Shown here: piece after piece, positions 1-32,000 of the stretch
Layout of the letters: each line of letters starts with the position of its first letter
How positions within the stretch are numbered: the stretch's first letter is position 1
Assembly: GCA_000025185.1 (NCBI GenBank)
Contig: CP001848.1
Coordinates: 2,250,001-2,282,000, forward strand
DNA length: 32,000 bases
DNA from: Pirellula staleyi DSM 6068
Lineage (GTDB): Bacteria > Planctomycetota > Planctomycetia > Pirellulales > Pirellulaceae
Direction: 5' to 3'
Notes under the pieces: generated by a model
Seen by the model: only the letters and a program-made list of their open reading frames with translations
Databases searched by the model: none
What the model was told of the DNA's origin: nothing
Translations under genes and position numbers: made by a program

Positions 1-2330
1 CGAAATTCACGGCAAAAGCACGTCCACCCACTTCATGGAGTCGCGACATTTTGAGGAGCACGATGCCGAATTTGTCGGATGCTTCGTCGGTGCACCAGAT
101 TTTTGCATCGCCATCGCTACTCGCGGTGACAGCCAATTTTCCGTCGCTCGAAAAGTTCGCAGCGGTGATAGCGCCGTGAGGACTGAAGGTCTTCTCGAGT
201 TCGCCTGTCTCGGCGCTAAGGAGGCGTCCCTGGCTACCACCGACTGCCAAGATGCTCGCCCCGTCGTGCGAACTAATCGCCGACCAAATCGTGCCGCGCA
301 AACTCTTGCCCGACCATAGCGGTTGCACCTGAGGCGATGCCATGTCCCAGGTCCAAAGGACGCTCGTATCACCCGTGGTGGTTGTGAGTAGTGCTGACGA
401 TTGGCTGGGGAGCAGGCTGAGACCGGTCGCTGTGCTTCCCGGAATATTGATGTCGCATTCGATGGCTTTAGCGGTGTCGATATCCCAGCTGTAGAGCCGG
501 TAGCTATCGTCCCCGGACGAGCACATGGTGATCGCCCGCTTGCTATCGGCCGTGAGCAGCAGATTGCGGACACCGTCGGGATGACGGAGTGTCAAGTTGC
601 CGAGTCGATTGCCGGTGGCGAGATCCCACTGCATCACGGTGTGGTCTTGGCTGGCGGTGAGCAGGCGACCTCCGTCGCGCGTGAAGGCGACTCCCGTAAT
701 GCCATAGCCAGGTTCGTGAGTGGCAATGCGCGAGTAGGTTTTCCAATTGCCGGTGCTCGGATCGCGTCGCCACAAATGGCATACGCCTCCCGAGTCCCCC
801 GTGCAGATGCGTAGATCACCCGTTTCGCTATCGTGCGAGAATGTGGCTGTCGAAACTTCGAATCGATGCGCGGCTAATCGAACTGCAGGCTTACTGAGGT
901 CGGCGAGCGACCAGAGTAAGGCATCTTTGGTATCACTGCCGGTGACGAGCCACTTTCCATCGTCCGAGAGGGCGATCACGCTGATGGTCCCTGTGCCATC
1001 GAAGCGGTGAAGTTGTCCACCGGTGGCGATATCCCAGAGGCGAACGGTGTTGTCACCTGCGCTGGTGATAATGCGCCGATCACCGGCCGGCATGAAGAGG
1101 GCCGAGGTGACGAGAAACTCGTGACCTTCCTTCAGTTCGGTGGCATTTTTCTGCTCGCCAGTGGGGCCACTGATTTCGAGCGGATCGTTATTGAGCGTAG
1201 CCAGCGGCTGACCCGTTCCCAAATTCCAAAGGATGGCACGTCGATCGCGCCCCGCCGTAATACAGCGATCACCCACCGTCGAAAAAGCGGCCCAAAGCAC
1301 CGCATTATCGTGCTGACGAAGTGTGCGTACCTCTTCGTACTCGGGAGTGTTCCAAACCTTCACGCGCTGATCGTGGCTTCCCGAAATTGCAAATTGTTCG
1401 TCGGCTGAAAAGAGACAAGAGCGAACCCAGCCACCATGGCCACGCATTGTTCGCACGAAGGTGGGATCGTCGGGCTTGGCGGTGAGATCCCAAACGCGAG
1501 CTGTGTTGTCGTGGCCGCCCGACAAGAGTTTTTTGCCGTCGAGCGAGAAATGGAGCGTCCGGACTTCGGCGGTATGGCCGACCAATCGCTGCACAGCGAT
1601 ATCACCCAGCGCGTTTTCGGGGATGGGACGACCGAGTCGCTCGAGTTCTAGCTGTCGCTCGACGAGTTTGTAGTCAAACACGCGCACGTCGGCGGGCTGC
1701 CAAACGAGAATTTCTTTATCCCGACCTGCCGAGGCGACCAGCTTGCCATCGCTCGAGAAGGTGGCGTTGTAAACAGCTTCCTTATGTCCGCGGAAGACGC
1801 GTGGTTTGGGAGGTCCTCCGAGAGTCCACATGCGCACCGTGGCATCGTCTCCCGCCGTCACGAGTTCATTGCCCGAGCTATCGAAACGGACACTCCAAAC
1901 AGGACCAAAGTGACCTCGAAAAGCGGCGATCATTTCGCCCGTGGCGAGATTGGTGACACGCGCCGTTTCGTCGCGCGAACTGCTGGCGAGCTTCGTCCCA
2001 TCGGGAGAAATCTCGACCGACAAAACACCGGCACGATGGATCGTAAAGTCTTGGGTGGGCGAAAACTGACCACTCGCCTGACGTCGGTAAATCCGCACAA
2101 TACCGCGCGGACTATCAATAGCAGCAGCCAGCAGCGAACCATCGCGTGACAGTGCAATTCCCGCCACAGAATCGCCCGTCGAGATCGATTGCAGATCAGC
2201 GAACTTGTTGGTGGCCCAGTCAGCTGTCCAGATCTTGATCTCACCTGCTGAAGTGCAAGCGGCAAGCAAATTCCCTTGCTCCGAACGGGCGAGCCCCTCA
2301 ACGCGACCATCCGAAGGGAGCGTCGTGACA
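1..2330 (-). other. WD40 repeat region, at least a dozen blades (enough for two propellers), located after the TM helix and therefore predicted extracytoplasmic
   Basis: Recurrent blades of the form GH...V..v.FSpDG..l.s...D.t.r.W.l downstream of the TM helix and coiled coil. The first blade follows ...YFRHWEWSHLRYLCG near 2330. Confidence 0.8.
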
Positions 2331-4669
2331 TCCAGTCCGCACAAATAGCGCAGGTGACTCCACTCCCAGTGACGGAAGTACGAGGTACTCGATTGCTCAT
2401 ACTGTGCCAGTAGACGATCGGCGTCTAAGAAGGAGTTGTTCGCAACCCGTTCAGCCGACACACCGATCTGGGCTAGATACGACGCAAGTGCTTCGCGCTG
2501 CTGCGACTCGCGCGCCAGCCGAGCTTCGTTGTCGGCCCGTTCTTTTTCGAGTTGCAGGCTATCTCGCTTCTTCTCGAGTTCGCCGCGCTGGCTTTCGAGT
2601 TCACCCTTTTGCGTCTCCAGGACGTTGTTTTGCTTGGCAATGTCGCCAGCTTGCTTGTTCAGCGTGTCGAGTGCCGATTTGAGGTTTTTGTTGGCATCGG
2701 CGGTTCGCAATGATTGTTCGCGAATCCAAAAGAATGCCCCAGTAAAACCGACAAGCAGAATCAGGATGAGAAGACCGGCGACGCGGCGAAGGCCGTCAAA
2801 TCGTTTTTGTCGAAACGCTCGTTCACTTTGCGCGAGTTGCAATTTGCGATGCAGCGGCGCTTGTTTCGGATCGCGAGGATCGAGCAGCGACACACCGAGG
2901 TCGAAGTCACCTTTGTCGAGCGCGCACTGGGCATAAGCCAGCCGCGCTTCGAGTTCACCAGCGACCGCTCGCGAGTTGCCAGGCCAAAGTTCTTTCGACT
3001 CCTGAAACGCGAACATCGCGCGGGCATAGTCTTGATAGTCGCGCGTCCGCGAAGCATGCGTCAGTTCTTCATCAGCACGGTTGGAAAGCACAATACTTTC
3101 CGAATGCGACAGGTATTGCTGAATCGCCTTCTGCAACTCCTTGACGCTGCCGGGACGCGCTTTGATGTCGGTGCTCATTGCTTGCATCGCGATATCAAGC
3201 AATTCACCCGACTTATCGGTCTCTTGAATCTCGTTGCGGGCTGCTGCGAACAAACATGCCATCACATCCTTGCCGTTGTGTGGCGGCTTTCCGGAGACGA
3301 TCTCAAACAGAATCGCGCCGAGCAGATAGACGTCGCTCGGTGGTCCGATCAATTCAATCGGGCCGGTGGCCATTTCAGGGGCCATGTAGGCGGGAGTTCC
3401 ACCCATGCTCGAGGTTTGCGAAATGCGCCCAGCACCTTCGATGTACATCGAGGTCGATAGAGCGATACCCCAGTCCATGACGAGCACTTCACCGAAGTCC
3501 CCGAGCATCACGTTTTCGGGTTTGAGATCGCGATGGACCACTTGTCGATCGTGAGCAAACGCGATGGCGTCAGCAACGCTCATCAAGATCTTCAAGTTGT
3601 CGGCGAGTGGCTTTTCACGAATGACATTCGACCATGGAATGCCGCGCACGCGCTTCATGGCGTAGAACAGCGTCCCATCGGCAGTGGTCCCCAGGTCGTA
3701 GATCGGCACGATGTTCGGGTGATCGAGTTCGCCGGTGACGACTGCTTCCGTAAGAAACTTGTTGCGGTGATCGCTACGACGCGCGTATTCCTCGCGCAGC
3801 ATCTTCAGTGCAACGGTGCGGCTGACGGAGGCCTGCATCGCGGCATAGACAATACCCACACCACCTTCGCCAATCACTTCGATGACCTGATACTCGGCCC
3901 GTTCGTAAAGTGCTTCCCCCGGCATCTGCACGCGATAGGTGCGGAGCAGCAGGTTCGAGACTTCATCTTCCCCTTCGGCAGGGCTCGCCTTGATGGTCGA
4001 CAGCGGAGTGATTGGCGCGGTGAGCGACTTGCCCCAAGCGTTGACCATTGCCTGTTCGGAGGGATTGCTCGGCGCGGATGGAATTGCCGACTTCCACGCA
4101 TCCGACGGTGTATTGCTGCGAGCAGGATTCACCGAAGGGAGATTGGCCGATGATCCAGTTTCGTCAGGAACATCGAGTGCGCGAACAGTCGGTTGATCGG
4201 GCGTTTTTTCGCGAGGCTTCGTCGGTGGTGGAAGTTCGCGGGGTGGCTCTTCGACAGGCTCACTCACGGGGGCTGCAGGTGGCGGAGCGGGACTACTCGA
4301 GGCTGAACTAGCCCCCCAAGTATCAGGCGTGCTCGACGTCGTCGGTGCTACCTTCGGTGGCAGTGGCACACTGTCACTCGGGATAAATCCTTGGGCATTC
4401 CCAAGAAACAGAGTGTGTGTCCGATTAGGTTCTTCTTTGGGACCACGCCCCGTGATGGTGCGGAGCACATCCTTGACGGTGAACTCGCGTTCCTCTTCTT
4501 CTACCTCTTCTTCAACTTCAGGTGGCGGAGGGCTGACGTAGCTACTGGGAATCGCAGGCGCAATGATCCCCGAGTTGTTGCCGGTCGCTTCGAACCCGCA
4601 ATGTGGGCATGGCTCGCCTTTGACGAGAGCTTTCTCGAGTGTTCGTTCGCAAAACTCGCAAAGTGCCAT
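1..4669 (-). CDS. Ser/Thr protein kinase with N-terminal zinc ribbon, one TM helix, coiled coil and C-terminal WD40 repeat array (3' end lies beyond the window)
   Basis: Absent from the ORF track because the frame (minus strand, coordinate mod 3 = 1) stays open to the window edge. No other listed minus-strand ORF uses this frame between 1 and 4669. Hand translation from the ATG (reverse complement of 4667-4669) gives MALCEFCERTLEKALVKGEPCPHCGF, a CxxC-x13-CxxC pattern. GEGGVG P-loop at 3854-3871. HRDLKPEN catalytic loop at 3512-3535, followed by VMDWGIA (DFG equivalent) and GTPAYMAPE. TM helix VAGLLILILLVGFTGAFFWI at 2723-2782. WD40-type blade endings were verified by translation, e.g. NTVRLWDI (~1020-1045), NTARVWDL (~1485-1510), QRVKVWNT (~1345-1370). 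The final codons at the edge read ...LLKMSRLHEVGGRAFAVNF. Confidence 0.9.
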   Translation of the reverse strand, partial: MALCEFCERTLEKALVKGEPCPHCGFEATGNNSGIIAPAIPSSYVSPPPPEVEEEVEEEEREFTVKDVLRTITGRGPKEEPNRTHTLFLGNAQGFIPSDSVPLPPKVAPTTSSTPDTWGASSASSSPAPPPAAPVSEPVEEPPRELPPPTKPREKTPDQPTVRALDVPDETGSSANLPSVNPARSNTPSDAWKSAIPSAPSNPSEQAMVNAWGKSLTAPITPLSTIKASPAEGEDEVSNLLLRTYRVQMPGEALYERAEYQVIEVIGEGGVGIVYAAMQASVSRTVALKMLREEYARRSDHRNKFLTEAVVTGELDHPNIVPIYDLGTTADGTLFYAMKRVRGIPWSNVIREKPLADNLKILMSVADAIAFAHDRQVVHRDLKPENVMLGDFGEVLVMDWGIALSTSMYIEGAGRISQTSSMGGTPAYMAPEMATGPIELIGPPSDVYLLGAILFEIVSGKPPHNGKDVMACLFAAARNEIQETDKSGELLDIAMQAMSTDIKARPGSVKELQKAIQQYLSHSESIVLSNRADEELTHASRTRDYQDYARAMFAFQESKELWPGNSRAVAGELEARLAYAQCALDKGDFDLGVSLLDPRDPKQAPLHRKLQLAQSERAFRQKRFDGLRRVAGLLILILLVGFTGAFFWIREQSLRTADANKNLKSALDTLNKQAGDIAKQNNVLETQKGELESQRGELEKKRDSLQLEKERADNEARLARESQQREALASYLAQIGVSAERVANNSFLDADRLLAQYEQSSTSYFRHWEWSHLRYLCGLDVTTLPSDGRVEGLARSEQGNLLAACTSAGEIKIWTADWATNKFADLQSISTGDSVAGIALSRDGSLLAAAIDSPRGIVRIYRRQASGQFSPTQDFTIHRAGVLSVEISPDGTKLASSSRDETARVTNLATGEMIAAFRGHFGPVWSVRFDSSGNELVTAGDDATVRMWTLGGPPKPRVFRGHKEAVYNATFSSDGKLVASAGRDKEILVWQPADVRVFDYKLVERQLELERLGRPIPENALGDIAVQRLVGHTAEVRTLHFSLDGKKLLSGGHDNTARVWDLTAKPDDPTFVRTMRGHGGWVRSCLFSADEQFAISGSHDQRVKVWNTPEYEEVRTLRQHDNAVLWAAFSTVGDRCITAGRDRRAILWNLGTGQPLATLNNDPLEISGPTGEQKNATELKEGHEFLVTSALFMPAGDRRIITSAGDNTVRLWDIATGGQLHRFDGTGTISVIALSDDGKWLVTGSDTKDALLWSLADLSKPAVRLAAHRFEVSTATFSHDSETGDLRICTGDSGGVCHLWRRDPSTGNWKTYSRIATHEPGYGITGVAFTRDGGRLLTASQDHTVMQWDLATGNRLGNLTLRHPDGVRNLLLTADSKRAITMCSSGDDSYRLYSWDIDTAKAIECDINIPGSTATGLSLLPSQSSALLTTTTGDTSVLWTWDMASPQVQPLWSGKSLRGTIWSAISSHDGASILAVGGSQGRLLSAETGELEKTFSPHGAITAANFSSDGKLAVTASSDGDAKIWCTDEASDKFGIVLLKMSRLHEVGGRAFAVNF
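3110..3895 (-). other. Protein kinase catalytic domain of the 1-4669 gene
   Basis: Runs from YQVIEVIGEGGVGIVYA through HRDLKPEN, DWG and APE to ...KARPGSVKELQKAIQ. Boundaries are approximate. Confidence 0.85.
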
Positions 4670-4768
4670 GACCAAACCTCGTCTTGCTTCCTACACGTAT
4701 CGGTTTCACGCGATGTCGCATCATGCGACGACCGCTGCTGGTTCATCGTTGTCGAGGATTACTGCGAT

Positions 4769-7700
4769 CTATCGTTCTGCTGGTCGTCGTTTGGCTTGCA
4801 AGCGACCCCGTCGCGACAGCCGCTCGCGACTATGGGCAATCACCGCGCCATCCACTGCCTTCTGCCAATCGCCATCGCTACCTGCCGAAGCGAGCACCAT
4901 CGCGATACCTGCTGTAGCAGGTACAAATCGAATCGGTGTCGCAGCAATTTCGTTCGCATCGGCTGCTGCAAAAACGTCCGACTGACCGAGGCTAGATTCA
5001 CGAACAGTTTCGCTGGCGACAAAATCGCTTGCGTAGGCGTGCGAGTCATCGACATAGGCATATTGCGTCGAGCTACCTGAGTAGTCGTCGAGAGAACTTC
5101 GCTCCAGCGGCGAAACCGCTGGACCCGTTGCATCGCGGAGCGGCGTCGTTGTTGGTGCGTTGAGTGTTGGTCCCTGCAGAGTAGGGCCGGTTGGTAGCGG
5201 TTCGGCCGCTGGCTCATTCACATCCTGCGGCGAGGTGCTAGTCGCTTTGGTAGGTGGCAGTTCGGTCGGCGAATCCTGTTCCATGGTCGGCACAGCACCC
5301 TCGTTCATCGGCGGTGGCGCGACAAACTTCGACGCTGGCTCCAGATCGCGGTTCTCTTCTGGCTCAAAGGGACGACCATCGCGGATCACCACATCCATCA
5401 CGCGCCGTTTTTCGCCACCTTCGAGAATCAAATAGAGGCGATAGCGATCGTCGGGCAAGCGACGGAAAAGAGCCGAAAGGTTCTTCAGCCACTCGACGTC
5501 GAGCGTGAGGACCACTTCTTCGAGGAAGTTCCCTTCGTCGTCGATCGGGGTGAGCAAACTGACTTGCACTTTGCGGACCGCGACACCATCGACATCGGCC
5601 TCGATGATCGGTGGCTCCACGGGGCTGAGCTGTGGAGGCTGAACATCGTTATCGGCTATCGGTACGAAATCGCGCGAGAACGCAATGAACCGGAGCGACG
5701 GGGCTTTGTAGTTGGTGTTCTGAATCGGCGGCACCAGCGAAATATTGCTCAGTACGACGTCGTTGCCCGAGCCGCCTGTGTAGAAAATATTGCTGCTGAA
5801 ATTGCCGATGCTCACCTTGCCATCGATATCGATCGACCCTTCGCCAAGCACGAACTGACCGATCACTTGCGAGTTGGGATCCATCATGTCGATCAGCGTG
5901 ATGTCGGAGATCGTTTGCTGCAGCGCTTCACCACCTTCGAGCGACAAGATGTTGCCCGTGATATCGAGCGAACCGAAGACTTGCAGCTGATCGTAGTCGC
6001 GACCAGGAATCTGATAAGGGGAATTGATGTCGAAAACGAACTCGGTTCCCGGACCGAATGTAGCGTTCCCCACCACAATGATTTGTCCCGCTTGTCCTTC
6101 GCCCATTCCGGGAGCGAGTGTGACAATCCCTGGAGCGATGAGATCGCCTTTCACAATCCCGTCGCCACCAAACGTCACGCCCGGTGACAGCACCGTCGAA
6201 TCAGTGAACCCGTCGAGGTAGAAGGTTCCTGATTGCAAAAAGATCGTGCTGTTTCCAGCATCCAAGGCGAGCAGTCGCAGCGTGGGACTAGCGGAATAGT
6301 ACTGATTGCCAGTCGAGATCGCTTCGACACCCGAGGTGGCCAGGATCATCGGATTCAGAGCGGAACCGATCTCGCCACCTTGTACGGGGTCGTAGTTTTG
6401 ATCGACTTCGCCGATTGCTACAAGCCGCACAATGCCATCGGGGGCCGTTTGAATATCAACACCACCCCCCAAGTTTCCGCTGATCGAACCCATCGCTTCG
6501 AGTGTAACGTTGCCTGCTCGCAAGGTTCCACCGTCGAGATCGATGTTGCTCATTACCCCCTGCACTTGCGACTGGGCGCGAAGAATCAGGTGGGCATTCA
6601 TGTCGAACAACTCGGGCTGAAAACCATCGAGGTTATCGAGCAGGATATCGCCATTGAGCGCGGTGAGTTGAATCGTCGCATCTTCGGAAGTGACGCTCAG
6701 GGCAAGAATCTGACTGCCGCGCAAGTCGCCGCCGTGGAAATTGACGTACGAGTCGCCACCGGTCGAATAGAGGCTCAGATCGCTGTCCCCCAGGTTCACT
6801 TCGAGCGGATTGTCAGCAGTTCCTGTGATGGCTGAAACGATTAAGCTTCCACCCGGAGCACTTACATCGATATCCACTACGCCGGTGCCACTAGTGACCG
6901 CATTGCTCGCGCTGATCTGCACACTGCGAGCGGTGATCATGGCGGCGTTGTTGAAAATGATGTTCGACCCGAAAAGCTCCCAGTCATCGTTCGTTGTGAA
7001 GATGTTCGACAGAATAACGTCGCCACCTCCGAGCTCGATAAATTGCGATTCGGCTCCGTTGGTGGTCAGCGTGCCAATGTTCAGCGTGTCGCCTGACTCC
7101 AGGTAGATATCACCACCGACGGAAGAGGTGCTCACGAAGAGCAAACCGGCCGTTAGTCCGCTTCCGGTGTTCACAGCGAACTCGTTCGCTTGAGCGCCGA
7201 TCATACCGCCCGCTTGCAGCGTGATCGAGCCTTGCGAGGCGCTCGTGTCGACGTCGTACAACGCAGCACCACTCACGATGTTGCGATTGGCATTCAGCAG
7301 AGCTTGAGCAGCCAGCAGTGTGGTGTTGTTCTCGAAAACGATGTCGGCATCAGTCGCGATCGCATTGAGCAGGAAGAAGTCGTTGTTGGTCGAAGAATCA
7401 AAACCTGCGGTGGAGTCGACATACAGCGAGCCATCGAGTGTGGTGAGCAAGATATTGCCAGTCCCACCCTGCAGGACGAGTGTTGCGAACTGACTCGTGT
7501 GGAAATCACCCGATTGCATGTTCAGTGCAACGCTGCTACCCGTAGCGATCACTTCGAGCTGCGTATCGGCCCCCAGGATCAGATCGATCGGGGTACCAAA
7601 CGTCCCAATGTTCTGGGCCTCGAGGTAGAGGTTATTCCCTGCCGTGAGGACTTCGATATCAACGGCGCCGTTGTTCCCGACGATGTTCCCATCGGCGACG

Positions 7701-10700
7701 ATGCTGACCGAGACGGCTCGTAGTGTCCCGGCAGGATTAAAAATCACATCGCTGGCGCTATTGAGTATCCAGTTATCGTCGCTGTTGATGTCGCTGTTAA
7801 TCGTGATCGTCGAGCCAGGATTCAGCGTTGCTACCGAAATCGTCCCCGTGCCTACATCGGTGGTGATTGTGTCGACGAGCAAACTGTCGGCACTTTCGAG
7901 ATAGACATTCGTTCCAGCAGCGGCTGTGATCGGAGTGAAGTTGTTGGGCAGGTCGATATTCAGGGAATTTCCCGACTCGCCAATATCCCCGGCTGCTGTC
8001 AAGTCGATTCCGCCCGCAGTGGTCCGAATGTCAGTCCCAGGATTCGATCCACCGAGAATTGAACCACCGGAATCGACAACCAGGCTCCCCACTTGCAAGG
8101 TTGTGTTGTCGAAGACCACATCGAAACCGGTGTTCGTAGTGAGTACCCAGTTGCCCGACGTCGAAGTTCCCGTGAATCCGGCGGCACTATCGACAATCAG
8201 ATCGCCATTCTCAACCAACAGATCGATTGTTACTGGCAATGCGTTGGTATCGAGTCCGACAAACTGACTAGTGAACAGGTCTCCGCCGTAGAAGCCGAGG
8301 TAGACATCAAACACGCTATCGATCTCGTAAGTGCCAGTTCCAGCATTCACCTCGAGTCGCTGATTTACCGTCCCGACATACGCGGAGCTGATAAAGATCG
8401 CGCCATTCGAGGCACTAGTGTCGATGTCGATCCCCGCAGTGTCGCTGTAGATCGTGTTGTTGGCGAACAAAAACGCCGTGTTCGCCGAGAGGCTTCCATC
8501 ACCTTGGAAAATGATGTTGCCGTTGGCAATCAGCCGCCAATCGTCGTTCGATCCACTGGGGTCGCTGATAATGAGATCGCCGTTGAGCGTACCGACCTCG
8601 ATCGTTTGAATGTCGGCTCCGGTCGAGATCTGCCCGAGATTAAACTGCGTGTCGGAGCGAACAAAAATATCGCCATCGGTTTCGCTTGTCGAAAGCGAGA
8701 CCACACCCGTCCCGGGATTGATTTTGAGGGGATCGCCCGGCTCGCCAATGCCCGACGCCGCAAAAATCGTGATGTCGCCATTGGTGCCGCTGGTATCGAT
8801 ATCGATCGGCGGATTGGCAGCCGAGGTGACTAACTTTCCACCCGCTTGCAAGTTCACGCTCGCGGCAACAAGCGGGTTGGCAATGTCGAGAATGATGTCG
8901 CTACCGGCACCCTCGGCGATGAATGTTAAGTTGTCGTCGAAGATATCGCTGGTGTTGCTGTCGACATCGATGGTGATATCGCCCGATCGTGTCTTGAGGT
9001 AGACATTCACCCCGACACCGACAGCACTGAAGAGGTCGAGTGTCGAAAGCGTGATGTCTCCAGCAACAATCTCGATCGCCAAATCCCCCACAGTTGCCTG
9101 TGCATAGAGGCCTGTAAAGGCTTGATCGAGGACCAGCAGATTGGTGGTGCTGCCAATCGATCCGGCGATAATCTCTATCTCTTGCAAGGCAGAGGTCGAC
9201 TTCAGGTCGTAGTCGTGCGTGCCACTGACAACATCATCCGTAGCGAACAAGAAGAAGATGTTGCCGTCGAGGAAGGTGTCGTCGACAAGCTCGATGTTCC
9301 CTTGTGACGAGAGGAGCCAGTTGTCGTTGGTGGACGACGATTCGACAAACCGCAGGTCGTCACCGCCGCCAAAGGTTCGCAAGTTGATGTTGTCGACGGC
9401 GCCAGCATTGGTGGTCATCAAGCCGACGTTGAAATTGGTGAGCGAGGCGAGGTTGATGCCACCCGAGGTAGCAGCCGTGGCGCGTACGATGCCATTGCCA
9501 GCAGCAATACGAACCGGCGCGTTAACTCCTACGCCCAGCTGCGTAATGAGGGTGATATCCCCATCGAAAGCGCTCGTGTCGATATCAAGCCCAAAGCTTT
9601 GCTCGATCAGTCCATCGACAGTGATTTTGACAGATGCCGCTTCGAGCGTCGGGCCTGTAAAGAGCAAGTTGCTCGAGCCTTCAATCACCCAGTTGTCGTC
9701 CGTCGTATCGACGAAGCCAGTGGTGTCGTCGAAAGTCAGGATGCCATTTTCGATACCGAGATAAATGGTGGATCCAGCGGCGCTGATGCTGAAGAGTGTC
9801 AGCTGCGAGACGTTAAAATCGCCATCGACAATCGAGATGCCGATATCGCTCCCCGATTCGACGGAAATGAACGCTCCAGCCTCGATGTCGAGTCGTAGCG
9901 CGAGGCCACCAGCATCGGGATTGCCGCCGACACTGGCGCCGGTAAGTGTGATCGCTTGATTGAACGAAGTGGCATCGATAGAGACCGTCGTGGCGGTGGT
10001 ATAGATGTTTCCGGTCGCAGTTGCGTCGAGCGAAAGAACGGTCAGTGGAGTCGCTGCGGCGAAGAGGATATCGGCGTTGGCCCCCGTCGTTTCTAGCAGC
10101 CAGTTGTCGTCATTCGTGCTGACATCGATGTTTGTCAGATCGTCGATCGTGATCTGGCCCGCCGCCGCTATCGAGACAGTTCGATTGGCTGGTAATCCGG
10201 TCGAGAGCTGCAGGTCTGAGAAGTCCAAGCTGCTATCGACGAAGTTCAGGAAAATGTCGCCGTCGAGTGCAGTAAACGAAACCTGCGTGCCACTCAGTCG
10301 ACTGATAGCAATCGGCAGCGTATCGGCACCGACATTATTGGCTTCGAGGATCAGTACCCCCCCGGTCGTACCGACGACGGCGATGTCGGTTCCTTGTCCA
10401 TCGGTGGTGATGTTGCTATCGGAAGTCATCACCAGTGTATTCACCGTCAGCGTGTGATTTGCGCCGACGAACTGAATGTCGCCGCTGGCATACACAACCC
10501 AGTTGTCGTCGGTGGTGACGGCGCTGGTGAAGCTGAGGGAAGATGTCGGCACCGAAATATTAACTGTCTGCTCCCCCGCAACCGTCGAGATCGTTCCGAG
10601 GTTGAGTACCCCATCGCTCTGCAAACTGATGTCGCCGGTTAGGTCGGAAGTTGTCAGATCAACAACACCATTGCCGGCGTTCACAATTATCGAATCCGCA

Positions 10701-13700
10701 GGTCCGGCCCCGATTCCCAAAGCACCTGTGAGCGAAATGTTGCCATCAAAGCCCGCCGTGTTGATATCAGTGGCGGCAGTTCCCGAAAGGATCGAACCAC
10801 CGGCATTCACCGTGACACTGGCGGCGAAGAGCGTGACGGAACCAAAGTTCACGTCGCCACTGGCCACGATGGTGAAGTTGTCGTCCGACGTTGCGACAAA
10901 ACCGCCCAGCGAGGAAAGATCGACATTTCCCGCAACGGCTTCGAGCGAGATGACACTGCCGATTCCACTCGAGGAGAGAAGGATGAATTGATCGAGGTCG
11001 AGATCGCCTGTCGCTTGCTCGTAGTAAACATCTCCTGTGGCACTGAAGCTGAGTTTGCCACTTGGAGCACTGAACTGAATCGCATTTCCCACTTGTCCGA
11101 GGTTCGTTCCCTCGAGCGTGATGGCAGTGAGCACCGAGGTGGCTTCCACGCTAGGACCATTGCCAGTCCGAAGCACATCCCCTGCGGCATCGCCGGAGAA
11201 TGTCACAACGTTAAGTGGACTCGCGTTGGCAAACGTCAAGTCGCCCGTACCACCAGCGCGGACGATCCAGTTGTCGTTAGCCGTGTTATTGTGAATGCCC
11301 GTTAAGCTGTCGATGGTGAAGTTGCCCGCCGAGGTGCCGAGCTGAATGGTGACTCCTGTACCGGCTGCTGAGAGGGTGGTGATTTGATCGGTGGAGAAGT
11401 CGCCACCGTCAGCGTCGAAGTAGATCCCTCCCACTGAGGCAGAGAGGCTGACCGTGCCGCCATTCAGATCGGCGCTCAGCGGTGTTGTTGAGGCGCCGAT
11501 CGACTCCGCAATCACTGCGAGTCGGGGTACGACTAAGTCGCCAGTCGAAACTTCGATATCGGTTCCAGCACCATCGGATGTGACATCGCCAGCGGCGTAG
11601 AGTTCGACGATCTTGGCTTGCAGCACTTCGGTGCCGGTGAAGCTGATATCCGACGATCCACCTTGTGCTCGCAAGATCAGCGTGTCGCTTCCGACAAGGT
11701 CGGTAAAGGGCGTGGTGTCGTCGACCACGATGTTGCCATTTTCCGTCGAGATCTCGATGACCTGATTGGCGGCAGCAGCTTTCACGGTTCCGAATCGTGA
11801 GAAATTCAGAGCACCGCCAAGGTACAGAAAGTTGATCCCTTGCGTGTCGGCCACCATGCTGATGAGCCCCGGCGAAGCAACGGTTGCTTCAATCGCATCG
11901 ACACTGGTGCCGACACCCAAAGCAGCGGTTAGTACGAGGGCATCGCCAGTTCCCGACGTGACGAAATCGACCCCCACACCGTTACTCAAGATGCTGCCAC
12001 CCGCATTGATGCTGATGGTGCCAGCCGTGATGCTGTGAGTCCCGGTGGCAGTGAAGTTTCCACCACTCACCACCGTCCAGTTGTCATTGCCCGACGACGA
12101 AGTACCGAGGGTGATGTGACTGCTGGCCCCCGTGGTCGTAATGCGAATCGCTTGAGCGGAACCCCCTGCGGTGGAGAACGCTCCCAGTCGCAGCGAAGCA
12201 GCTGACGAAATGTTGATGTCACCAGCTGTGCCGGCCCCGGTCGTCGTGGCCGAGATAGTGCCGGTTCCAATCGAAACCGCGATGCGATTGCCCGAGGTGC
12301 CGATAGCAGCGCCTGATGCGAGTACCACATTGCCGTTGGCGGTGGCGGTGTTGATGTCGTTGGTGGCGGTGCCACTGGTGATCGCTCCGGCGGTGGCCGT
12401 CAGGCTGGCAGAGGCTGTTGTGAGCGAGCTGTTTCCTGAGAATGCAATGTTGCCGGTCGTGCTGCTGATCGTCGACGTTCCGGCCCCAGTGTTGATGTTC
12501 GCCCCGATCGTGATCGTGCCGGTATGAGTGAGTTCGATATCGCCACCGGCTGTCGAGATGGTGGCGGTACTGGAGAACTGCACGCCGGTTGTGCGGAAGT
12601 CGCCACCGTTGGTGGCAATCGCAGCAGCAACAGTCACATTTCCGGCGGTAGCATTCCCGTCGTCATTCACACCACCCGATGCATTGGCATTGAGTACCAC
12701 CGTCAGCTGACCGTTGCTGGCAGTAATGGCGTCGTCGATCAGGATGTCGTTAGCGGCATTCAAAGTGAGCGTGGCATTGTTGCCATTCATGTTCACCGTG
12801 AGTGGCGCATCGAGCGTGATGTTGCCGTCTTGCGTGCCACCTGTGCCGGTGTTGATCGTAACGTTCGTCCCGGCGGCGAGTGCTGCCGTGATGGTGGAAA
12901 CGTTGATCTGTGTGTTGTTGGCAGTCGCTGTGAGCACACCGGCCGTTAGGATCGCAGTGCCAGTGTTATTGATCGTGACGTTGTAGGGATCGAGGAGCCA
13001 AGTCCCTGCGAGACCATTCACAGCGCTCGCGCTTGCGGCTCCACCGATGGCCAAGTAGCGTTTGCCCGATGTTTCAATGAAGCCACCATTGCCACCTTCG
13101 GCACCACCGCGCGCGGCGATGTTGTGCGAGCCAGCAACAATTGCTGTGTCATCGGCCCAAACGATCACCTTACCGCCGTCCCCTGACTGGATCGCTGAGG
13201 CGTTGATAGCTGCATCGGCATCCATGTAGGTGAGGTTGGCATTGCGAACGATAGGGTTGCTGCCAAGATAGTCGCCACCAACCAGAACTTCACCACCACC
13301 ACGAGTGCCAGTGGCATCGATCAGTGCACCCGAGAGGAGCGAGACTTCATTGCCTAGCAGTTTGAGCTTGCCACCCACGCCAGCGTCGCTCTTGTCGGAT
13401 ACATCGATGGTTCCCGAGAACAGTAGCTCACCCTCTTGAGCATCGAGTGTGACGTTGCCTGCAGTTGCAGTGATGCTCGAGCTTGCAGTAGCGGTGAGGG
13501 ATTCTGTGGCCGAAAGCGTAATCGGTGCATCGCTGGCTGAAAGGTTTCCGGAGAGCATCAGCCGCTCGGCCGATGCATCGAGCGCGCCAGTTTCGAGTTG
13601 CATCGAGCCATCGAGATGAAGCTCGCCACGCGAGGCTAGAAGCTCGAGTCGATCGGACAATCGGAGCTGAAAATCAGCAGCGCGAAGCGTCGCTCCCTCT

Positions 13701-14587
13701 TGCTGTGCATCGATCGAAAGCGAGGACTCGGGAGCTTGAAACGACACCGTGCGATTGCCCGATGTCGTTGCGTAAGCGAGTTGCTCGAGTCCCTCACTGG
13801 TGGCGCTGTTGGCAGCCGAGTTCGTACCGTAGTAATTCACCACGCTGGCATCGACAAACACAAACGAGCGCGAATCGCTCGTGAGTCGATCGACGATCGG
13901 TTCGAAGTCATCGAGTTCTAGCTGCGCATTAATCGAGGACGATTCACGCGGTCCCGTTACTGAAATCGAAGTGCTGGTGTCGGAGAAAGTGTAAGCAATG
14001 CTGCTGGTGTGCTGCCCGATCAGCTCGAGCGTATCGATGCCACTTCCGCCTTGGAGTGAAATTTCTTTGGCGAGATTTCCCGCGCCACTGAAGGTCTCCG
14101 CGAGGTCGATCGACACGAAGTCGTTGCCCGCGCCTGTGTTGATCTGAATTTGATCGCCGCTGAAGCTGTCGAGCGAGAGAATCAGCCGATTCGTGCCATC
14201 GCCGATCGCACCTTCAATCGTGGTGCTAAAAATTTGCGTGGGATCGTATAGCTCGATCGTTCCTTGAGCAGCATCGATTCGAACTTGCAGCTGATTGTCG
14301 TGTGCGCCCGATGAGTTGTCCTCGACGACAAGGTTGCCACTGGCGTCGATCGAAGCATAGAGGGACGACGGGGTAGTGCTCGAGGTGGTCGAACTCGTTG
14401 GTGTGCTGCTGGGAGTCGTTTGGTTTTGTGGAGCCAGCGCACCGGCACCAGCTGCGTTGAGTACATAGCGGGGCTCGAGCGTGCCAACTTCCAGCTGGGC
14501 GAGGAGGGCTTCGCGAGCGGTATGCGAGCTAGCGCGACGCTTCCGTCGAGGCAGCAGCCTCGAGAACCAGTCGAGAATTGGTCGCAT
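4769..14587 (-). CDS. Giant (3272 aa) secreted or surface beta-helical repeat protein with an N-terminal LEPR-XLL-type motif and a filamentous-haemagglutinin-like GNGGFIETSG...WLLDP element
   Basis: A single uninterrupted ORF in the track. Composition is Gly/Thr/Ser/Asp/Asn/Ile-rich and Cys-free, typical of beta-helix adhesins. N-terminus reads ...LEVGTLEPRYVLNAAG. The segment GDGGKVIVWADD...ARGGAEGGNGGFIETSGKRYLAIGG...GTWLLDPYNVTI covers residues ~470-540, with GNGGFIETSG at 13064-13093. A C-terminal module, LAPGMGEGQAGQIIVVGNATFGPGTEFVFDI...DYDQLQVFGSLDITGNILSLEGG, lies at 5735-6118. Confidence 0.9.
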   Translation of the reverse strand: MRPILDWFSRLLPRRKRRASSHTAREALLAQLEVGTLEPRYVLNAAGAGALAPQNQTTPSSTPTSSTTSSTTPSSLYASIDASGNLVVEDNSSGAHDNQLQVRIDAAQGTIELYDPTQIFSTTIEGAIGDGTNRLILSLDSFSGDQIQINTGAGNDFVSIDLAETFSGAGNLAKEISLQGGSGIDTLELIGQHTSSIAYTFSDTSTSISVTGPRESSSINAQLELDDFEPIVDRLTSDSRSFVFVDASVVNYYGTNSAANSATSEGLEQLAYATTSGNRTVSFQAPESSLSIDAQQEGATLRAADFQLRLSDRLELLASRGELHLDGSMQLETGALDASAERLMLSGNLSASDAPITLSATESLTATASSSITATAGNVTLDAQEGELLFSGTIDVSDKSDAGVGGKLKLLGNEVSLLSGALIDATGTRGGGEVLVGGDYLGSNPIVRNANLTYMDADAAINASAIQSGDGGKVIVWADDTAIVAGSHNIAARGGAEGGNGGFIETSGKRYLAIGGAASASAVNGLAGTWLLDPYNVTINNTGTAILTAGVLTATANNTQINVSTITAALAAGTNVTINTGTGGTQDGNITLDAPLTVNMNGNNATLTLNAANDILIDDAITASNGQLTVVLNANASGGVNDDGNATAGNVTVAAAIATNGGDFRTTGVQFSSTATISTAGGDIELTHTGTITIGANINTGAGTSTISSTTGNIAFSGNSSLTTASASLTATAGAITSGTATNDINTATANGNVVLASGAAIGTSGNRIAVSIGTGTISATTTGAGTAGDINISSAASLRLGAFSTAGGSAQAIRITTTGASSHITLGTSSSGNDNWTVVSGGNFTATGTHSITAGTISINAGGSILSNGVGVDFVTSGTGDALVLTAALGVGTSVDAIEATVASPGLISMVADTQGINFLYLGGALNFSRFGTVKAAAANQVIEISTENGNIVVDDTTPFTDLVGSDTLILRAQGGSSDISFTGTEVLQAKIVELYAAGDVTSDGAGTDIEVSTGDLVVPRLAVIAESIGASTTPLSADLNGGTVSLSASVGGIYFDADGGDFSTDQITTLSAAGTGVTIQLGTSAGNFTIDSLTGIHNNTANDNWIVRAGGTGDLTFANASPLNVVTFSGDAAGDVLRTGNGPSVEATSVLTAITLEGTNLGQVGNAIQFSAPSGKLSFSATGDVYYEQATGDLDLDQFILLSSSGIGSVISLEAVAGNVDLSSLGGFVATSDDNFTIVASGDVNFGSVTLFAASVTVNAGGSILSGTAATDINTAGFDGNISLTGALGIGAGPADSIIVNAGNGVVDLTTSDLTGDISLQSDGVLNLGTISTVAGEQTVNISVPTSSLSFTSAVTTDDNWVVYASGDIQFVGANHTLTVNTLVMTSDSNITTDGQGTDIAVVGTTGGVLILEANNVGADTLPIAISRLSGTQVSFTALDGDIFLNFVDSSLDFSDLQLSTGLPANRTVSIAAAGQITIDDLTNIDVSTNDDNWLLETTGANADILFAAATPLTVLSLDATATGNIYTTATTVSIDATSFNQAITLTGASVGGNPDAGGLALRLDIEAGAFISVESGSDIGISIVDGDFNVSQLTLFSISAAGSTIYLGIENGILTFDDTTGFVDTTDDNWVIEGSSNLLFTGPTLEAASVKITVDGLIEQSFGLDIDTSAFDGDITLITQLGVGVNAPVRIAAGNGIVRATAATSGGINLASLTNFNVGLMTTNAGAVDNINLRTFGGGDDLRFVESSSTNDNWLLSSQGNIELVDDTFLDGNIFFLFATDDVVSGTHDYDLKSTSALQEIEIIAGSIGSTTNLLVLDQAFTGLYAQATVGDLAIEIVAGDITLSTLDLFSAVGVGVNVYLKTRSGDITIDVDSNTSDIFDDNLTFIAEGAGSDIILDIANPLVAASVNLQAGGKLVTSAANPPIDIDTSGTNGDITIFAASGIGEPGDPLKINPGTGVVSLSTSETDGDIFVRSDTQFNLGQISTGADIQTIEVGTLNGDLIISDPSGSNDDWRLIANGNIIFQGDGSLSANTAFLFANNTIYSDTAGIDIDTSASNGAIFISSAYVGTVNQRLEVNAGTGTYEIDSVFDVYLGFYGGDLFTSQFVGLDTNALPVTIDLLVENGDLIVDSAAGFTGTSTSGNWVLTTNTGFDVVFDNTTLQVGSLVVDSGGSILGGSNPGTDIRTTAGGIDLTAAGDIGESGNSLNIDLPNNFTPITAAAGTNVYLESADSLLVDTITTDVGTGTISVATLNPGSTITINSDINSDDNWILNSASDVIFNPAGTLRAVSVSIVADGNIVGNNGAVDIEVLTAGNNLYLEAQNIGTFGTPIDLILGADTQLEVIATGSSVALNMQSGDFHTSQFATLVLQGGTGNILLTTLDGSLYVDSTAGFDSSTNNDFFLLNAIATDADIVFENNTTLLAAQALLNANRNIVSGAALYDVDTSASQGSITLQAGGMIGAQANEFAVNTGSGLTAGLLFVSTSSVGGDIYLESGDTLNIGTLTTNGAESQFIELGGGDVILSNIFTTNDDWELFGSNIIFNNAAMITARSVQISASNAVTSGTGVVDIDVSAPGGSLIVSAITGTADNPLEVNLGDSDLSLYSTGGDSYVNFHGGDLRGSQILALSVTSEDATIQLTALNGDILLDNLDGFQPELFDMNAHLILRAQSQVQGVMSNIDLDGGTLRAGNVTLEAMGSISGNLGGGVDIQTAPDGIVRLVAIGEVDQNYDPVQGGEIGSALNPMILATSGVEAISTGNQYYSASPTLRLLALDAGNSTIFLQSGTFYLDGFTDSTVLSPGVTFGGDGIVKGDLIAPGIVTLAPGMGEGQAGQIIVVGNATFGPGTEFVFDINSPYQIPGRDYDQLQVFGSLDITGNILSLEGGEALQQTISDITLIDMMDPNSQVIGQFVLGEGSIDIDGKVSIGNFSSNIFYTGGSGNDVVLSNISLVPPIQNTNYKAPSLRFIAFSRDFVPIADNDVQPPQLSPVEPPIIEADVDGVAVRKVQVSLLTPIDDEGNFLEEVVLTLDVEWLKNLSALFRRLPDDRYRLYLILEGGEKRRVMDVVIRDGRPFEPEENRDLEPASKFVAPPPMNEGAVPTMEQDSPTELPPTKATSTSPQDVNEPAAEPLPTGPTLQGPTLNAPTTTPLRDATGPAVSPLERSSLDDYSGSSTQYAYVDDSHAYASDFVASETVRESSLGQSDVFAAADANEIAATPIRFVPATAGIAMVLASAGSDGDWQKAVDGAVIAHSRERLSRRGRLQAKRRPAER
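6119..12091 (-). repeat. Array of about 15 degenerate protein-level modules of ~124-137 aa, each opening with an x-D-D-N-W-like motif, inside the giant gene
   Basis: I counted module starts at residues 833 (GNDNW), 966 (GSDTL variant), 1103 (ANDNW), 1234 (SDDNF), 1359, 1492, 1629 (TDDNW/NDDNW), 1753 (TNDNW), 1883 (FDDNL), 2013 (SNDDW), 2143 (TSGNW), 2269 (SDDNW), 2400 (TNNDF), 2532 (TNDDW) and ~2661 (DMNAH variant). Spacings are 133, 137, 131, 125, 133, 137, 124, 130, 130, 130, 126, 131, 132 and ~129 aa. The residue count closes to 3272 when counted from both ends. Confidence 0.75.
14450..14587 (-). other. LEPR-XLL-type N-terminal region of the giant protein
   Basis: MRPILDWFSRLLPRRKRRASSHTAREALLAQLEVGTLEPRYVLNAAG. 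LEPR plus YVL lies at 14453-14479. By eye it matches the motif that names the NCBIfam 'LEPR-XLL domain', which is found at the N-termini of very large repetitive proteins. There is a basic cluster but no long hydrophobic h-region. Confidence 0.6.
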
Positions 14588-15178
14588 AGCAGGAGGCTCC
14601 CATCCGTAAAAGCAGATCGATAGCGGTGACGGTCACCTGCAGGGGTGAGCCGCGGCCACGCGACATGCGTCAGAGTTTGTGCATTTCAACCCTGCATTAT
14701 CGGGGTGGAGTGGTCGCAGTGTCAAACTCATCCGGAGATGCCGGTCGAGCCGAAAAATCCGCTGCCAAATCCATCTCGCGATAACGTCGCAACGTGGTCG
14801 CCCAACCGTGTTCGCTCGGCTGGCCAGTTCCTTCTAAAAATCCATTCAACCTGGCCGAGATTTTGTCGCCAAAAACTGTCTGTTTTGCCTAGCCTTCCAT
14901 TCTCTATCGGCCTTTGATCGCGGCCTCCCGCAACAAGTTTGACGGTGGCGGGAAGTGGGTATGTCGCGGTGTTCCGGCTGTAACGGTCGTGCCGGTCGAG
15001 TGAGGATTGGCTGCTGTGCCGGTCAATCCGGATAGTCTCGGAAGACTTGAGAGACCGGTTAAAGGAGGTCGACAACACTCGTGCGACACCGTTAAACCCT
15101 TCGATCCTCCCAACTGGAAGTGCCTGCATGCCCACTGCCGAATCGCGCCTTCCAAGAAGCTCCGAATGTGCCGCTAAG
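14588..15178. promoter_or_regulatory. Long divergent intergenic region, presumed to hold promoters and leaders for the giant gene (-) and the proline-rich protein gene (+)
   Basis: About 590 nt lie between the two divergent starts. The only ORFs here look spurious. GGGAG sits 14 nt upstream of the giant-gene ATG. No promoter motifs could be called with confidence. Confidence 0.3.
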
Positions 15179-17320
15179 ATGCGCCGTAAGTCGTTTCTGC
15201 AAAATGGCTTGTGCAGTGCAGCAGCAGCTCTGTTGATGGCGGCTCCGTGGCTGGGATGCATGCGAAGCGATAGCCTCGTCGAACACCCGGGAGGAACCCG
15301 TTTGCCGTCCGAGGTGGCGGCGGCGGTCGATCCTTCAAGCGGTGCACCGCAGCTGGCGATGGGGGAAAAACCGGCAGCTCGCGATGCCTCCGGTAAGCTG
15401 GTGCTGCCTAGTGCGCAGTTCACCCCTCTGGCGACTACCACCAACGCGATTGCCCGTGATTCGTCGGTTCCAGAGGCCGTTTCCCCCGCAGCACCGTGGC
15501 AAGCTAGCGAAGTCGACACTTTGGCAAACGCGCAGCCTCCGCGCCCGTCGATCATCCCCCCTCCACCACTTCCGGCCCCATTTGCCAATAGCTGGGTCGG
15601 AACGCCAGTTGCAACTCAGCCTGCTCCTGAACTTGCGCCGCAGACCCATCCCTCGATGGTTTCGACTGCGGCACCAACTCGTCCAGAGCCTGCGCCAGGC
15701 ACCGACTTAGTTTCCTGGCCTGTCGTCGACCGGCTTCCCGAGGTCACCAACGAGCAACCAGCTGAAGAACCTCTGCCAACGATTCGTATTCGCCCGGCAA
15801 CACCGACGCCCAGCGTCGTGCGAGCCGCGCCCCAGCCAAACATTCCGCAGCCGACGATTTCGCGCCTGCCAGCGACGTTTGAAGTTTTGCCTCCGGTTGA
15901 CGAACCGAATCAGCCGCTGCCTGTTATCGCTTTAGCGCCGCGCATGCCAGTTCCGCGCGACGTAGCGAGCGATCGCCCGGCAGCAGTCACTCCGAAGATT
16001 GAGCGACTTGCGCCTCTCGTGGAAGAGCCAGCACGCGCTCCCTTGCCAGCGGTGCCGCGTCAAAACATTGTGCGTCTTCCCGAGCCTGTAGTTCCAGCCG
16101 CTGCTGTGGAGTCCGACCAGCCGCGCGTCCTGAATGCCTATCGTCCGCCAGAGTTCGAAGGACGTAACCAGCGTGTCATCACACCCGAAAAAGTCGAGAT
16201 GATCGATGCGCCGCAAATCAACCTTTCTGCAGGGCCAGCGGTAGCGAGCACGAATGTTCCCGGAAGCTTGCCTCCGATTGTCCATGCTTCTCCACAACCC
16301 GAGCAAAAGTCGTCACGTCGATCAGCAATCGCCGCCGCCTCCCATACGCGGCTGACTCCGAGGAGCGCAACGCCGCAGGCTGCAGCTTTAGGGTCGATGA
16401 CCCCTGAAGTTCGCTCGGTACTGGTTCGTCCTCAAACGATCAAAACCGATTCGGGCGAAGTGATGCTGACGAGCGAAATGTCGCCACGGTCTGTGAGCGT
16501 GCTCGCTTCACGTGTCAGAATCGCGCCACCACCTGCAGGTGAAGAGCGAGTGCTCGAGATTCATCCCGAAGCACCTTCGGAGCGTGCTCCCGACTACGTA
16601 ACCCCTCAAAATTCCATTCCACCAGAACATCCCGCCGCATCGCCAGAAGCAGAAACCTACGACCCCGAAGGGTATGTGGTGCAAGAGGAACTTTTGCCCC
16701 CTCCAACCTCGGGAACGCCGCAGCCACCACCACGAATTACGATCCAGCCACCAGCCTCGAACAATTCCTCGACCGAAAGCGAACTGCTTCCTCCTGCGTC
16801 AGAGCCAGGCTTGCTCGATCCCGATCAAACAACGCAGGCCGATCCGCCCCAGCGTTTCAAACCGCTATCGTCCCTCACTACGAATATCGCGGTTCCGACC
16901 TATCGCACCGTCACGGGGGACGCGCTGCCGATGCCAGCAGACTATGCCACCGAGTTTTTTGCCAACCAAGGTCCCGATTGGCGATCGGAACGTGCTTCGC
17001 GCTATGGCGACTACGTTGTGAATCCTCAAGGACTCGAGTTCTGCTATCAGCCACTCTACTACGAAGAAGTAAACGTCGAGCGCTACGGCCTCACATTCGG
17101 AGTCGCCCAGCCTGTCGTTTCAGCAGCCCAGTTTTACGGCCGCACCGCTGTGCTCCCATTCATGATGGTCACACATCCACCACGCAAGTGTGCCTGCCAT
17201 CCTCACTGGACATTGCCTGGCTATCGCAGCTGCTGGGAAGTGCCCGACTACATGCCACGTCCCGACGCCGCCGCCGTGGAAGCTGCTTTCGTACTGGGGC
17301 TGATTCTGCTCATTCCGTAA
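15179..17320 (+). CDS. Proline-rich envelope protein with a signal-peptide or lipoprotein-like N-terminus and a conserved Cys-containing C-terminal domain ending in a hydrophobic tail
   Basis: The track ORF begins at a TTG (15047). I prefer the ATG at 15179 because it yields MRRKSFLQNGLCSAAAALLMAAPWLGC: a basic n-region, an h-region, then Cys, although the lipobox is imperfect. The central ~550 aa are rich in Pro, Ala, Glu and Val. The last 121 aa (16955-17317) read FFANQGPDW...FCYQPLYYEEVNVERYGLTFGVAQPVVSAAQFYGRTAVLPFMM...CACHPHWTLPGYRSCWEVPDY...AFVLGLILLIP. From memory this resembles a planctomycete-restricted hypothetical family with a (H/Y)xPLYFE(D/E)xNLERYG motif. I cannot name the family. 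Confidence 0.75.
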   Translation: MRRKSFLQNGLCSAAAALLMAAPWLGCMRSDSLVEHPGGTRLPSEVAAAVDPSSGAPQLAMGEKPAARDASGKLVLPSAQFTPLATTTNAIARDSSVPEAVSPAAPWQASEVDTLANAQPPRPSIIPPPPLPAPFANSWVGTPVATQPAPELAPQTHPSMVSTAAPTRPEPAPGTDLVSWPVVDRLPEVTNEQPAEEPLPTIRIRPATPTPSVVRAAPQPNIPQPTISRLPATFEVLPPVDEPNQPLPVIALAPRMPVPRDVASDRPAAVTPKIERLAPLVEEPARAPLPAVPRQNIVRLPEPVVPAAAVESDQPRVLNAYRPPEFEGRNQRVITPEKVEMIDAPQINLSAGPAVASTNVPGSLPPIVHASPQPEQKSSRRSAIAAASHTRLTPRSATPQAAALGSMTPEVRSVLVRPQTIKTDSGEVMLTSEMSPRSVSVLASRVRIAPPPAGEERVLEIHPEAPSERAPDYVTPQNSIPPEHPAASPEAETYDPEGYVVQEELLPPPTSGTPQPPPRITIQPPASNNSSTESELLPPASEPGLLDPDQTTQADPPQRFKPLSSLTTNIAVPTYRTVTGDALPMPADYATEFFANQGPDWRSERASRYGDYVVNPQGLEFCYQPLYYEEVNVERYGLTFGVAQPVVSAAQFYGRTAVLPFMMVTHPPRKCACHPHWTLPGYRSCWEVPDYMPRPDAAAVEAAFVLGLILLIP

Positions 17321-17332
17321 GGCATGGTCTCG

Positions 17333-17370
17333 AAAAAAACTGCGTAATTCTCGGTGAATACGCAGTATTT
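17333..17370. terminator. Intrinsic terminator hairpin between convergent genes; it reads best for the minus-strand operon
   Basis: Stem ACTGCGTA (17339-17346) pairs with TACGCAGT (17359-17366) around a 12-nt loop. A7 (17333-17339) precedes it on the plus strand, which gives a U7 tract after the hairpin on the minus strand. The plus-strand side has only ATTT. It lies 13 nt after the 17320 stop and 14 nt after the 17380 gene end. Confidence 0.6.
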
Positions 17371-17379
17371 GAAGCTAGT

Positions 17380-19590
17380 CTAAAGCCCGCGGCTGAGCTG
17401 AAACGTCTTGCTAAACAGACGCCAAAGCCGTCGCGCGATCGTTTCGGAATCAACGCGAATTCGAGCTTTCCCCGTCGCGTAGGGGAGCACACGTAGCGAG
17501 CTCTGCAGCTCGATTCGGACTTGATACTTCGCTTCGCTCGACACTTCGTCGGACTCGAGCAGCGAGTTAGTCATCGCTGATGGTGTCGCACTCTCCGACG
17601 CTTTGGCGATATCGATAATCGTCCCCTCGACGGCGATCGATTCTTCTTGAAACACGATTACCGCCACCGACTGTCCAATGCGCACTTGCTCCAGATCCGA
17701 TTCAGCCAGGACAGCAGTCGCTTCGAGCTTCGTGGGGTCCCCGACTTCGCAAAGCAACGTCCCTTGGTCCAAATAGCTGCCGATGTTCTCGGGGTCGAGT
17801 GGTGTACCGTACCAGGTGGTTAAGGCCAGCTTCGTGACCTCTCGTTTCGCGCGTCCCGGAGCGAGCACGACACCTTCGCGAGGTGAGCGAATCGTGAGGC
17901 GATTGACTAGGTCGCGCAGTTGCTCAGTTCGCTCGCGCATGTCCTGCAGCACTACCGTTTCGGCAGGAATGATGGTCTCCACCGAGTCATCAATCCCGCG
18001 CATCGTCTGCAATGCGTCGAGCTTCTTCTCTTGTGCCCTGGTCTCTGATTCGATCCGTGCAAGATCGAGCGTTAGCGCCGAGTTGTCGAGCTTGGCCAAG
18101 ACGTCACCTTGGCCAATAGTGTCGCCAGCCTGCGCCACCGATCGAAGTTGCCCTGCGCTCGTGACATAGATTGGTGTGGCACCTTGAGGAATCACCAGCA
18201 GTGGCGCATCGACGCGCGATGGGAGCGGCACCATCACGATGGCTCCCACGGCGCCGCAGGCGAAGATCGTCGAGAAAGCGAATCGTAAAAAACTAAATTG
18301 ACGTTGCATGATCGACTCGCGCCATTGCCGAAAAAAGGTCTGAACGACAGGGAGCAGCGTGGCACCCAGTGCCGCGAAGAGCAACAGCCCCACCATCGCC
18401 TCGATCTTCCACGCTCGTCCAAGTGCCGAGAGTATCCAGTATGCCGAGACGAGGACAAAAATGCGATAAATCCCCGAGAATAACGCGTAAAATGCCAGCG
18501 GGGCATCTCGCTCGGTACTCGCCAGAAGAGCTGGAGGAGGCGTAAGTCCAAAGACCTGTTGGGCGAAGATGGTTGCAAAAGCACGCCGCGATCGCTGCTC
18601 GAGATTCGGGATTTCGAGCCAGTCGGAAAGGAGGTAGTAGCCGTCGTAGCGGAGCAAGGGATTGGCATTCACGACCAAAGTTCCGATGGAGCAAATCACC
18701 ATCGCCTGGAGTGATAGAGAGTTAATCACCCCCGGCAGACTGGCCCACCACAGCAAACCAAACAGCGCTGCCAGCACGAGCTCCACATACATCCCCGCTG
18801 CTGCCACAGCCATGCGCTTCCAGCGACTCGCCAGGAGCCAGCTGTCCGACACGTTGCAGTAAAGGCAAGGGGTCAACAGCAATAGTTGCACACCCATCTC
18901 CGGAACGCGTGCGCCCATGCGCATGCAGACAAACGCATGCGCAAGTTCGTGCAAGGTTTTCACGAAGATCAGCACAACCGGCAGGAGCAGCAGATGCTGC
19001 GGCGCTAAATTGGTCGCGGAACTTTCGAGCCTTGCAATGATCGTTGGAAGCTGTGTTAACGCAAGGATGAACACCACGGCGACCAGCGTCAGCATGATCG
19101 CCGCGCATAGCGGCGAGAAGAACCAACTCACTAGCGGCAGCCAGGGGCGCAGCCAAGTCTCGGCATCGATCCCACGAAGCCGGGGCGACAGGAGCGCACT
19201 GGCAAGGCGCGAGATAGGCCACGCCTCATGCTTTTGGCGCTTGGTGGCCAGCACTGCTCCCTGACCAGGGAGTGTTCCCAAGACGAGTCCTTGTTTGTGC
19301 AATTGTTCGAGAAATGCCGTCAGCTGTTTAACCGACAGGATGCTCGGCGCAAATCGATGCGCAAATGCAGCCCGCAGATCGTCGATACTGATTTCGCCAT
19401 CCAGATGCTCGAAGACAAACTGTTCATGCCCCCGAAAATAGAAATAACGCAGCGCGATGGGATCGTGCACGATCAGCCACGACTCACCACCAAACCATTG
19501 TTGACGGCGCACTAAATCGTGGCGCGCGACCAATGGAATCGGTCGCTCGGTGGTGCTGGTGATCGGTTTGGAAGTTTGCGGCTTAGCCAC
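17380..19590 (-). CDS. Tri-domain fusion: PqqD/RRE-like N-terminal domain, polytopic M50 (site-2-protease family) zinc metalloprotease, and C-terminal HlyD-type periplasmic adaptor
   Basis: GTG start lies 2 nt after the upstream stop. Residues ~35-105 (19276-19488) read WLIVHDPIALRYFYFRGHEQFVFEHLDGEISIDDLRAAFAHRF...VKQLTAFLEQLHKQGLV, a PqqD-like pattern. HELAH lies at 18937-18951 in a TM segment (...VLIFVKTLHELAHAFVCMRMG). The second M50 motif is NANPLLRYDGYYLLSD (residues 308-323). There are about 7-8 hydrophobic helices between residues 150 and 455. Residues ~455-736 carry the lipoyl-like, coiled-coil (ARIESETRAQEKKLDALQ) and beta-barrel pattern of membrane fusion proteins. Confidence 0.88.
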   Translation of the reverse strand: MAKPQTSKPITSTTERPIPLVARHDLVRRQQWFGGESWLIVHDPIALRYFYFRGHEQFVFEHLDGEISIDDLRAAFAHRFAPSILSVKQLTAFLEQLHKQGLVLGTLPGQGAVLATKRQKHEAWPISRLASALLSPRLRGIDAETWLRPWLPLVSWFFSPLCAAIMLTLVAVVFILALTQLPTIIARLESSATNLAPQHLLLLPVVLIFVKTLHELAHAFVCMRMGARVPEMGVQLLLLTPCLYCNVSDSWLLASRWKRMAVAAAGMYVELVLAALFGLLWWASLPGVINSLSLQAMVICSIGTLVVNANPLLRYDGYYLLSDWLEIPNLEQRSRRAFATIFAQQVFGLTPPPALLASTERDAPLAFYALFSGIYRIFVLVSAYWILSALGRAWKIEAMVGLLLFAALGATLLPVVQTFFRQWRESIMQRQFSFLRFAFSTIFACGAVGAIVMVPLPSRVDAPLLVIPQGATPIYVTSAGQLRSVAQAGDTIGQGDVLAKLDNSALTLDLARIESETRAQEKKLDALQTMRGIDDSVETIIPAETVVLQDMRERTEQLRDLVNRLTIRSPREGVVLAPGRAKREVTKLALTTWYGTPLDPENIGSYLDQGTLLCEVGDPTKLEATAVLAESDLEQVRIGQSVAVIVFQEESIAVEGTIIDIAKASESATPSAMTNSLLESDEVSSEAKYQVRIELQSSLRVLPYATGKARIRVDSETIARRLWRLFSKTFQLSRGL

Positions 19591-19592
19591 GA

Positions 19593-20528
19593 TCAGGGAA
19601 CTCGAATCGTCATCTGCCCACGATAACCGGGGCGAAGCATTTGGTCGGCATTGTCGATCTCAGCAATCACGCGGACTTCATTGCTCACGGGATTCACTTC
19701 GGGACTAACGAAGACCAAAACACCTTGAAATTGCCGCTTCGGAAGCTCTGTGGCCAGAATGTCAAATTGCACGGGAGTGCCAGCTTTCAAAGCTACGGCA
19801 GCTTTCGCGGGAATGAATCCTTCACAGCGGAGCTTGTCGAGTTGCACGAGTCGAATCAGCTTCTTGCCAGGCTCGATCCACTCCCCTTCGCGACCAGTAA
19901 TGTCGGCAACCACGCCGCTGAAGGGAGCAATCGCCCGTCGCCGGTCGATGGTCCGTTTCGCGAGATCGACCTCTGCTTGTTTGAGCTTGATGTTGAGCAC
20001 GGCCACCGATTGTTCGTGCTTTGCTTTTTCCATGGCGAGTCGCGCCTCATCAGCCGCCAATTGCAATCGATCGAGTTCTTGCTGCGAGATTACTTTTTGG
20101 ATCGCAGCAACACTGGTCTGGCCACGTTTCAGCTCCTCTTCGGCTACGCGGAGCGTCTTCTCTGCCAGACGATAGGCCACATCGGTGTCGGCTGTTCGTG
20201 TCGCGATTTCGAGTTCAATTTCGGCTCGGGTGAGCATCAGCACCACTTCGCGATCGTCGAGGGTCGCCAGGATATCTCCCTTCTCGACTTTCATCCCCTC
20301 CTTCACATTCACGGCCGAAAGGATTCCCGCTTCAGCAGCGGGAACATCCACCTCGCGTACCAGACGCAGTAACCCCGAGACGACCACCGGTTCTGCGGCG
20401 CGTGCAGAGGGGGACTCGAAGGAGAGCGAGAGGAGGCCGATGCCAAGGAATACGAGAAGAGGGGACGCTACTTTTTGTTTCGACATGAGATGTCTCTTCC
20501 TGCGAATTGCTCGGCCAACCTGGGGCAT
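19593..20528 (-). CDS. HlyD-family membrane fusion protein (periplasmic adaptor subunit)
   Basis: N-terminal anchor or signal KQKVASPLLVFLGIGLLSLSF. Lipoyl-type segments GILSAVNVKEGMKVEKGDILATLDD and APFSGVVADI. Long coiled coil (EIELEIATR...LKQAEVDLAKR). An alternative ATG at 20486 (MSKQK...) is preceded by AGGAAGAG and may be the true start. Confidence 0.9.
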   Translation of the reverse strand: MPQVGRAIRRKRHLMSKQKVASPLLVFLGIGLLSLSFESPSARAAEPVVVSGLLRLVREVDVPAAEAGILSAVNVKEGMKVEKGDILATLDDREVVLMLTRAEIELEIATRTADTDVAYRLAEKTLRVAEEELKRGQTSVAAIQKVISQQELDRLQLAADEARLAMEKAKHEQSVAVLNIKLKQAEVDLAKRTIDRRRAIAPFSGVVADITGREGEWIEPGKKLIRLVQLDKLRCEGFIPAKAAVALKAGTPVQFDILATELPKRQFQGVLVFVSPEVNPVSNEVRVIAEIDNADQMLRPGYRGQMTIRVP

Positions 20529-20625
20529 CGAATCGTTGCGTGAGCAAGCTCGTCACTCGTGCGTGTCGTGAGTTATCCTGGCGGAAATTGACGGAATCGC
20601 CGCTCCAAAACAAGGTGGTCGCGCT

Positions 20626-22605
20626 CTAGTAGACACACCACGACCGAACAAGCGTAATGAGCTCGTGGAACCAAACATACCCGATGGGGTAGGTGCCACA
20701 CTCGATTTTAGCGCGCACTGTTGCGCCGGGGCGTAGCTCTGGGAGCTTTCCGCTGATCGAGCCAGCGGTGATATGCACAATGCTTTGATTTTGTTCGTCG
20801 CGCGACGTTGCGGGGGCGATTGCTTCGACCACAGCCCGGTGCACCTGGGTGATATCGGTGCCGAGCACAAACGAGACTGCGACCGGTTGTTTGGAATGGG
20901 CCTGAGCGCGAAGCACATACCCCGCGCGACGATCGGGAAGGTCGAGTTCGAGTTGCCAGGGAGATGTGAGGTCGGCGATCGTCATCAGCAGTTCACCGCG
21001 CTTCACGGGACGATCGGCCAGCTGACGTTCGAGGTCGAACGTAACGATCGAGCCGCTGATGGGACTGTTGATTTTGAGTTGCGCGACCTCGGCTTTCAGG
21101 ATCTCCTCTTCGGCCTCGAGACCGATACTAATTTCCTTTAGCTGCTCGATTCTCGCGGCGAGTTCGCTTTTTGAACCAGGGCCCGAGGCAGGGAGATCAT
21201 CCCCTAGTAGTTGTGCCTGCGCCGAGTCGAGGTCTTCTTTCGTTTTTCGTCGTTTACCACCCACTTCTGACAAGCGGATCGCTAGCGTGGGGCTATCGAG
21301 TTCTGCTAACGGCTCCCCTTTACGCACCGACATCCCTTCGCGGCCTGCGAGTCGAATCACCACGCCATCAGCTGGCGCGAAGACATGCTGACGGACCTGC
21401 GGAACAAGCTCGCCACTCGCTTCGACTGTCAGCTCGGCTGGTATCAGCAACAGCGCGGCTGTGATGGCACCCAGGACGATTCCCAGCAAGGCCAATTGTG
21501 CGAGACGTTGTCGCGCATGATCACGCACCTTGCGACGGAGTCGTCCGAGCCATTTGAAGGGGAGCGATTCGTACTCGACCGCTCCTTCAACCGCACCAGC
21601 AACCGTTGCGGCGATGAGCGCTGCTCGTCGGCGATCGTCGATGGATGGCAGGCGCGAGAACCATTCGCAGGCCAAAATTCCGATCGGCCTTGAGGATTCA
21701 TCGTCGGTCGTAAGCGGGAGCATGGCGAGCGAACGAGCATGGGTTTCGTCGACGAGCGCTTCAGCCGCTTCTTCGACCTGCGGCGCGACATCGTCGTTTT
21801 TGTTGTCGCCGTACCAAAGTGTGTCTCCCGACCGGAGCACAAGCCCAGCCAGCTGTTCGAGATGTCTTAATGATTGGCTACGACGGTCGAACGAAGCGGC
21901 GCCGCTGATGGCGATCACTTCAGTGCGATTTCCTCGCGCTAGTAGCAGCGTCATCCGGTCGCAGTGAGCAAGTGCGGGAGCATCGCCGACAATGGTGCTC
22001 GCGACATTCTCGAGAATCAGCGATTCGTGCACACGCCTCGAAAGATCGAGGAGCTGTGCGGCATCGAGTTCTCGCGTCTTTAGCAAACGAAGTTGGCGGT
22101 TCTTTTCGTAGTCCTCGGCGATTTCGCAACCGGTGGTGACGAGCCGGAAATAGCCATCGACCAGTGCTGGCCGCGACTCCGGACGCTGCAAGATTTCGAT
22201 CACTCCGAGCGGTTCGTCGAGTACCACCAGCGGCGCGACGATCAGCAGCCACGGTGTATCGTTCACTTGATTTCGCGTGCTGCTTCCAGGTGGAACGAGC
22301 TGCGGTTCGTGGGAACGCAGGACGTCGACGATGAGCGCGTCGTGCTGGGCTCGCAGCTGCGAGTCGCCAGCGAGTGTTTGTTCGAGTTGCATCTCGAACT
22401 GGCACAGGAGTTGGCCTTCACGCACGGTCCAGACAGCACCACCTACAGCGGCCAGCACACCGATTAACTGTGACAGGAGCTTAGGGTAGAAGGTTTCAGG
22501 TGCAACATCCTCGCGCGCGAGTTGCGTGAGTCCATCGAGCACTTCTTCGATCTCGAGCCAAGCGGCGTCGGAAGGCTCGTGCGGATCGAGGTTGCCGGTC
22601 GTCAT
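20626..22605 (-). CDS. Two cytoplasmic GAF-like domains, one TM helix and a HlyD-type periplasmic adaptor domain
   Basis: The track ORF starts at a TTG (22698). I prefer the ATG at 22605 (MTTGNLDPHEPSD...). GAF-like regions span track residues ~45-200 and ~210-375 (21574-22566), e.g. ...GAVWTVREGQLLCQFE...PLVVLDEPLGVIEILQ and ...CDRMTLLLARGNRTEVIAISG...LAMLPLTTDDESSRPIGILACEW. TM helix LAQLALLGIVLGAITAALLLIP at 21439-21504. The adaptor region includes DGVVIRLAGREGMSVRKGEPLAELD, a short coiled coil and INSPISGSIV. Confidence 0.82.
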   Translation of the reverse strand: MTTGNLDPHEPSDAAWLEIEEVLDGLTQLAREDVAPETFYPKLLSQLIGVLAAVGGAVWTVREGQLLCQFEMQLEQTLAGDSQLRAQHDALIVDVLRSHEPQLVPPGSSTRNQVNDTPWLLIVAPLVVLDEPLGVIEILQRPESRPALVDGYFRLVTTGCEIAEDYEKNRQLRLLKTRELDAAQLLDLSRRVHESLILENVASTIVGDAPALAHCDRMTLLLARGNRTEVIAISGAASFDRRSQSLRHLEQLAGLVLRSGDTLWYGDNKNDDVAPQVEEAAEALVDETHARSLAMLPLTTDDESSRPIGILACEWFSRLPSIDDRRRAALIAATVAGAVEGAVEYESLPFKWLGRLRRKVRDHARQRLAQLALLGIVLGAITAALLLIPAELTVEASGELVPQVRQHVFAPADGVVIRLAGREGMSVRKGEPLAELDSPTLAIRLSEVGGKRRKTKEDLDSAQAQLLGDDLPASGPGSKSELAARIEQLKEISIGLEAEEEILKAEVAQLKINSPISGSIVTFDLERQLADRPVKRGELLMTIADLTSPWQLELDLPDRRAGYVLRAQAHSKQPVAVSFVLGTDITQVHRAVVEAIAPATSRDEQNQSIVHITAGSISGKLPELRPGATVRAKIECGTYPIGYVWFHELITLVRSWCVY

Positions 22606-22737
22606 GGTTAGCGGCAATTTCGATCGAGGTGATGTGCGGGAAGAATCACGGGCCACGAGGAGCCAAGACTGTGCTCGTGGCAAGCTCAATCGTAGCAAGA
22701 ATCGCTCGAATGGAGCAAGGAATAGATCGAAAGCAAA

Positions 22738-25700
22738 CTACGGTGCTGGCGGCAGGTACTGAAACGCCGGTGCTGTCTGCTGCATCGCTGGGGCTGGCAT
22801 CGGAGGTCCTGAGACCCCCGAAGTTCCTGGGGCAAACCAAGTTTGTTCGATCAGTCGCGACGAAGGGCCTTGCTGCATCGACGTGGGAATCGGCTGAGCC
22901 GTCGGTCCCTGCATGCTCGACATGTTCAGCGGTGCTGCTGAGCTCGGACGTCGCAAGCCTTCGAGCGTCGGCTGACGAGGTGCGGCGGGTGGCGCCGCTG
23001 GCTGCTGATACTGGGGTTGCTGATACTGCGGCTGTACCGGTGCATACTGCGTCGGGGGATTCTGTTGCTGGTATTGTGGCTGCGCTGGAACGTTGTAGTT
23101 GGGCTGCATCGAAGGCAGCGGCAACGAGGGCTCGTTGGTCGTAAATCCAAACTGCGGCTGAACGGTGGCCTGAGGTGGTGCAGCCGTTTGTGGCTGGACA
23201 GGGGGAGCCGTGGTGAAAGGACGAACAGCCCCTTGTGGCAACTGCTGCTGCATCGACGGTTGATACTGGGGTTGCTGATACTGTTCGTAGCCGCCCGGCG
23301 GAAGCGAATTGAACTGCGATTGGTTCGACGGTGGAGCCAGCGGCAACGACGAATTGATCGCGGGAGTAGACGGCGTCGCAGGAGCTGGCGGCAGCAGATT
23401 CATCGAGGCGGCCGAACTTGCGCGACGTTGTCCTTCGAGTTGCGGAACGCGAGGCTGTGCGACCTGTGGCCGTGGACCTTGCGATGGCATCGTTTCGTAT
23501 GGAACATTGTTTGGCGAATTGCTCGAGGCGCTGAACTGCGGAGCGACTGCTGCGTTCGATGGTCGACGTCGCGACGAAACACTCGCTGGAGGCTGCTGTC
23601 CAGTCGGCATAGCTGCGGCACTCGTAGACCGCGAACCTGGGAGTGGCAACGAGCTTTCGCTTTCGAGCTGCTGTGGCATAACAGGTTGCTGCACCACCGG
23701 CTGTTGGAGGTTTGGTTGCTGGAAGCTCGGTTGCTGTACGCGTGGCTGCTGCGGCGCTGCGATGGTCGGCGGACTCACAGCAGCAGGAGCATTGCGAGGA
23801 GGCATCAGGTTCATCGATGCGGCACCGCTCGGACGACGGACGTTCCCCATAGCAGGCTGCCTTGCGACACCACCATCGGGCGAAGCAAAGGTAGGTGGAA
23901 CATGGTTGTTGAGCGAGTTCTCATAGGCACGATCTCCCGCTGGAATCGAATCTGCGGGCAGCTCCAGCGAAGGTCCAACCGGCTCGGGCCGGCGAGCTGG
24001 TGTGGGAGTCGTGGCAACTGGTCGCTGCGGTGCTGCGGGTGCAAGCTTCATCGATGCGGCGCCACTCGGACGACGGACATTCCCGATCGCAGGTGCACGA
24101 CCAGGAAGCGATGGCGCTGTGCCTGGCGTGGCCTGCGGATATTCCGTGAACTCAGGATTGTTTTCAGGGAAGTTGAACTCGGGTTCACCAGCTGCACTGG
24201 GGCGTGGCGAACGAGCTGGCGTGGGCGATCCGGCGGTGTTGTTGCTGGCGGCACGTGGCGATGGTGGAAGCAAATTCATCACCGCTGCACCACTTGGGCG
24301 GCGGATGCTTCCTGCATTAGCCGTCCGTGGCTGCTCGGTCATAGTTGGTGCCGATGCTGGCGTTTTGGCAGGCGTAGGCTCGGCATACAGCTTCGAGGGA
24401 TCGGCATAGACAGGATTGCCTACCATGTCCGGACCTTCGGGATCGGTGTTCACAATGTTCGGCAACGTTCCGCCGGGTAGTGGTAGACTCTCTTGCGGTG
24501 TCATCACTGTCTGCGGAACATACTCAGGCTCGGCCGGAACGATCGTCTCTTCGGCGACATCAGCCGGTGGGGTCGGTGGACCGAACATCGGTGGCGCTGC
24601 CAAATCTTGCGGCGATGCTGCATCGTTGGTTGGCGATGGCTCTAGCTCGGCAAAATCGGGCGACGGAGTGGGAATCGATGGATCGCTGGGGGCTGTTTCT
24701 GTCGGTTGTGGCGGACGCATTTCGGTAGGCGACAAATCGGCAGGTGGCAAGCTTTCCGCCATATGCACGTGGCTGTACTCGAGCAGCGTTCCCTTCTCGT
24801 AGTGGATGTTCTTGATTGCAATCGTATGTTCAACCAAAGCGCGATAGTACTGAATGTCGGCATCGGCCAAGCGACGTTCGGCATCCAGCAACTGATCGAG
24901 ATTGACGGGCAGGTCTTTCGAGAGCTTGTCGCGCAGGATATCAACTTGGCGCTGGGCAGCAGAGCGACGATTGAAGCTGGTGTTCATTACTTGATACGAG
25001 CGAGCCAGATCGGCCATCGCATTGCTCAAATCGTGAACCACCTGACGTTCCTGTTCGCAAAGCACGGCTTTCTCGCGAGCCAGCAACAGCTGAGCATTTC
25101 GGACGGCAGCATAGCCACGTCGGAAACCAATTGGCATGGTCAGTTCGGCCCCCACTTGCCATTCGGCGAAATCGCCAATGAACAAGTTGCGAATCGAACT
25201 GTTGCCAAAGTAGCCCTGTGGATCTTGCGGATCGAACAGCAGGTCTTCATCACCCAGCAGTCCATGCCCCAGACCACGCCAGCGATAGCGGGTGGTGGCA
25301 TCGAGTCGTGGTAGCAAAAAGTTGCGCGACGCAATCAGCTCGAGCTCGCGACGTTTGATCGCTAGTCGCTGACGATGCAGTTCTGGACGACGACAAATGG
25401 CATCATTGGTGACGCCACTCCAGTCGAACGAAATGCGAGCGAGCGTGGGCTCGTCACCAGGGCGAATCATGCGACCATCGGTGATCGGCAAACCGCAGGC
25501 CAGACGCAAACGACGTTCGCAAACCAGCACACCACCAATGCCGCGGAAACTTCCACCAGCCGTGCCGTTGTTCGTGGTGGTGCTATCTTGCAAACGGCCA
25601 CTCAAGGCATTTTGTACATCTTCTTCAAAACGATAATACTGCTCGCGAGCTTGCGCTTCACGTTCGGCTGTTCCACCCGGCTGACCACCTTGATACATAA

Positions 25701-26595
25701 CATTGATGCGTTGCCACGTCTCGAGAGCCGTGTTGCGAGCAGTGATCTTGGCGTCGAGATCGCGATAGGCAAAGTACAAATCCCAGTAGGCGTTTTCGAC
25801 GTTGCTCACGAGGTCGCGAAGACCAATTTCGAAGTCGGTCACACTGATATCGGTGTTCACGCGGGCGATAACCACACCGCTATAAACACCTGGAACCGAG
25901 TTGGGTCCAGCAATGCGATTGAAGCGTGTACCAGCACCTTGCAGCAGCGGATGACGAGCTTCGACTTCCAGCAGCGAGTCCCAGGTGCTCGGAAAGCGGT
26001 TGAACGAGGCGTTATTGAAGTCGTAGGTGGTGGTGCCACGCAAAATCAGCTGCGTACCACTGGTGGTGACTTTCGATAGCTGCGACTGCGCGACGAGCAA
26101 ATCTTGCTGGAAGAACCGAGTACCACCGGACGCCACGAAGTTGTTCACCATCCGGTCGTTCTTTTCGGCCGATACGCTAGCCCCGATCGTGGCATCAAAC
26201 GCTGCCAAAGCCGCTTCCATACCGATGCGAGGATCGGAAGAAACAACCGCTGGCCCAAGAATCGTGCGTGCGTTTTCCGGTGAGCGAATGACCGTTCCAC
26301 CAAGATCGCGAAGGATGGCCGACTGTGTGACGGCGAGCTGAACAGCCTCGTCGAGCGACATGTTCCACCACTCTTGAGGCACCGCGTTCTCGTTGATCGT
26401 GCGGGGGGCTTCGCTGGTGGCATACTGCATGCTCGGATTGATCTCGACTTCGGGATAGTCGTACCGGGCAGCGATCTCTTTATAATGTGCTAGCTCAGGG
26501 TCATTCTTACGGTCCGGCCCGACCAAATTGCAGCCGACACTCATCGCGACGAGCGCGATAATGGCAGCGACAGGGGCATAGACAGTACGAAACAT
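22738..26595 (-). CDS. TolC/OMF-family outer-membrane channel (residues ~75-610) with a possible lipoprotein signal and a 675-aa Pro/Gln/Ala-rich C-terminal extension
   Basis: N-terminus MFRTVYAPVAAIIALVAMSVGC. OEP-type halves: MSLDEAVQLAVTQSAILRDLGG...VENAYWDLYFAYRDLDAKITARNTALETWQRI and PELHRQRLAIKRRELELIASRNFLLPRLDATTRYRWRG...LDQLLDAERRLADADIQYYRALVEHTIAIKNIHYEKGTLLE. The remainder (22741-24765) is low-complexity. Confidence 0.9.
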   Translation of the reverse strand: MFRTVYAPVAAIIALVAMSVGCNLVGPDRKNDPELAHYKEIAARYDYPEVEINPSMQYATSEAPRTINENAVPQEWWNMSLDEAVQLAVTQSAILRDLGGTVIRSPENARTILGPAVVSSDPRIGMEAALAAFDATIGASVSAEKNDRMVNNFVASGGTRFFQQDLLVAQSQLSKVTTSGTQLILRGTTTYDFNNASFNRFPSTWDSLLEVEARHPLLQGAGTRFNRIAGPNSVPGVYSGVVIARVNTDISVTDFEIGLRDLVSNVENAYWDLYFAYRDLDAKITARNTALETWQRINVMYQGGQPGGTAEREAQAREQYYRFEEDVQNALSGRLQDSTTTNNGTAGGSFRGIGGVLVCERRLRLACGLPITDGRMIRPGDEPTLARISFDWSGVTNDAICRRPELHRQRLAIKRRELELIASRNFLLPRLDATTRYRWRGLGHGLLGDEDLLFDPQDPQGYFGNSSIRNLFIGDFAEWQVGAELTMPIGFRRGYAAVRNAQLLLAREKAVLCEQERQVVHDLSNAMADLARSYQVMNTSFNRRSAAQRQVDILRDKLSKDLPVNLDQLLDAERRLADADIQYYRALVEHTIAIKNIHYEKGTLLEYSHVHMAESLPPADLSPTEMRPPQPTETAPSDPSIPTPSPDFAELEPSPTNDAASPQDLAAPPMFGPPTPPADVAEETIVPAEPEYVPQTVMTPQESLPLPGGTLPNIVNTDPEGPDMVGNPVYADPSKLYAEPTPAKTPASAPTMTEQPRTANAGSIRRPSGAAVMNLLPPSPRAASNNTAGSPTPARSPRPSAAGEPEFNFPENNPEFTEYPQATPGTAPSLPGRAPAIGNVRRPSGAASMKLAPAAPQRPVATTPTPARRPEPVGPSLELPADSIPAGDRAYENSLNNHVPPTFASPDGGVARQPAMGNVRRPSGAASMNLMPPRNAPAAVSPPTIAAPQQPRVQQPSFQQPNLQQPVVQQPVMPQQLESESSLPLPGSRSTSAAAMPTGQQPPASVSSRRRPSNAAVAPQFSASSNSPNNVPYETMPSQGPRPQVAQPRVPQLEGQRRASSAASMNLLPPAPATPSTPAINSSLPLAPPSNQSQFNSLPPGGYEQYQQPQYQPSMQQQLPQGAVRPFTTAPPVQPQTAAPPQATVQPQFGFTTNEPSLPLPSMQPNYNVPAQPQYQQQNPPTQYAPVQPQYQQPQYQQPAAPPAAPRQPTLEGLRRPSSAAPLNMSSMQGPTAQPIPTSMQQGPSSRLIEQTWFAPGTSGVSGPPMPAPAMQQTAPAFQYLPPAP
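22921..24303 (-). repeat. Six dispersed copies of an RRPSGAASMNLLPP-type short linear motif in the OMF tail
   Basis: RRPSGAAVMNLLPP at 24262-24303. RRPSGAASMKLAP at 24037-24075. RRPSGAASMNLMPP at 23797-23838. RRPSNAAV at 23545-23568. RRASSAASMNLLPP at 23386-23427. RRPSSAAPLNM at 22921-22953. Copies 2 and 3 are also near-identical at DNA level; on the plus strand they read catcgatgcggcgccactcggacgacg and catcgatgcggcaccgctcggacgacg. SLPLP(G/S) recurs four times in register with them. Confidence 0.8.
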
Positions 26596-26869
26596 GTTGG
26601 TGTGGTAGTTTCTGCTTGGGGGGCGCGCAGGAACGTGACTGAGCGGAACTCGTCGTCCCCTTGATCGGCATGCAGAAGTGAAGATCGCGCGTCAAAATCG
26701 CGCTAATTGGCAAAAATCATGCAATCCGCAGGGTTGGTTTAATCGGCACTGTCTGCTCATCTTGTCTATTTTGGTGTTGTTGGCTGTCTAAATTATGCAG
26801 GTTGCCTAGACCGCTCTCTGCATCGTTGCATGTGCAAGTCTGTAAGGTTTTTTCGCAAGGAATTTTGAC
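26596..26869. promoter_or_regulatory. Divergent intergenic region, visibly more AT-rich, presumed to hold promoters for the OMF operon (-) and the TPR-methyltransferase gene (+)
   Basis: 274 nt lie between divergent starts. AT-rich stretches such as ttgtctattttggtgttgttggctgtctaaattatgc are present. There are no credible ORFs and no confidently identifiable -35/-10 elements. Confidence 0.35.
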
Positions 26870-28228
26870 GTGAACGAGCCATCGGCGAGGGAGACGTCGG
26901 AGAGCGTTTCCGAGGAGTCGCTAGCAGCTGCCCGTCGACTATTCGACGAAGGGATGGAGCTCGCCGATCGAGGCGACTTGCAGGCTGCCGCCACCTGTTT
27001 GACGAAGGCGGCAGATCTAGCACCTGGCAAGCTGCCGATCCTATTTAACCTGGCTAACTTACGGACAGAGCTCGGGGATCACCAAGCAGCAGCGGCCGCT
27101 TATCACGAGGCGTTCAAGCTCGACCCCAGCGACTTCGACGTCACGCTGGGGCTCGGCAAGGCACTCGCCCAAATCGGCCAAACGCGCGATGCCTTGATGG
27201 TTCTCGAGCGCGCGTCAACGCTCGATCCCACATCGTTTGAAGCCGCCAGCGAACTAGCGCGGGTTCTCGACTCGATCGATAAATTCCGCCTCTCGATTCC
27301 CTGGCACCAAAAGGCACTGGCGATCGATCCTAGCAATGCCCCCCAGCAGTGGGCGTATGCGCGAGCGCTCGCCACCAGCGGCAAACTCGACGATGCTGCT
27401 GTGGCCCTCCGTCGGATGATCGAGCTCGAGCCGAGTTGCAGCGGAGCCTACGAGTTCCTCGGACAAATCTATGCAGCTACCGATCAAAAGCATCTTCTCG
27501 AAGGGCTAGGACAGGAGTGGCTCGCCGCTTGCCCCACTGATCCGACGGCTCAACATCTGGCAGCGTCGTGGTCGACCGACCATCAGCCCAGGCGAGCCAG
27601 CGATGCTTTCGTCCAAGAGGTGTTTGATAAGTTTGCTGCTGAGTTCGATGCGACGCTCGAAAAACTCGAGTACCGGGCACCTCAACTGGTCGCAGCTGCT
27701 GCACAGATGTTGCTCGCGCCAGGTACCTCGAAATTCGCTCGTGTTCTCGATGCCGGATGTGGCACCGGACTCTGTGGGCCGCTCGCACGCCCTTTCTCGG
27801 AGTATCTCGTGGGGGTCGACCTCTCCCGGGGGATGATCGACAAAGCCAAGGAGCGTTTTGTTTACGACGAACTGCAGGTGGCCGAGCTAACCAGCTTTAT
27901 CGAGAAGTCGGAGACTCCCTACGACCTCATACTGTCGGCTGATACGCTCGTTTATTTTGGTGACCTATCCGAAGTGGCTGCAGCGATGTTTGCCAAACTC
28001 GAGAAACACGGGGCAATCGTTGTGACGCTCGAGTCGGCCACCGCTGCCGAGAACTGCGAAACCTACTTGCTCCGGGCTCACGGCCGTTATTGCCACGAGC
28101 GAGGGTATGTCGAGCAGGTTTTGACAGCGGCAGGCTTCACCGAGATCAGCTTTTCCGAAGTTGTTTTGCGGAAGCAGGGGGCCGAGCAAGTGGCTGGCTA
28201 TCTGGTAGTTGCTCGCAAGCAGCCTTAA
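26870..28228 (+). CDS. TPR-repeat-containing class I SAM-dependent methyltransferase (COG4976-like architecture)
   Basis: GTG start. N-terminal TPR-like repeats include GDLQAAATCLTKAADLAPGK, LGDHQAAAAAYHEAFKLDPSD, IGQTRDALMVLERASTLDPTS and SGKLDDAAVALRRMIELEPS. Next comes FVQEVFDKFAAEFDATLEKLEYRAP, then SAM motif I VLDAGCGTGLCG, VGVDLSRGMIDKA and DLILSADTLVYFGDL. Confidence 0.88.
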   Translation: MNEPSARETSESVSEESLAAARRLFDEGMELADRGDLQAAATCLTKAADLAPGKLPILFNLANLRTELGDHQAAAAAYHEAFKLDPSDFDVTLGLGKALAQIGQTRDALMVLERASTLDPTSFEAASELARVLDSIDKFRLSIPWHQKALAIDPSNAPQQWAYARALATSGKLDDAAVALRRMIELEPSCSGAYEFLGQIYAATDQKHLLEGLGQEWLAACPTDPTAQHLAASWSTDHQPRRASDAFVQEVFDKFAAEFDATLEKLEYRAPQLVAAAAQMLLAPGTSKFARVLDAGCGTGLCGPLARPFSEYLVGVDLSRGMIDKAKERFVYDELQVAELTSFIEKSETPYDLILSADTLVYFGDLSEVAAAMFAKLEKHGAIVVTLESATAAENCETYLLRAHGRYCHERGYVEQVLTAAGFTEISFSEVVLRKQGAEQVAGYLVVARKQP

Positions 28229-28375
28229 AGTAGTCGCTGGCTCAATCCAAAAAACAACGTGGAATTGTCCAAGATCGAGACGCGAGAGGCGAATACGCTG
28301 GCGCAATTCAGGGCAGTTTTCCACCAACTATGTACATTAACGCCAATCCCTTAGGCATCACGATAGGTCTAGTTT

Positions 28376-30154
28376 ATGTCGATGAAGTACAGCGTGAATT
28401 TCGGCACGATGGGTCAAACACCTCCCGCACGTTCGGGCAAAGGGGGGGAGGTACTTCGCATTGCTCTGCTGGGGGATTTCTCCGCCGGTGCGAGCCGTGG
28501 CCGTTTGGAAACTGGCGACGACTTGGCCAAACGCAAACCGCTTCGCGTGGATGTCGACAACCTCGATCAAATCATCGCGCGACTCAACATCACCATGCAG
28601 TTGCCCGTTGGTGCCGATGGTGAGTCGGTCGAGGTGAAGATCGGCTCGATGGACGATTTTCATCCCGATCAGCTGTATGACAATGTCGAACTCTTCAGCG
28701 GACTCGCGGGGCTGCGCTCGCGCCTAAAGAACAAATCGACCTTCGCCAAAGCTGCACAAGAAATGCAGAGCTGGGTGAGTAGTGAAAAAATCGATCGCCA
28801 CCTCAGCACCGTTGCGAAGAGCCGCTCGTCGGTGGTGCCTGTCGACGGAAAATTGAGCGACTTTGCCCGCCTCGTGGGGAAGACAACCGCTGATGCAGAG
28901 AAGACCACCTCGATCGATGGGCTGCTGAAGGCAATCATCGGGCCCCTGGTGGTTCCAGCCAAAGATCCCAAAGCCGATGCCTTGGTGGCTGCTGTCGACG
29001 AAGCGATTGGCGAAGCGATGCGGAGTGTGCTGCATCATCCCGATTTTCAAACGCTCGAATCACTGTGGCGTAGCGTCGATCTGCTGACCCGTCGTCTCGA
29101 GACTGGTCCCAACTTGCAGCTGGTGATTTACGACATCAGCGCCGAAGAATTGGCTGCCGATCTCAGCTCGGCCGAATCGCTCGATCAATCGGGGCTCTAT
29201 AAGTTGCTGGTCGAACAACCGACGCTCGATGTTCAGCAAGGTTCGCTCGGCCTGCTGGTAGGCAACTATGTTTTCGAGCAGACACCGCCGCACGCAGAAC
29301 TGCTGGGACGGATCGCCAAGATTGCTGCCTCGGCGCAAGCCCCTTTCATCACCAGCACCAGCCCCGACTGTTTGAAGAAGGTGAAGCCGGAAGAAGTCCA
29401 CCCGCTGATTCAAGAGGCATGGGACGCGCTCAAGGGGTCGCCAGAGGCTGTCTATTTGGCGATCGCTTCACCACGCTTCATGCTCCGCAATCCCTATGGC
29501 GATCGGACCGATTCGATCGATCGCTTTGAGTTCGAAGAGTTCACTCGCCAGAGTGGTCTCAAGGGGATGCTATGGGGCAATCCAGCGATTCTCGCCGGGC
29601 TCTTGTTGGGGCAAACCTTCGAGCGTCAGGGGATGAAGAAGATGAATCTCGGTTCGATCCTTTCGGTCGACGATATGCCGTACTACTTCTACGAAGATCA
29701 GGATGGGGATCAAGTCGCGCTCCCTTGCACCGAGCGCTTGGTGAATGTTGCCACTGCCGAATGGATGGCCAAACAGCGGTTCATTCCGGTGCTTGCCCTG
29801 AAGGGAAAGAACGAAGTGCGGCTCGGTGGATTTCAGTCGCTCAGCGGCAAGCCCGTGGCGGGTCCTTGGGCTCCCGTGACGATCAATTTTGTCACAGGGG
29901 CGGTCACAGCAGCTCCACCTCCGCCGGCACCAGTGGCAGCAGCGCCAGCTCCCGCTGCTGCTCCAACTCCACCTCCGGCCGCCGAAGCCCCAGCTGCTCC
30001 TGCAGAAGATCCTGCTGCTGCAGCCGCCAGTGCCGATGCGGAACTCGACGCCTTGCTCGCAAGTTTGTCGGCTCCCGATCCAGCCCCACCCGCCGCAAGT
30101 GGAGGCGACGACGCCATCGACCCCGAACTTGCCGCGCTACTGGCCGATCTGTAG
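28376..30154 (+). CDS. Fused TssB(VipA)-like and TssC(VipB)-like contractile-sheath-related protein that lacks the C-terminal sheath domain and ends in a Pro/Ala-rich tail
   Basis: Residues 25-118 (28448-28729) read VLRIALLGDFSAG...PLRVDVDNLDQIIARLNITMQL...VEVKIGSMDDFHPDQLYDNVELFSGLAGLRSRL. They parallel VipA LVVGDFKG...VSVDKNNFEAVM...LNFKSLADFAPD...ELKKLIELREAL. Residues ~200-495 (28973-29860) parallel VipB block by block: VLHHPDFQTLESLWRSVDLL with ILHNSQFQAMESAWRGLKLF; SGLYKLL with SGLYKHV; LLVGNYVFEQTPPHAELLGRIAKIAASAQAPFITSTSP with AIIGNYAFTPSTPDMKLLQYMGALGAMAHAPFISSVGP; YLAIASPRFMLRNPYG with YLGLTAPRFLLRVPYD; MLWGNPA with YLWGNTA. The VipA and VipB sequences are recalled from memory. Residues 511-592 are Pro/Ala low complexity. 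Confidence 0.8.
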   Translation: MSMKYSVNFGTMGQTPPARSGKGGEVLRIALLGDFSAGASRGRLETGDDLAKRKPLRVDVDNLDQIIARLNITMQLPVGADGESVEVKIGSMDDFHPDQLYDNVELFSGLAGLRSRLKNKSTFAKAAQEMQSWVSSEKIDRHLSTVAKSRSSVVPVDGKLSDFARLVGKTTADAEKTTSIDGLLKAIIGPLVVPAKDPKADALVAAVDEAIGEAMRSVLHHPDFQTLESLWRSVDLLTRRLETGPNLQLVIYDISAEELAADLSSAESLDQSGLYKLLVEQPTLDVQQGSLGLLVGNYVFEQTPPHAELLGRIAKIAASAQAPFITSTSPDCLKKVKPEEVHPLIQEAWDALKGSPEAVYLAIASPRFMLRNPYGDRTDSIDRFEFEEFTRQSGLKGMLWGNPAILAGLLLGQTFERQGMKKMNLGSILSVDDMPYYFYEDQDGDQVALPCTERLVNVATAEWMAKQRFIPVLALKGKNEVRLGGFQSLSGKPVAGPWAPVTINFVTGAVTAAPPPPAPVAAAPAPAAAPTPPPAAEAPAAPAEDPAAAAASADAELDALLASLSAPDPAPPAASGGDDAIDPELAALLADL

Positions 30155-30174
30155 TCGGTCATCTGCGTTGTAAC

Positions 30175-30204
30175 AGCGTGACACTCGATTGAGGGTGTCA
30201 CGCT
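30175..30204. terminator. GC-rich stem-loop between convergent genes (possible terminator, no U-tract)
   Basis: AGCGTGACAC (30175-30184) pairs perfectly with GTGTCACGCT (30195-30204) around a 10-nt loop. It starts 21 nt after the 30154 stop. No T-run follows on either strand, so terminator function is uncertain. Confidence 0.4.
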
Positions 30205-30285
30205 CGGAGCAAGCCACGAGAAGTCGCCTTACTCCTACAGACGACCCCATTGCGACACGCAATTCGCACAATGACTGCGAGATGA

Positions 30286-31389
30286 CTATGACTTGGCAGC
30301 GATCGTGAGATGTACGTCGTAGTGCACGCTGCTCCGATCGTGGAGGCGAAGTTTCCAAGGGATCCGATCTTGCTCGGCAGCGATCGAGAGTCCTGCAATC
30401 GATTGGGGATGCATCCCGGGAGTTAAGAGTTCTCGGAGCATTGCATCGCTCTGGCCCTCGTTTCGGCTGCGCTGCGAATGCCCGCCGATCCATTGCTCCA
30501 TCGGAGTGACAGCGGCCGACCAGTCGTAGGGTGAAGCGATCATCGCGCAGCCCCCCGGCATCATTGTGCGCGACATCGATTGCAGCAAGGCGAGTGGTGA
30601 ACCGAGCGAGTCGATCACGTTCATCGCAGCTAGACGTGCAAACTGCTGATCGCGAAACGGCAGGTCGGTTGCATCGCAGCACCAAAAATCGACTCGCTCG
30701 TAGTGCTCTTTCGGAACGATGGCGTGGACATAGTCGTACACAATCCCGACACGCCGCAACGGAAATGTGACGCGCTGCTGCGACATCGCTGCGCGGGCGA
30801 GTTGCAGCAGCGGCACGCTCATATCGATGCCGAGCACCAAGTCGTCGCTCCCGGCTTCGTCGAGTTGCCGGGCCATTTCCCAGGTAGCTCGGCCAGGACC
30901 ACATCCCAAATCCATTTGCGGCCCTGTTGGCACAGCTCCTGCGAGCGACATGGCACTGCGAACTAAGCTGGCCAAACTTCCCGCCGTGTCATTCAGGGAT
31001 TCAGCAGGGATGCGACTTGAGGCCGTAATGAATTCTTGGAAGTGATTGTAGCCGTAGCTGCTCTGATGGCTTCGAATCGTGTCGAACACCGATCCCGGCT
31101 GTGAGCAATCCCCGAGCATACTGAGAGTTGAGGGGGCAAAGTCGTTGCGTGCTAAGATCGGTAACAGGCTCGACTCGATGAAAGCGCGAATCGCTGAGAG
31201 CAAAATCGGAATGCCGAGCAGGATGGGGTACTCGCGCTGACAACCGGCAAACGAGCAGAGCAGGGCACCCTCTTCGATTTCGGTGGCGGTCCCTTTTTCG
31301 ATCCGGCCGAGCTGGAGTCGTGATTCTAAACCAGCAGCTCGGCATACGGGACAGATCGGAGCTAGTCGTTCGAAGTGCGCGAGTTTCAC
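30286..31389 (-). CDS. Class I SAM-dependent methyltransferase with an N-terminal Trm112-like zinc-ribbon domain
   Basis: GTG start preceded by AGGAAAG. N-terminus reads APICPVCRAAGLESRLQL...LLCSFAGCQREYPILLGIPILL, a CxxC...CxxC plus YPIxxGIPxLL pattern of Trm112-type ribbons. SAM motif I MDLGCGPGRATWEMA, then LGIDMS and FARLAAMNVIDSLGSP. Confidence 0.82.
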   Translation of the reverse strand: MKLAHFERLAPICPVCRAAGLESRLQLGRIEKGTATEIEEGALLCSFAGCQREYPILLGIPILLSAIRAFIESSLLPILARNDFAPSTLSMLGDCSQPGSVFDTIRSHQSSYGYNHFQEFITASSRIPAESLNDTAGSLASLVRSAMSLAGAVPTGPQMDLGCGPGRATWEMARQLDEAGSDDLVLGIDMSVPLLQLARAAMSQQRVTFPLRRVGIVYDYVHAIVPKEHYERVDFWCCDATDLPFRDQQFARLAAMNVIDSLGSPLALLQSMSRTMMPGGCAMIASPYDWSAAVTPMEQWIGGHSQRSRNEGQSDAMLRELLTPGMHPQSIAGLSIAAEQDRIPWKLRLHDRSSVHYDVHLTIAAKS

Positions 31390-31446
31390 GCGTGGGCTTT
31401 CCTGGGGCCGATCGTGATCGGCGGAGGGGAGGCTTGCCGCAGCAAC

Positions 31447-31821
31447 TTAGCCCCCAATAAGGACCGTGGGGCAACCGGGAGGAAGAACCTTGCCAACCGG
31501 GCTCGGGATCGGCGCGACACACGTGGCATGTGCCGTCATGTCGTTCACTCGTGCGGCTGGAAGCCCGGCAATCAGCACCGTGCCAGAGCCCTTGGCTATC
31601 ATCCCCGGACCTGCGGGAACACAACCGGGGAGCATGCAGGGCATCGATATATCGGTGACCCGCGCAGCTGGCAAGTTCCCAATTAATACGGTCGGCGCTC
31701 CCGTGACAATCGCCAGCGGAAGGGCAGGGTGGGGGACCGGAACAATCGGATGGATCGGCGCATGACAGTGCGGAGCATCCTGCTTGATCAGGTCGGTCAT
31801 CCGTGCTGCTGCCATTCCCAT
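31447..31821 (-). CDS. PAAR-domain protein (T6SS or contractile-injection spike-tip family), stand-alone at 124 aa
   Basis: Three PAAR-type motifs: MAAARMTD, NLPAARVTD and GLPAARVND. Each lies in the usual context of G(S/A)xTVLIxGxPAARxxD, and the protein ends ...CPTVLIGG. A strong SD lies upstream. Confidence 0.85.
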   Translation of the reverse strand: MGMAAARMTDLIKQDAPHCHAPIHPIVPVPHPALPLAIVTGAPTVLIGNLPAARVTDISMPCMLPGCVPAGPGMIAKGSGTVLIAGLPAARVNDMTAHATCVAPIPSPVGKVLPPGCPTVLIGG

Positions 31822-31826
31822 CGATA

Positions 31827-31834
31827 TTCCTCCC
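31827..31834 (-). promoter_or_regulatory. Shine-Dalgarno sequence of the PAAR gene
   Basis: The minus strand reads GGGAGGAA followed by a 5-nt spacer (TATCG) before the ATG at 31821. Confidence 0.5.
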
Positions 31835-32000
31835 GCGACTCCGAAATTGGGCTCGCTAGCGTATTCGCCTGCGTCTCATGAATCTTGAAATTCAGCTTGC
31901 AAGATACTCCGAGTTTTACCCCCAGCATAGATCGCCCTTTGATTTCACGCTCCGGCCTCCTCCTCTCCCTGCTGGGACTTGTCGCAATCTGCACCCTGTT

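Follow-up and report, generated by a model that had tools for sequence, protein, structure and literature searches.

The 3272 amino acid giant protein encoded at this locus of Pirellula staleyi DSM 6068 is, with a probability of about one half, the dedicated cargo of the adjacent OMF/GAF-adaptor/adaptor/RRE-M50-adaptor module, and a planctomycete leader would replace the Sec signal and the TPS domain. Judged from the conserved gene order, the neighbouring protease-fused export duct is the likely exporter of the giant. Leader and module genes are linked and co-occur, the protease motifs are intact and the N-terminal domain of the protease was modelled as an RRE fold. Positions refer to the window, which is the whole 32,000 nt stretch of DNA that was analysed (contig CP001848.1, positions 2,250,001 to 2,282,000).

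The open reading frame of the giant is real, and its N-terminus is exactly as quoted in the initial annotation, including the Ser/Thr linker that follows it (residues 55-76). The start codon is the first ATG, 15 codons past the upstream stop, and over the first 700 residues the protein is 67-40% identical to full-length relatives. Whole-protein Pfam and NCBIfam scans of the giant gave no family match; matches came from pieces only. The distance to the operon had been given as approximately 2.8 kb and is 2.79 kb, measured from the start of the giant gene at 14587 to the end of the M50 fusion gene at 17380. The features of the locus are listed in Table 1.

Table 1. Features of the giant gene, its product and the neighbouring genes (positions in the window; residues are those of the giant).
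Feature	Position	Strand	Remarks
Ser/Thr kinase with WD40 propellers	2..4675	-	co-oriented, 93 nt downstream of the giant gene; runs past the window edge
Giant protein gene, 3272 aa	4769..14587	-	ORF; full-length relatives exist
Conserved C-terminal tail	4772..4936	-	RFVPATAGIAMVLASAGS (weakly hydrophobic), W..VD.A helix, Arg/Lys-rich end
Beta-helix shaft of about 14 repeats, each roughly 125-133 aa	6128..12100	-	DDNW or similar motif opens each; from motif spacing
EtpA/HMW1-homologous beta-helix, residues 370-634	12686..13480	-	phmmer and Foldseek
GNGGFIETSG...WLLDP element, residues 499-534	12986-13093	-	within the EtpA-homologous segment
N-terminal beta module, residues 77-369	13481..14359	-	AF2 pLDDT mostly >85
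Ser/Thr/Pro linker, residues 55-76	14360..14425	-	
Tripartite N-terminal leader, residues 1-47	14447..14587	-	amphipathic Trp segment MRPILDWFSRLL, basic cluster PRRKRR, motif LEVGTLEPRYVLNAAG
Divergent gene between operon and giant gene, probable lipoprotein	15047..17320	+	likely start near 15179
RRE (PqqD-like)/M50 metalloprotease/HlyD-adaptor fusion, 736 aa	17380..19590	-	
Periplasmic adaptor (MFP), 311 aa	19593..20528	-	TIGR01730, 121.9 bits
GAF-domain/adaptor fusion, 690 aa	20626..22698	-	
Outer-membrane factor (TolC/OEP family), long extension, 1285 aa	22738..26595	-	PF02321, E 4.8e-21

Residues 370-634 of the giant align with residues 298-568 of EtpA (phmmer, E 2.4e-31), and the best Foldseek matches of the beta-helix segment are EtpA and the secretion domain of HMW1 (E 3e-8 to 6e-6). 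The homology to EtpA bears out the beta-helix sequence and the haemagglutinin-like GNGGFIETSG...WLLDP element described in the initial annotation, and the giant has the FHA/HMW1-like beta-helical passenger of TpsA exoproteins. With the HMW1/EtpA class of two-partner secretion (TPS) adhesins (T5bSS TpsA) it has in common the GGFxETSG...WLLDP element and a fibre that forms a right-handed beta-helix and continues into long repeats; in contrast to this class it apparently lacks a Sec signal peptide, it lacks PF05860, and no TpsB was found in the genome. The homology starts exactly at the end of the TPS core of EtpA. The position of the relatives' TPS domain is occupied by the N-terminal beta module (residues 77-369), which is similar in sequence only to planctomycete relatives and shows neither sequence similarity to TPS nor a match to PF05860.

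The TPS domain (PF05860, NPNL/NPNGI motifs) was not matched by Pfam on the whole giant or its pieces, and PF05860 had no match in the complete 6.2 Mb genome, a search in which the TPS control was also silent in every control genome. No match to TpsB (PF03865, ShlB/FhaC-type Omp85) was found in the complete genome at E <= 1, and the absence of a TpsB/Omp85 partner noted for the window holds genome-wide in this search. Homologous passengers elsewhere need Sec and TPS/TpsB, and neither TpsB nor a TPS domain was found in this genome; therefore, another outer-membrane route is needed. More distant FHA-like proteins, present in 21 planctomycete genomes, match the post-TPS region only. Since the M50 fusion is absent from 15 of these genomes and is never adjacent to the FHA-like proteins, a link of the module to the FHA-like passenger was rejected; the module is linked to the leader.

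Two other export systems were considered for the giant. RTX/Lap-type T1SS giant adhesins have RTX repeats and an adjacent ABC transporter, whereas the giant has neither: the RTX nonapeptide model (HemolysinCabind) reached 13.2 bits against a cut-off of 23 bits, and none of the window ORFs scanned encodes an ABC transporter. This agrees with the absence of both that had been stated before, and the RTX/T1SS-ABC reading was rejected. The window also contains genes for a TssBC sheath and a PAAR protein, but nothing ties either to the giant gene, and a T6SS cargo reading was likewise discarded.

The giant begins with an amphipathic stretch that contains Trp; an Arg/Lys cluster comes next and then LEVGTLEPRYVLNA, a LEPR-XLL motif that is divergent and scores below threshold. 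RRKRR...LEVGTLEPRYVLNA spans residues 14-44, so that this large surface-type protein has, at its very N-terminus, a basic cluster followed by an LExRxLL-type motif. Leaders of the Planc_extracel/LEPR-XLL type likewise combine a basic cluster with L-E-x-R-x-hydrophobic-hydrophobic, lack a hydrophobic core and are carried by very large surface-type proteins; the leader of the giant differs from PF07595/NF012209 as a divergent subtype, in which the motif stands behind the Trp amphipathic segment. NCBIfam NF012209 scored 15.3-16 bits on residues 36-53, under its 17-bit cut-off, and Pfam PF07595 (Planc_extracel), which matched 22 other places in the same genome, did not match this leader. Because of these two results we regard the motif as a divergent variant, and the LEPR-XLL-type start proposed initially stands for the basic cluster and the subsequent motif but not as a member scoring above the family thresholds. 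An HMM built from the generic leaders of the same genome gave the leader only 3 bits. Residues L37, E38, R40 and V42 are invariant in nine relatives, and residues 1-72 were modelled as disordered (pLDDT <50).

The motif RRLxxExLExRxLLA (PF07595) was proposed as a planctomycete export signal (Studholme et al., 2004, as cited in PMC8567305). Motifs of this class are taken to be export signals, and 8 of the 10 longest proteins of Tuwongella immobilis carry one (PMC8567305). A classical signal is not apparent in the giant. The best 10-residue Kyte-Doolittle mean in its first 80 residues is 1.47 (VLNAAGAGAL), whereas the neighbouring adaptor, OMF and lipoprotein reach 2.97, 3.03 and 2.22, respectively, in their signal peptides. 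By this hydrophobicity heuristic, the N-terminus is predicted to have no Sec- or Tat-like hydrophobic core. The stretch past the RRKRR cluster contains R, E, E, E and R and therefore no Tat-like h-region, and the N-terminus has no lipobox; the Tat signal and lipobox readings were rejected on the N-terminal sequence. The hydrophobic core, lipobox and twin-arginine signal reported as missing are thus missing as far as this heuristic and the motifs tell.

The operon next to the giant gene has the same protein set and architecture (GAF-HlyD, HlyD/biotin-lipoyl, Peptidase_M50-HlyD, OEP) as a locus of secondary SecA_DEAD, Peptidase_M50/HlyD, HlyD and GAF/HlyD with or without OEP, to which no cargo or role was assigned (Kamneva, Poudel and Ward, 2015; PMC4452313). 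It differs in that SecA_DEAD is missing from the window copy and present beside a paralogous copy. The genome has two paralogous M50 modules, and the second SecA_DEAD gene (1,057,011-1,059,323) lies beside one of them, outside the window. The operon had been called energiser-less, which is correct for the locus, where none is encoded, but not truly so for the whole genome, since this gene adjoins the paralogous module at 1.057 Mb. Beyond the published locus, a specific clade of the module is here tied to leader-bearing giant genes. Leader and module have each been published; we found no paper joining them.

The N-terminal domain of the M50 fusion models as a leader-peptide-binding RRE fold, with lasso-peptide B1 proteins with bound leader peptides (TbiB1, TM-target 0.72) and PqqD as top matches. 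HExxH and NPxxxxDGY are invariant among the M50 fusions compared. The leader-recognition-like domain that had been suspected on the protease is consistent with this model, and the protease active site is intact. RRE-dependent M50 leader peptidases of RiPP pathways (daptide MpaP, NF041824; YydH/LiaK, NF058609) also have an RRE fold and M50 catalytic motifs. The fusion matched NF041824 with E 1.3e-40 and 139.8 bits, far under the 300-bit cut-off; unlike MpaP-like peptidases it has an additional HlyD adaptor domain, and no small precursor gene was noticed nearby in an unsystematic look. M50 proteases are not known to form protein-conducting channels, which speaks against export of the giant by the module, as does the lack of an energiser at the locus.

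The block consisting of operon, divergent gene, leader-giant gene and kinase gene is conserved around four of the five relatives with flanking sequence. The outer flanks differ between these block-sharing relatives, which fall in the same identity range of 67-40% over the first 700 residues of the giant. All five relatives for which sequence is available at that place have the kinase gene directly downstream of the giant. The product of the divergent gene combines a Pro-rich linker with a conserved domain of unknown function at its C-terminus, PLYFEE..ERYG...GLILLIP, and has no Pfam or NCBIfam match; homologues of the gene have equal position and orientation in nine other loci, and a weaker match is found elsewhere in locus L060. 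The close relative L002 kept the giant gene, the kinase gene and the PLYFEE gene, and has no operon within 10 kb.

In a tree of 96 fusions, the M50 fusion of the window belongs to a 16-row clade (SH-aLRT 100%) that includes Rhodopirellula baltica. A leader-bearing giant gene is located 1-2.8 kb downstream on the same strand in 11 of the 13 clade members for which 4 kb or more of sequence is available downstream. Altogether, eight such adjacencies were found in 80 retrieved loci, compared to approximately 0.4 expected from the leader density of the P. staleyi genome, an enrichment seen only with a looser motif and after splitting the loci by M50 clade. The generic-leader HMM gave seven matches in 1.25 Mb on the 80 loci nearest to the query, which is about background and no enrichment; the idea that every module has a leader gene next to it was therefore rejected. 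The giants adjoining modules differ in their passenger sequences and have the tripartite leader in common, and the leader subtype of the window accompanies a single clade of the M50 fusion. A distant M50 clade drawn from seven families has LEPRxLLSA-type genes that either share an operon with the module or are divergent from it. That the giant is not exported at all, or that the linkage is inherited gene order without functional meaning, is very improbable. The N-terminus without a classical signal (hydropathy heuristic) would suit a protein that stays inside, but the giant is a beta-helix adhesin homologue of the secreted EtpA and HMW1, and the gene order persists at approximately 30-40% protein identity in Pirellulaceae- and Planctomycetaceae-labelled genomes with unrelated flanks.

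The M50 fusion was found in 48 of the 51 NF012209-positive planctomycete genomes, compared to a base rate of 105/401; this co-occurrence is partly phylogenetic, and the LEPR model is insensitive, so that its negatives are not true negatives. The phylum-wide distribution is the opposite of leaders occurring mostly in fusion-less genomes, the outcome named in the initial annotation as speaking against a connection. In family f6, the NF012209 leader and the fusion are both found in the same 3 of 12 genomes. Synteny, the orthologous M50-fusion clade, the 48/51 co-occurrence and independent arrangements in distant families strongly support a genomic link between the leader class and the RRE-M50-adaptor operon. 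Only three LEPR-positive genomes lack the fusion, two of them at marginal E-values, and the linkage recurs across several independent gene arrangements; both argue against the leader being a general planctomycete export tag on another route (an atypical Sec or an unknown system), with the module linked to the giant for another reason. Such a reason might be a different, perhaps small, substrate, envelope quality control, or signalling that involves the GAF domain and the kinase encoded downstream. We consider this explanation unlikely, but it would fit the approximately 25 further leader proteins of the genome, which are scattered far from all three M50 modules, the absence of a leader gene within 10 kb of most M50 modules, among them the two paralogues of this genome, and the lack of a nearby operon in L002. 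The RRE-M50 proteases known so far (NF041824 and NF058609 matches) also act on small RiPP precursors; a small precursor gene was not noticed in the loci examined, although this look was not systematic. For the preferred reading, in which the module exports the giant, module-leader adjacency is exceptional and approximately 25 leader proteins are remote, so that service in trans must be assumed; L002 and the sub-threshold score of the leader also count against this reading.

The C-terminus offers another candidate signal. Its layout (Pro-rich linker, weakly hydrophobic A/G-rich segment, basic/Trp-rich end) is conserved among the orthologues (L001, L003, L004, L045, P0005 and P0008), the module resembles a T1SS (PMC4452313), and substrates of classical type I systems carry their signal at the C-terminus. 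The tail could direct export or sorting as a type-I-like signal or membrane anchor, and the N-terminal motif would then be for chaperone docking or for keeping the protein back until the machinery is ready for it. However, the tail is limited to close orthologues and the giants encoded beside related modules share the N-terminal leader only; in addition, the giant has no RTX repeats and no ABC transporter was found among the scanned window ORFs, which makes this arrangement quite improbable.

According to the export model that we prefer, the giant would be a beta-helical surface fibre with a shaft homologous to HMW1/EtpA-class two-partner-secretion adhesins, in which the Sec signal peptide and the TPS domain are replaced by a planctomycete-type leader. 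This leader comprises the amphipathic Trp segment, the Arg/Lys cluster and L-x-V-x-x-L-E-x-R-x-V-L, a divergent form of RRLxxExLExRxLLA (PF07595)/LEPR-XLL (NF012209). It might be docked by the cytoplasmic RRE domain and removed by the M50 protease at or just past the motif, and the unfolded chain would pass through the adaptor/OMF duct. The energy would come from an ATPase acting in trans, for which housekeeping SecA and the second SecA_DEAD protein, encoded next to the paralogous module, are candidates. The fibre may stay tethered by its conserved hydrophobic and basic C-terminal tail. A two-step variant would fit equally well: Sec would take the chain through the inner membrane, and the module would trim it and carry it past the outer membrane.

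In leader-cleaving bacteriocin exporters (PCAT-type T1SS, e.g., CvaAB-TolC), the leader is recognized in the cytoplasm, the protease of the exporter cleaves it and the cargo leaves through adaptor and TolC. The route proposed here from genes and models follows the same logic. PCAT-type exporters have a C39 domain on an ABC transporter and export peptides, whereas here the M50 protease is fused to an adaptor, no ABC transporter was found among the window ORFs scanned and the cargo comprises thousands of residues. We tentatively suggest that leader, module and a SecA-type motor in trans might constitute an undescribed secretion pathway of Planctomycetota. Such a pathway would bring surface fibres of megadalton size out of the cell by docking of the leader and trimming by the intramembrane protease, and in this lineage it would have replaced two-partner secretion as the export route of an HMW1/EtpA-type adhesin.

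Planctomycetes have many giant surface proteins, which lack classical signal peptides, and the motif was proposed as an export signal in 2004. The locus represents a natural swap experiment: a passenger that is exported elsewhere by Sec and TPS/TpsB bears a planctomycete leader here, and its gene adjoins an orphan T1SS-like module, described in 2015, of a clade that seems dedicated to such cargo. The same arrangement is present in the cultivated model planctomycete Rhodopirellula baltica and is thus directly testable. If the link is confirmed, both the secretion route and this use of RRE-guided intramembrane proteolysis would be new.

The giant gene is real, and its length and N-terminal sequence are as given in the initial annotation (see the table below). 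The source genome is complete and consists of a single contig of 6.2 Mb, in which the window covers positions 2,250,001-2,282,000. A Sec-like hydrophobic core is missing from the giant protein according to a hydropathy heuristic: the highest 10-residue Kyte-Doolittle mean at the N-terminus is 1.47 (VLNAAGAGAL), compared to 2.97, 3.03 and 2.22 for the signal peptides of three neighbouring genes. There is also no Tat-like h-region, because charges break up the stretch following the RRKRR cluster, and inspection of the N-terminus revealed neither a twin-arginine signal nor a lipobox, in agreement with what had been annotated. Two further annotated features, a Ser/Thr linker at residues 55-76 and GNGGFIETSG...WLLDP at residues 499-534, were confirmed. 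The LEPR-XLL motif was recovered by NCBIfam model NF012209 at residues 36-53, but with 15.3-16 bits it stays under the cut-off of 17 bits, and a search of the genome with PF07595 matched 22 other places and not the giant's leader. The leader is a divergent subtype of the planctomycete export-signal motif class.

The genome encodes at least 25 more large proteins, the longest having up to 5010 amino acids, whose N-termini show a basic stretch and then (F/L)-E-S-L-E-x-R-x-M-M-A; a hydrophobic core is absent from all of them. This generic motif is the RRLxxExLExRxLLA motif, which was proposed as a planctomycete export signal (Studholme et al., 2004, as cited in PMC8567305). In Tuwongella immobilis, 52 proteins were found by Mahajan et al. 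to carry it, eight of the ten longest among them (PMC8567305).

Features in the window and paralogous modules in the genome of Pirellula staleyi DSM 6068.
Feature	Position	Strand	Remarks
Giant gene	window 4769-14587	-	longest frame of the window, 3272 aa
Giant, shaft repeats	window 6128-12100	-	~14 repeats of 125-133 aa, each starting (T/S)xDDNW
Giant, C-terminal tail	window 4772-4936	-	kept in orthologues to ~40% identity
Four-gene operon	window 17380-26595	-	OEP/TolC-family protein; GAF-adaptor fusion; plain adaptor; PqqD-like/M50/adaptor fusion
GAF-adaptor/adaptor/M50-adaptor module (paralogous)	genome 1,050,316-1,059,323		adjoins the genome's second SecA_DEAD gene
GAF-adaptor/adaptor/M50-adaptor module (paralogous)	genome 2,816,770-2,825,729		without SecA_DEAD gene
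Divergent PLYFEE-domain gene	window 15047-17320	+	between M50 fusion and giant gene
Ser/Thr kinase with WD40 propellers	window 2-4675	-	93 nt past giant gene
TPR-methyltransferase gene	window 26870-28228		between operon and TssB-TssC/PAAR genes
Fused TssB-TssC (VipA-VipB) contractile sheath protein	window 28376-30154	+	
PAAR-motif protein	window 31447-31821	-	

The whole giant chain matched no family model. A homologue search with residues 1-700 returned two kinds of relatives. Planctomycete relatives, labelled Pirellulaceae or Pirellulales, are 67-34% identical over this query with similarity starting at the first residue; in all of them an amphipathic segment containing Trp comes first, then an Arg/Lys cluster and L-x-V-x-x-L-E-(P/E)-R-x-V-(L/F). 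Relatives from cyanobacteria, proteobacteria and others align only from approximately residue 330 onward, and most have PF05860, the two-partner secretion (TPS) domain, in addition to a classical signal peptide. In a comparison with solved structures, giant residues 370-634 aligned with residues 298-568 of EtpA at E 2.4e-31, and they also aligned with HMW1; homology therefore begins at the end of the TPS core in these adhesins. An AlphaFold model of residues 1-640 (mean pLDDT 82) is disordered at residues 1-72 and confident and nearly all beta-strand at residues 73-640, which we read as a predicted beta-helix; the structures that it matches best are the secretion domains of EtpA and HMW1. The shaft repeat series contains some gaps of double length. 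Orthologues share the C-terminal layout of a Pro-rich linker, R-(F/L)-(V/F), a weakly hydrophobic A/G-rich segment of ~16 residues, a W..VD.A helix and a basic or Trp-rich end; this tail may be an anchor or sorting signal.

The absence of a TpsB partner, first noted for the window, extends to the complete genome, where neither a ShlB-type TpsB nor a TPS domain was found. The giant is therefore an HMW1/EtpA-type fibre whose two-partner secretion apparatus has been exchanged for something else. It was rejected as a TpsA protein and as an RTX-type substrate of a type I secretion system (T1SS).

In the neighbouring operon, HExxH and NPxxxxDGY of the M50 fusion are invariant in 13 diverse homologues. 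The leader-recognition-like domain ascribed to this protein is supported by a structure model of residues 1-135 (84 sequences, pLDDT 84): the best PDB matches are lasso-peptide B1 proteins complexed with their leader peptides, followed by PqqD and sactipeptide RRE domains (TM-target 0.6-0.74, probability 0.97-1.0, with modest E-values). The window locus encodes no motor, and to our knowledge an M50 protease has not been described as a protein channel. Three paralogous modules are present in the genome (the window copy and those at 1.05 Mb and 2.82 Mb). A SecA_DEAD gene is absent beside the window copy and the 2.82 Mb copy, and the 1.05 and 2.82 Mb copies have no leader-bearing gene within ~15 kb. 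The same module has been described in silico around secondary SecA_DEAD genes, its cargo being left unknown (Kamneva, Poudel and Ward, 2015; PMC4452313).

Synteny was compared in five relatives with sequence or called genes around the giant gene. Four have the same block of OMF, GAF-adaptor, adaptor, M50 fusion, divergent gene, giant gene and kinase-WD40 gene, with differing outer flanks; at the fifth locus, L002, the operon is not within 10 kb and the other three genes are retained. In one relative (L004, GCA_033762315.1) the M50-adaptor fusion at 6054-8266 is broken into a 553-aa and a 170-aa frame, the giant gene being intact; possible reasons are a frameshift, decay of the protease gene or an error in the assembly.

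For a tree of 96 M50 fusions, 80 further loci were fetched. The window protein falls into a 16-member clade (SH-aLRT 100%), which takes in Rhodopirellula baltica and Planctomycetaceae-labelled genomes. Thirteen members have 4 kb or more of sequence downstream; in 11 of these, a leader-bearing giant gene follows on the same strand at a distance of 1-2.8 kb, mostly with the PLYFEE-domain gene in between; the clades of the two other paralogues have almost no such neighbours. This arrangement occurs at 8 of the 80 loci compared to ~0.4 expected from the leader density of the source genome, many of the cases being orthologous and hence not independent events. In a distant M50 clade from seven other families, genes of the LEPRxLLSA type either share an operon with the module (loci L010, L011) or are divergently oriented to it (L006, L013-L015). 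M50 fusions on three MAG contigs labelled Candidatus Kuenenia (L029, L032, L042) nest among Pirellulales/Planctomycetaceae, possibly owing to mis-binning or gene transfer.

Among 401 evenly sampled planctomycete genomes, the M50 fusion was found in 105 and an NF012209 match (E ≤ 0.01) in 51, 48 of which have the fusion; these are related, non-independent genomes, and the model misses many true leaders, scoring nothing in the source genome at this threshold. LEPR proteins thus occur mostly in fusion-bearing genomes, the opposite of the outcome that would speak against a connection. Two of the three fusion-less genomes have marginal E-values, and in one family (f6) both genes occur in the same 3 of 12 genomes. 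The giants adjoining M50 fusions have the tripartite leader in common and often differ in their passenger, and more distant FHA-like planctomycete proteins are mostly found in genomes without the fusion and never beside it. It is the leader, and not the type of passenger, that is associated with the fusion. For the majority of M50 modules, in this genome and in others, there is no leader gene within 10 kb; with ~25 generic leader proteins scattered in the genome, one has to assume that the modules generally act in trans.

The PLYFEE-domain gene, always on the opposite strand, is also present at the loci L001, L003, L004, L020, L028, L045, L063, L077 and L080 and has a paralogue at genome 5,589,924-5,590,205. 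Its product ends in a conserved domain of ~120 aa (PLYFEE.N.ERYG...LQP..S...FF.T.P.LPY...GLI(F/L)LIP) without a Pfam or NCBIfam match; in the window copy it also has a Pro-rich linker and a lipoprotein-like signal. The kinase-WD40 gene directly follows the giant gene in each of the five close relatives for which this stretch is available, the operon-less L002 among them. The TssB-TssC and PAAR genes, located at the window's right end, are of type VI or contractile-injection type.

There is good support for a functional coupling between the giant gene and the adjacent module (probability approximately 0.75). It is plausible that the module is the exporter of the giant, with the leader as address; removal of the leader by the M50 domain, also proposed initially, would be a more tentative step. 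Our literature search found no paper connecting the leader class with the module. In its mode of action, the giant would be closest to the leader-dependent cargo of PCAT-type T1SS, except that an RRE-M50-adaptor fusion takes the role of the peptidase-ABC transporter.

Follow-up and report, generated by a model that had tools for sequence, protein, structure and literature searches.

A putative type-I-secretion-like export and processing module with three different adaptors and an M50 protease fusion in Pirellula staleyi DSM 6068

Analysis of a 32-kb stretch of the P. staleyi genome (the window) revealed an operon whose four genes are best read from their sequences as the envelope-spanning part of a widespread type-I-secretion-like export and processing module. 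With slightly better than even confidence, we consider the module to be a leader-processing protein export apparatus resembling type I secretion systems (T1SS), with a truncated SecA ATPase (SecA_DEAD) acting in trans and a neighbouring LEPR-XLL-type protein as candidate cargo.

ORF calls in the window gave four co-directional ORFs running from 26595 to 17380 on the minus strand, exactly the unit proposed in an earlier sequence-only reading of this DNA (Table 1). Taking the longest ORFs, the intergenic gaps were 39, 97, and 2 nt. Inspection of the sequence confirmed the terminator that had been described after the operon: the stem was 8 bp and perfect, with ACTGCGTA (17366-17359) pairing with TACGCAGT (17346-17339), the loop was 12 nt, and T7 lay at 17339-17333. 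The terminator was missed by the scan tool because its loop is longer than 8 nt. The divergent region 5' of the operon was AT-richer, as had been noted (49.6% GC vs 57.8% in the window), and the operon strand of 26596-26869 showed no sigma-70-like consensus.

Table 1. Coordinates of the operon and of neighbouring features in the window
Feature	Coordinates	Strand	Remarks
Giant LEPR-XLL-type protein gene	4769..14587	(-)	3272 aa, repetitive, without signal peptide; candidate cargo
Sigma-70-like promoter match	14696..14725	(-)	TTGACA-18-GATAAT, 11/12; ~110 nt 5' of the giant gene; consensus match only
Pro-rich lipoprotein-like gene (c6)	15047..17320	(+)	Convergent with the operon; syntenic in 9 loci
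Intrinsic-terminator-like hairpin + T7	17333..17366	(-)	Between the operon and the convergent gene; read off the sequence
RRE/PqqD-M50-MFP fusion gene	17380..19590	(-)	736 aa
Plain adaptor (membrane-fusion protein, MFP) gene	19593..20528	(-)	311 aa; N-terminal anchor at residues 20-38 (TM scan)
GAF-adaptor gene	20626..22698	(-)	690 aa (TTG start) or 660 aa (ATG at 22608)
Outer-membrane factor (OMF) gene	22738..26595	(-)	1285 aa; N-terminal signal with lipobox-like SVGC
Divergent intergenic region	26596..26869	n/a	5' of the OMF gene; presumed promoter region

Profile searches matched all four proteins (OEP, GAF/HlyD_3, RND_mfp, and Peptidase_M50/HlyD_3), in agreement with the earlier assignments. 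The OMF matched Pfam OEP twice (75.8 bits) and reached just 22.4 bits against TIGR01844 TolC, under the cut-off. Its description as TolC-like held for residues 1 to ~620, which contain the two OEP repeats, but not for residues 621-1285, an overlooked low-complexity tail of 665 aa in which Pro (21.5%), Ala, Gln, and Ser abound and the motif GN[VI]RRPSGAA[SV]MNL[LM]PP occurs six times. The GAF-adaptor matched Pfam GAF at 28.2 bits (cut-off 22.4), HlyD_3 at 37.6 bits, and HlyD_D23, the first GAF being weak in Pfam (GAF_3, E 0.024). Its AF2 model (pLDDT 84.8) showed two GAF-like alpha/beta modules in tandem, a single TM helix (residues 402-420 in the TM scan), and an MFP with a hairpin; profiles and model thus agreed on the tandem-GAF, single-helix, adaptor architecture first proposed. 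In this model the two GAF-like modules are predicted to be cytoplasmic and the MFP with its alpha-hairpin periplasmic. The plain adaptor was upheld as such by TIGR01730 RND_mfp (121.9 bits, cut-off 94.9) and also matched HlyD_D23 (77.5 bits).

The fusion protein matched Peptidase_M50 at 31.1 bits (cut-off 27.2) and HlyD_3 at 35.3 bits. Its catalytic motifs were intact, with HELAH at residues 214-218 and a second metal-ligand motif, NPLLRYDGYY, at 310-319; H214, E215, H218, and D316 were invariant across 70 homologues. In the AF2 model (pLDDT 87.6), residues 20-105 formed an N-terminal beta3-alpha3 domain, 143-452 a helical membrane core, and 455-730 an MFP domain. In Pfam, PqqD was not matched by the window protein itself but by 6 of 18 aligned members of its family (best E 1.5e-6). 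At E<=1e-30 the family comprised 3465 cluster representatives (50% identity). Among curated families, NCBIfam daptide_HExxH (NF041824) scored best for residues 114-423, with E 1.3e-40 and 139.8 bits, far under the family cut-off of 300 bits, and YydH/LiaK was also matched by the M50 core (E 8e-12). By sequence similarity, the core is closest to MpaP, an intramembrane leader peptidase of daptide biosynthesis that depends on an RRE; in daptides, this fusion of RRE and site-2 protease cleaves off leaders with a short N-terminal motif (bioRxiv 10.1101/2023.03.08.531785). From the TM scan and the AF2 models, all three MFP domains are predicted to lie across the membrane from the RRE and GAF domains.

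ORF and TM scans of the window yielded neither an ABC-like ORF nor a Walker-A ORF of at least 200 aa, and likewise no RND or MFS pump and no SecA; the M50 fusion was the sole ORF with at least 6 TM segments, which bears out the pump-free composition described earlier. No operon component was an obvious inner-membrane protein channel. The triad of GAF-adaptor, adaptor, and M50-adaptor was kept in ~85 Planctomycetota loci, and the order GAF-MFP, MFP, M50-MFP was found with a crude ORF caller in 42 of the 63 loci whose upstream flank was long enough. Across the ~85 loci there was no conserved ABC, RND, or MFS partner: ABC-like ATPases were present in few loci and non-adjacent, no RND was found, and the polytopic neighbours were unrelated permeases. 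An OMF adjoined the triad in 11 of 49 loci, and its co-transcription with the triad was rare (2 of 11 OMF-bearing surveyed loci, plus locus L168).

The relationship to MpaP allows a possible though doubtful alternative, in which the operon is a RiPP or bacteriocin exporter whose RRE-M50 protein trims the leaders of small peptides encoded elsewhere, the adaptors and OMF export them, and the giant protein is unrelated. Both curated families closest to the M50 core (daptide_HExxH and YydH/LiaK) are RiPP leader peptidases, PqqD/RRE domains are hallmarks of RiPP pathways, and RiPP loci often contain HlyD-type adaptors (PMC8939145). However, no precursor-like small ORF or modification enzyme was seen in the window, where the genes of the operon are separated by 2-97 nt and the small ORFs in the flanks look random. 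Among the conserved neighbour clusters of the ~85 loci, in which ORFs of <90 aa were left unclustered, no precursor or modification enzyme was found either, and the partner ATPase in other genomes is a polypeptide motor of the SecA type, equipped with a preprotein-binding domain, rather than an ABC exporter of peptides.

In 2015, Kamneva, Poudel & Ward described a secondary SecA_DEAD ATPase surrounded by a conserved module of HlyD, GAF-HlyD, and M50-HlyD proteins, to which an OEP protein is added in some cases; they proposed this truncated SecA as the energiser (PMC4452313). The module is known by comparative genomics alone, from loci of several phyla (PMC4452313). SecA_DEAD has two nucleotide-binding domains and the preprotein-binding domain, without wing/scaffold. 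In locus L093, SecA_DEAD, GAF-MFP, MFP, M50-MFP, and DUF3467 were encoded on one strand; L166 had the same arrangement, and SecA_DEAD was the first gene of the operon in both. It also adjoined partial versions in five more loci of the same M50-adaptor family (L084, L105, L106, L107, and L160), and was missing from the window and from 83 of the ~85 related loci. The M50-MFP of L093 was 53-56% identical to those of L046 and L054, which lack SecA and are closer to that of L093 than to the window protein. SecA-linked and SecA-less versions were thus interleaved in one protein family, a pattern suggesting that the ATPase gene has been relocated and is not missing.

The sequence-only reading had proposed a self-contained, energiser-less, possibly ligand-gated conduit in which a peptide or protein, released by intramembrane proteolysis itself, enters the duct of adaptors and TolC. 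The lack of an ATPase or proton-driven pump in the window and in most related loci fits this proposal, and gating by the GAF domains is possible. We nevertheless consider it unlikely, given the operons of the triad with SecA_DEAD in L093, L166, and the published loci, the interleaving described above, and established knowledge of Sec and T1SS, from which we know of no precedent for polypeptide transfer across the inner membrane without energy input. The idea of a leader-recognising protease on a periplasmic duct is sound, as the MpaP-like core indicates; the energiser-less part is unlikely. Because SecA_DEAD is co-operonic with or adjacent to the triad in the same M50-adaptor family and has been proposed as its energiser, the four-gene unit is probably not self-contained and probably needs a SecA-like ATPase encoded elsewhere. 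The sequence-only reading also knew of no experimentally characterised system of this composition, and none was found in the searchable literature; the comparative description dates from 2015.

The giant gene starts 2.8 kb downstream of the operon, and the sigma-70-like match on its 5' side suggests a separate transcription unit. The N-terminus of its product has a basic cluster followed by LEVGTLEPRYVLNAAG, a LEPR-XLL-type motif (residues 36-53, nt 14429-14482), which scored E 0.014 and 15.0 bits against NF012209 LEPR-XLL, under the 17-bit cut-off. In the TM scan, the first 100 aa contained no hydrophobic segment. In 15 loci, the window included, a large LEPR-type ORF without signal peptide started no more than 5 kb downstream of the triad, and in 2 loci such ORFs lay elsewhere in the flanks. 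The 15 downstream cases compare with ~1.0 expected (Poisson P 4e-13, or 1e-6 counting 9 independent M50-MFP clusters), P-values that are optimistic because related loci share ancestry. The LEPR-type genes lay on the operon strand in 14 of 16 cases, and L168 was a further independent case near a triad. The adjacency amounted to ~29% (13 of the 45 loci whose downstream flank was 5 kb or longer) and was not found in the SecA-containing operons L093 and L166. The giant proteins of different loci belonged to different families, having in common only the ~50-aa leader. This statistical association of LEPR-type genes with the triad appears to be new.

Giant adhesin-like genes beside a system that encodes both a cytoplasmic nucleotide-sensor-type domain and a dedicated protease also recall LapD/LapG/LapA. 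The adhesin would then be exported otherwise, and the GAF-controlled M50 protease would cut its N-terminal LEPR region for release or activation. A Vibrio LEPR-XLL giant protein has C-terminal RTX domains typical of ABC-type T1SS cargo (PMC10868602), which point to classical ABC-type T1SS export in that organism. We give this explanation a low probability, as the window and related loci have no ABC T1SS, the giant protein lacks a signal peptide, no domain such as RTX was detected in it with Pfam, and the leader alignment showed no conserved LapG-type di-alanine site after the motif.

The convergent gene c6 probably starts at M45 (15179), followed by the lipobox LGC. Its product has a conserved C-terminal domain of ~140 aa with the motif C-x-x-PLYFEE-x-N-x-ERYG and a hydrophobic C-terminal tail, and matched nothing in Pfam and NCBIfam. 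Synteny of c6 and the giant gene with the operon held at only ~34-37% M50-adaptor identity, and the functional neighbourhood therefore seems larger than the four genes.

A role without protein export, as adaptors of an unlinked drug or metal efflux pump or as an S2P-type signalling protease with M50/GAF as regulatory add-ons, is very unlikely: in structure the MFP domains come closest to ZneB, MacA, EmrA, and AcrA (~1e-12 in Foldseek for the fusion's MFP against the first three) and S2P proteases usually serve regulated intramembrane proteolysis, but no pump is conserved near the ~85 triads, and three distinct adaptors in fixed order with an RRE are atypical of efflux pumps and of RseP/SpoIVFB-type signalling.

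For the favoured export apparatus, we infer the following assembly, substrate, cleavage, and energy source. The three different MFPs would assemble under the TolC-like OMF, one with a cytoplasmic tandem GAF sensor, one as plain adaptor, and one as an MpaP-like unit joining a cytoplasmic RRE/PqqD-like leader-binding domain to the intramembrane M50 metalloprotease. The RRE would dock the short N-terminal leader motif of the substrate, most likely the giant LEPR-XLL-type protein; the M50 site would cut the leader off, and the polypeptide would exit via the adaptor/OMF duct. Energy would most likely come from a SecA_DEAD encoded outside the window.

Compared with MacAB-TolC, EmrAB-TolC, and RND pumps, the system has the adaptor fold (lipoyl, beta-barrel, alpha-hairpin) and the OMF partner in common, but lacks an ABC/MFS/RND pump, and its adaptors have large cytoplasmic or polytopic extensions. 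As in classical and giant-adhesin T1SS (HlyBD-TolC; LapBCE with LapA, LapD, and LapG), an OMF and membrane-fusion proteins span the periplasm; classical T1SS differ in having an ABC transporter, one adaptor instead of three, and a C-terminal signal, where the candidate signal here is N-terminal. Shared with the Lap system are a neighbouring gene for a giant repetitive surface protein, a cytoplasmic sensor domain, and a dedicated protease, but the Lap protease is a periplasmic Cys protease and not an integral-membrane M50 fused to an adaptor. PCATs (ComA, LagD, PCAT1) with HlyD-type partners also join a leader peptidase physically to the exporter, coupling cleavage and export; there a C39 cysteine peptidase and an ABC ATPase share one chain, whereas here an M50 metalloprotease sits on an adaptor and the ATPase, if any, is a separate SecA-like protein. 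MpaP (NF041824) similarly combines an N-terminal RRE/PqqD-like domain and an HExxH intramembrane protease in one protein, and its substrates have a short conserved N-terminal leader motif (bioRxiv 10.1101/2023.03.08.531785). However, the fusion scored well below the MpaP family cut-off, daptide precursors and modification enzymes are missing from the window, and MpaP itself lacks a C-terminal adaptor domain and OMF/adaptor partners. The SecA_DEAD module (PMC4452313) differs from the window in its SecA_DEAD gene, and the OMF here is co-transcribed and has the low-complexity tail; the RRE domain, the MpaP relationship, and the LEPR-XLL link are unreported in that work. It has the same components, namely Peptidase_M50+HlyD, GAF+HlyD/biotin-lipoyl, HlyD/biotin-lipoyl, and, in some loci, OEP, occurs in the same phylum, and is present in its full published arrangement in L093 and L166, within the window protein's own family.

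ORF calling returned the four minus-strand ORFs of the operon with exactly the boundaries that had been claimed from the sequence alone, separated by 39, 97 and 2 nt. The final stop was followed by a perfect 8-bp hairpin and T7, in agreement with the terminator proposed earlier. The divergent spacer 5' of the operon was AT-richer, as described, with 49.6% GC against 57.8% for the window.

Features of the operon and its surroundings
Feature	Position (nt)	Strand	Length
PknB-like Ser/Thr kinase ORF, off the left edge	2-4675	-	at least 1558 aa
LEPR-XLL-type giant	4769-14587	-	3272 aa
Sigma-70-type promoter match	14696-14725	-	
c6 Pro-rich protein	15047-17320	+	
Hairpin and T7	17366-17333		
M50-adaptor fusion	17380-19590	-	736 aa
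Plain adaptor	19593-20528	-	311 aa
GAF-adaptor	20626-22698	-	690 aa
TolC-like OMF	22738-26595	-	1285 aa
OMF tail (residues 621-1285)	22738-24732	-	665 aa
Divergent spacer	26596-26869		
TPR-repeat SAM-methyltransferase	26870-28228	+	
VipA-VipB fusion	28376-30154	+	592 aa
Second class-I methyltransferase	30286-31389	-	

Profile searches bore out all of the OEP, GAF, adaptor and M50 domain assignments. The OMF matched Pfam OEP in two repeats (75.8 bits). Its TolC-like part comprised only about 620 residues; the remainder was a long tail rich in Pro, Ala, Gln and Ser, which was missing from the sequence-only reading. Pro made up 21.5% of the tail, in which GN[VI]RRPSGAA[SV]MNL[LM]PP occurred six times. 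Tandem Repeats Finder detected no DNA repeats in it, and the motif was repeated at the protein level only. The OMF orthologue of the related locus L001 had three copies. The RRxS core of the motif resembled a site for basophilic kinases, and one of the nearby genes encodes a large Ser/Thr kinase.

MFP domains were present in three operon proteins: the second combined GAF and HlyD, the third was a bona fide RND_mfp-type adaptor, and the fourth combined Peptidase_M50 and HlyD_3. In the GAF-adaptor, residues 229–368 matched Pfam GAF with 28.2 bits (gathering score 22.4), and an upstream GAF module was weak in the profile search (E 0.024) and GAF-like in the AF2 model. In this model (pLDDT 84.8), two GAF-like modules preceded a TM helix and the adaptor, which had an alpha-hairpin. 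By hydropathy, the putative RRE (PqqD-like) domain of the fourth protein and the GAF domains were predicted to be cytoplasmic and all three adaptor domains periplasmic.

The M50-adaptor was modelled from a 70-sequence alignment (pLDDT 87.6, pTM 0.76). The model had three parts: a beta3-alpha3 domain (20–105), a helical membrane core (143–452) and a complete adaptor (455–730), whose MFP assignment was backed by the AF2 model and Foldseek and whose closest solved structures were ZneB, MacA and EmrA. The membrane core held HELAH (214–218) and NPLLRYDGYY (310–319), so that the site-2 protease signature (HExxH in a TM helix and NxxPxxxxDG with the Asp ligand) was present. Residues H214, E215, H218, N310, P311 and D316 were invariant across the 70 M50-adaptor homologues, and Peptidase_M50 scored 31.1 bits (Pfam cut-off 27.2). 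Judged by its residues, the fusion has the intact motifs of a predicted M50/site-2 protease.

The N-terminal domain of the window fusion had no Pfam PqqD match at E ≤ 0.01. PqqD (PF05402) was matched by 6 of 18 aligned M50-adaptor relatives (best E 1.5e-6), and the domain profile gave E 0.44 against PDB 3g2b; in the AF2 model, residues 20–105 were arranged as beta-beta-beta-alpha-alpha-alpha with pLDDT >90. The top curated family for the protease core was the daptide intramembrane metalloprotease MpaP (NF041824), with 139.8 bits and E 1.3e-40 against a cut-off of 300 bits, which made the fusion a relative outside the family. Because this family topped the matches of the core, the fourth protein may be described as an MpaP-like leader peptidase with an added periplasmic adaptor. 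This putative RRE/MpaP assignment appears to be new. Export of a RiPP or bacteriocin is an unlikely function even with MpaP as the top family, since neither the window nor the conserved neighbour clusters, built from ORFs of at least 90 aa, contained precursors, tailoring enzymes or daptide modification enzymes; precursor-like small ORFs were sought in the two intergenic regions flanking the operon, and those present looked random.

The M50-adaptor had 2180 matches in the word-indexed search, and the exhaustive search, at E ≤ 1e-30, gave a family of 3465 clusters at 50% identity. Eighty loci from species-representative genomes, all Planctomycetota, were surveyed, and five further M50-adaptor loci (L001, L002 and L166–L168) were added; the ORFs of the survey loci were called and then clustered. 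The conserved core consisted of the GAF-adaptor, adaptor and M50-adaptor genes on the same strand (the triad), an order found in 42 of the 63 loci with enough flank. Loci not showing it were mostly antisense-ORF artefacts of the ORF caller. The OMF gene adjoined the triad in 11 of 49 loci, mostly divergently, and was co-directional with it in the window and L001 only, plus the added locus L168. One group of loci (the window, L001, L006, L024, L030, L051, L052, L056, L068 and L168) mostly or wholly kept a block of OMF gene, triad, convergent c6 lipoprotein gene and LEPR giant gene, with M50-adaptors only about 34–37% identical and unrelated outer flanks.

No ABC, RND or MFS pump was found in the 32-kb window and none was conserved among the approximately 85 related loci, so the claim that the operon has no such pump held, and a pump was not the usual neighbour in orthologous loci. 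ABC-type ATPases occurred in a handful of loci, never adjoining the triad. The polytopic neighbours across loci were amino-acid permeases, an Na/H exchanger, SecY, two distant MFS proteins and ABC-2 permeases of one clade. The ABC-2 permease and ATPase genes of one clade (clusters c8 and c13), 5–8 kb upstream, were judged unlinked to the triad because they were on the opposite strand, were separated from it by other genes and were missing elsewhere.

The claim that the operon is self-contained is probably incorrect. Kamneva, Poudel and Ward (2015; PMC4452313) described the same three protein types, in some loci together with an OEP protein, as a conserved neighbourhood of the secondary SecA_DEAD; in their proposal, SecA_DEAD is the ATPase and the M50 protein might form a pore in the inner membrane. 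In our survey, this truncated SecA of about 640 aa formed a large Pirellulales family with SecA_DEAD, SecA_PP_bind and P-loop_SecA domains and without SecA_SW. In both L093 and L166, the triad operon began with the SecA_DEAD gene and was followed by DUF3467; the SecA_DEAD gene also adjoined the M50-adaptor gene in L084, L105, L106, L107 and L160, and stood alone in many other places. L046 and L054, which are SecA-less, had M50-adaptors 53–56% identical to that of L093, and therefore SecA-linked and unlinked arrangements alternate in one family. A tblastn search with SecA and the SecA_DEAD family found nothing in the 32-kb window. The survey showing that an unlinked SecA is the rule in Pirellulales appears to be new. 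An energiser-less conduit, as first read from the pump-free window, is improbable in view of the SecA-containing operons. The feature is real and its domain-level reading correct; the interpretation is to be corrected twice, as a prior description exists and the energiser probably acts in trans, from elsewhere in the genome. The preprotein-binding domain of SecA_DEAD would argue for a polypeptide rather than a small-molecule cargo. In a loosely related case, divergent SecA DEAD domains occur in most of the giant proteins of Omnitrophota, likewise of the PVC group (bioRxiv 10.1101/2023.11.21.568195).

A small DUF3467 protein was a recurrent neighbour of the triad (L166:12492-12890, L093:17599-18078 and eight loci of cluster c9, e.g. 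L018:6448-6807). Its gene ended the SecA_DEAD-containing operons and was missing from the window. The search for solved-structure relatives of DUF3467 gave nothing useful; among the clusters of Kamneva et al., it may be number 5, labelled "conserved hypothetical". At L166:2783-4159 (-) and L083:374-1780 (-), SecA_DEAD had as its divergent neighbour a gene for a BBP7 (PF07585) beta-barrel porin, which might serve as the outer-membrane partner at loci with no adjacent OEP gene.

Several large ORFs adjacent to the triad had nothing in common except the N-terminus, which opened with a short amphipathic stretch and a basic cluster and had, about 35–45 residues in, LE-x-R-x-x-L followed by small residues, matching NCBIfam NF012209 ("LEPR-XLL domain"). 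The giant of the window gave a borderline match to NF012209 at residues 36–53 (15.0 bits, E 0.014), below the 17-bit cut-off. Its N-terminus, RRKRR...LEVGTLEPRYVLNAAG, had the basic cluster and then the LEPRxxL-type motif, and aligned with those of 16 other triad neighbours; the protein was repetitive and had no hydrophobic signal sequence and no Pfam domain. An HMM from 17 LEPR leaders recovered only its own seeds at E<0.01, so a regular expression with a basic-residue filter was used instead, which misses LEPR variants, among them the leishmanolysin-like proteins of cluster c27 (LETLERRDCPAG).

Among 77 loci, 15 had an LEPR-type ORF of at least 400 aa beginning no more than 5 kb downstream of the triad, and 2 had one beginning elsewhere in the flanks. 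With 273 kb of near sequence and 540 kb of other flank, about 1.0 near locus was expected. The Poisson P was 4e-13, or 1e-6 counting only 9 independent M50-adaptor clusters (<45% identity); the loci are phylogenetically related. The operon strand carried 14 of 16 LEPR-type genes, and these genes fell into at least eight unrelated protein clusters. The association, which appears to be new, was seen in just 13 of the 45 loci having at least 5 kb of downstream flank and was absent at the SecA-containing L093 and L166. At L094, a stand-alone SecA_DEAD gene was beside the gene for a 1481-aa LEPR protein. A further caveat for a cargo role is the presence of RTX domains on a Vibrio LEPR-XLL giant (PMC10868602). 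A di-alanine cleavage site of the LapG type behind the LEPR motif was considered and rejected, as NAAG occurred only in the window protein and L001 and was unconserved. Tentatively, the giant may be a cargo of the triad-based exporter.

The c27 proteins (L034, L042 and L045; e.g. L042:13199-14716 (-)) were about 505 aa long, with Calx-beta and leishmanolysin (M8) domains and the LEPR-like N-terminal variant RRRNHVYHLETLERRDCPAG; the motif is therefore not confined to adhesin-like giants but marks a range of presumably extracellular proteins. Their genes adjoined the triad, along with an LEPR giant in L034 and L045, and the L042 contig stopped before any giant gene.

The c6 gene lay between the M50-adaptor and LEPR giant genes, on the opposite strand, in 9 loci without exception. 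Its product probably starts at M45, ahead of a lipobox LGC. About 140 aa of its C-terminal part form a conserved domain (C-x-x-PLYFEE-x-N-x-ERYG ... YTLGHYRPG), the C-terminal tail is hydrophobic, and the protein had no match in Pfam or NCBIfam. The near-consensus promoter match (TTGACA-18-GATAAT, 11/12) was about 110 nt upstream of the giant start. The kinase ORF (E 5e-63), with beta-propeller-like repeats, was immediately downstream of the giant gene; in L056, a homologue with 40% identity over 1342 aa also came after the LEPR protein.

The VipA-VipB fusion joined T6SS_VipA (TssB), the VipB (TssC) N-terminal sheath domain and an Ala/Pro-rich tail in one protein, and no further T6SS genes were seen in the window. 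The fusion gene also occurred at L001:1-995 (-) and L168:1469-3355 (-), divergent near the OMF gene. In the window and L001, the TPR-methyltransferase gene, divergent from the operon, separated it from the OMF gene, which it directly adjoined in L168. The VipA-VipB fusion was 62% identical between the window and L168, yet the M50-adaptor merely 37%. No evident link with the operon was seen for either methyltransferase.

On balance, we lean towards a T1SS-like, leader-processing protein export apparatus, with SecA_DEAD in trans and LEPR-XLL proteins as candidate cargo. The gene set, domain architectures, intact motifs, conservation, SecA linkage in relatives and LEPR enrichment were observed; assembly, substrate identity, cleavage and energy coupling we infer as follows. 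The putative cytoplasmic RRE would take hold of the N-terminal leader of the substrate, and the leader would be cut at the M50 site. The polypeptide would then travel through a duct in which the three adaptors, perhaps as a mixed hexamer, adjoin the OMF, and the SecA_DEAD motor would supply the energy. The GAF domains could provide ligand control or a docking surface. A Lap-like retention or release protease, acting on an adhesin exported by another route, has little probability, and a role in S2P-type signalling, or as adaptors of an efflux pump encoded elsewhere, is very improbable.

Planctomycetota encode numerous very large extracellular proteins in which no signal peptide can be recognised. 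Within the leader-processing export reading, it is conceivable, if doubtful, that the LEPR-XLL N-terminus (basic cluster and LE-x-R-x-x-L in about the first 50 residues, no signal peptide) is the leader of an unrecognised one-step secretion pathway formed by the RRE-M50-adaptor, GAF-adaptor, plain adaptor, outer-membrane channel and truncated SecA motor. If so, the window would contain a machine (17380-26595) plus one cargo (4769-14587), and the pathway would account for the export of giant signal-peptide-less surface proteins in Planctomycetota and other bacteria. The LEPR-XLL association gives a concrete substrate candidate and, for an NCBIfam domain to which the searchable literature assigns no function, would supply one. 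A trans-envelope secretion system in which a SecA-like motor drives export and an RRE-dependent intramembrane protease acts as the gate would be of a new design, with parts joined from three contexts: the adaptors and OMF of T1SS, the leader peptidase of RiPP pathways and the motor of Sec.

The searchable literature contained no experimental work on the module or the M50-adaptor family, and the claim that no system of such composition had been characterised stood in this experimental sense; the composition itself was described in 2015 (PMC4452313) and is therefore not new. The operon matched the module of that study in protein composition, with Peptidase_M50+HlyD, GAF+HlyD and HlyD/biotin-lipoyl proteins encoded together. 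It differed in that the secondary SecA_DEAD (no SecA_SW) of that neighbourhood was missing from the window, whereas the relatives L084, L093, L105–L107, L160 and L166 have it in cis. With the tripartite exporters (T1SS, MacAB, RND and EmrAB) the operon shared the TolC/OEP OMF and MFP/HlyD adaptors, and it fell outside T1SS and tripartite pumps as defined because no ABC, RND or MFS component was present. In its working, the proposed exporter would be most like T1SS, with leader cleavage coupled to export as in PCATs.

Follow-up and report, generated by a model that had tools for sequence, protein, structure and literature searches.

RRE domains serve as beacons for RiPP genome mining. In the stretch of DNA analyzed here (32,000 nucleotides of the Pirellula staleyi DSM 6068 chromosome, hereafter "the window"), one such domain occurs in a gene that has neither a small precursor gene nor conserved tailoring enzymes nearby. 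A single polypeptide of this locus consists of a cytoplasmic RRE fold, an M50 intramembrane metalloprotease with an intact catalytic site and an adaptor in the periplasm (Table 1), and the natural reading of this anatomy is that recognition, cleavage and hand-over are united in one chain. The gene begins with a GTG codon, separated by 4 nt from the stop codon of the upstream gene, and the AlphaFold model of the full-length protein has a pLDDT of 86.8. A sequence-only reading of the window had already named the three domains (RRE, M50 and HlyD-type), and these assignments are borne out by Pfam, by Pfam matches of homologues and by Foldseek.

Table 1. Features of the locus in window coordinates; residue numbers refer to the encoded proteins.
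Feature	Position	Strand	Remarks
Giant protein, candidate client	4769..14587	(-)	3272 aa; Gly/Thr/Ala/Ser/Asp-rich; without membrane segment
Candidate leader of the giant protein	14450..14587	(-)	residues 1-46: MRPILDWFSRLLPRRKRRASSHTAREALLAQLEVGTLEPRYVLNAA
Leader core LEPRYVLNA	14453-14479	(-)	within the candidate leader
Convergent gene, unknown family	15047..17320	(+)	Pro-rich body; conserved C-terminal region of about 150 aa
RRE-M50-adaptor fusion gene	17380..19590	(-)	736 aa; 3' end of the cassette
HlyD/MFP periplasmic adaptor domain	17383..18228	(-)	residues 455-736; alpha-hairpin at residues 504-563
M50/site-2-protease membrane domain	18229..19155	(-)	residues 146-454; seven hydrophobic segments
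NANPLLRYDG motif	18640-18669	(-)	residues 308-317; NxxPxxxxDG, third zinc ligand Asp
TPCLYCNVSD hairpin	18844-18873	(-)	inside the M50 domain
HELAH motif	18937-18951	(-)	residues 214-218
PqqD/RRE-fold domain, predicted cytoplasmic	19276..19533	(-)	residues about 20-105; a basic linker comes next
Middle cassette gene, signal-anchored periplasmic adaptor (RND_mfp type)	19593..20528	(-)	311 aa
First cassette gene, GAF-TM-adaptor protein	20626..22698	(-)	likely true start ATG at 22605; GAF domain at 21595-22014; membrane segment from residue 399
TolC-like outer-membrane factor	22738..26595	(-)	OEP domain residues 1-620

The PqqD model of Pfam (PF05402) scores 15.7 bits (E=0.019) on the fusion protein against a cut-off of 23.4, which leaves the PqqD call below threshold when no other sequence is considered. 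The same model matches 19 of the 56 full-length homologues at E<=0.01 (the best at 1.5e-6), and a profile built from 31 N-terminal domains returns PqqD (3g2b) as its top PDB match, over 73 residues with E=0.017. In the AlphaFold model of residues 1-125 (pLDDT 87.3) three main strands are followed by three helices, i.e. the three-stranded beta-sheet and helices of the winged-helix RRE fold; a short additional strand is formed by residues 20-22. The top six Foldseek matches of this model in the PDB are all lasso-peptide RRE proteins with bound leader peptides (TbiB1, 5v1v/5v1u, and the B1 protein, 6jx3), with a probability of 1.00, target-normalised TM-scores of 0.69-0.75 and rmsd of 2.9-4.3 A; nearly all of the remaining matches listed have TM-scores of about 0.3 or lower and low probability. 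RRE-likeness of the N-terminus had been set beforehand as one of two points at which the sequence-only reading could fail, and it withstood this comparison. Judging from the homologues, the domain profile and the predicted structure, the assignment as an RRE holds despite the low Pfam score. We also considered residues 12-26 (RPLxLRxRPDL in homologues) as an autoinhibitory pseudo-leader and set this idea aside: the predicted strand 20-22 directly precedes beta1, so its most probable pairing partner is the edge of the sheet that faces away from the leader-binding cleft.

The membrane domain matches Peptidase_M50 (PF02163) with 31.1 bits (cut-off 27.2). Both HELAH and NANPLLRYDG are present, as expected of the intact active site proposed earlier, and H214, E215, H218, N308, N310, P311 and D316 are invariant among 56 homologues of 32-63% identity; retention of the zinc ligands and of NxxPxxxxDG in such divergent proteins indicates selection for catalysis. 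From the seven hydrophobic segments and the charge distribution the N-terminus is predicted to lie inside and the C-terminus outside, so the RRE and both zinc-ligand motifs would face the cytoplasm, with the adaptor on the periplasmic side. A topology that separates the N-terminal domain and the protease site by the membrane, which would be fatal to a shared substrate, is thus not the predicted one. The adaptor domain, which comes after the seventh membrane segment and hence is placed outside, scores 35.3 bits with HlyD_3 (cut-off 22.2). Foldseek of the C-terminal third of the protein finds ZneB, MacA, EmrA, AcrA and MexA at E about 1e-12, and in the AlphaFold model the adaptor hairpin is made of helices 504-529 and 537-563.

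Neither the fusion of an RRE with a site-2 protease (S2P) nor the gene cassette described below is new: the former is known from daptides and the latter since 2015. The daptide protein MpaP is an RRE-S2P fusion that acts as an RRE-dependent leader peptidase, with a leader that carries the short acidic/hydrophobic motif ELExMEAP (Ren et al. 2023, PMC10028931). Like MpaP, the fusion protein has an N-terminal RRE followed by an intramembrane M50 protease, and the MpaP model NF041824 (daptide_HExxH) matches its membrane domain over profile positions 77-375 with E=1.3e-40. However, the score of 139.8 bits is far below the 300-bit cut-off, the RRE does not align to the first 76 positions of the model, and MpaP has no counterpart of the additional C-terminal periplasmic adaptor. 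The hosts differ as well, the fusion protein being found in a diderm planctomycete and MpaP in Actinomycetota or Bacillota, and the window, unlike daptide loci, contains no precursors (ending in Thr), aminotransferase, decarboxylase, methyltransferase or ABC transporter. A second relative is EpeP/YydH, an M50 protease of the membrane that cleaves off the leader of a RiPP and is believed to export the resulting peptide as well (PMC10885120). The corresponding model (YydH/LiaK, NF058609), from which the JGI name of the homologues derives, matches the fusion protein with E=8e-12 and 45.3 bits, well below its cut-off of 225 bits. The fusion protein is accompanied by neither a radical-SAM epimerase nor a precursor, and EpeP itself lacks the adaptor domain.

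The fusion gene is co-transcribed with two adaptor genes, one of which encodes cytoplasmic GAF sensor domains, and here also with the gene for a TolC-like protein, which has a lipoprotein-like N-terminus and a 666-aa Pro/Ala/Gln-rich tail. The TolC-like gene adjoins the cassette also in the closest loci, but there on the divergent strand, while in the 63%-identical orthologous locus it is co-directional. The order GAF-adaptor / adaptor / RRE-M50-adaptor is kept in nearly all of the 80 Planctomycetota loci that have upstream flank, as well as in L081 and L082. The partner adaptors have basic cytoplasmic N-termini. Other neighbors, such as a MOSC protein, a DUF748 protein and membrane proteins, are conserved only by clade and are uninformative. 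The cassette of the window is a member of the GAF / Peptidase_M50 / HlyD module whose conservation and linkage to secondary SecA_DEAD proteins were reported in PLoS One in 2015 (PMC4452313). That paper lists GAF-HlyD, M50-HlyD and HlyD/biotin-lipoyl proteins, sometimes with an adjacent OEP protein, reports the module from other phyla too, and suggests that it acts in type-I-like secretion, where the M50 protein would be the membrane part; a literature search for PqqD together with HlyD does not return the paper, which thus makes no mention of PqqD, and its passages on the module name no substrate. As in that module, all three genes are adjacent on one strand in the window and the arrangement is kept in related loci; unlike in that module, the window has no SecA_DEAD gene. 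The polymorphic-toxin and giant-gene papers that we consulted do not mention the module, and an occurrence of "M50" in a tripartite-pump review turned out to be a residue number. The sequence-only reading overstated the rarity of the fusion: its family comprises 3465 clusters at 50% identity (E<=1e-30), and at least 600 species genomes carry the cassette, with Planctomycetota accounting for all of the best 80. Within the phylum the family is near-ubiquitous, and a genome has several copies of it.

What accompanies the cassette was analyzed at two scales. Clustering of 1960 unmasked ORFs of 20-120 aa from 81 loci revealed no small ORF conserved near the cassette, the only recurrent ones being infA and out-of-frame artefacts. 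None of the small ORFs in the intergenic regions of the window that the sequence-only reading had scanned by eye recurs in the orthologous locus (63% identity), where a non-coding block is the only conserved part, and Rfam detects no RNA family in the window. The reported absence of a nearby precursor gene is therefore confirmed. Conserved tailoring enzymes are also missing from the 81 loci. Since neither a small ORF nor a tailoring enzyme is conserved at these loci and an ATPase is found at two of them only, the cassette is unlikely to be a classical RiPP cluster, and the RiPP framing adopted earlier was too narrow.

The sequence-only reading looked only for small intergenic ORFs and overlooked a leader-bearing protein of 3272 aa encoded 2.8 kb downstream of the fusion gene. 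The giant gene is not in the cassette operon because the convergent gene lies between them; this intervening gene is kept in place in five of the closest loci and in the 63% orthologue, and homologues of the giant protein occupy the equivalent position in five loci. The N-terminus of the giant protein follows a non-hydrophobic pattern, a basic stretch plus LxxLExRxVL, and the segment ALLAQLEVxTLEPRYVLNAAG is nearly identical in the 63% orthologue, whereas the linker that follows diverges. We searched all frames of 1.23 Mb with a regular expression and then with an HMM, and found 15 credible large proteins with such a leader at the N-terminus. All of them are encoded at most 5 kb downstream of the fusion gene and 14 of the 15 on the same strand, while 551 kb of upstream sequence contain no leader-bearing protein at that score. 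Among the 46 loci with at least 5 kb of downstream flank, about one third show the association and about two thirds have no leader-bearing neighbor. The association persists down to an identity of about 33% between fusion proteins, and the leader occurs in two giant-protein families that have nothing else in common and in four single cases; as most of the cases fall into two syntenic clades, truly independent associations number roughly six. A profile of ten leaders, run against a large protein collection, returned three N-terminal fragments and nothing else. One of the three comes from a contig of 4.3 kb on which the leader-bearing gene has no cassette within 3.9 kb upstream. On the basis of gene neighborhood we propose, with moderate confidence, that the LxxLExRxVL leader is the ligand of the RRE.

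The leader resembles an N-terminal export signal of planctomycetes, PF07595, described by Studholme et al. in 2004, as cited in a passage of PMC8567305. The cassette-adjacent leaders have in common with it the core LExR..L and a basic stretch at the N-terminus. Unlike PF07595, the giant protein and most group-A leaders contain (D/N)W(L/F)xxhL as an additional element, and their arginine is followed by VL[NS]. If membership is defined as an N-terminal RRLxxExLExRxLLA motif found by the Pfam model, the giant protein does not belong: neither its full sequence nor its first 90 residues match, and most group-A leaders likewise go undetected, the matches among canonical leader-bearing neighbors being L049 (E=1.5e-4) and L054 (E=0.13). 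Because it escapes the Pfam model while sharing the core and the basic stretch, we treat the leader as a variant of PF07595 and not as a member; judging from the shared LExR..L core, the giant protein would thus carry a variant of this orphan export signal. Only two papers of the literature searched mention the signal, and none names a machinery for PF07595-type signals.

These observations suggest an explanation that we consider plausible, although somewhat short of probable: the fusion protein forms the core, within the inner membrane, of a trans-envelope module that is conserved in planctomycetes and handles leader-bearing exoproteins. In the cytoplasm the RRE would capture a short leader at the N-terminus of the client, the M50 domain would cut this leader off, and the three adaptor domains would link this cleavage, performed by RRE and metalloprotease, to the outer-membrane channel. 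The likeliest clients, judging from the neighborhood, would be exoproteins with a non-hydrophobic leader, such as the 3272-aa protein, and not small RiPP precursors. The coupling step may be compared with peptidase-containing ABC exporters that have HlyD and TolC partners (e.g. colicin V CvaAB-TolC), in which a C39 cysteine peptidase domain recognizes and cuts the leader and the ABC ATPase drives export. The logic would be shared, with leader recognition and cleavage taking place at the inner membrane and an adaptor/TolC duct conducting the cargo, but here an RRE and a metalloprotease would take the place of C39 and the ATPase is not encoded. A bolder version, which we regard as possible but doubtful, is that the cassette is the machinery for the planctomycete-specific PF07595-type signal in general, i.e. 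a new leader-dependent secretion route in which the RRE selects full-length, often giant exoproteins in the cytoplasm, the metalloprotease removes their leader, and an assembly of three adaptors and TolC, joined in some lineages by a SecA-like motor, moves them across the envelope. To our knowledge, this type of signal has not been described in the other phyla that carry the GAF/M50/HlyD module. Planctomycete genomes encode dozens of surface proteins each with the signal first noted in 2004, and the leader link, if true, would tell what the cassette reported in 2015, which most genomes of the phylum carry, is for; the gene-neighborhood link makes the question of the export-signal machinery experimentally simple. 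The thousands of precursor-less RRE-protease-adaptor fusions would represent either a blind spot of RiPP mining or an RRE recruited for protein secretion.

A rival explanation corresponds to the sequence-only reading and assumes an unlinked precursor gene: a short peptide (RiPP-like, an unmodified bacteriocin or a signal peptide) specified at another place in the genome would dock on the RRE by its leader, the M50 domain would cleave it and the product would leave by the adaptor/TolC duct. The RRE fold is indeed typical of RiPP pathways, the closest curated protease models are those of RiPP leader peptidases, and EpeP/YydH provides a precedent for a protease thought to cleave and export its own peptide (PMC10885120); moreover, the missing ATPase is in line with a small peptide, whose export would cost less energy than that of a giant protein. 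We nevertheless consider this fairly unlikely, given the lack of a conserved small ORF (in the 81 loci and in the intergenic regions of the window) and of conserved tailoring enzymes nearby, and near-ubiquity with several copies per genome, which is unlike sporadic secondary-metabolite clusters. An unlinked precursor also leaves the positional association with leader-bearing giant proteins unexplained. The same association, with its bias in strand and position that is hard to put down to chance, weighs against regulated intramembrane proteolysis or envelope surveillance, in which RRE and GAF would serve in regulation or assembly by binding the cytoplasmic tail of a partner or a small ligand, the M50 domain would cut a membrane protein or remnants of signal peptides, the adaptors would merely tether the protease to an envelope-spanning complex and the giant genes would be bystanders.

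Classical site-2 proteases do cut membrane-embedded segments in signaling pathways, the GAF domains point to regulation, the partner adaptors expose basic N-termini to the cytoplasm, and about two thirds of the loci lack a leader-bearing neighbor. Yet no anti-sigma/sigma factor or other obvious substrate of regulated proteolysis is conserved near the cassette, the three adaptor domains and the TolC-like gene beside them point to a conduit, and the protease is nearest to leader peptidases and not to the RseP or SpoIVFB types, so that we regard surveillance as unlikely. Very unlikely, finally, is a tripartite efflux pump for small molecules in which M50 is a non-proteolytic membrane scaffold for the adaptor. 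Its appeal lies in the resemblance of the adaptor domains to those of drug and metal efflux pumps and in the annotation of homologues as "efflux transporter periplasmic adaptor", but the zinc ligands and NxxPxxxxDG would hardly be invariant across 56 divergent homologues of a scaffold, RND, ABC and MFS pumps are all absent, and a peptide-binding RRE would have no role.

A trans-envelope module for leader-bearing exoproteins would require an energy source encoded outside the window, in which we detected no ATPase, no ABC, RND or MFS transporter and no Walker-A ORF of at least 100 aa. The locus therefore differs from type I secretion systems and tripartite pumps in that adaptors and an OEP protein are present while an energized inner-membrane transporter is absent, and the genes of the window do not account for the export step itself. 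We know of no site-2 protease that translocates polypeptides. In some relatives the motor might be a SecA-like ATPase encoded beside the cassette: among the 81 loci a SecA_DEAD gene adjoins it only in L050 and L079, and in L050 the fusion gene is directly next to a bona fide SecA-like gene, whose product has P-loop, preprotein-binding and SecA_DEAD domains. Together with the SecA link reported in 2015, this neighbor argues for polypeptide clients.

The fusion protein is encoded by an ORF of 736 codons whose GTG start lies 4 bases past the stop of the preceding gene, a spacing that makes translational coupling of the two genes probable. The architecture proposed in the sequence-only reading, a PqqD-type RiPP recognition element (RRE), an M50 protease and an adaptor in one polypeptide, was upheld by Pfam, profile comparison, Foldseek and modelling, and the HELAH and NANPLLRYDG motifs quoted there are both present. 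In Pfam, Peptidase_M50 (31.1 bits, cut-off 27.2) and HlyD_3 (35.3 bits, cut-off 22.2) score above threshold, and PqqD is sub-threshold (just 15.7 bits, E=0.019, cut-off 23.4). Among NCBIfam models, the daptide protease matches the membrane domain with E=1.3e-40, yet with 139.8 bits against a cut-off of 300, and the YydH/LiaK model matches it with E=8e-12. H214, E215, H218, N308, N310, P311 and D316 are unchanged in 56/56 full-length homologues (32-63% identical), which argues, at the level of sequence, that the protease is under selection for catalysis. The family signature TPCLYCNVSD, with two cysteines, lies on a beta-hairpin behind the HExxH helix; across the 56 homologues P241 and Y244 never vary and C242 hardly does. 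The hairpin may form a structural or second metal site, or else provide the strand on which the protease docks its substrate.

Four lines of evidence from sequence comparison and modelling indicate that the N-terminal domain is an RRE, as the earlier reading had it. PF05402 matches 19 of the 56 homologues at E<=0.01 (best 1.5e-6), and a profile built from 31 N-terminal domains finds Xanthomonas PqqD (3g2b) as its best PDB sequence match, over 73 residues with E=0.017. The AlphaFold model of residues 1-125, calculated from this same alignment of N-terminal domains (pLDDT 87.3), displays three main strands and, after them, three helices; residues 20-22 form an additional short strand. When this model was compared with the PDB by Foldseek, a check against RRE structures already envisaged in the earlier reading, the top six matches were all lasso-peptide RRE proteins crystallised with leader peptides (TbiB1, 5v1v/5v1u; 6jx3), with probability 1.00, rmsd 2.9-4.3 A and target-normalised TM 0.69-0.75; TM falls to about 0.3 or below, at low probability, for nearly all other matches listed. 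One homologue is already auto-annotated as "PqqD family peptide modification chaperone".

The full-length AlphaFold model (pLDDT 86.8) and a hydropathy scan place seven membrane segments within residues 146-454, and the stretch ahead of the first segment is basic, with runs such as RRRERRRKE in homologues. With the N-terminus inside, the HExxH helix is predicted to run from outside to inside, both zinc-ligand motifs would be close to the cytoplasmic side of the membrane, the arrangement of other site-2 proteases, and segment seven would put residues 455-736 in the periplasm. RRE and protease active site are thereby predicted to face the same compartment, and both checks that could have refuted the earlier reading, an N-terminal domain unlike an RRE and an incompatible topology, came out in its favour. 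Residues 455-736 match ZneB, MacA, EmrA, AcrA and MexA at E ~1e-12, and the C-terminal part includes a two-helix hairpin (residues 504-563).

The pairwise combinations of these domains are all known already. A 2015 comparative study (PMC4452313) describes a module of GAF-HlyD, Peptidase_M50-HlyD, HlyD/biotin-lipoyl and sometimes OEP proteins in Planctomycetes, Verrucomicrobia, Proteobacteria, Nitrospirae and Chlorobi, ties it to secondary SecA_DEAD proteins, and proposes a role in type-I-like secretion, in which the M50 protein would be the membrane component. The cassette in the window, i.e. the GAF-TM-adaptor, 311-aa adaptor and fusion genes, corresponds to the module described there. A literature search for PqqD combined with HlyD did not return this study, from which we infer that it makes no mention of PqqD. 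An RRE fused N-terminally to an intramembrane site-2 protease served as bait for the discovery of the daptide RiPP class, where MpaP was termed an RRE-dependent intramembrane leader peptidase (PMC10028931); pearlin and epipeptide pathways also use M50 proteases, of which EpeP is believed to cleave and export its peptide (PMC10885120). The fusion is a new variant of two known kinds, the RRE-S2P leader peptidase and the M50-HlyD module, and in the literature searched we found no discussion of the three-domain fusion within this cassette as such.

The rarity implied by the sequence-only reading gave way to the opposite picture: the fusion protein is one member of a very large, conserved group of cassettes. 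A word-indexed search recovered 2179 relatives out of 8000 candidates, nearly all full-length (720-750 aa), those with a named source coming from Pirellulales and other planctomycetes. When 50%-identity representatives were searched exhaustively, 12,005 proteins reached E<=1e-3 and 3465 of them E<=1e-30. Relatives are encoded in no fewer than 600 genomes at species level; the best 80 of these belong without exception to Planctomycetota, and MAGs labelled as Kuenenia and Phycisphaera are among them. In these 80 loci homologues of the two adaptor genes almost always precede the fusion gene, the TolC-like gene adjoins the cassette only among the closest relatives, and the remaining neighbours are clade-specific (MOSC protein, DUF748 protein, membrane proteins).

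Around the cassette, the compared loci share no recurrent RiPP tailoring enzyme and no recurrent transporter, and the RiPP framing of the earlier reading was not sustained. Its statement that a precursor gene is absent nearby agrees with our results: in the intergenic regions it named there are only a few short ORFs, whose protein sequences all lack conservation in L081, the orthologous locus at 63% identity, and clustering of 1960 unmasked ORFs of 20-120 aa from 81 loci revealed no small precursor near the cassette. The conserved element upstream of the TolC-like gene in the window and L081 is a non-coding block, 78% identical where the flanking proteins are only ~60% identical, with repeated GATTTT and a GGGGA ribosome-binding-like site; it matches no Rfam family and probably acts as a promoter, an operator or a 5' UTR. 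Within the window, Walker A motifs are missing from all ORFs of 100 aa or more, and there is no gene for an ABC, RND or MFS transporter. The fusion gene is directly adjoined by a SecA-like gene in two related loci, L050 (SecA-like gene at 628-3111) and L079 (6686-7650); the L050 gene encodes SecA_DEAD, preprotein cross-linking and SecA P-loop domains. These genes hint at the missing motor and agree with the SecA association reported in PMC4452313.

A candidate substrate is a 3272-aa giant protein encoded 2.8 kb downstream of the fusion gene, past one convergent gene. It has no Pfam domain and no hydrophobic segment along its whole length, its composition is adhesin-like (Gly/Thr/Ala/Ser/Asp-rich), and its N-terminus reads MRPILDWFSRLLPRRKRRASSHTAREALLAQLEVGTLEPRYVLNAAG. 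We scanned every frame of all loci (1.23 Mb) with a regular expression for this leader (a basic stretch, then L-x-x-L-E-x-R-x-[VLA]-L) and with an HMM built from the matches, which gave 15 credible large proteins. The 5 kb downstream of the fusion gene, a zone comprising 23% of the scanned sequence, contain all 15, and 14 are on the strand of that gene; since cassette and giant are co-inherited per clade, these represent about six independent events and not fifteen, and formal p-values overstate the case. At that HMM score 551 kb of upstream sequence contain no match. Weaker matches include a divergent giant (L008), an upstream protein (L029) and convergent 500-aa Calx-beta/leishmanolysin-like proteins (L025, L036, L040). 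The giants form two families without similarity outside the leader, so that the association is with the leader and not with one protein family. It remains notable that synteny is kept while the fusion protein diverges to ~33% identity. A 4.3-kb metagenome contig (L083) carries an L004-type leader gene (MRIAAWLQGMLRTRR...LFVRQLEDRRVLNG) whose upstream neighbours encode a large membrane protein and a methyltransferase instead of the cassette proteins, hence the adjacency is not obligatory.

ALLAQLEVxTLEPRYVLNAAG is near-identical in the 63% orthologue, and the Ser/Thr linker behind it has diverged; L32, L37, E38, R40, V42 and L43 are invariant in an alignment of ten leaders. The leaders of the window, L004, L008, L018, L022, L028, L029, L048 and L081 have an extra element before the LExR core, (D/N)W(L/F)xxhL, an aromatic/amphipathic start that leads into an Arg/Lys cluster, and with this second conserved element the signal looks bipartite, 45-60 residues long. 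PF07595, the orphan planctomycete export signal, is scarcely mentioned in the literature searched; in Tuwongella immobilis a related motif occurs in 52 genes of the genome, and the products of several were found only in the SDS (outer-membrane) fraction (PMC8567305). Canonical cassette neighbours match PF07595 in L049 (E=1.5e-4) and L054 (E=0.13). The giant in the window and most of its relatives do not, and we therefore term their leaders putative variants, not members, of this family. The daptide leader motif ELExMEAP, dependent on Leu(-7) and Met(-4) (PMC10028931), shares with the planctomycete leader the order hydrophobic-Glu-x-hydrophobic-Glu, a resemblance only.

With the composition, fold and topology of the fusion protein, the conservation of its catalytic residues and cassette, the lack of a linked precursor and the positional association of leader genes established, a mechanism can be proposed. 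The leader would be bound by the cytoplasmic RRE and removed by the M50 site in the same compartment; docking of the TolC-like channel would fall to the three adaptor domains, two of which belong to proteins that also have a sensor or recognition domain in the cytoplasm, and the GAF domains would gate the process. For moving a polypeptide across the inner membrane and supplying the energy, a SecA-like protein encoded elsewhere would be the obvious candidate motor, because of L050, L079 and the 2015 study. One alternative is an unlinked small-peptide system; the protease could also be a regulatory or quality-control enzyme tethered to an envelope complex, or a scaffold within a small-molecule pump. 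We hold the link between the cassette and the planctomycete export signal to be tentative, rather less probable than its absence; that it is testable gives the finding its chief worth.

Coordinates of the features in the window
Feature	Positions	Strand	Remark
Giant gene	4769..14587	-	same strand as fusion gene
Giant leader	14450-14587	-	
Convergent gene	15047-17320	+	
Fusion gene	17380..19590	-	
NANPLLRYDG	18640-18669	-	in fusion ORF
TPCLYCNVSD hairpin	18844-18873	-	
HELAH	18937-18951	-	in fusion ORF
311-aa adaptor gene	19593..20528		cassette, upstream of fusion gene
GAF-TM-adaptor gene	20626..22698		cassette, upstream of fusion gene
TolC-like gene	22738..26595		
TolC-like protein tail	22741-24735	-	666 aa
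RRPSGAAsMNL-like copies	24274-24303, 24046-24075, 23809-23838, 23536-23568, 23398-23427, 22924-22953	-	in TolC-like tail
Non-coding block	~26634-26726		
TPR-methyltransferase gene	26870-28228	+	
VipA-VipB ORF	28376-30154	+	592 aa

The product of the convergent gene, which has no Pfam or NCBIfam match, begins with an N-terminus resembling a signal peptide, continues in a long body rich in Pro, and has a C-terminal region of ~150 aa that is conserved and ends in a hydrophobic tail; the gene is kept between cassette and giant gene in the closest loci and may be an accessory part of the system. Divergent from the TolC-like gene, and in the same position in L081, is a gene for a TPR-repeat protein with a fused class I SAM methyltransferase domain. 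Next to this gene, in L081 as well, is one ORF that joins the VipA (TssB) and VipB (TssC) type VI sheath domains; further T6SS genes were not seen within the window. The tail of the TolC-like protein is 21.5% Pro, rich in Ala and Gln, and contains six copies of an RRPSGAAsMNL-like motif.

Follow-up and report, generated by a model that had tools for sequence, protein, structure and literature searches.

A TssB-TssC fusion protein lacking the inner sheath domain: a candidate sheath-derived accessory protein of H1-like T6SSs

The assembly, length control and recycling of the T6SS sheath are customarily accounted for by 13 core proteins together with a few accessory factors. TssE, like gp25 of phage T4, is a non-polymerising sheath initiator that matches one part of a protomer and sits at the edge of the lattice. 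The C-terminal domain of TssC, VipB_2, is labelled ‘gpW/gp25-like’ by Pfam. The canonical sheath is made of two chains, TssB and TssC (VipA and VipB; PDB 5N8N, 3J9G, 5URW), and among the three domains of its protomer it is domain 1 that faces the tube and carries the strand-exchange ‘handshake’ (PMC5807055). The N-terminal segment of TssB, QKFIARNRAPRVQIEYDVE, is the beta1 donor strand, which connects protomers inside one ring (PMC5807055) and binds TagJ in the H1 class (TagJ-binding residues from PMC4239648). The ‘EFASLL’ motif class of the TssC N-terminal helix is defined in the same work, as is the ClpV1 class of ClpV, whose groove is blocked and which is marked by Arg6 and the Asp of ‘ISDLS’ (PMC4239648). 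TssA, one of the cap/initiator proteins of the ImpA_N family, binds the sheath end through its Nt1 domain (PMC11106082).

The closest described protein is TssCL, the ‘long TssC’ of roseobacter T6SS1 clusters, as presented in the accessible part of an in-silico study (Suria et al. 2022, Front Microbiol; PMC9515649). Its C-terminal ~600 aa are homologous to a protein encoded in the window, by which we mean the whole stretch of DNA analysed, 32,000 nucleotides from the planctomycete Pirellula staleyi DSM 6068; the homology takes in a diverged VipA, a VipB N-terminal domain, and an acidic tail with MDPELAALLxDL at its end. The window protein is 44% identical to two proteins, that of Leisingera sp. 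ANG-Vp (L087), over residues 9-521, and that of Ruegeria conchae (L072), over residues 9-545; both have the terminal motif in common with it. Separate tssB and tssC genes coexist with TssCL, as far as the accessible text goes, and the same is seen in relatives of the window protein. However, TssCL alone begins with an additional TssB, complete and near-canonical, and an acidic repeat linker of 500-1000 aa; it comprises two VipA regions and one VipB in more than 1000 aa, whereas the window protein comprises one of each in 592 aa. Moreover, TssCL is reported, in that part of the paper, only from Alphaproteobacteria and only inside T6SS clusters, whereas the window gene is planctomycetal and lies at an orphan locus beside a PAAR gene.

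The accessible part of the same paper is silent on the absence of VipB_2, on the conserved terminal motif and on the fusions with TssA, all reported below (PMC9515649). Our literature search found neither a planctomycete description nor a functional study of the family, which is also missing from a 2026 review of T6SS accessory factors. Nevertheless, a preliminary description of this DNA overstated the novelty of the architecture, since the long form is the roseobacter TssCL, already known from 2022 (in the accessible part of PMC9515649), and since the family extends across several phyla; to judge from its sequence, the window protein would be a shorter relative of TssCL without the N-terminal TssB and the repeat linker. 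TssW (PMC12607579), considered as a name for the family, proved to be an unrelated outer-membrane protein.

The gene occupies positions 28376-30154 of the plus strand. Its start is an ATG, although the alternative start at M3 (28382) is equally consistent with the homologues, and a scan for promoters and terminators around the gene returned no signal exceeding the shuffled expectation. According to the open reading frame, Pfam, NCBIfam, an AF2 model and Foldseek, the 592-aa product is a TssB'-TssC' fusion without the C-terminal domain, followed by a disordered tail. The TssB/VipA-like region (residues 28-131; 28457-28768, plus strand) matches PF05591, T6SS_VipA, with E 8.9e-12 and 45.5 bits against a cut-off of 24; it is also detected by tblastn, and in BLASTP is 32% identical to canonical planctomycete TssB over 79 aa. 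The region resembling the N-terminal domain of TssC/VipB (residues 201-489; 28976-29842, plus strand) matches PF05943 with E 2.4e-48 over profile positions 1-300 of 301, is 32% identical to TssC residues 69-370 in BLASTP, and has profile matches to the PDB entries 5n8n_B and 5urw. The NCBIfam models of the complete canonical proteins, on the other hand, score below their cut-offs: TIGR03358 (TssB) gives 41.6 bits versus 97.25, over positions 31-135 of 160, and TIGR03355 (TssC) gives 164.6 bits versus 271.5, over positions 49-347 of 473 only. The AF2 monomer model has a pLDDT of 80.7, and its best Foldseek matches are TssC1 (5n8n_B; E 5e-17, 30% identity) and TssB (5urw_1A).

Thus, as the preliminary description had claimed, TssB/VipA-like and TssC/VipB-like regions lie in one polypeptide. 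The profile searches and the model show that the folded body (residues ~25-498) is a diverged TssB fused end-to-end to a diverged TssC of which only the first ~375 residues are present, and that it represents domains 2 and 3, the middle and outer layers, of a single sheath protomer from which the inner domain 1 is missing; the TssC-like residues 201-489 correspond to those two layers. The claimed absence of the sheath C-terminal domain also holds. VipB_2 (PF18945, the gpW/gp25-like C-terminal domain with the handshake strands) has no Pfam match in the 592-aa protein. When canonical planctomycete TssC is compared with the window by tblastn, similarity is confined to 28976-29860, equivalent to TssC residues 68-375, and residues 361-496 leave no trace in any frame of the window (the best E, 0.6, is at chance level). 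The folded core ends in a conserved G-P-W (residues 496-498; 29861-29869, plus strand), in which G496 and W498 are invariant, and core-only relatives of ~500 aa terminate at that very position, with ‘LAGRW’ or ‘AGPW’.

The stretch between the VipA and VipB regions, residues 132-200, is, by its alignment, not foreign sequence, and contains a homologue of the TssC N-terminal helix. This is the motif G-K-L-S-D-F-A-R-L-V-G (residues 158-168; 28847-28879, plus strand), present in 201 of 250 family sequences; in alignment A1 its residues K159, L160, S161, D162, F163, A164 and L166 are fully or almost fully invariant. ‘KLSDFARLVG’ aligns with ‘EFESLL/EFASLL’ of canonical TssC, and phmmer pairs TssC ‘aeltEFesLL’ with ‘aKLSDFARLI’. 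Given this homology, the TssC-like part begins at about residue 140-158, and the C-terminal domain is therefore the sole part missing. The canonical QKFIARNRAPRVQIEYDVE segment of TssB is likewise absent, and a different conserved arm, ‘Y-x-x-N-F-G-x-L’, is found instead. In the window protein this arm reads Y-S-V-N-F-G (residues 5-10; 28388-28405, plus strand) and lies where TssB has its beta1 donor strand; its pLDDT in the monomer model is below 40. G10 is invariant in alignment A1, and 171 of 233 family sequences have an ‘FG’ 15-19 residues ahead of the first VipA strand.

After W498 follows a disordered tail rich in alanine and proline (29870-30151, plus strand), recognised by its composition (35 Ala and 20 Pro) and by low pLDDT outside two helices. 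A Pro/Ala tail had been proposed, and is present, although it measures 94 aa rather than 80. The tails of relatives are of comparable length and are Asp/Ser-rich instead of Ala/Pro-rich. The two motifs in the tail lie exactly where the preliminary description placed them. Motif 1, A-E-L-D-A-L-L-A-S-L (30038-30067, plus strand; ELDALLASL at 30041-30067), is an acidic helix of LxxLL type lying inside a helix that AF2 predicts for residues 547-564; in alignment A1, D554, L557, D558, L560, A562 and L564 are conserved at 90% or more, and L561 is invariant. Motif 2, D-P-E-L-A-A-L-L-A-D-L (30119-30151, plus strand; ELAALLADL at 30125-30151), forms the extreme C-terminus, with the stop codon (30152-30154) directly after it.

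Across the family, 253 of 357 sequences define a consensus for motif 2 of D (91%), P (75%), E or D, L (100%), A (83%), A (79%), L (99%), L (99%), any residue, D, E or S, and L (99%), followed by zero to two residues. The terminal motif D-P-E-L-A-A-L-L-x-D-L is near-invariant across phyla, while the linker that precedes it is unconserved; it forms the very end of the protein in 82 of 91 locus ORFs, again across phyla, and the number of motif copies per protein ranges from 1 to 15. Since the motif is constant and the linker drifts, the tail helices appear to behave as short linear motifs, that is, as putative docking helices. A strict search pattern for the motif, applied to the proteins of the window and of 91 loci, matched only within the fusion family, and a looser one added a single further match in that set, ‘IDFDALIGDL’, which 6 of 49 Fha proteins carry in their linker; all six belong to one Acetobacteraceae/Rhodospirillales subclade. 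Confinement of the motif, among neighbouring proteins, to the Fha linker of one subclade tells against the reading we favour below. In an AF2 model of P0178, a natural core-linker-TssA protein, the motifs and linker are disordered (pLDDT ~30, from a shallow alignment of 16 sequences). That model lends no support to docking of the motifs on TssA or on the core in cis; with an alignment of 16 sequences, it is weak evidence.

The preliminary description proposed two partners for these helices: the TPR domain encoded upstream, and an unfoldase, in the manner of ClpV. Docking-like behaviour is borne out by the invariant motif and the drifting linker, but neither partner fares well. The gene for a TPR protein with a SAM methyltransferase (26870-28228, plus strand) stays adjacent only in close relatives (L001 and L002), and most of the 90 loci lack it. 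Docking on ClpV as in V. cholerae is doubtful, since every cluster ClpV has Arg6 and the ‘ISDLS’ Asp. We accordingly set aside docking in a V. cholerae-type groove, the linked ClpVs all being of the blocked-groove ClpV1 class. This class membership, and the existence of core-only relatives that are tail-less and sometimes orphan, also sit awkwardly with the account given below; two such ~500-aa relatives, L010 and L091, are orphan genes whose context offers no clue to a partner.

Relatives are encoded in the genomes of at least 519 species. The genome scan for the family used alignment A1, as the broad alignment A2 had no sufficiently conserved stretch. The fusion architecture occurs in Planctomycetota, Verrucomicrobiota, and Alpha-, Beta- and Gammaproteobacteria; the best 120 homologues all have VipA and VipB only, in ~575-630 aa, and VipB_2 is absent from all of them. 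This recurrence, in hundreds of homologues, places the architecture and both tail motifs beyond chance. T6SS markers lie within 10 kb at 75 of 90 loci, and the usual gene order is clpV-[fusion gene]-vgrG/fha, with clpV upstream at 24 of 90 loci and vgrG or fha downstream at 35 and 16 of 90, respectively; a gene for a ~410-aa protein often stands ahead of the fusion gene. Full T6SS clusters contain the gene in L004, L005, L009 and L011; in L004 and L011 it lies between tssA and tssB. An H1-like T6SS cluster with one tssB and one tssC gene surrounds the orthologues in L004, L005 and L011, and likewise the gene at many proteobacterial loci.

Wherever the flank is long enough, separate canonical tssB and full-length tssC genes coexist with the fusion gene in relatives: the TssC C-terminal domain is found in 13 of 13 loci whose flank extends to tssC, and TagJ in each of the 17 loci whose sequence takes in its region. 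Thus, in relatives, the fusion gene is additional to the canonical pair and not a substitute for it. The window protein shares with canonical TssB and TssC the fold of domains 2 and 3, the signature motifs DDFHPD, HHPDFQ-LE-WR and PRF-LR-PYG, and, with H1-class TssC, the ‘EFASLL’-type N-terminal helix. Whereas the canonical sheath consists of two chains with domain 1, however, the window protein is one chain without domain 1, to which a disordered, motif-bearing tail is added. The idea of a novel minimal sheath subunit finds no support, given the coexistence of the canonical genes in relatives, and the second suggestion of the preliminary description, a non-polymerising sheath-derived protein, fits the complete clusters of relatives.

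We favour, with some reservation, the reading that the family consists of sheath-derived accessory proteins of the ClpV1/TagJ-class T6SS (P. aeruginosa H1-like), acting as mimics of a sheath subunit. Because domain 1 is absent, the fusion protein would not propagate the sheath lattice. It may dock on the real TssBC sheath, on the sheath-binding TssA, or on both, possibly by way of its sheath-like surfaces, the conserved N-terminal arm and the retained TssC N-terminal helix. Relatives whose core is covalently joined to a full TssB or to TssA provide a form of Rosetta-stone evidence: full TssB, acidic linker and core are found at 16 of 91 loci and in about 11 representative clusters, and core, linker and TssA in P0178, P0201, P0213, P0226, P0239 and P0244, the last of which occupies the tssA slot directly upstream of tssB and tssC. 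The flexible tail would display two acidic LxxLL-type helices and so recruit a second, probably oligomeric, T6SS factor, candidates being TagJ/ClpV, TssA and Fha; the net role could be a tuning of sheath assembly, stability or recycling. TssA, linked to the core by these natural fusions, offers an analogy, in that both proteins would work at the sheath while forming no part of its lattice; yet the window protein has no ImpA_N domain, no ring-forming C-terminal domain and no sequence relationship to TssA. TssE offers another, a conceptual one: it is the counterpart of domain 1, and the window protein of the complementary domains 2 and 3.

A more specific proposal is a tentative one, and in our judgement rather doubtful: that the family is a phylum-spanning extra component of the ClpV1/TagJ class which caps, seeds or stabilises the lattice of a growing or a resting sheath together with TssA and TssB (its fusion partners in some planctomycetes and in roseobacters, respectively), while its C-terminal helix recruits TagJ/ClpV1 or Fha condensates in trans. 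If so, D-P-E-L-A-A-L-L-x-D-L would compensate for a TssC without the LLDEII ClpV-binding helix. Simple capping of an end by the N-terminal arm is not obviously possible geometrically, since the TssB N-terminal strand joins protomers of one ring (PMC5807055).

We think it unlikely that the protein is a true structural subunit that co-polymerises with the TssBC sheath, either within it or on it (as a decoration of its outside, say), and so modifies it. In favour of this idea, the fold is strongly conserved, and so are the TssB'-TssC' core motifs that also occur in the canonical proteins. Moreover, the roseobacter forms contain a complete TssB that is near-identical to that of their cluster; through it they could become part of the lattice, with the core exposed on the surface. 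The TssA-fused and tail-only forms, however, have no obvious means of lattice entry. In a variant of this idea, domain 1 is supplied in trans, for example by the gp25-like TssE, and Pfam indeed describes the missing VipB_2 as gpW/gp25-like, the fold of TssE. Against both versions, domain 1, with its acceptor strands and C-terminal donor strand, is absent in every member of the family, which argues against the window protein as a sheath-former. Furthermore, H1-like systems without the fusion gene, such as that of PAO1, function normally according to the accessible part of PMC9515649.

Distinctly improbable, in our view, is an adaptor for loading spikes or effectors. Its sheath-like body would then be incidental, with the tail helices serving as docking sites for VgrG, PAAR or a cargo effector. 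The most frequent downstream neighbour is vgrG, but the position between clpV and vgrG says little, because these two genes are adjacent anyway in PAO1-type clusters. In Planctomycetota, orphan modules often combine the gene with PAAR, DUF4280, VgrG and a putative effector of ~1790 aa (the window, L002, L007, L012 and L029), which would suit such an adaptor. However, no neighbouring spike or effector protein contains a matching motif, and the fusions of the family are with TssB and TssA, never with VgrG, PAAR or adaptor domains.

In the window itself the fusion gene lies outside any T6SS cluster, and its only T6SS link nearby is a gene for a PAAR-domain spike tip (31447-31821, minus strand; PF05488, E 1.2e-16). 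Domain searches and synteny identify a SAM methyltransferase with a Trm112-like zinc-ribbon N-terminus (30286-31389, minus strand) that is co-conserved with the PAAR gene, and L002 repeats the arrangement ‘fusion -> <- MTase <- PAAR’, as does L005 within its full T6SS cluster. Exaptation outside the T6SS in the P. staleyi genome, for example to TolC-HlyD-M50 export or to the flanking methyltransferases, would agree with the position outside a cluster and with TolC/HlyD/M50 as upstream neighbour in several Pirellulales loci (the window, L002, L007, L017, L019, L020, L025 and L026). We nonetheless give it very little credence: the sequence, tail motif and PAAR linkage match cluster-embedded orthologues at 55-60% identity. 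In the window, moreover, the TolC block runs on the opposite strand, and most loci lack it. A pseudogene or assembly artefact, that is, a frameshifted tssB-tssC operon without its 3' end, is favoured only by the likeness to a neighbouring pair of tssB and tssC genes. It is practically excluded, as is the frameshift or assembly error near 29860-29910 that the preliminary description considered, by hundreds of independent genomes and metagenomes that show an identical architecture with the same terminal motif, by the lack of any TssC C-terminal coding remnant in any frame, and by an identity to canonical TssB and TssC of only ~30%.

At least 519 species of several phyla thus possess this conserved extra protein of sheath origin. 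Automatic annotation routinely names its members ‘sheath large subunit’, and counts of ‘tssC’ in genome surveys include this non-canonical fusion paralogue. The loss of the polymerisation domain, the fusions with TssB and TssA and the invariant putative docking helix provide experimental handles on the coupling of sheath, TssA and recycling in H1-like systems, and cultured carriers of the family are found in Leisingera, Ruegeria, Roseibium and Ideonella.

The sheath-like ORF (28376-30154, forward strand) encodes 592 aa, in which Pfam finds a T6SS_VipA match at residues 28-131 (E 8.9e-12), the entire VipB N-terminal domain at residues 201-489 (E 2.4e-48), and no match to VipB_2, the C-terminal domain of TssC. 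The preliminary description had read the ORF as a TssB-like region joined to a TssC-like region without the sheath C-terminal domain, and this reading stands. The NCBIfam equivalogs match only partially, TssC with 164.6 bits against a cut-off of 271.5 and TssB with 41.6 against 97.25. By BLASTP, residues 202-489 share 32% identity with residues 69-370 of a canonical planctomycete TssC, and the protein shares 32% identity over 79 aa with a canonical planctomycete TssB. An AlphaFold2 model built from 58 homologues (mean pLDDT 80.7) has a confident core at residues 24-135 and 180-500, while residues 1-23 and the tail are disordered, except for helices at 547-564 and 583-591. When Foldseek compares this model with the PDB, T6SS sheath structures rank first: TssC1 5n8n_B (E 5e-17, 30% identity, 313 columns), VipB, Myxococcus TssC and TssB 5urw_1A; a profile search of PDB sequences concurs.

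Tblastn across the whole window confines canonical TssC similarity to 28976-29860, which corresponds to TssC 68-375. TssC residues 361-496 have no match in any frame of the window (best E 0.6), and thus the missing domain is neither hidden nor frameshifted, an eventuality the preliminary description had raised. At the other end, phmmer alignments between canonical TssC and family members begin at TssC residues 2-20, where the TssC N-terminal 'aeltEFesLL' pairs with 'aKLSDFARLI'; the string K-L-S-D-F-A-R-L-(I/V)-G is nearly invariant and occurs in 201 of 250 sequences of the family. In core-only relatives, similarity to TssB reaches the final TssB residues. The apparent linker at residues 132-200 is therefore no foreign sequence, and the body consists of TssB joined end-to-end with TssC(1-~375).

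In the inner-layer domain 1 of the P. aeruginosa sheath, TssC beta11/beta12 accept strands from neighbouring protomers, namely the TssC C-terminal and TssB N-terminal strands (PMC5807055). On that scheme, the window protein retains the middle layer (domain 2) and the outer helices (domain 3), and lacks domain 1. An N-terminal arm, 'Y-x-x-N-F-G-x-L', is conserved at the place expected for the TssB donor strand (171 of 233 family sequences, with G10 invariant), but its sequence is unlike that of the canonical TssB arm.

A word-indexed search with the window protein returned 1835 proteins, and the best 120 of these all have 569-632 aa and exactly PF05591 plus PF05943; they come mostly from Pirellulales/Planctomycetia metagenome-assembled genomes and are usually annotated 'ImpC' or 'contractile sheath large subunit'. 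Among 1.8 billion representatives, a profile search matched 6138, canonical TssC included; within these, the family takes four architectures: the core plus tail of the window protein; core and tail preceded by a complete TssB of canonical type and a long acidic linker, in which the tail motif occurs up to 15 times; the core followed by an acidic linker and TssA (ImpA_N ... 'HSPIPYL' end); and a core of ~500 aa alone, terminating in 'LAGRW'. In the TssB-fused long forms, the linker consists of dozens of tandem degenerate repeats such as 'DDxLxSLPE', 'SDILSDLADxAP' and 'DDLDALLGDL' (Ruegeria conchae L072 7661-11767; L053, L087, L090 and others), which resemble an amplified TssB C-terminal 'DPxLLxxLA' segment.

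Part of this family has been noticed before. Suria et al. 2022 (PMC9515649) describe in silico a 1684-aa 'TssCL' in Leisingera sp. ANG-M7 and 20 of 28 roseobacter genomes examined, with two VipA and one VipB domains, beside normal tssB and tssC; they also record Tateyamaria clusters with 'two tssC' genes, and view TssCL as restricted to Alphaproteobacteria, with no function assigned. No other paper in the literature searched uses the name, and a 2026 review of T6SS accessory factors lists no such protein. Homology between the window protein and TssCL spans the C-terminal two-thirds of the latter (44% identity, with the terminal motif in common), whose N-terminal TssB and repeat linker the window protein lacks. 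As far as we could find, it is new that the family extends to planctomycetes, Verrucomicrobia and betaproteobacteria, that domain 1 is explicitly absent, that the N-terminal helix of TssC is retained, that the C-terminal motif is shared across phyla, and that the core occurs fused to TssA. The family is a conserved, mis-annotated candidate T6SS component with clear experimental handles.

To place these genes in context, ORFs in 90 loci were labelled by T6SS marker proteins. A T6SS gene lies within 10 kb in 75 of the 90, and a structural core gene is present in 62. Typically the genes run tssB tssC hcp tagJ tssE tssF tssG clpV, the sheath-like gene, vgrG or fha, and then DUF6931, PAAR, fha, tssK, tssL and tssM; in clusters of planctomycete or verrucomicrobial origin it sits between tssA and tssB (L004, L011) or after clpV (L005). 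All 13 loci whose flank extends to tssC encode a separate TssC that has its C-terminal domain, and TagJ occurs in all 17 where its region is visible. Every ClpV of these loci has Arg6 and the 'ISDLS' Asp, which places these proteins in the ClpV1 class as defined in PMC4239648.

The tail after W498 comprises 94 aa (35 Ala, 20 Pro) rather than the 80 first described; its two motifs are confirmed on the forward strand, ELDALLASL at 30041-30067 and ELAALLADL at 30125-30151, directly before the stop codon. Across 58 homologues (about 55% identity), L561, D582, L585, A586 and L589 are invariant, D554, L557, D558, L560, A562, L564, P583, L588 and L592 are at least 90% conserved, and there is no conservation between or before the motifs. 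Across phyla the linker shifts from Ala/Pro-rich to Asp/Ser/Gly-rich while the final 11-13 residues stay constant: D(91%)-P(75%)-E/D-L(100%)-A(83%)-A(79%)-L(99%)-L(99%)-x-D/E/S-L(99%), then 0-2 residues, a consensus present in 253 of 357 distinct sequences and 82 of 91 locus ORFs. Such a pattern typifies short linear docking motifs: here an amphipathic acidic helix of the LxxLL type, flexibly tethered at a free C-terminus and often present in several copies. As leads, it resembles the canonical TssB C-terminal 'LLxDPxLLxxLA' and, more loosely, the LLDEII ClpV-binding helix of the other T6SS class (PMC4239648).

The upstream TPR-methyltransferase, once proposed as the partner of this tail, finds no support in synteny, which rules it out as a general partner. 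No neighbouring protein of the loci carries the motif, save for a resembling 'IDFDALIGDL' that lies in the linker of Fha in a single Acetobacteraceae/Rhodospirillales subclade (6 of 49 Fha proteins: L022, L023, L039, L041, L044, L050). In an AF2 model of a natural core-linker-TssA protein the motifs are disordered, which is weak negative evidence, because the alignment held only 16 sequences.

The window protein, then, is a sheath derivative that lacks the polymerisation/handshake domain; in H1-like T6SS clusters its orthologues occur together with canonical sheath genes; the same core occurs covalently joined to TssB or TssA; and the protein carries a deeply conserved, putative docking motif at its terminus. 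We suggest that it forms no sheath, and would instead be a subunit mimic docking on the TssBC lattice and/or the sheath-binding Nt1 domain of TssA (PMC11106082). Its tail helices may recruit a second, probably oligomeric factor, such as TagJ/ClpV1, TssA or Fha, which is reported to form condensates (PMC12607579), and the net effect would be to modulate sheath assembly, stability or recycling. We lean towards this general mechanism, and hold any specific tail partner with much less assurance. Of the two options raised earlier, a non-polymerising sheath derivative is retained, while a minimal replacement sheath is not, since canonical sheath genes coexist in relatives. A co-polymerising structural subunit, the absent domain 1 possibly being completed in trans by the gp25-like TssE, seems to us unlikely. 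An adaptor that loads VgrG/PAAR or effectors, genes for the former two being frequent neighbours, is slightly less probable again.

In the window itself the sheath-like gene is an orphan: TolC-HlyD-HlyD/GAF-HlyD/M50 (reverse strand) precede the TPR-methyltransferase and the sheath-like gene (both forward), followed by a methyltransferase and PAAR (both reverse; PAAR then methyltransferase, 30286-31821). Exaptation outside T6SS in the Pirellula staleyi genome is very improbable in our estimate; the downstream methyltransferase-PAAR pair recurs in L002, a locus of a close relative, and in the full cluster of L005. Relatives occur in at least 519 genomes (one genome scanned per GTDB species), those listed including Verrucomicrobiia, Acetobacteraceae, Rhodospirillales, Rhodobacterales (Ruegeria conchae, Leisingera, Roseibium, Sulfitobacter) and Burkholderiales (Ideonella alba, Pseudorhodoferax); by sequence the gene represents a family and not an accident, and an artefact or pseudogene is hardly credible.

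Past the PAAR gene, just beyond the 3' end of the window (L001 8514-13895), lies a ~1790-aa protein that recurs in L007, L012 and L029 adjoining VgrG or DUF4280; in these planctomycete loci and L002 it stands beside PAAR, DUF4280 or VgrG and the sheath-like gene. It has no Pfam match above cut-off and a weak caspase-like match below it (E 1.6e-5), and is a candidate T6SS cargo effector. The methyltransferase after PAAR, a spike-tip protein, has a Trm112-like zinc ribbon at its N-terminus and, below cut-off, an OvoA-C-terminal-like methyltransferase domain.

A possible partner is a ~410-aa helical protein that matches nothing in Pfam or NCBIfam and is encoded directly upstream of the sheath-like gene in about 11-12 loci, of Planctomycetota as well as Rhodobacterales (L004 8697-9929; L072 5512-6747; also L051, L056, L069, L070, L078, L087, L088, L090). 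The Ruegeria conchae cluster also has a voltage-gated-channel-like ion-transport gene (PF00520, L072 6763-7668) between clpV and the sheath-like gene.

Elsewhere in the window, a giant ORF of 3272 aa (4769-14587, reverse) has zero Pfam and NCBIfam matches. The TolC-like outer-membrane efflux protein (22738-26595, reverse; 1285 aa) has its OEP domain only at residues ~400-600 and a ~650-aa Pro/Gln-rich C-terminal extension, atypical for OEP, in which a motif like 'RRPSGAASMNLLPP' occurs about six times. Upstream of it are three consecutive HlyD-type adaptor genes (17380-22698, reverse), of which one carries a fused peptidase M50 domain (17380-19590) and another a fused GAF domain (20626-22698). 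A TolC/HlyD/M50 block also adjoins the sheath-like gene in seven other Pirellulales loci (L002, L007, L017, L019, L020, L025, L026).
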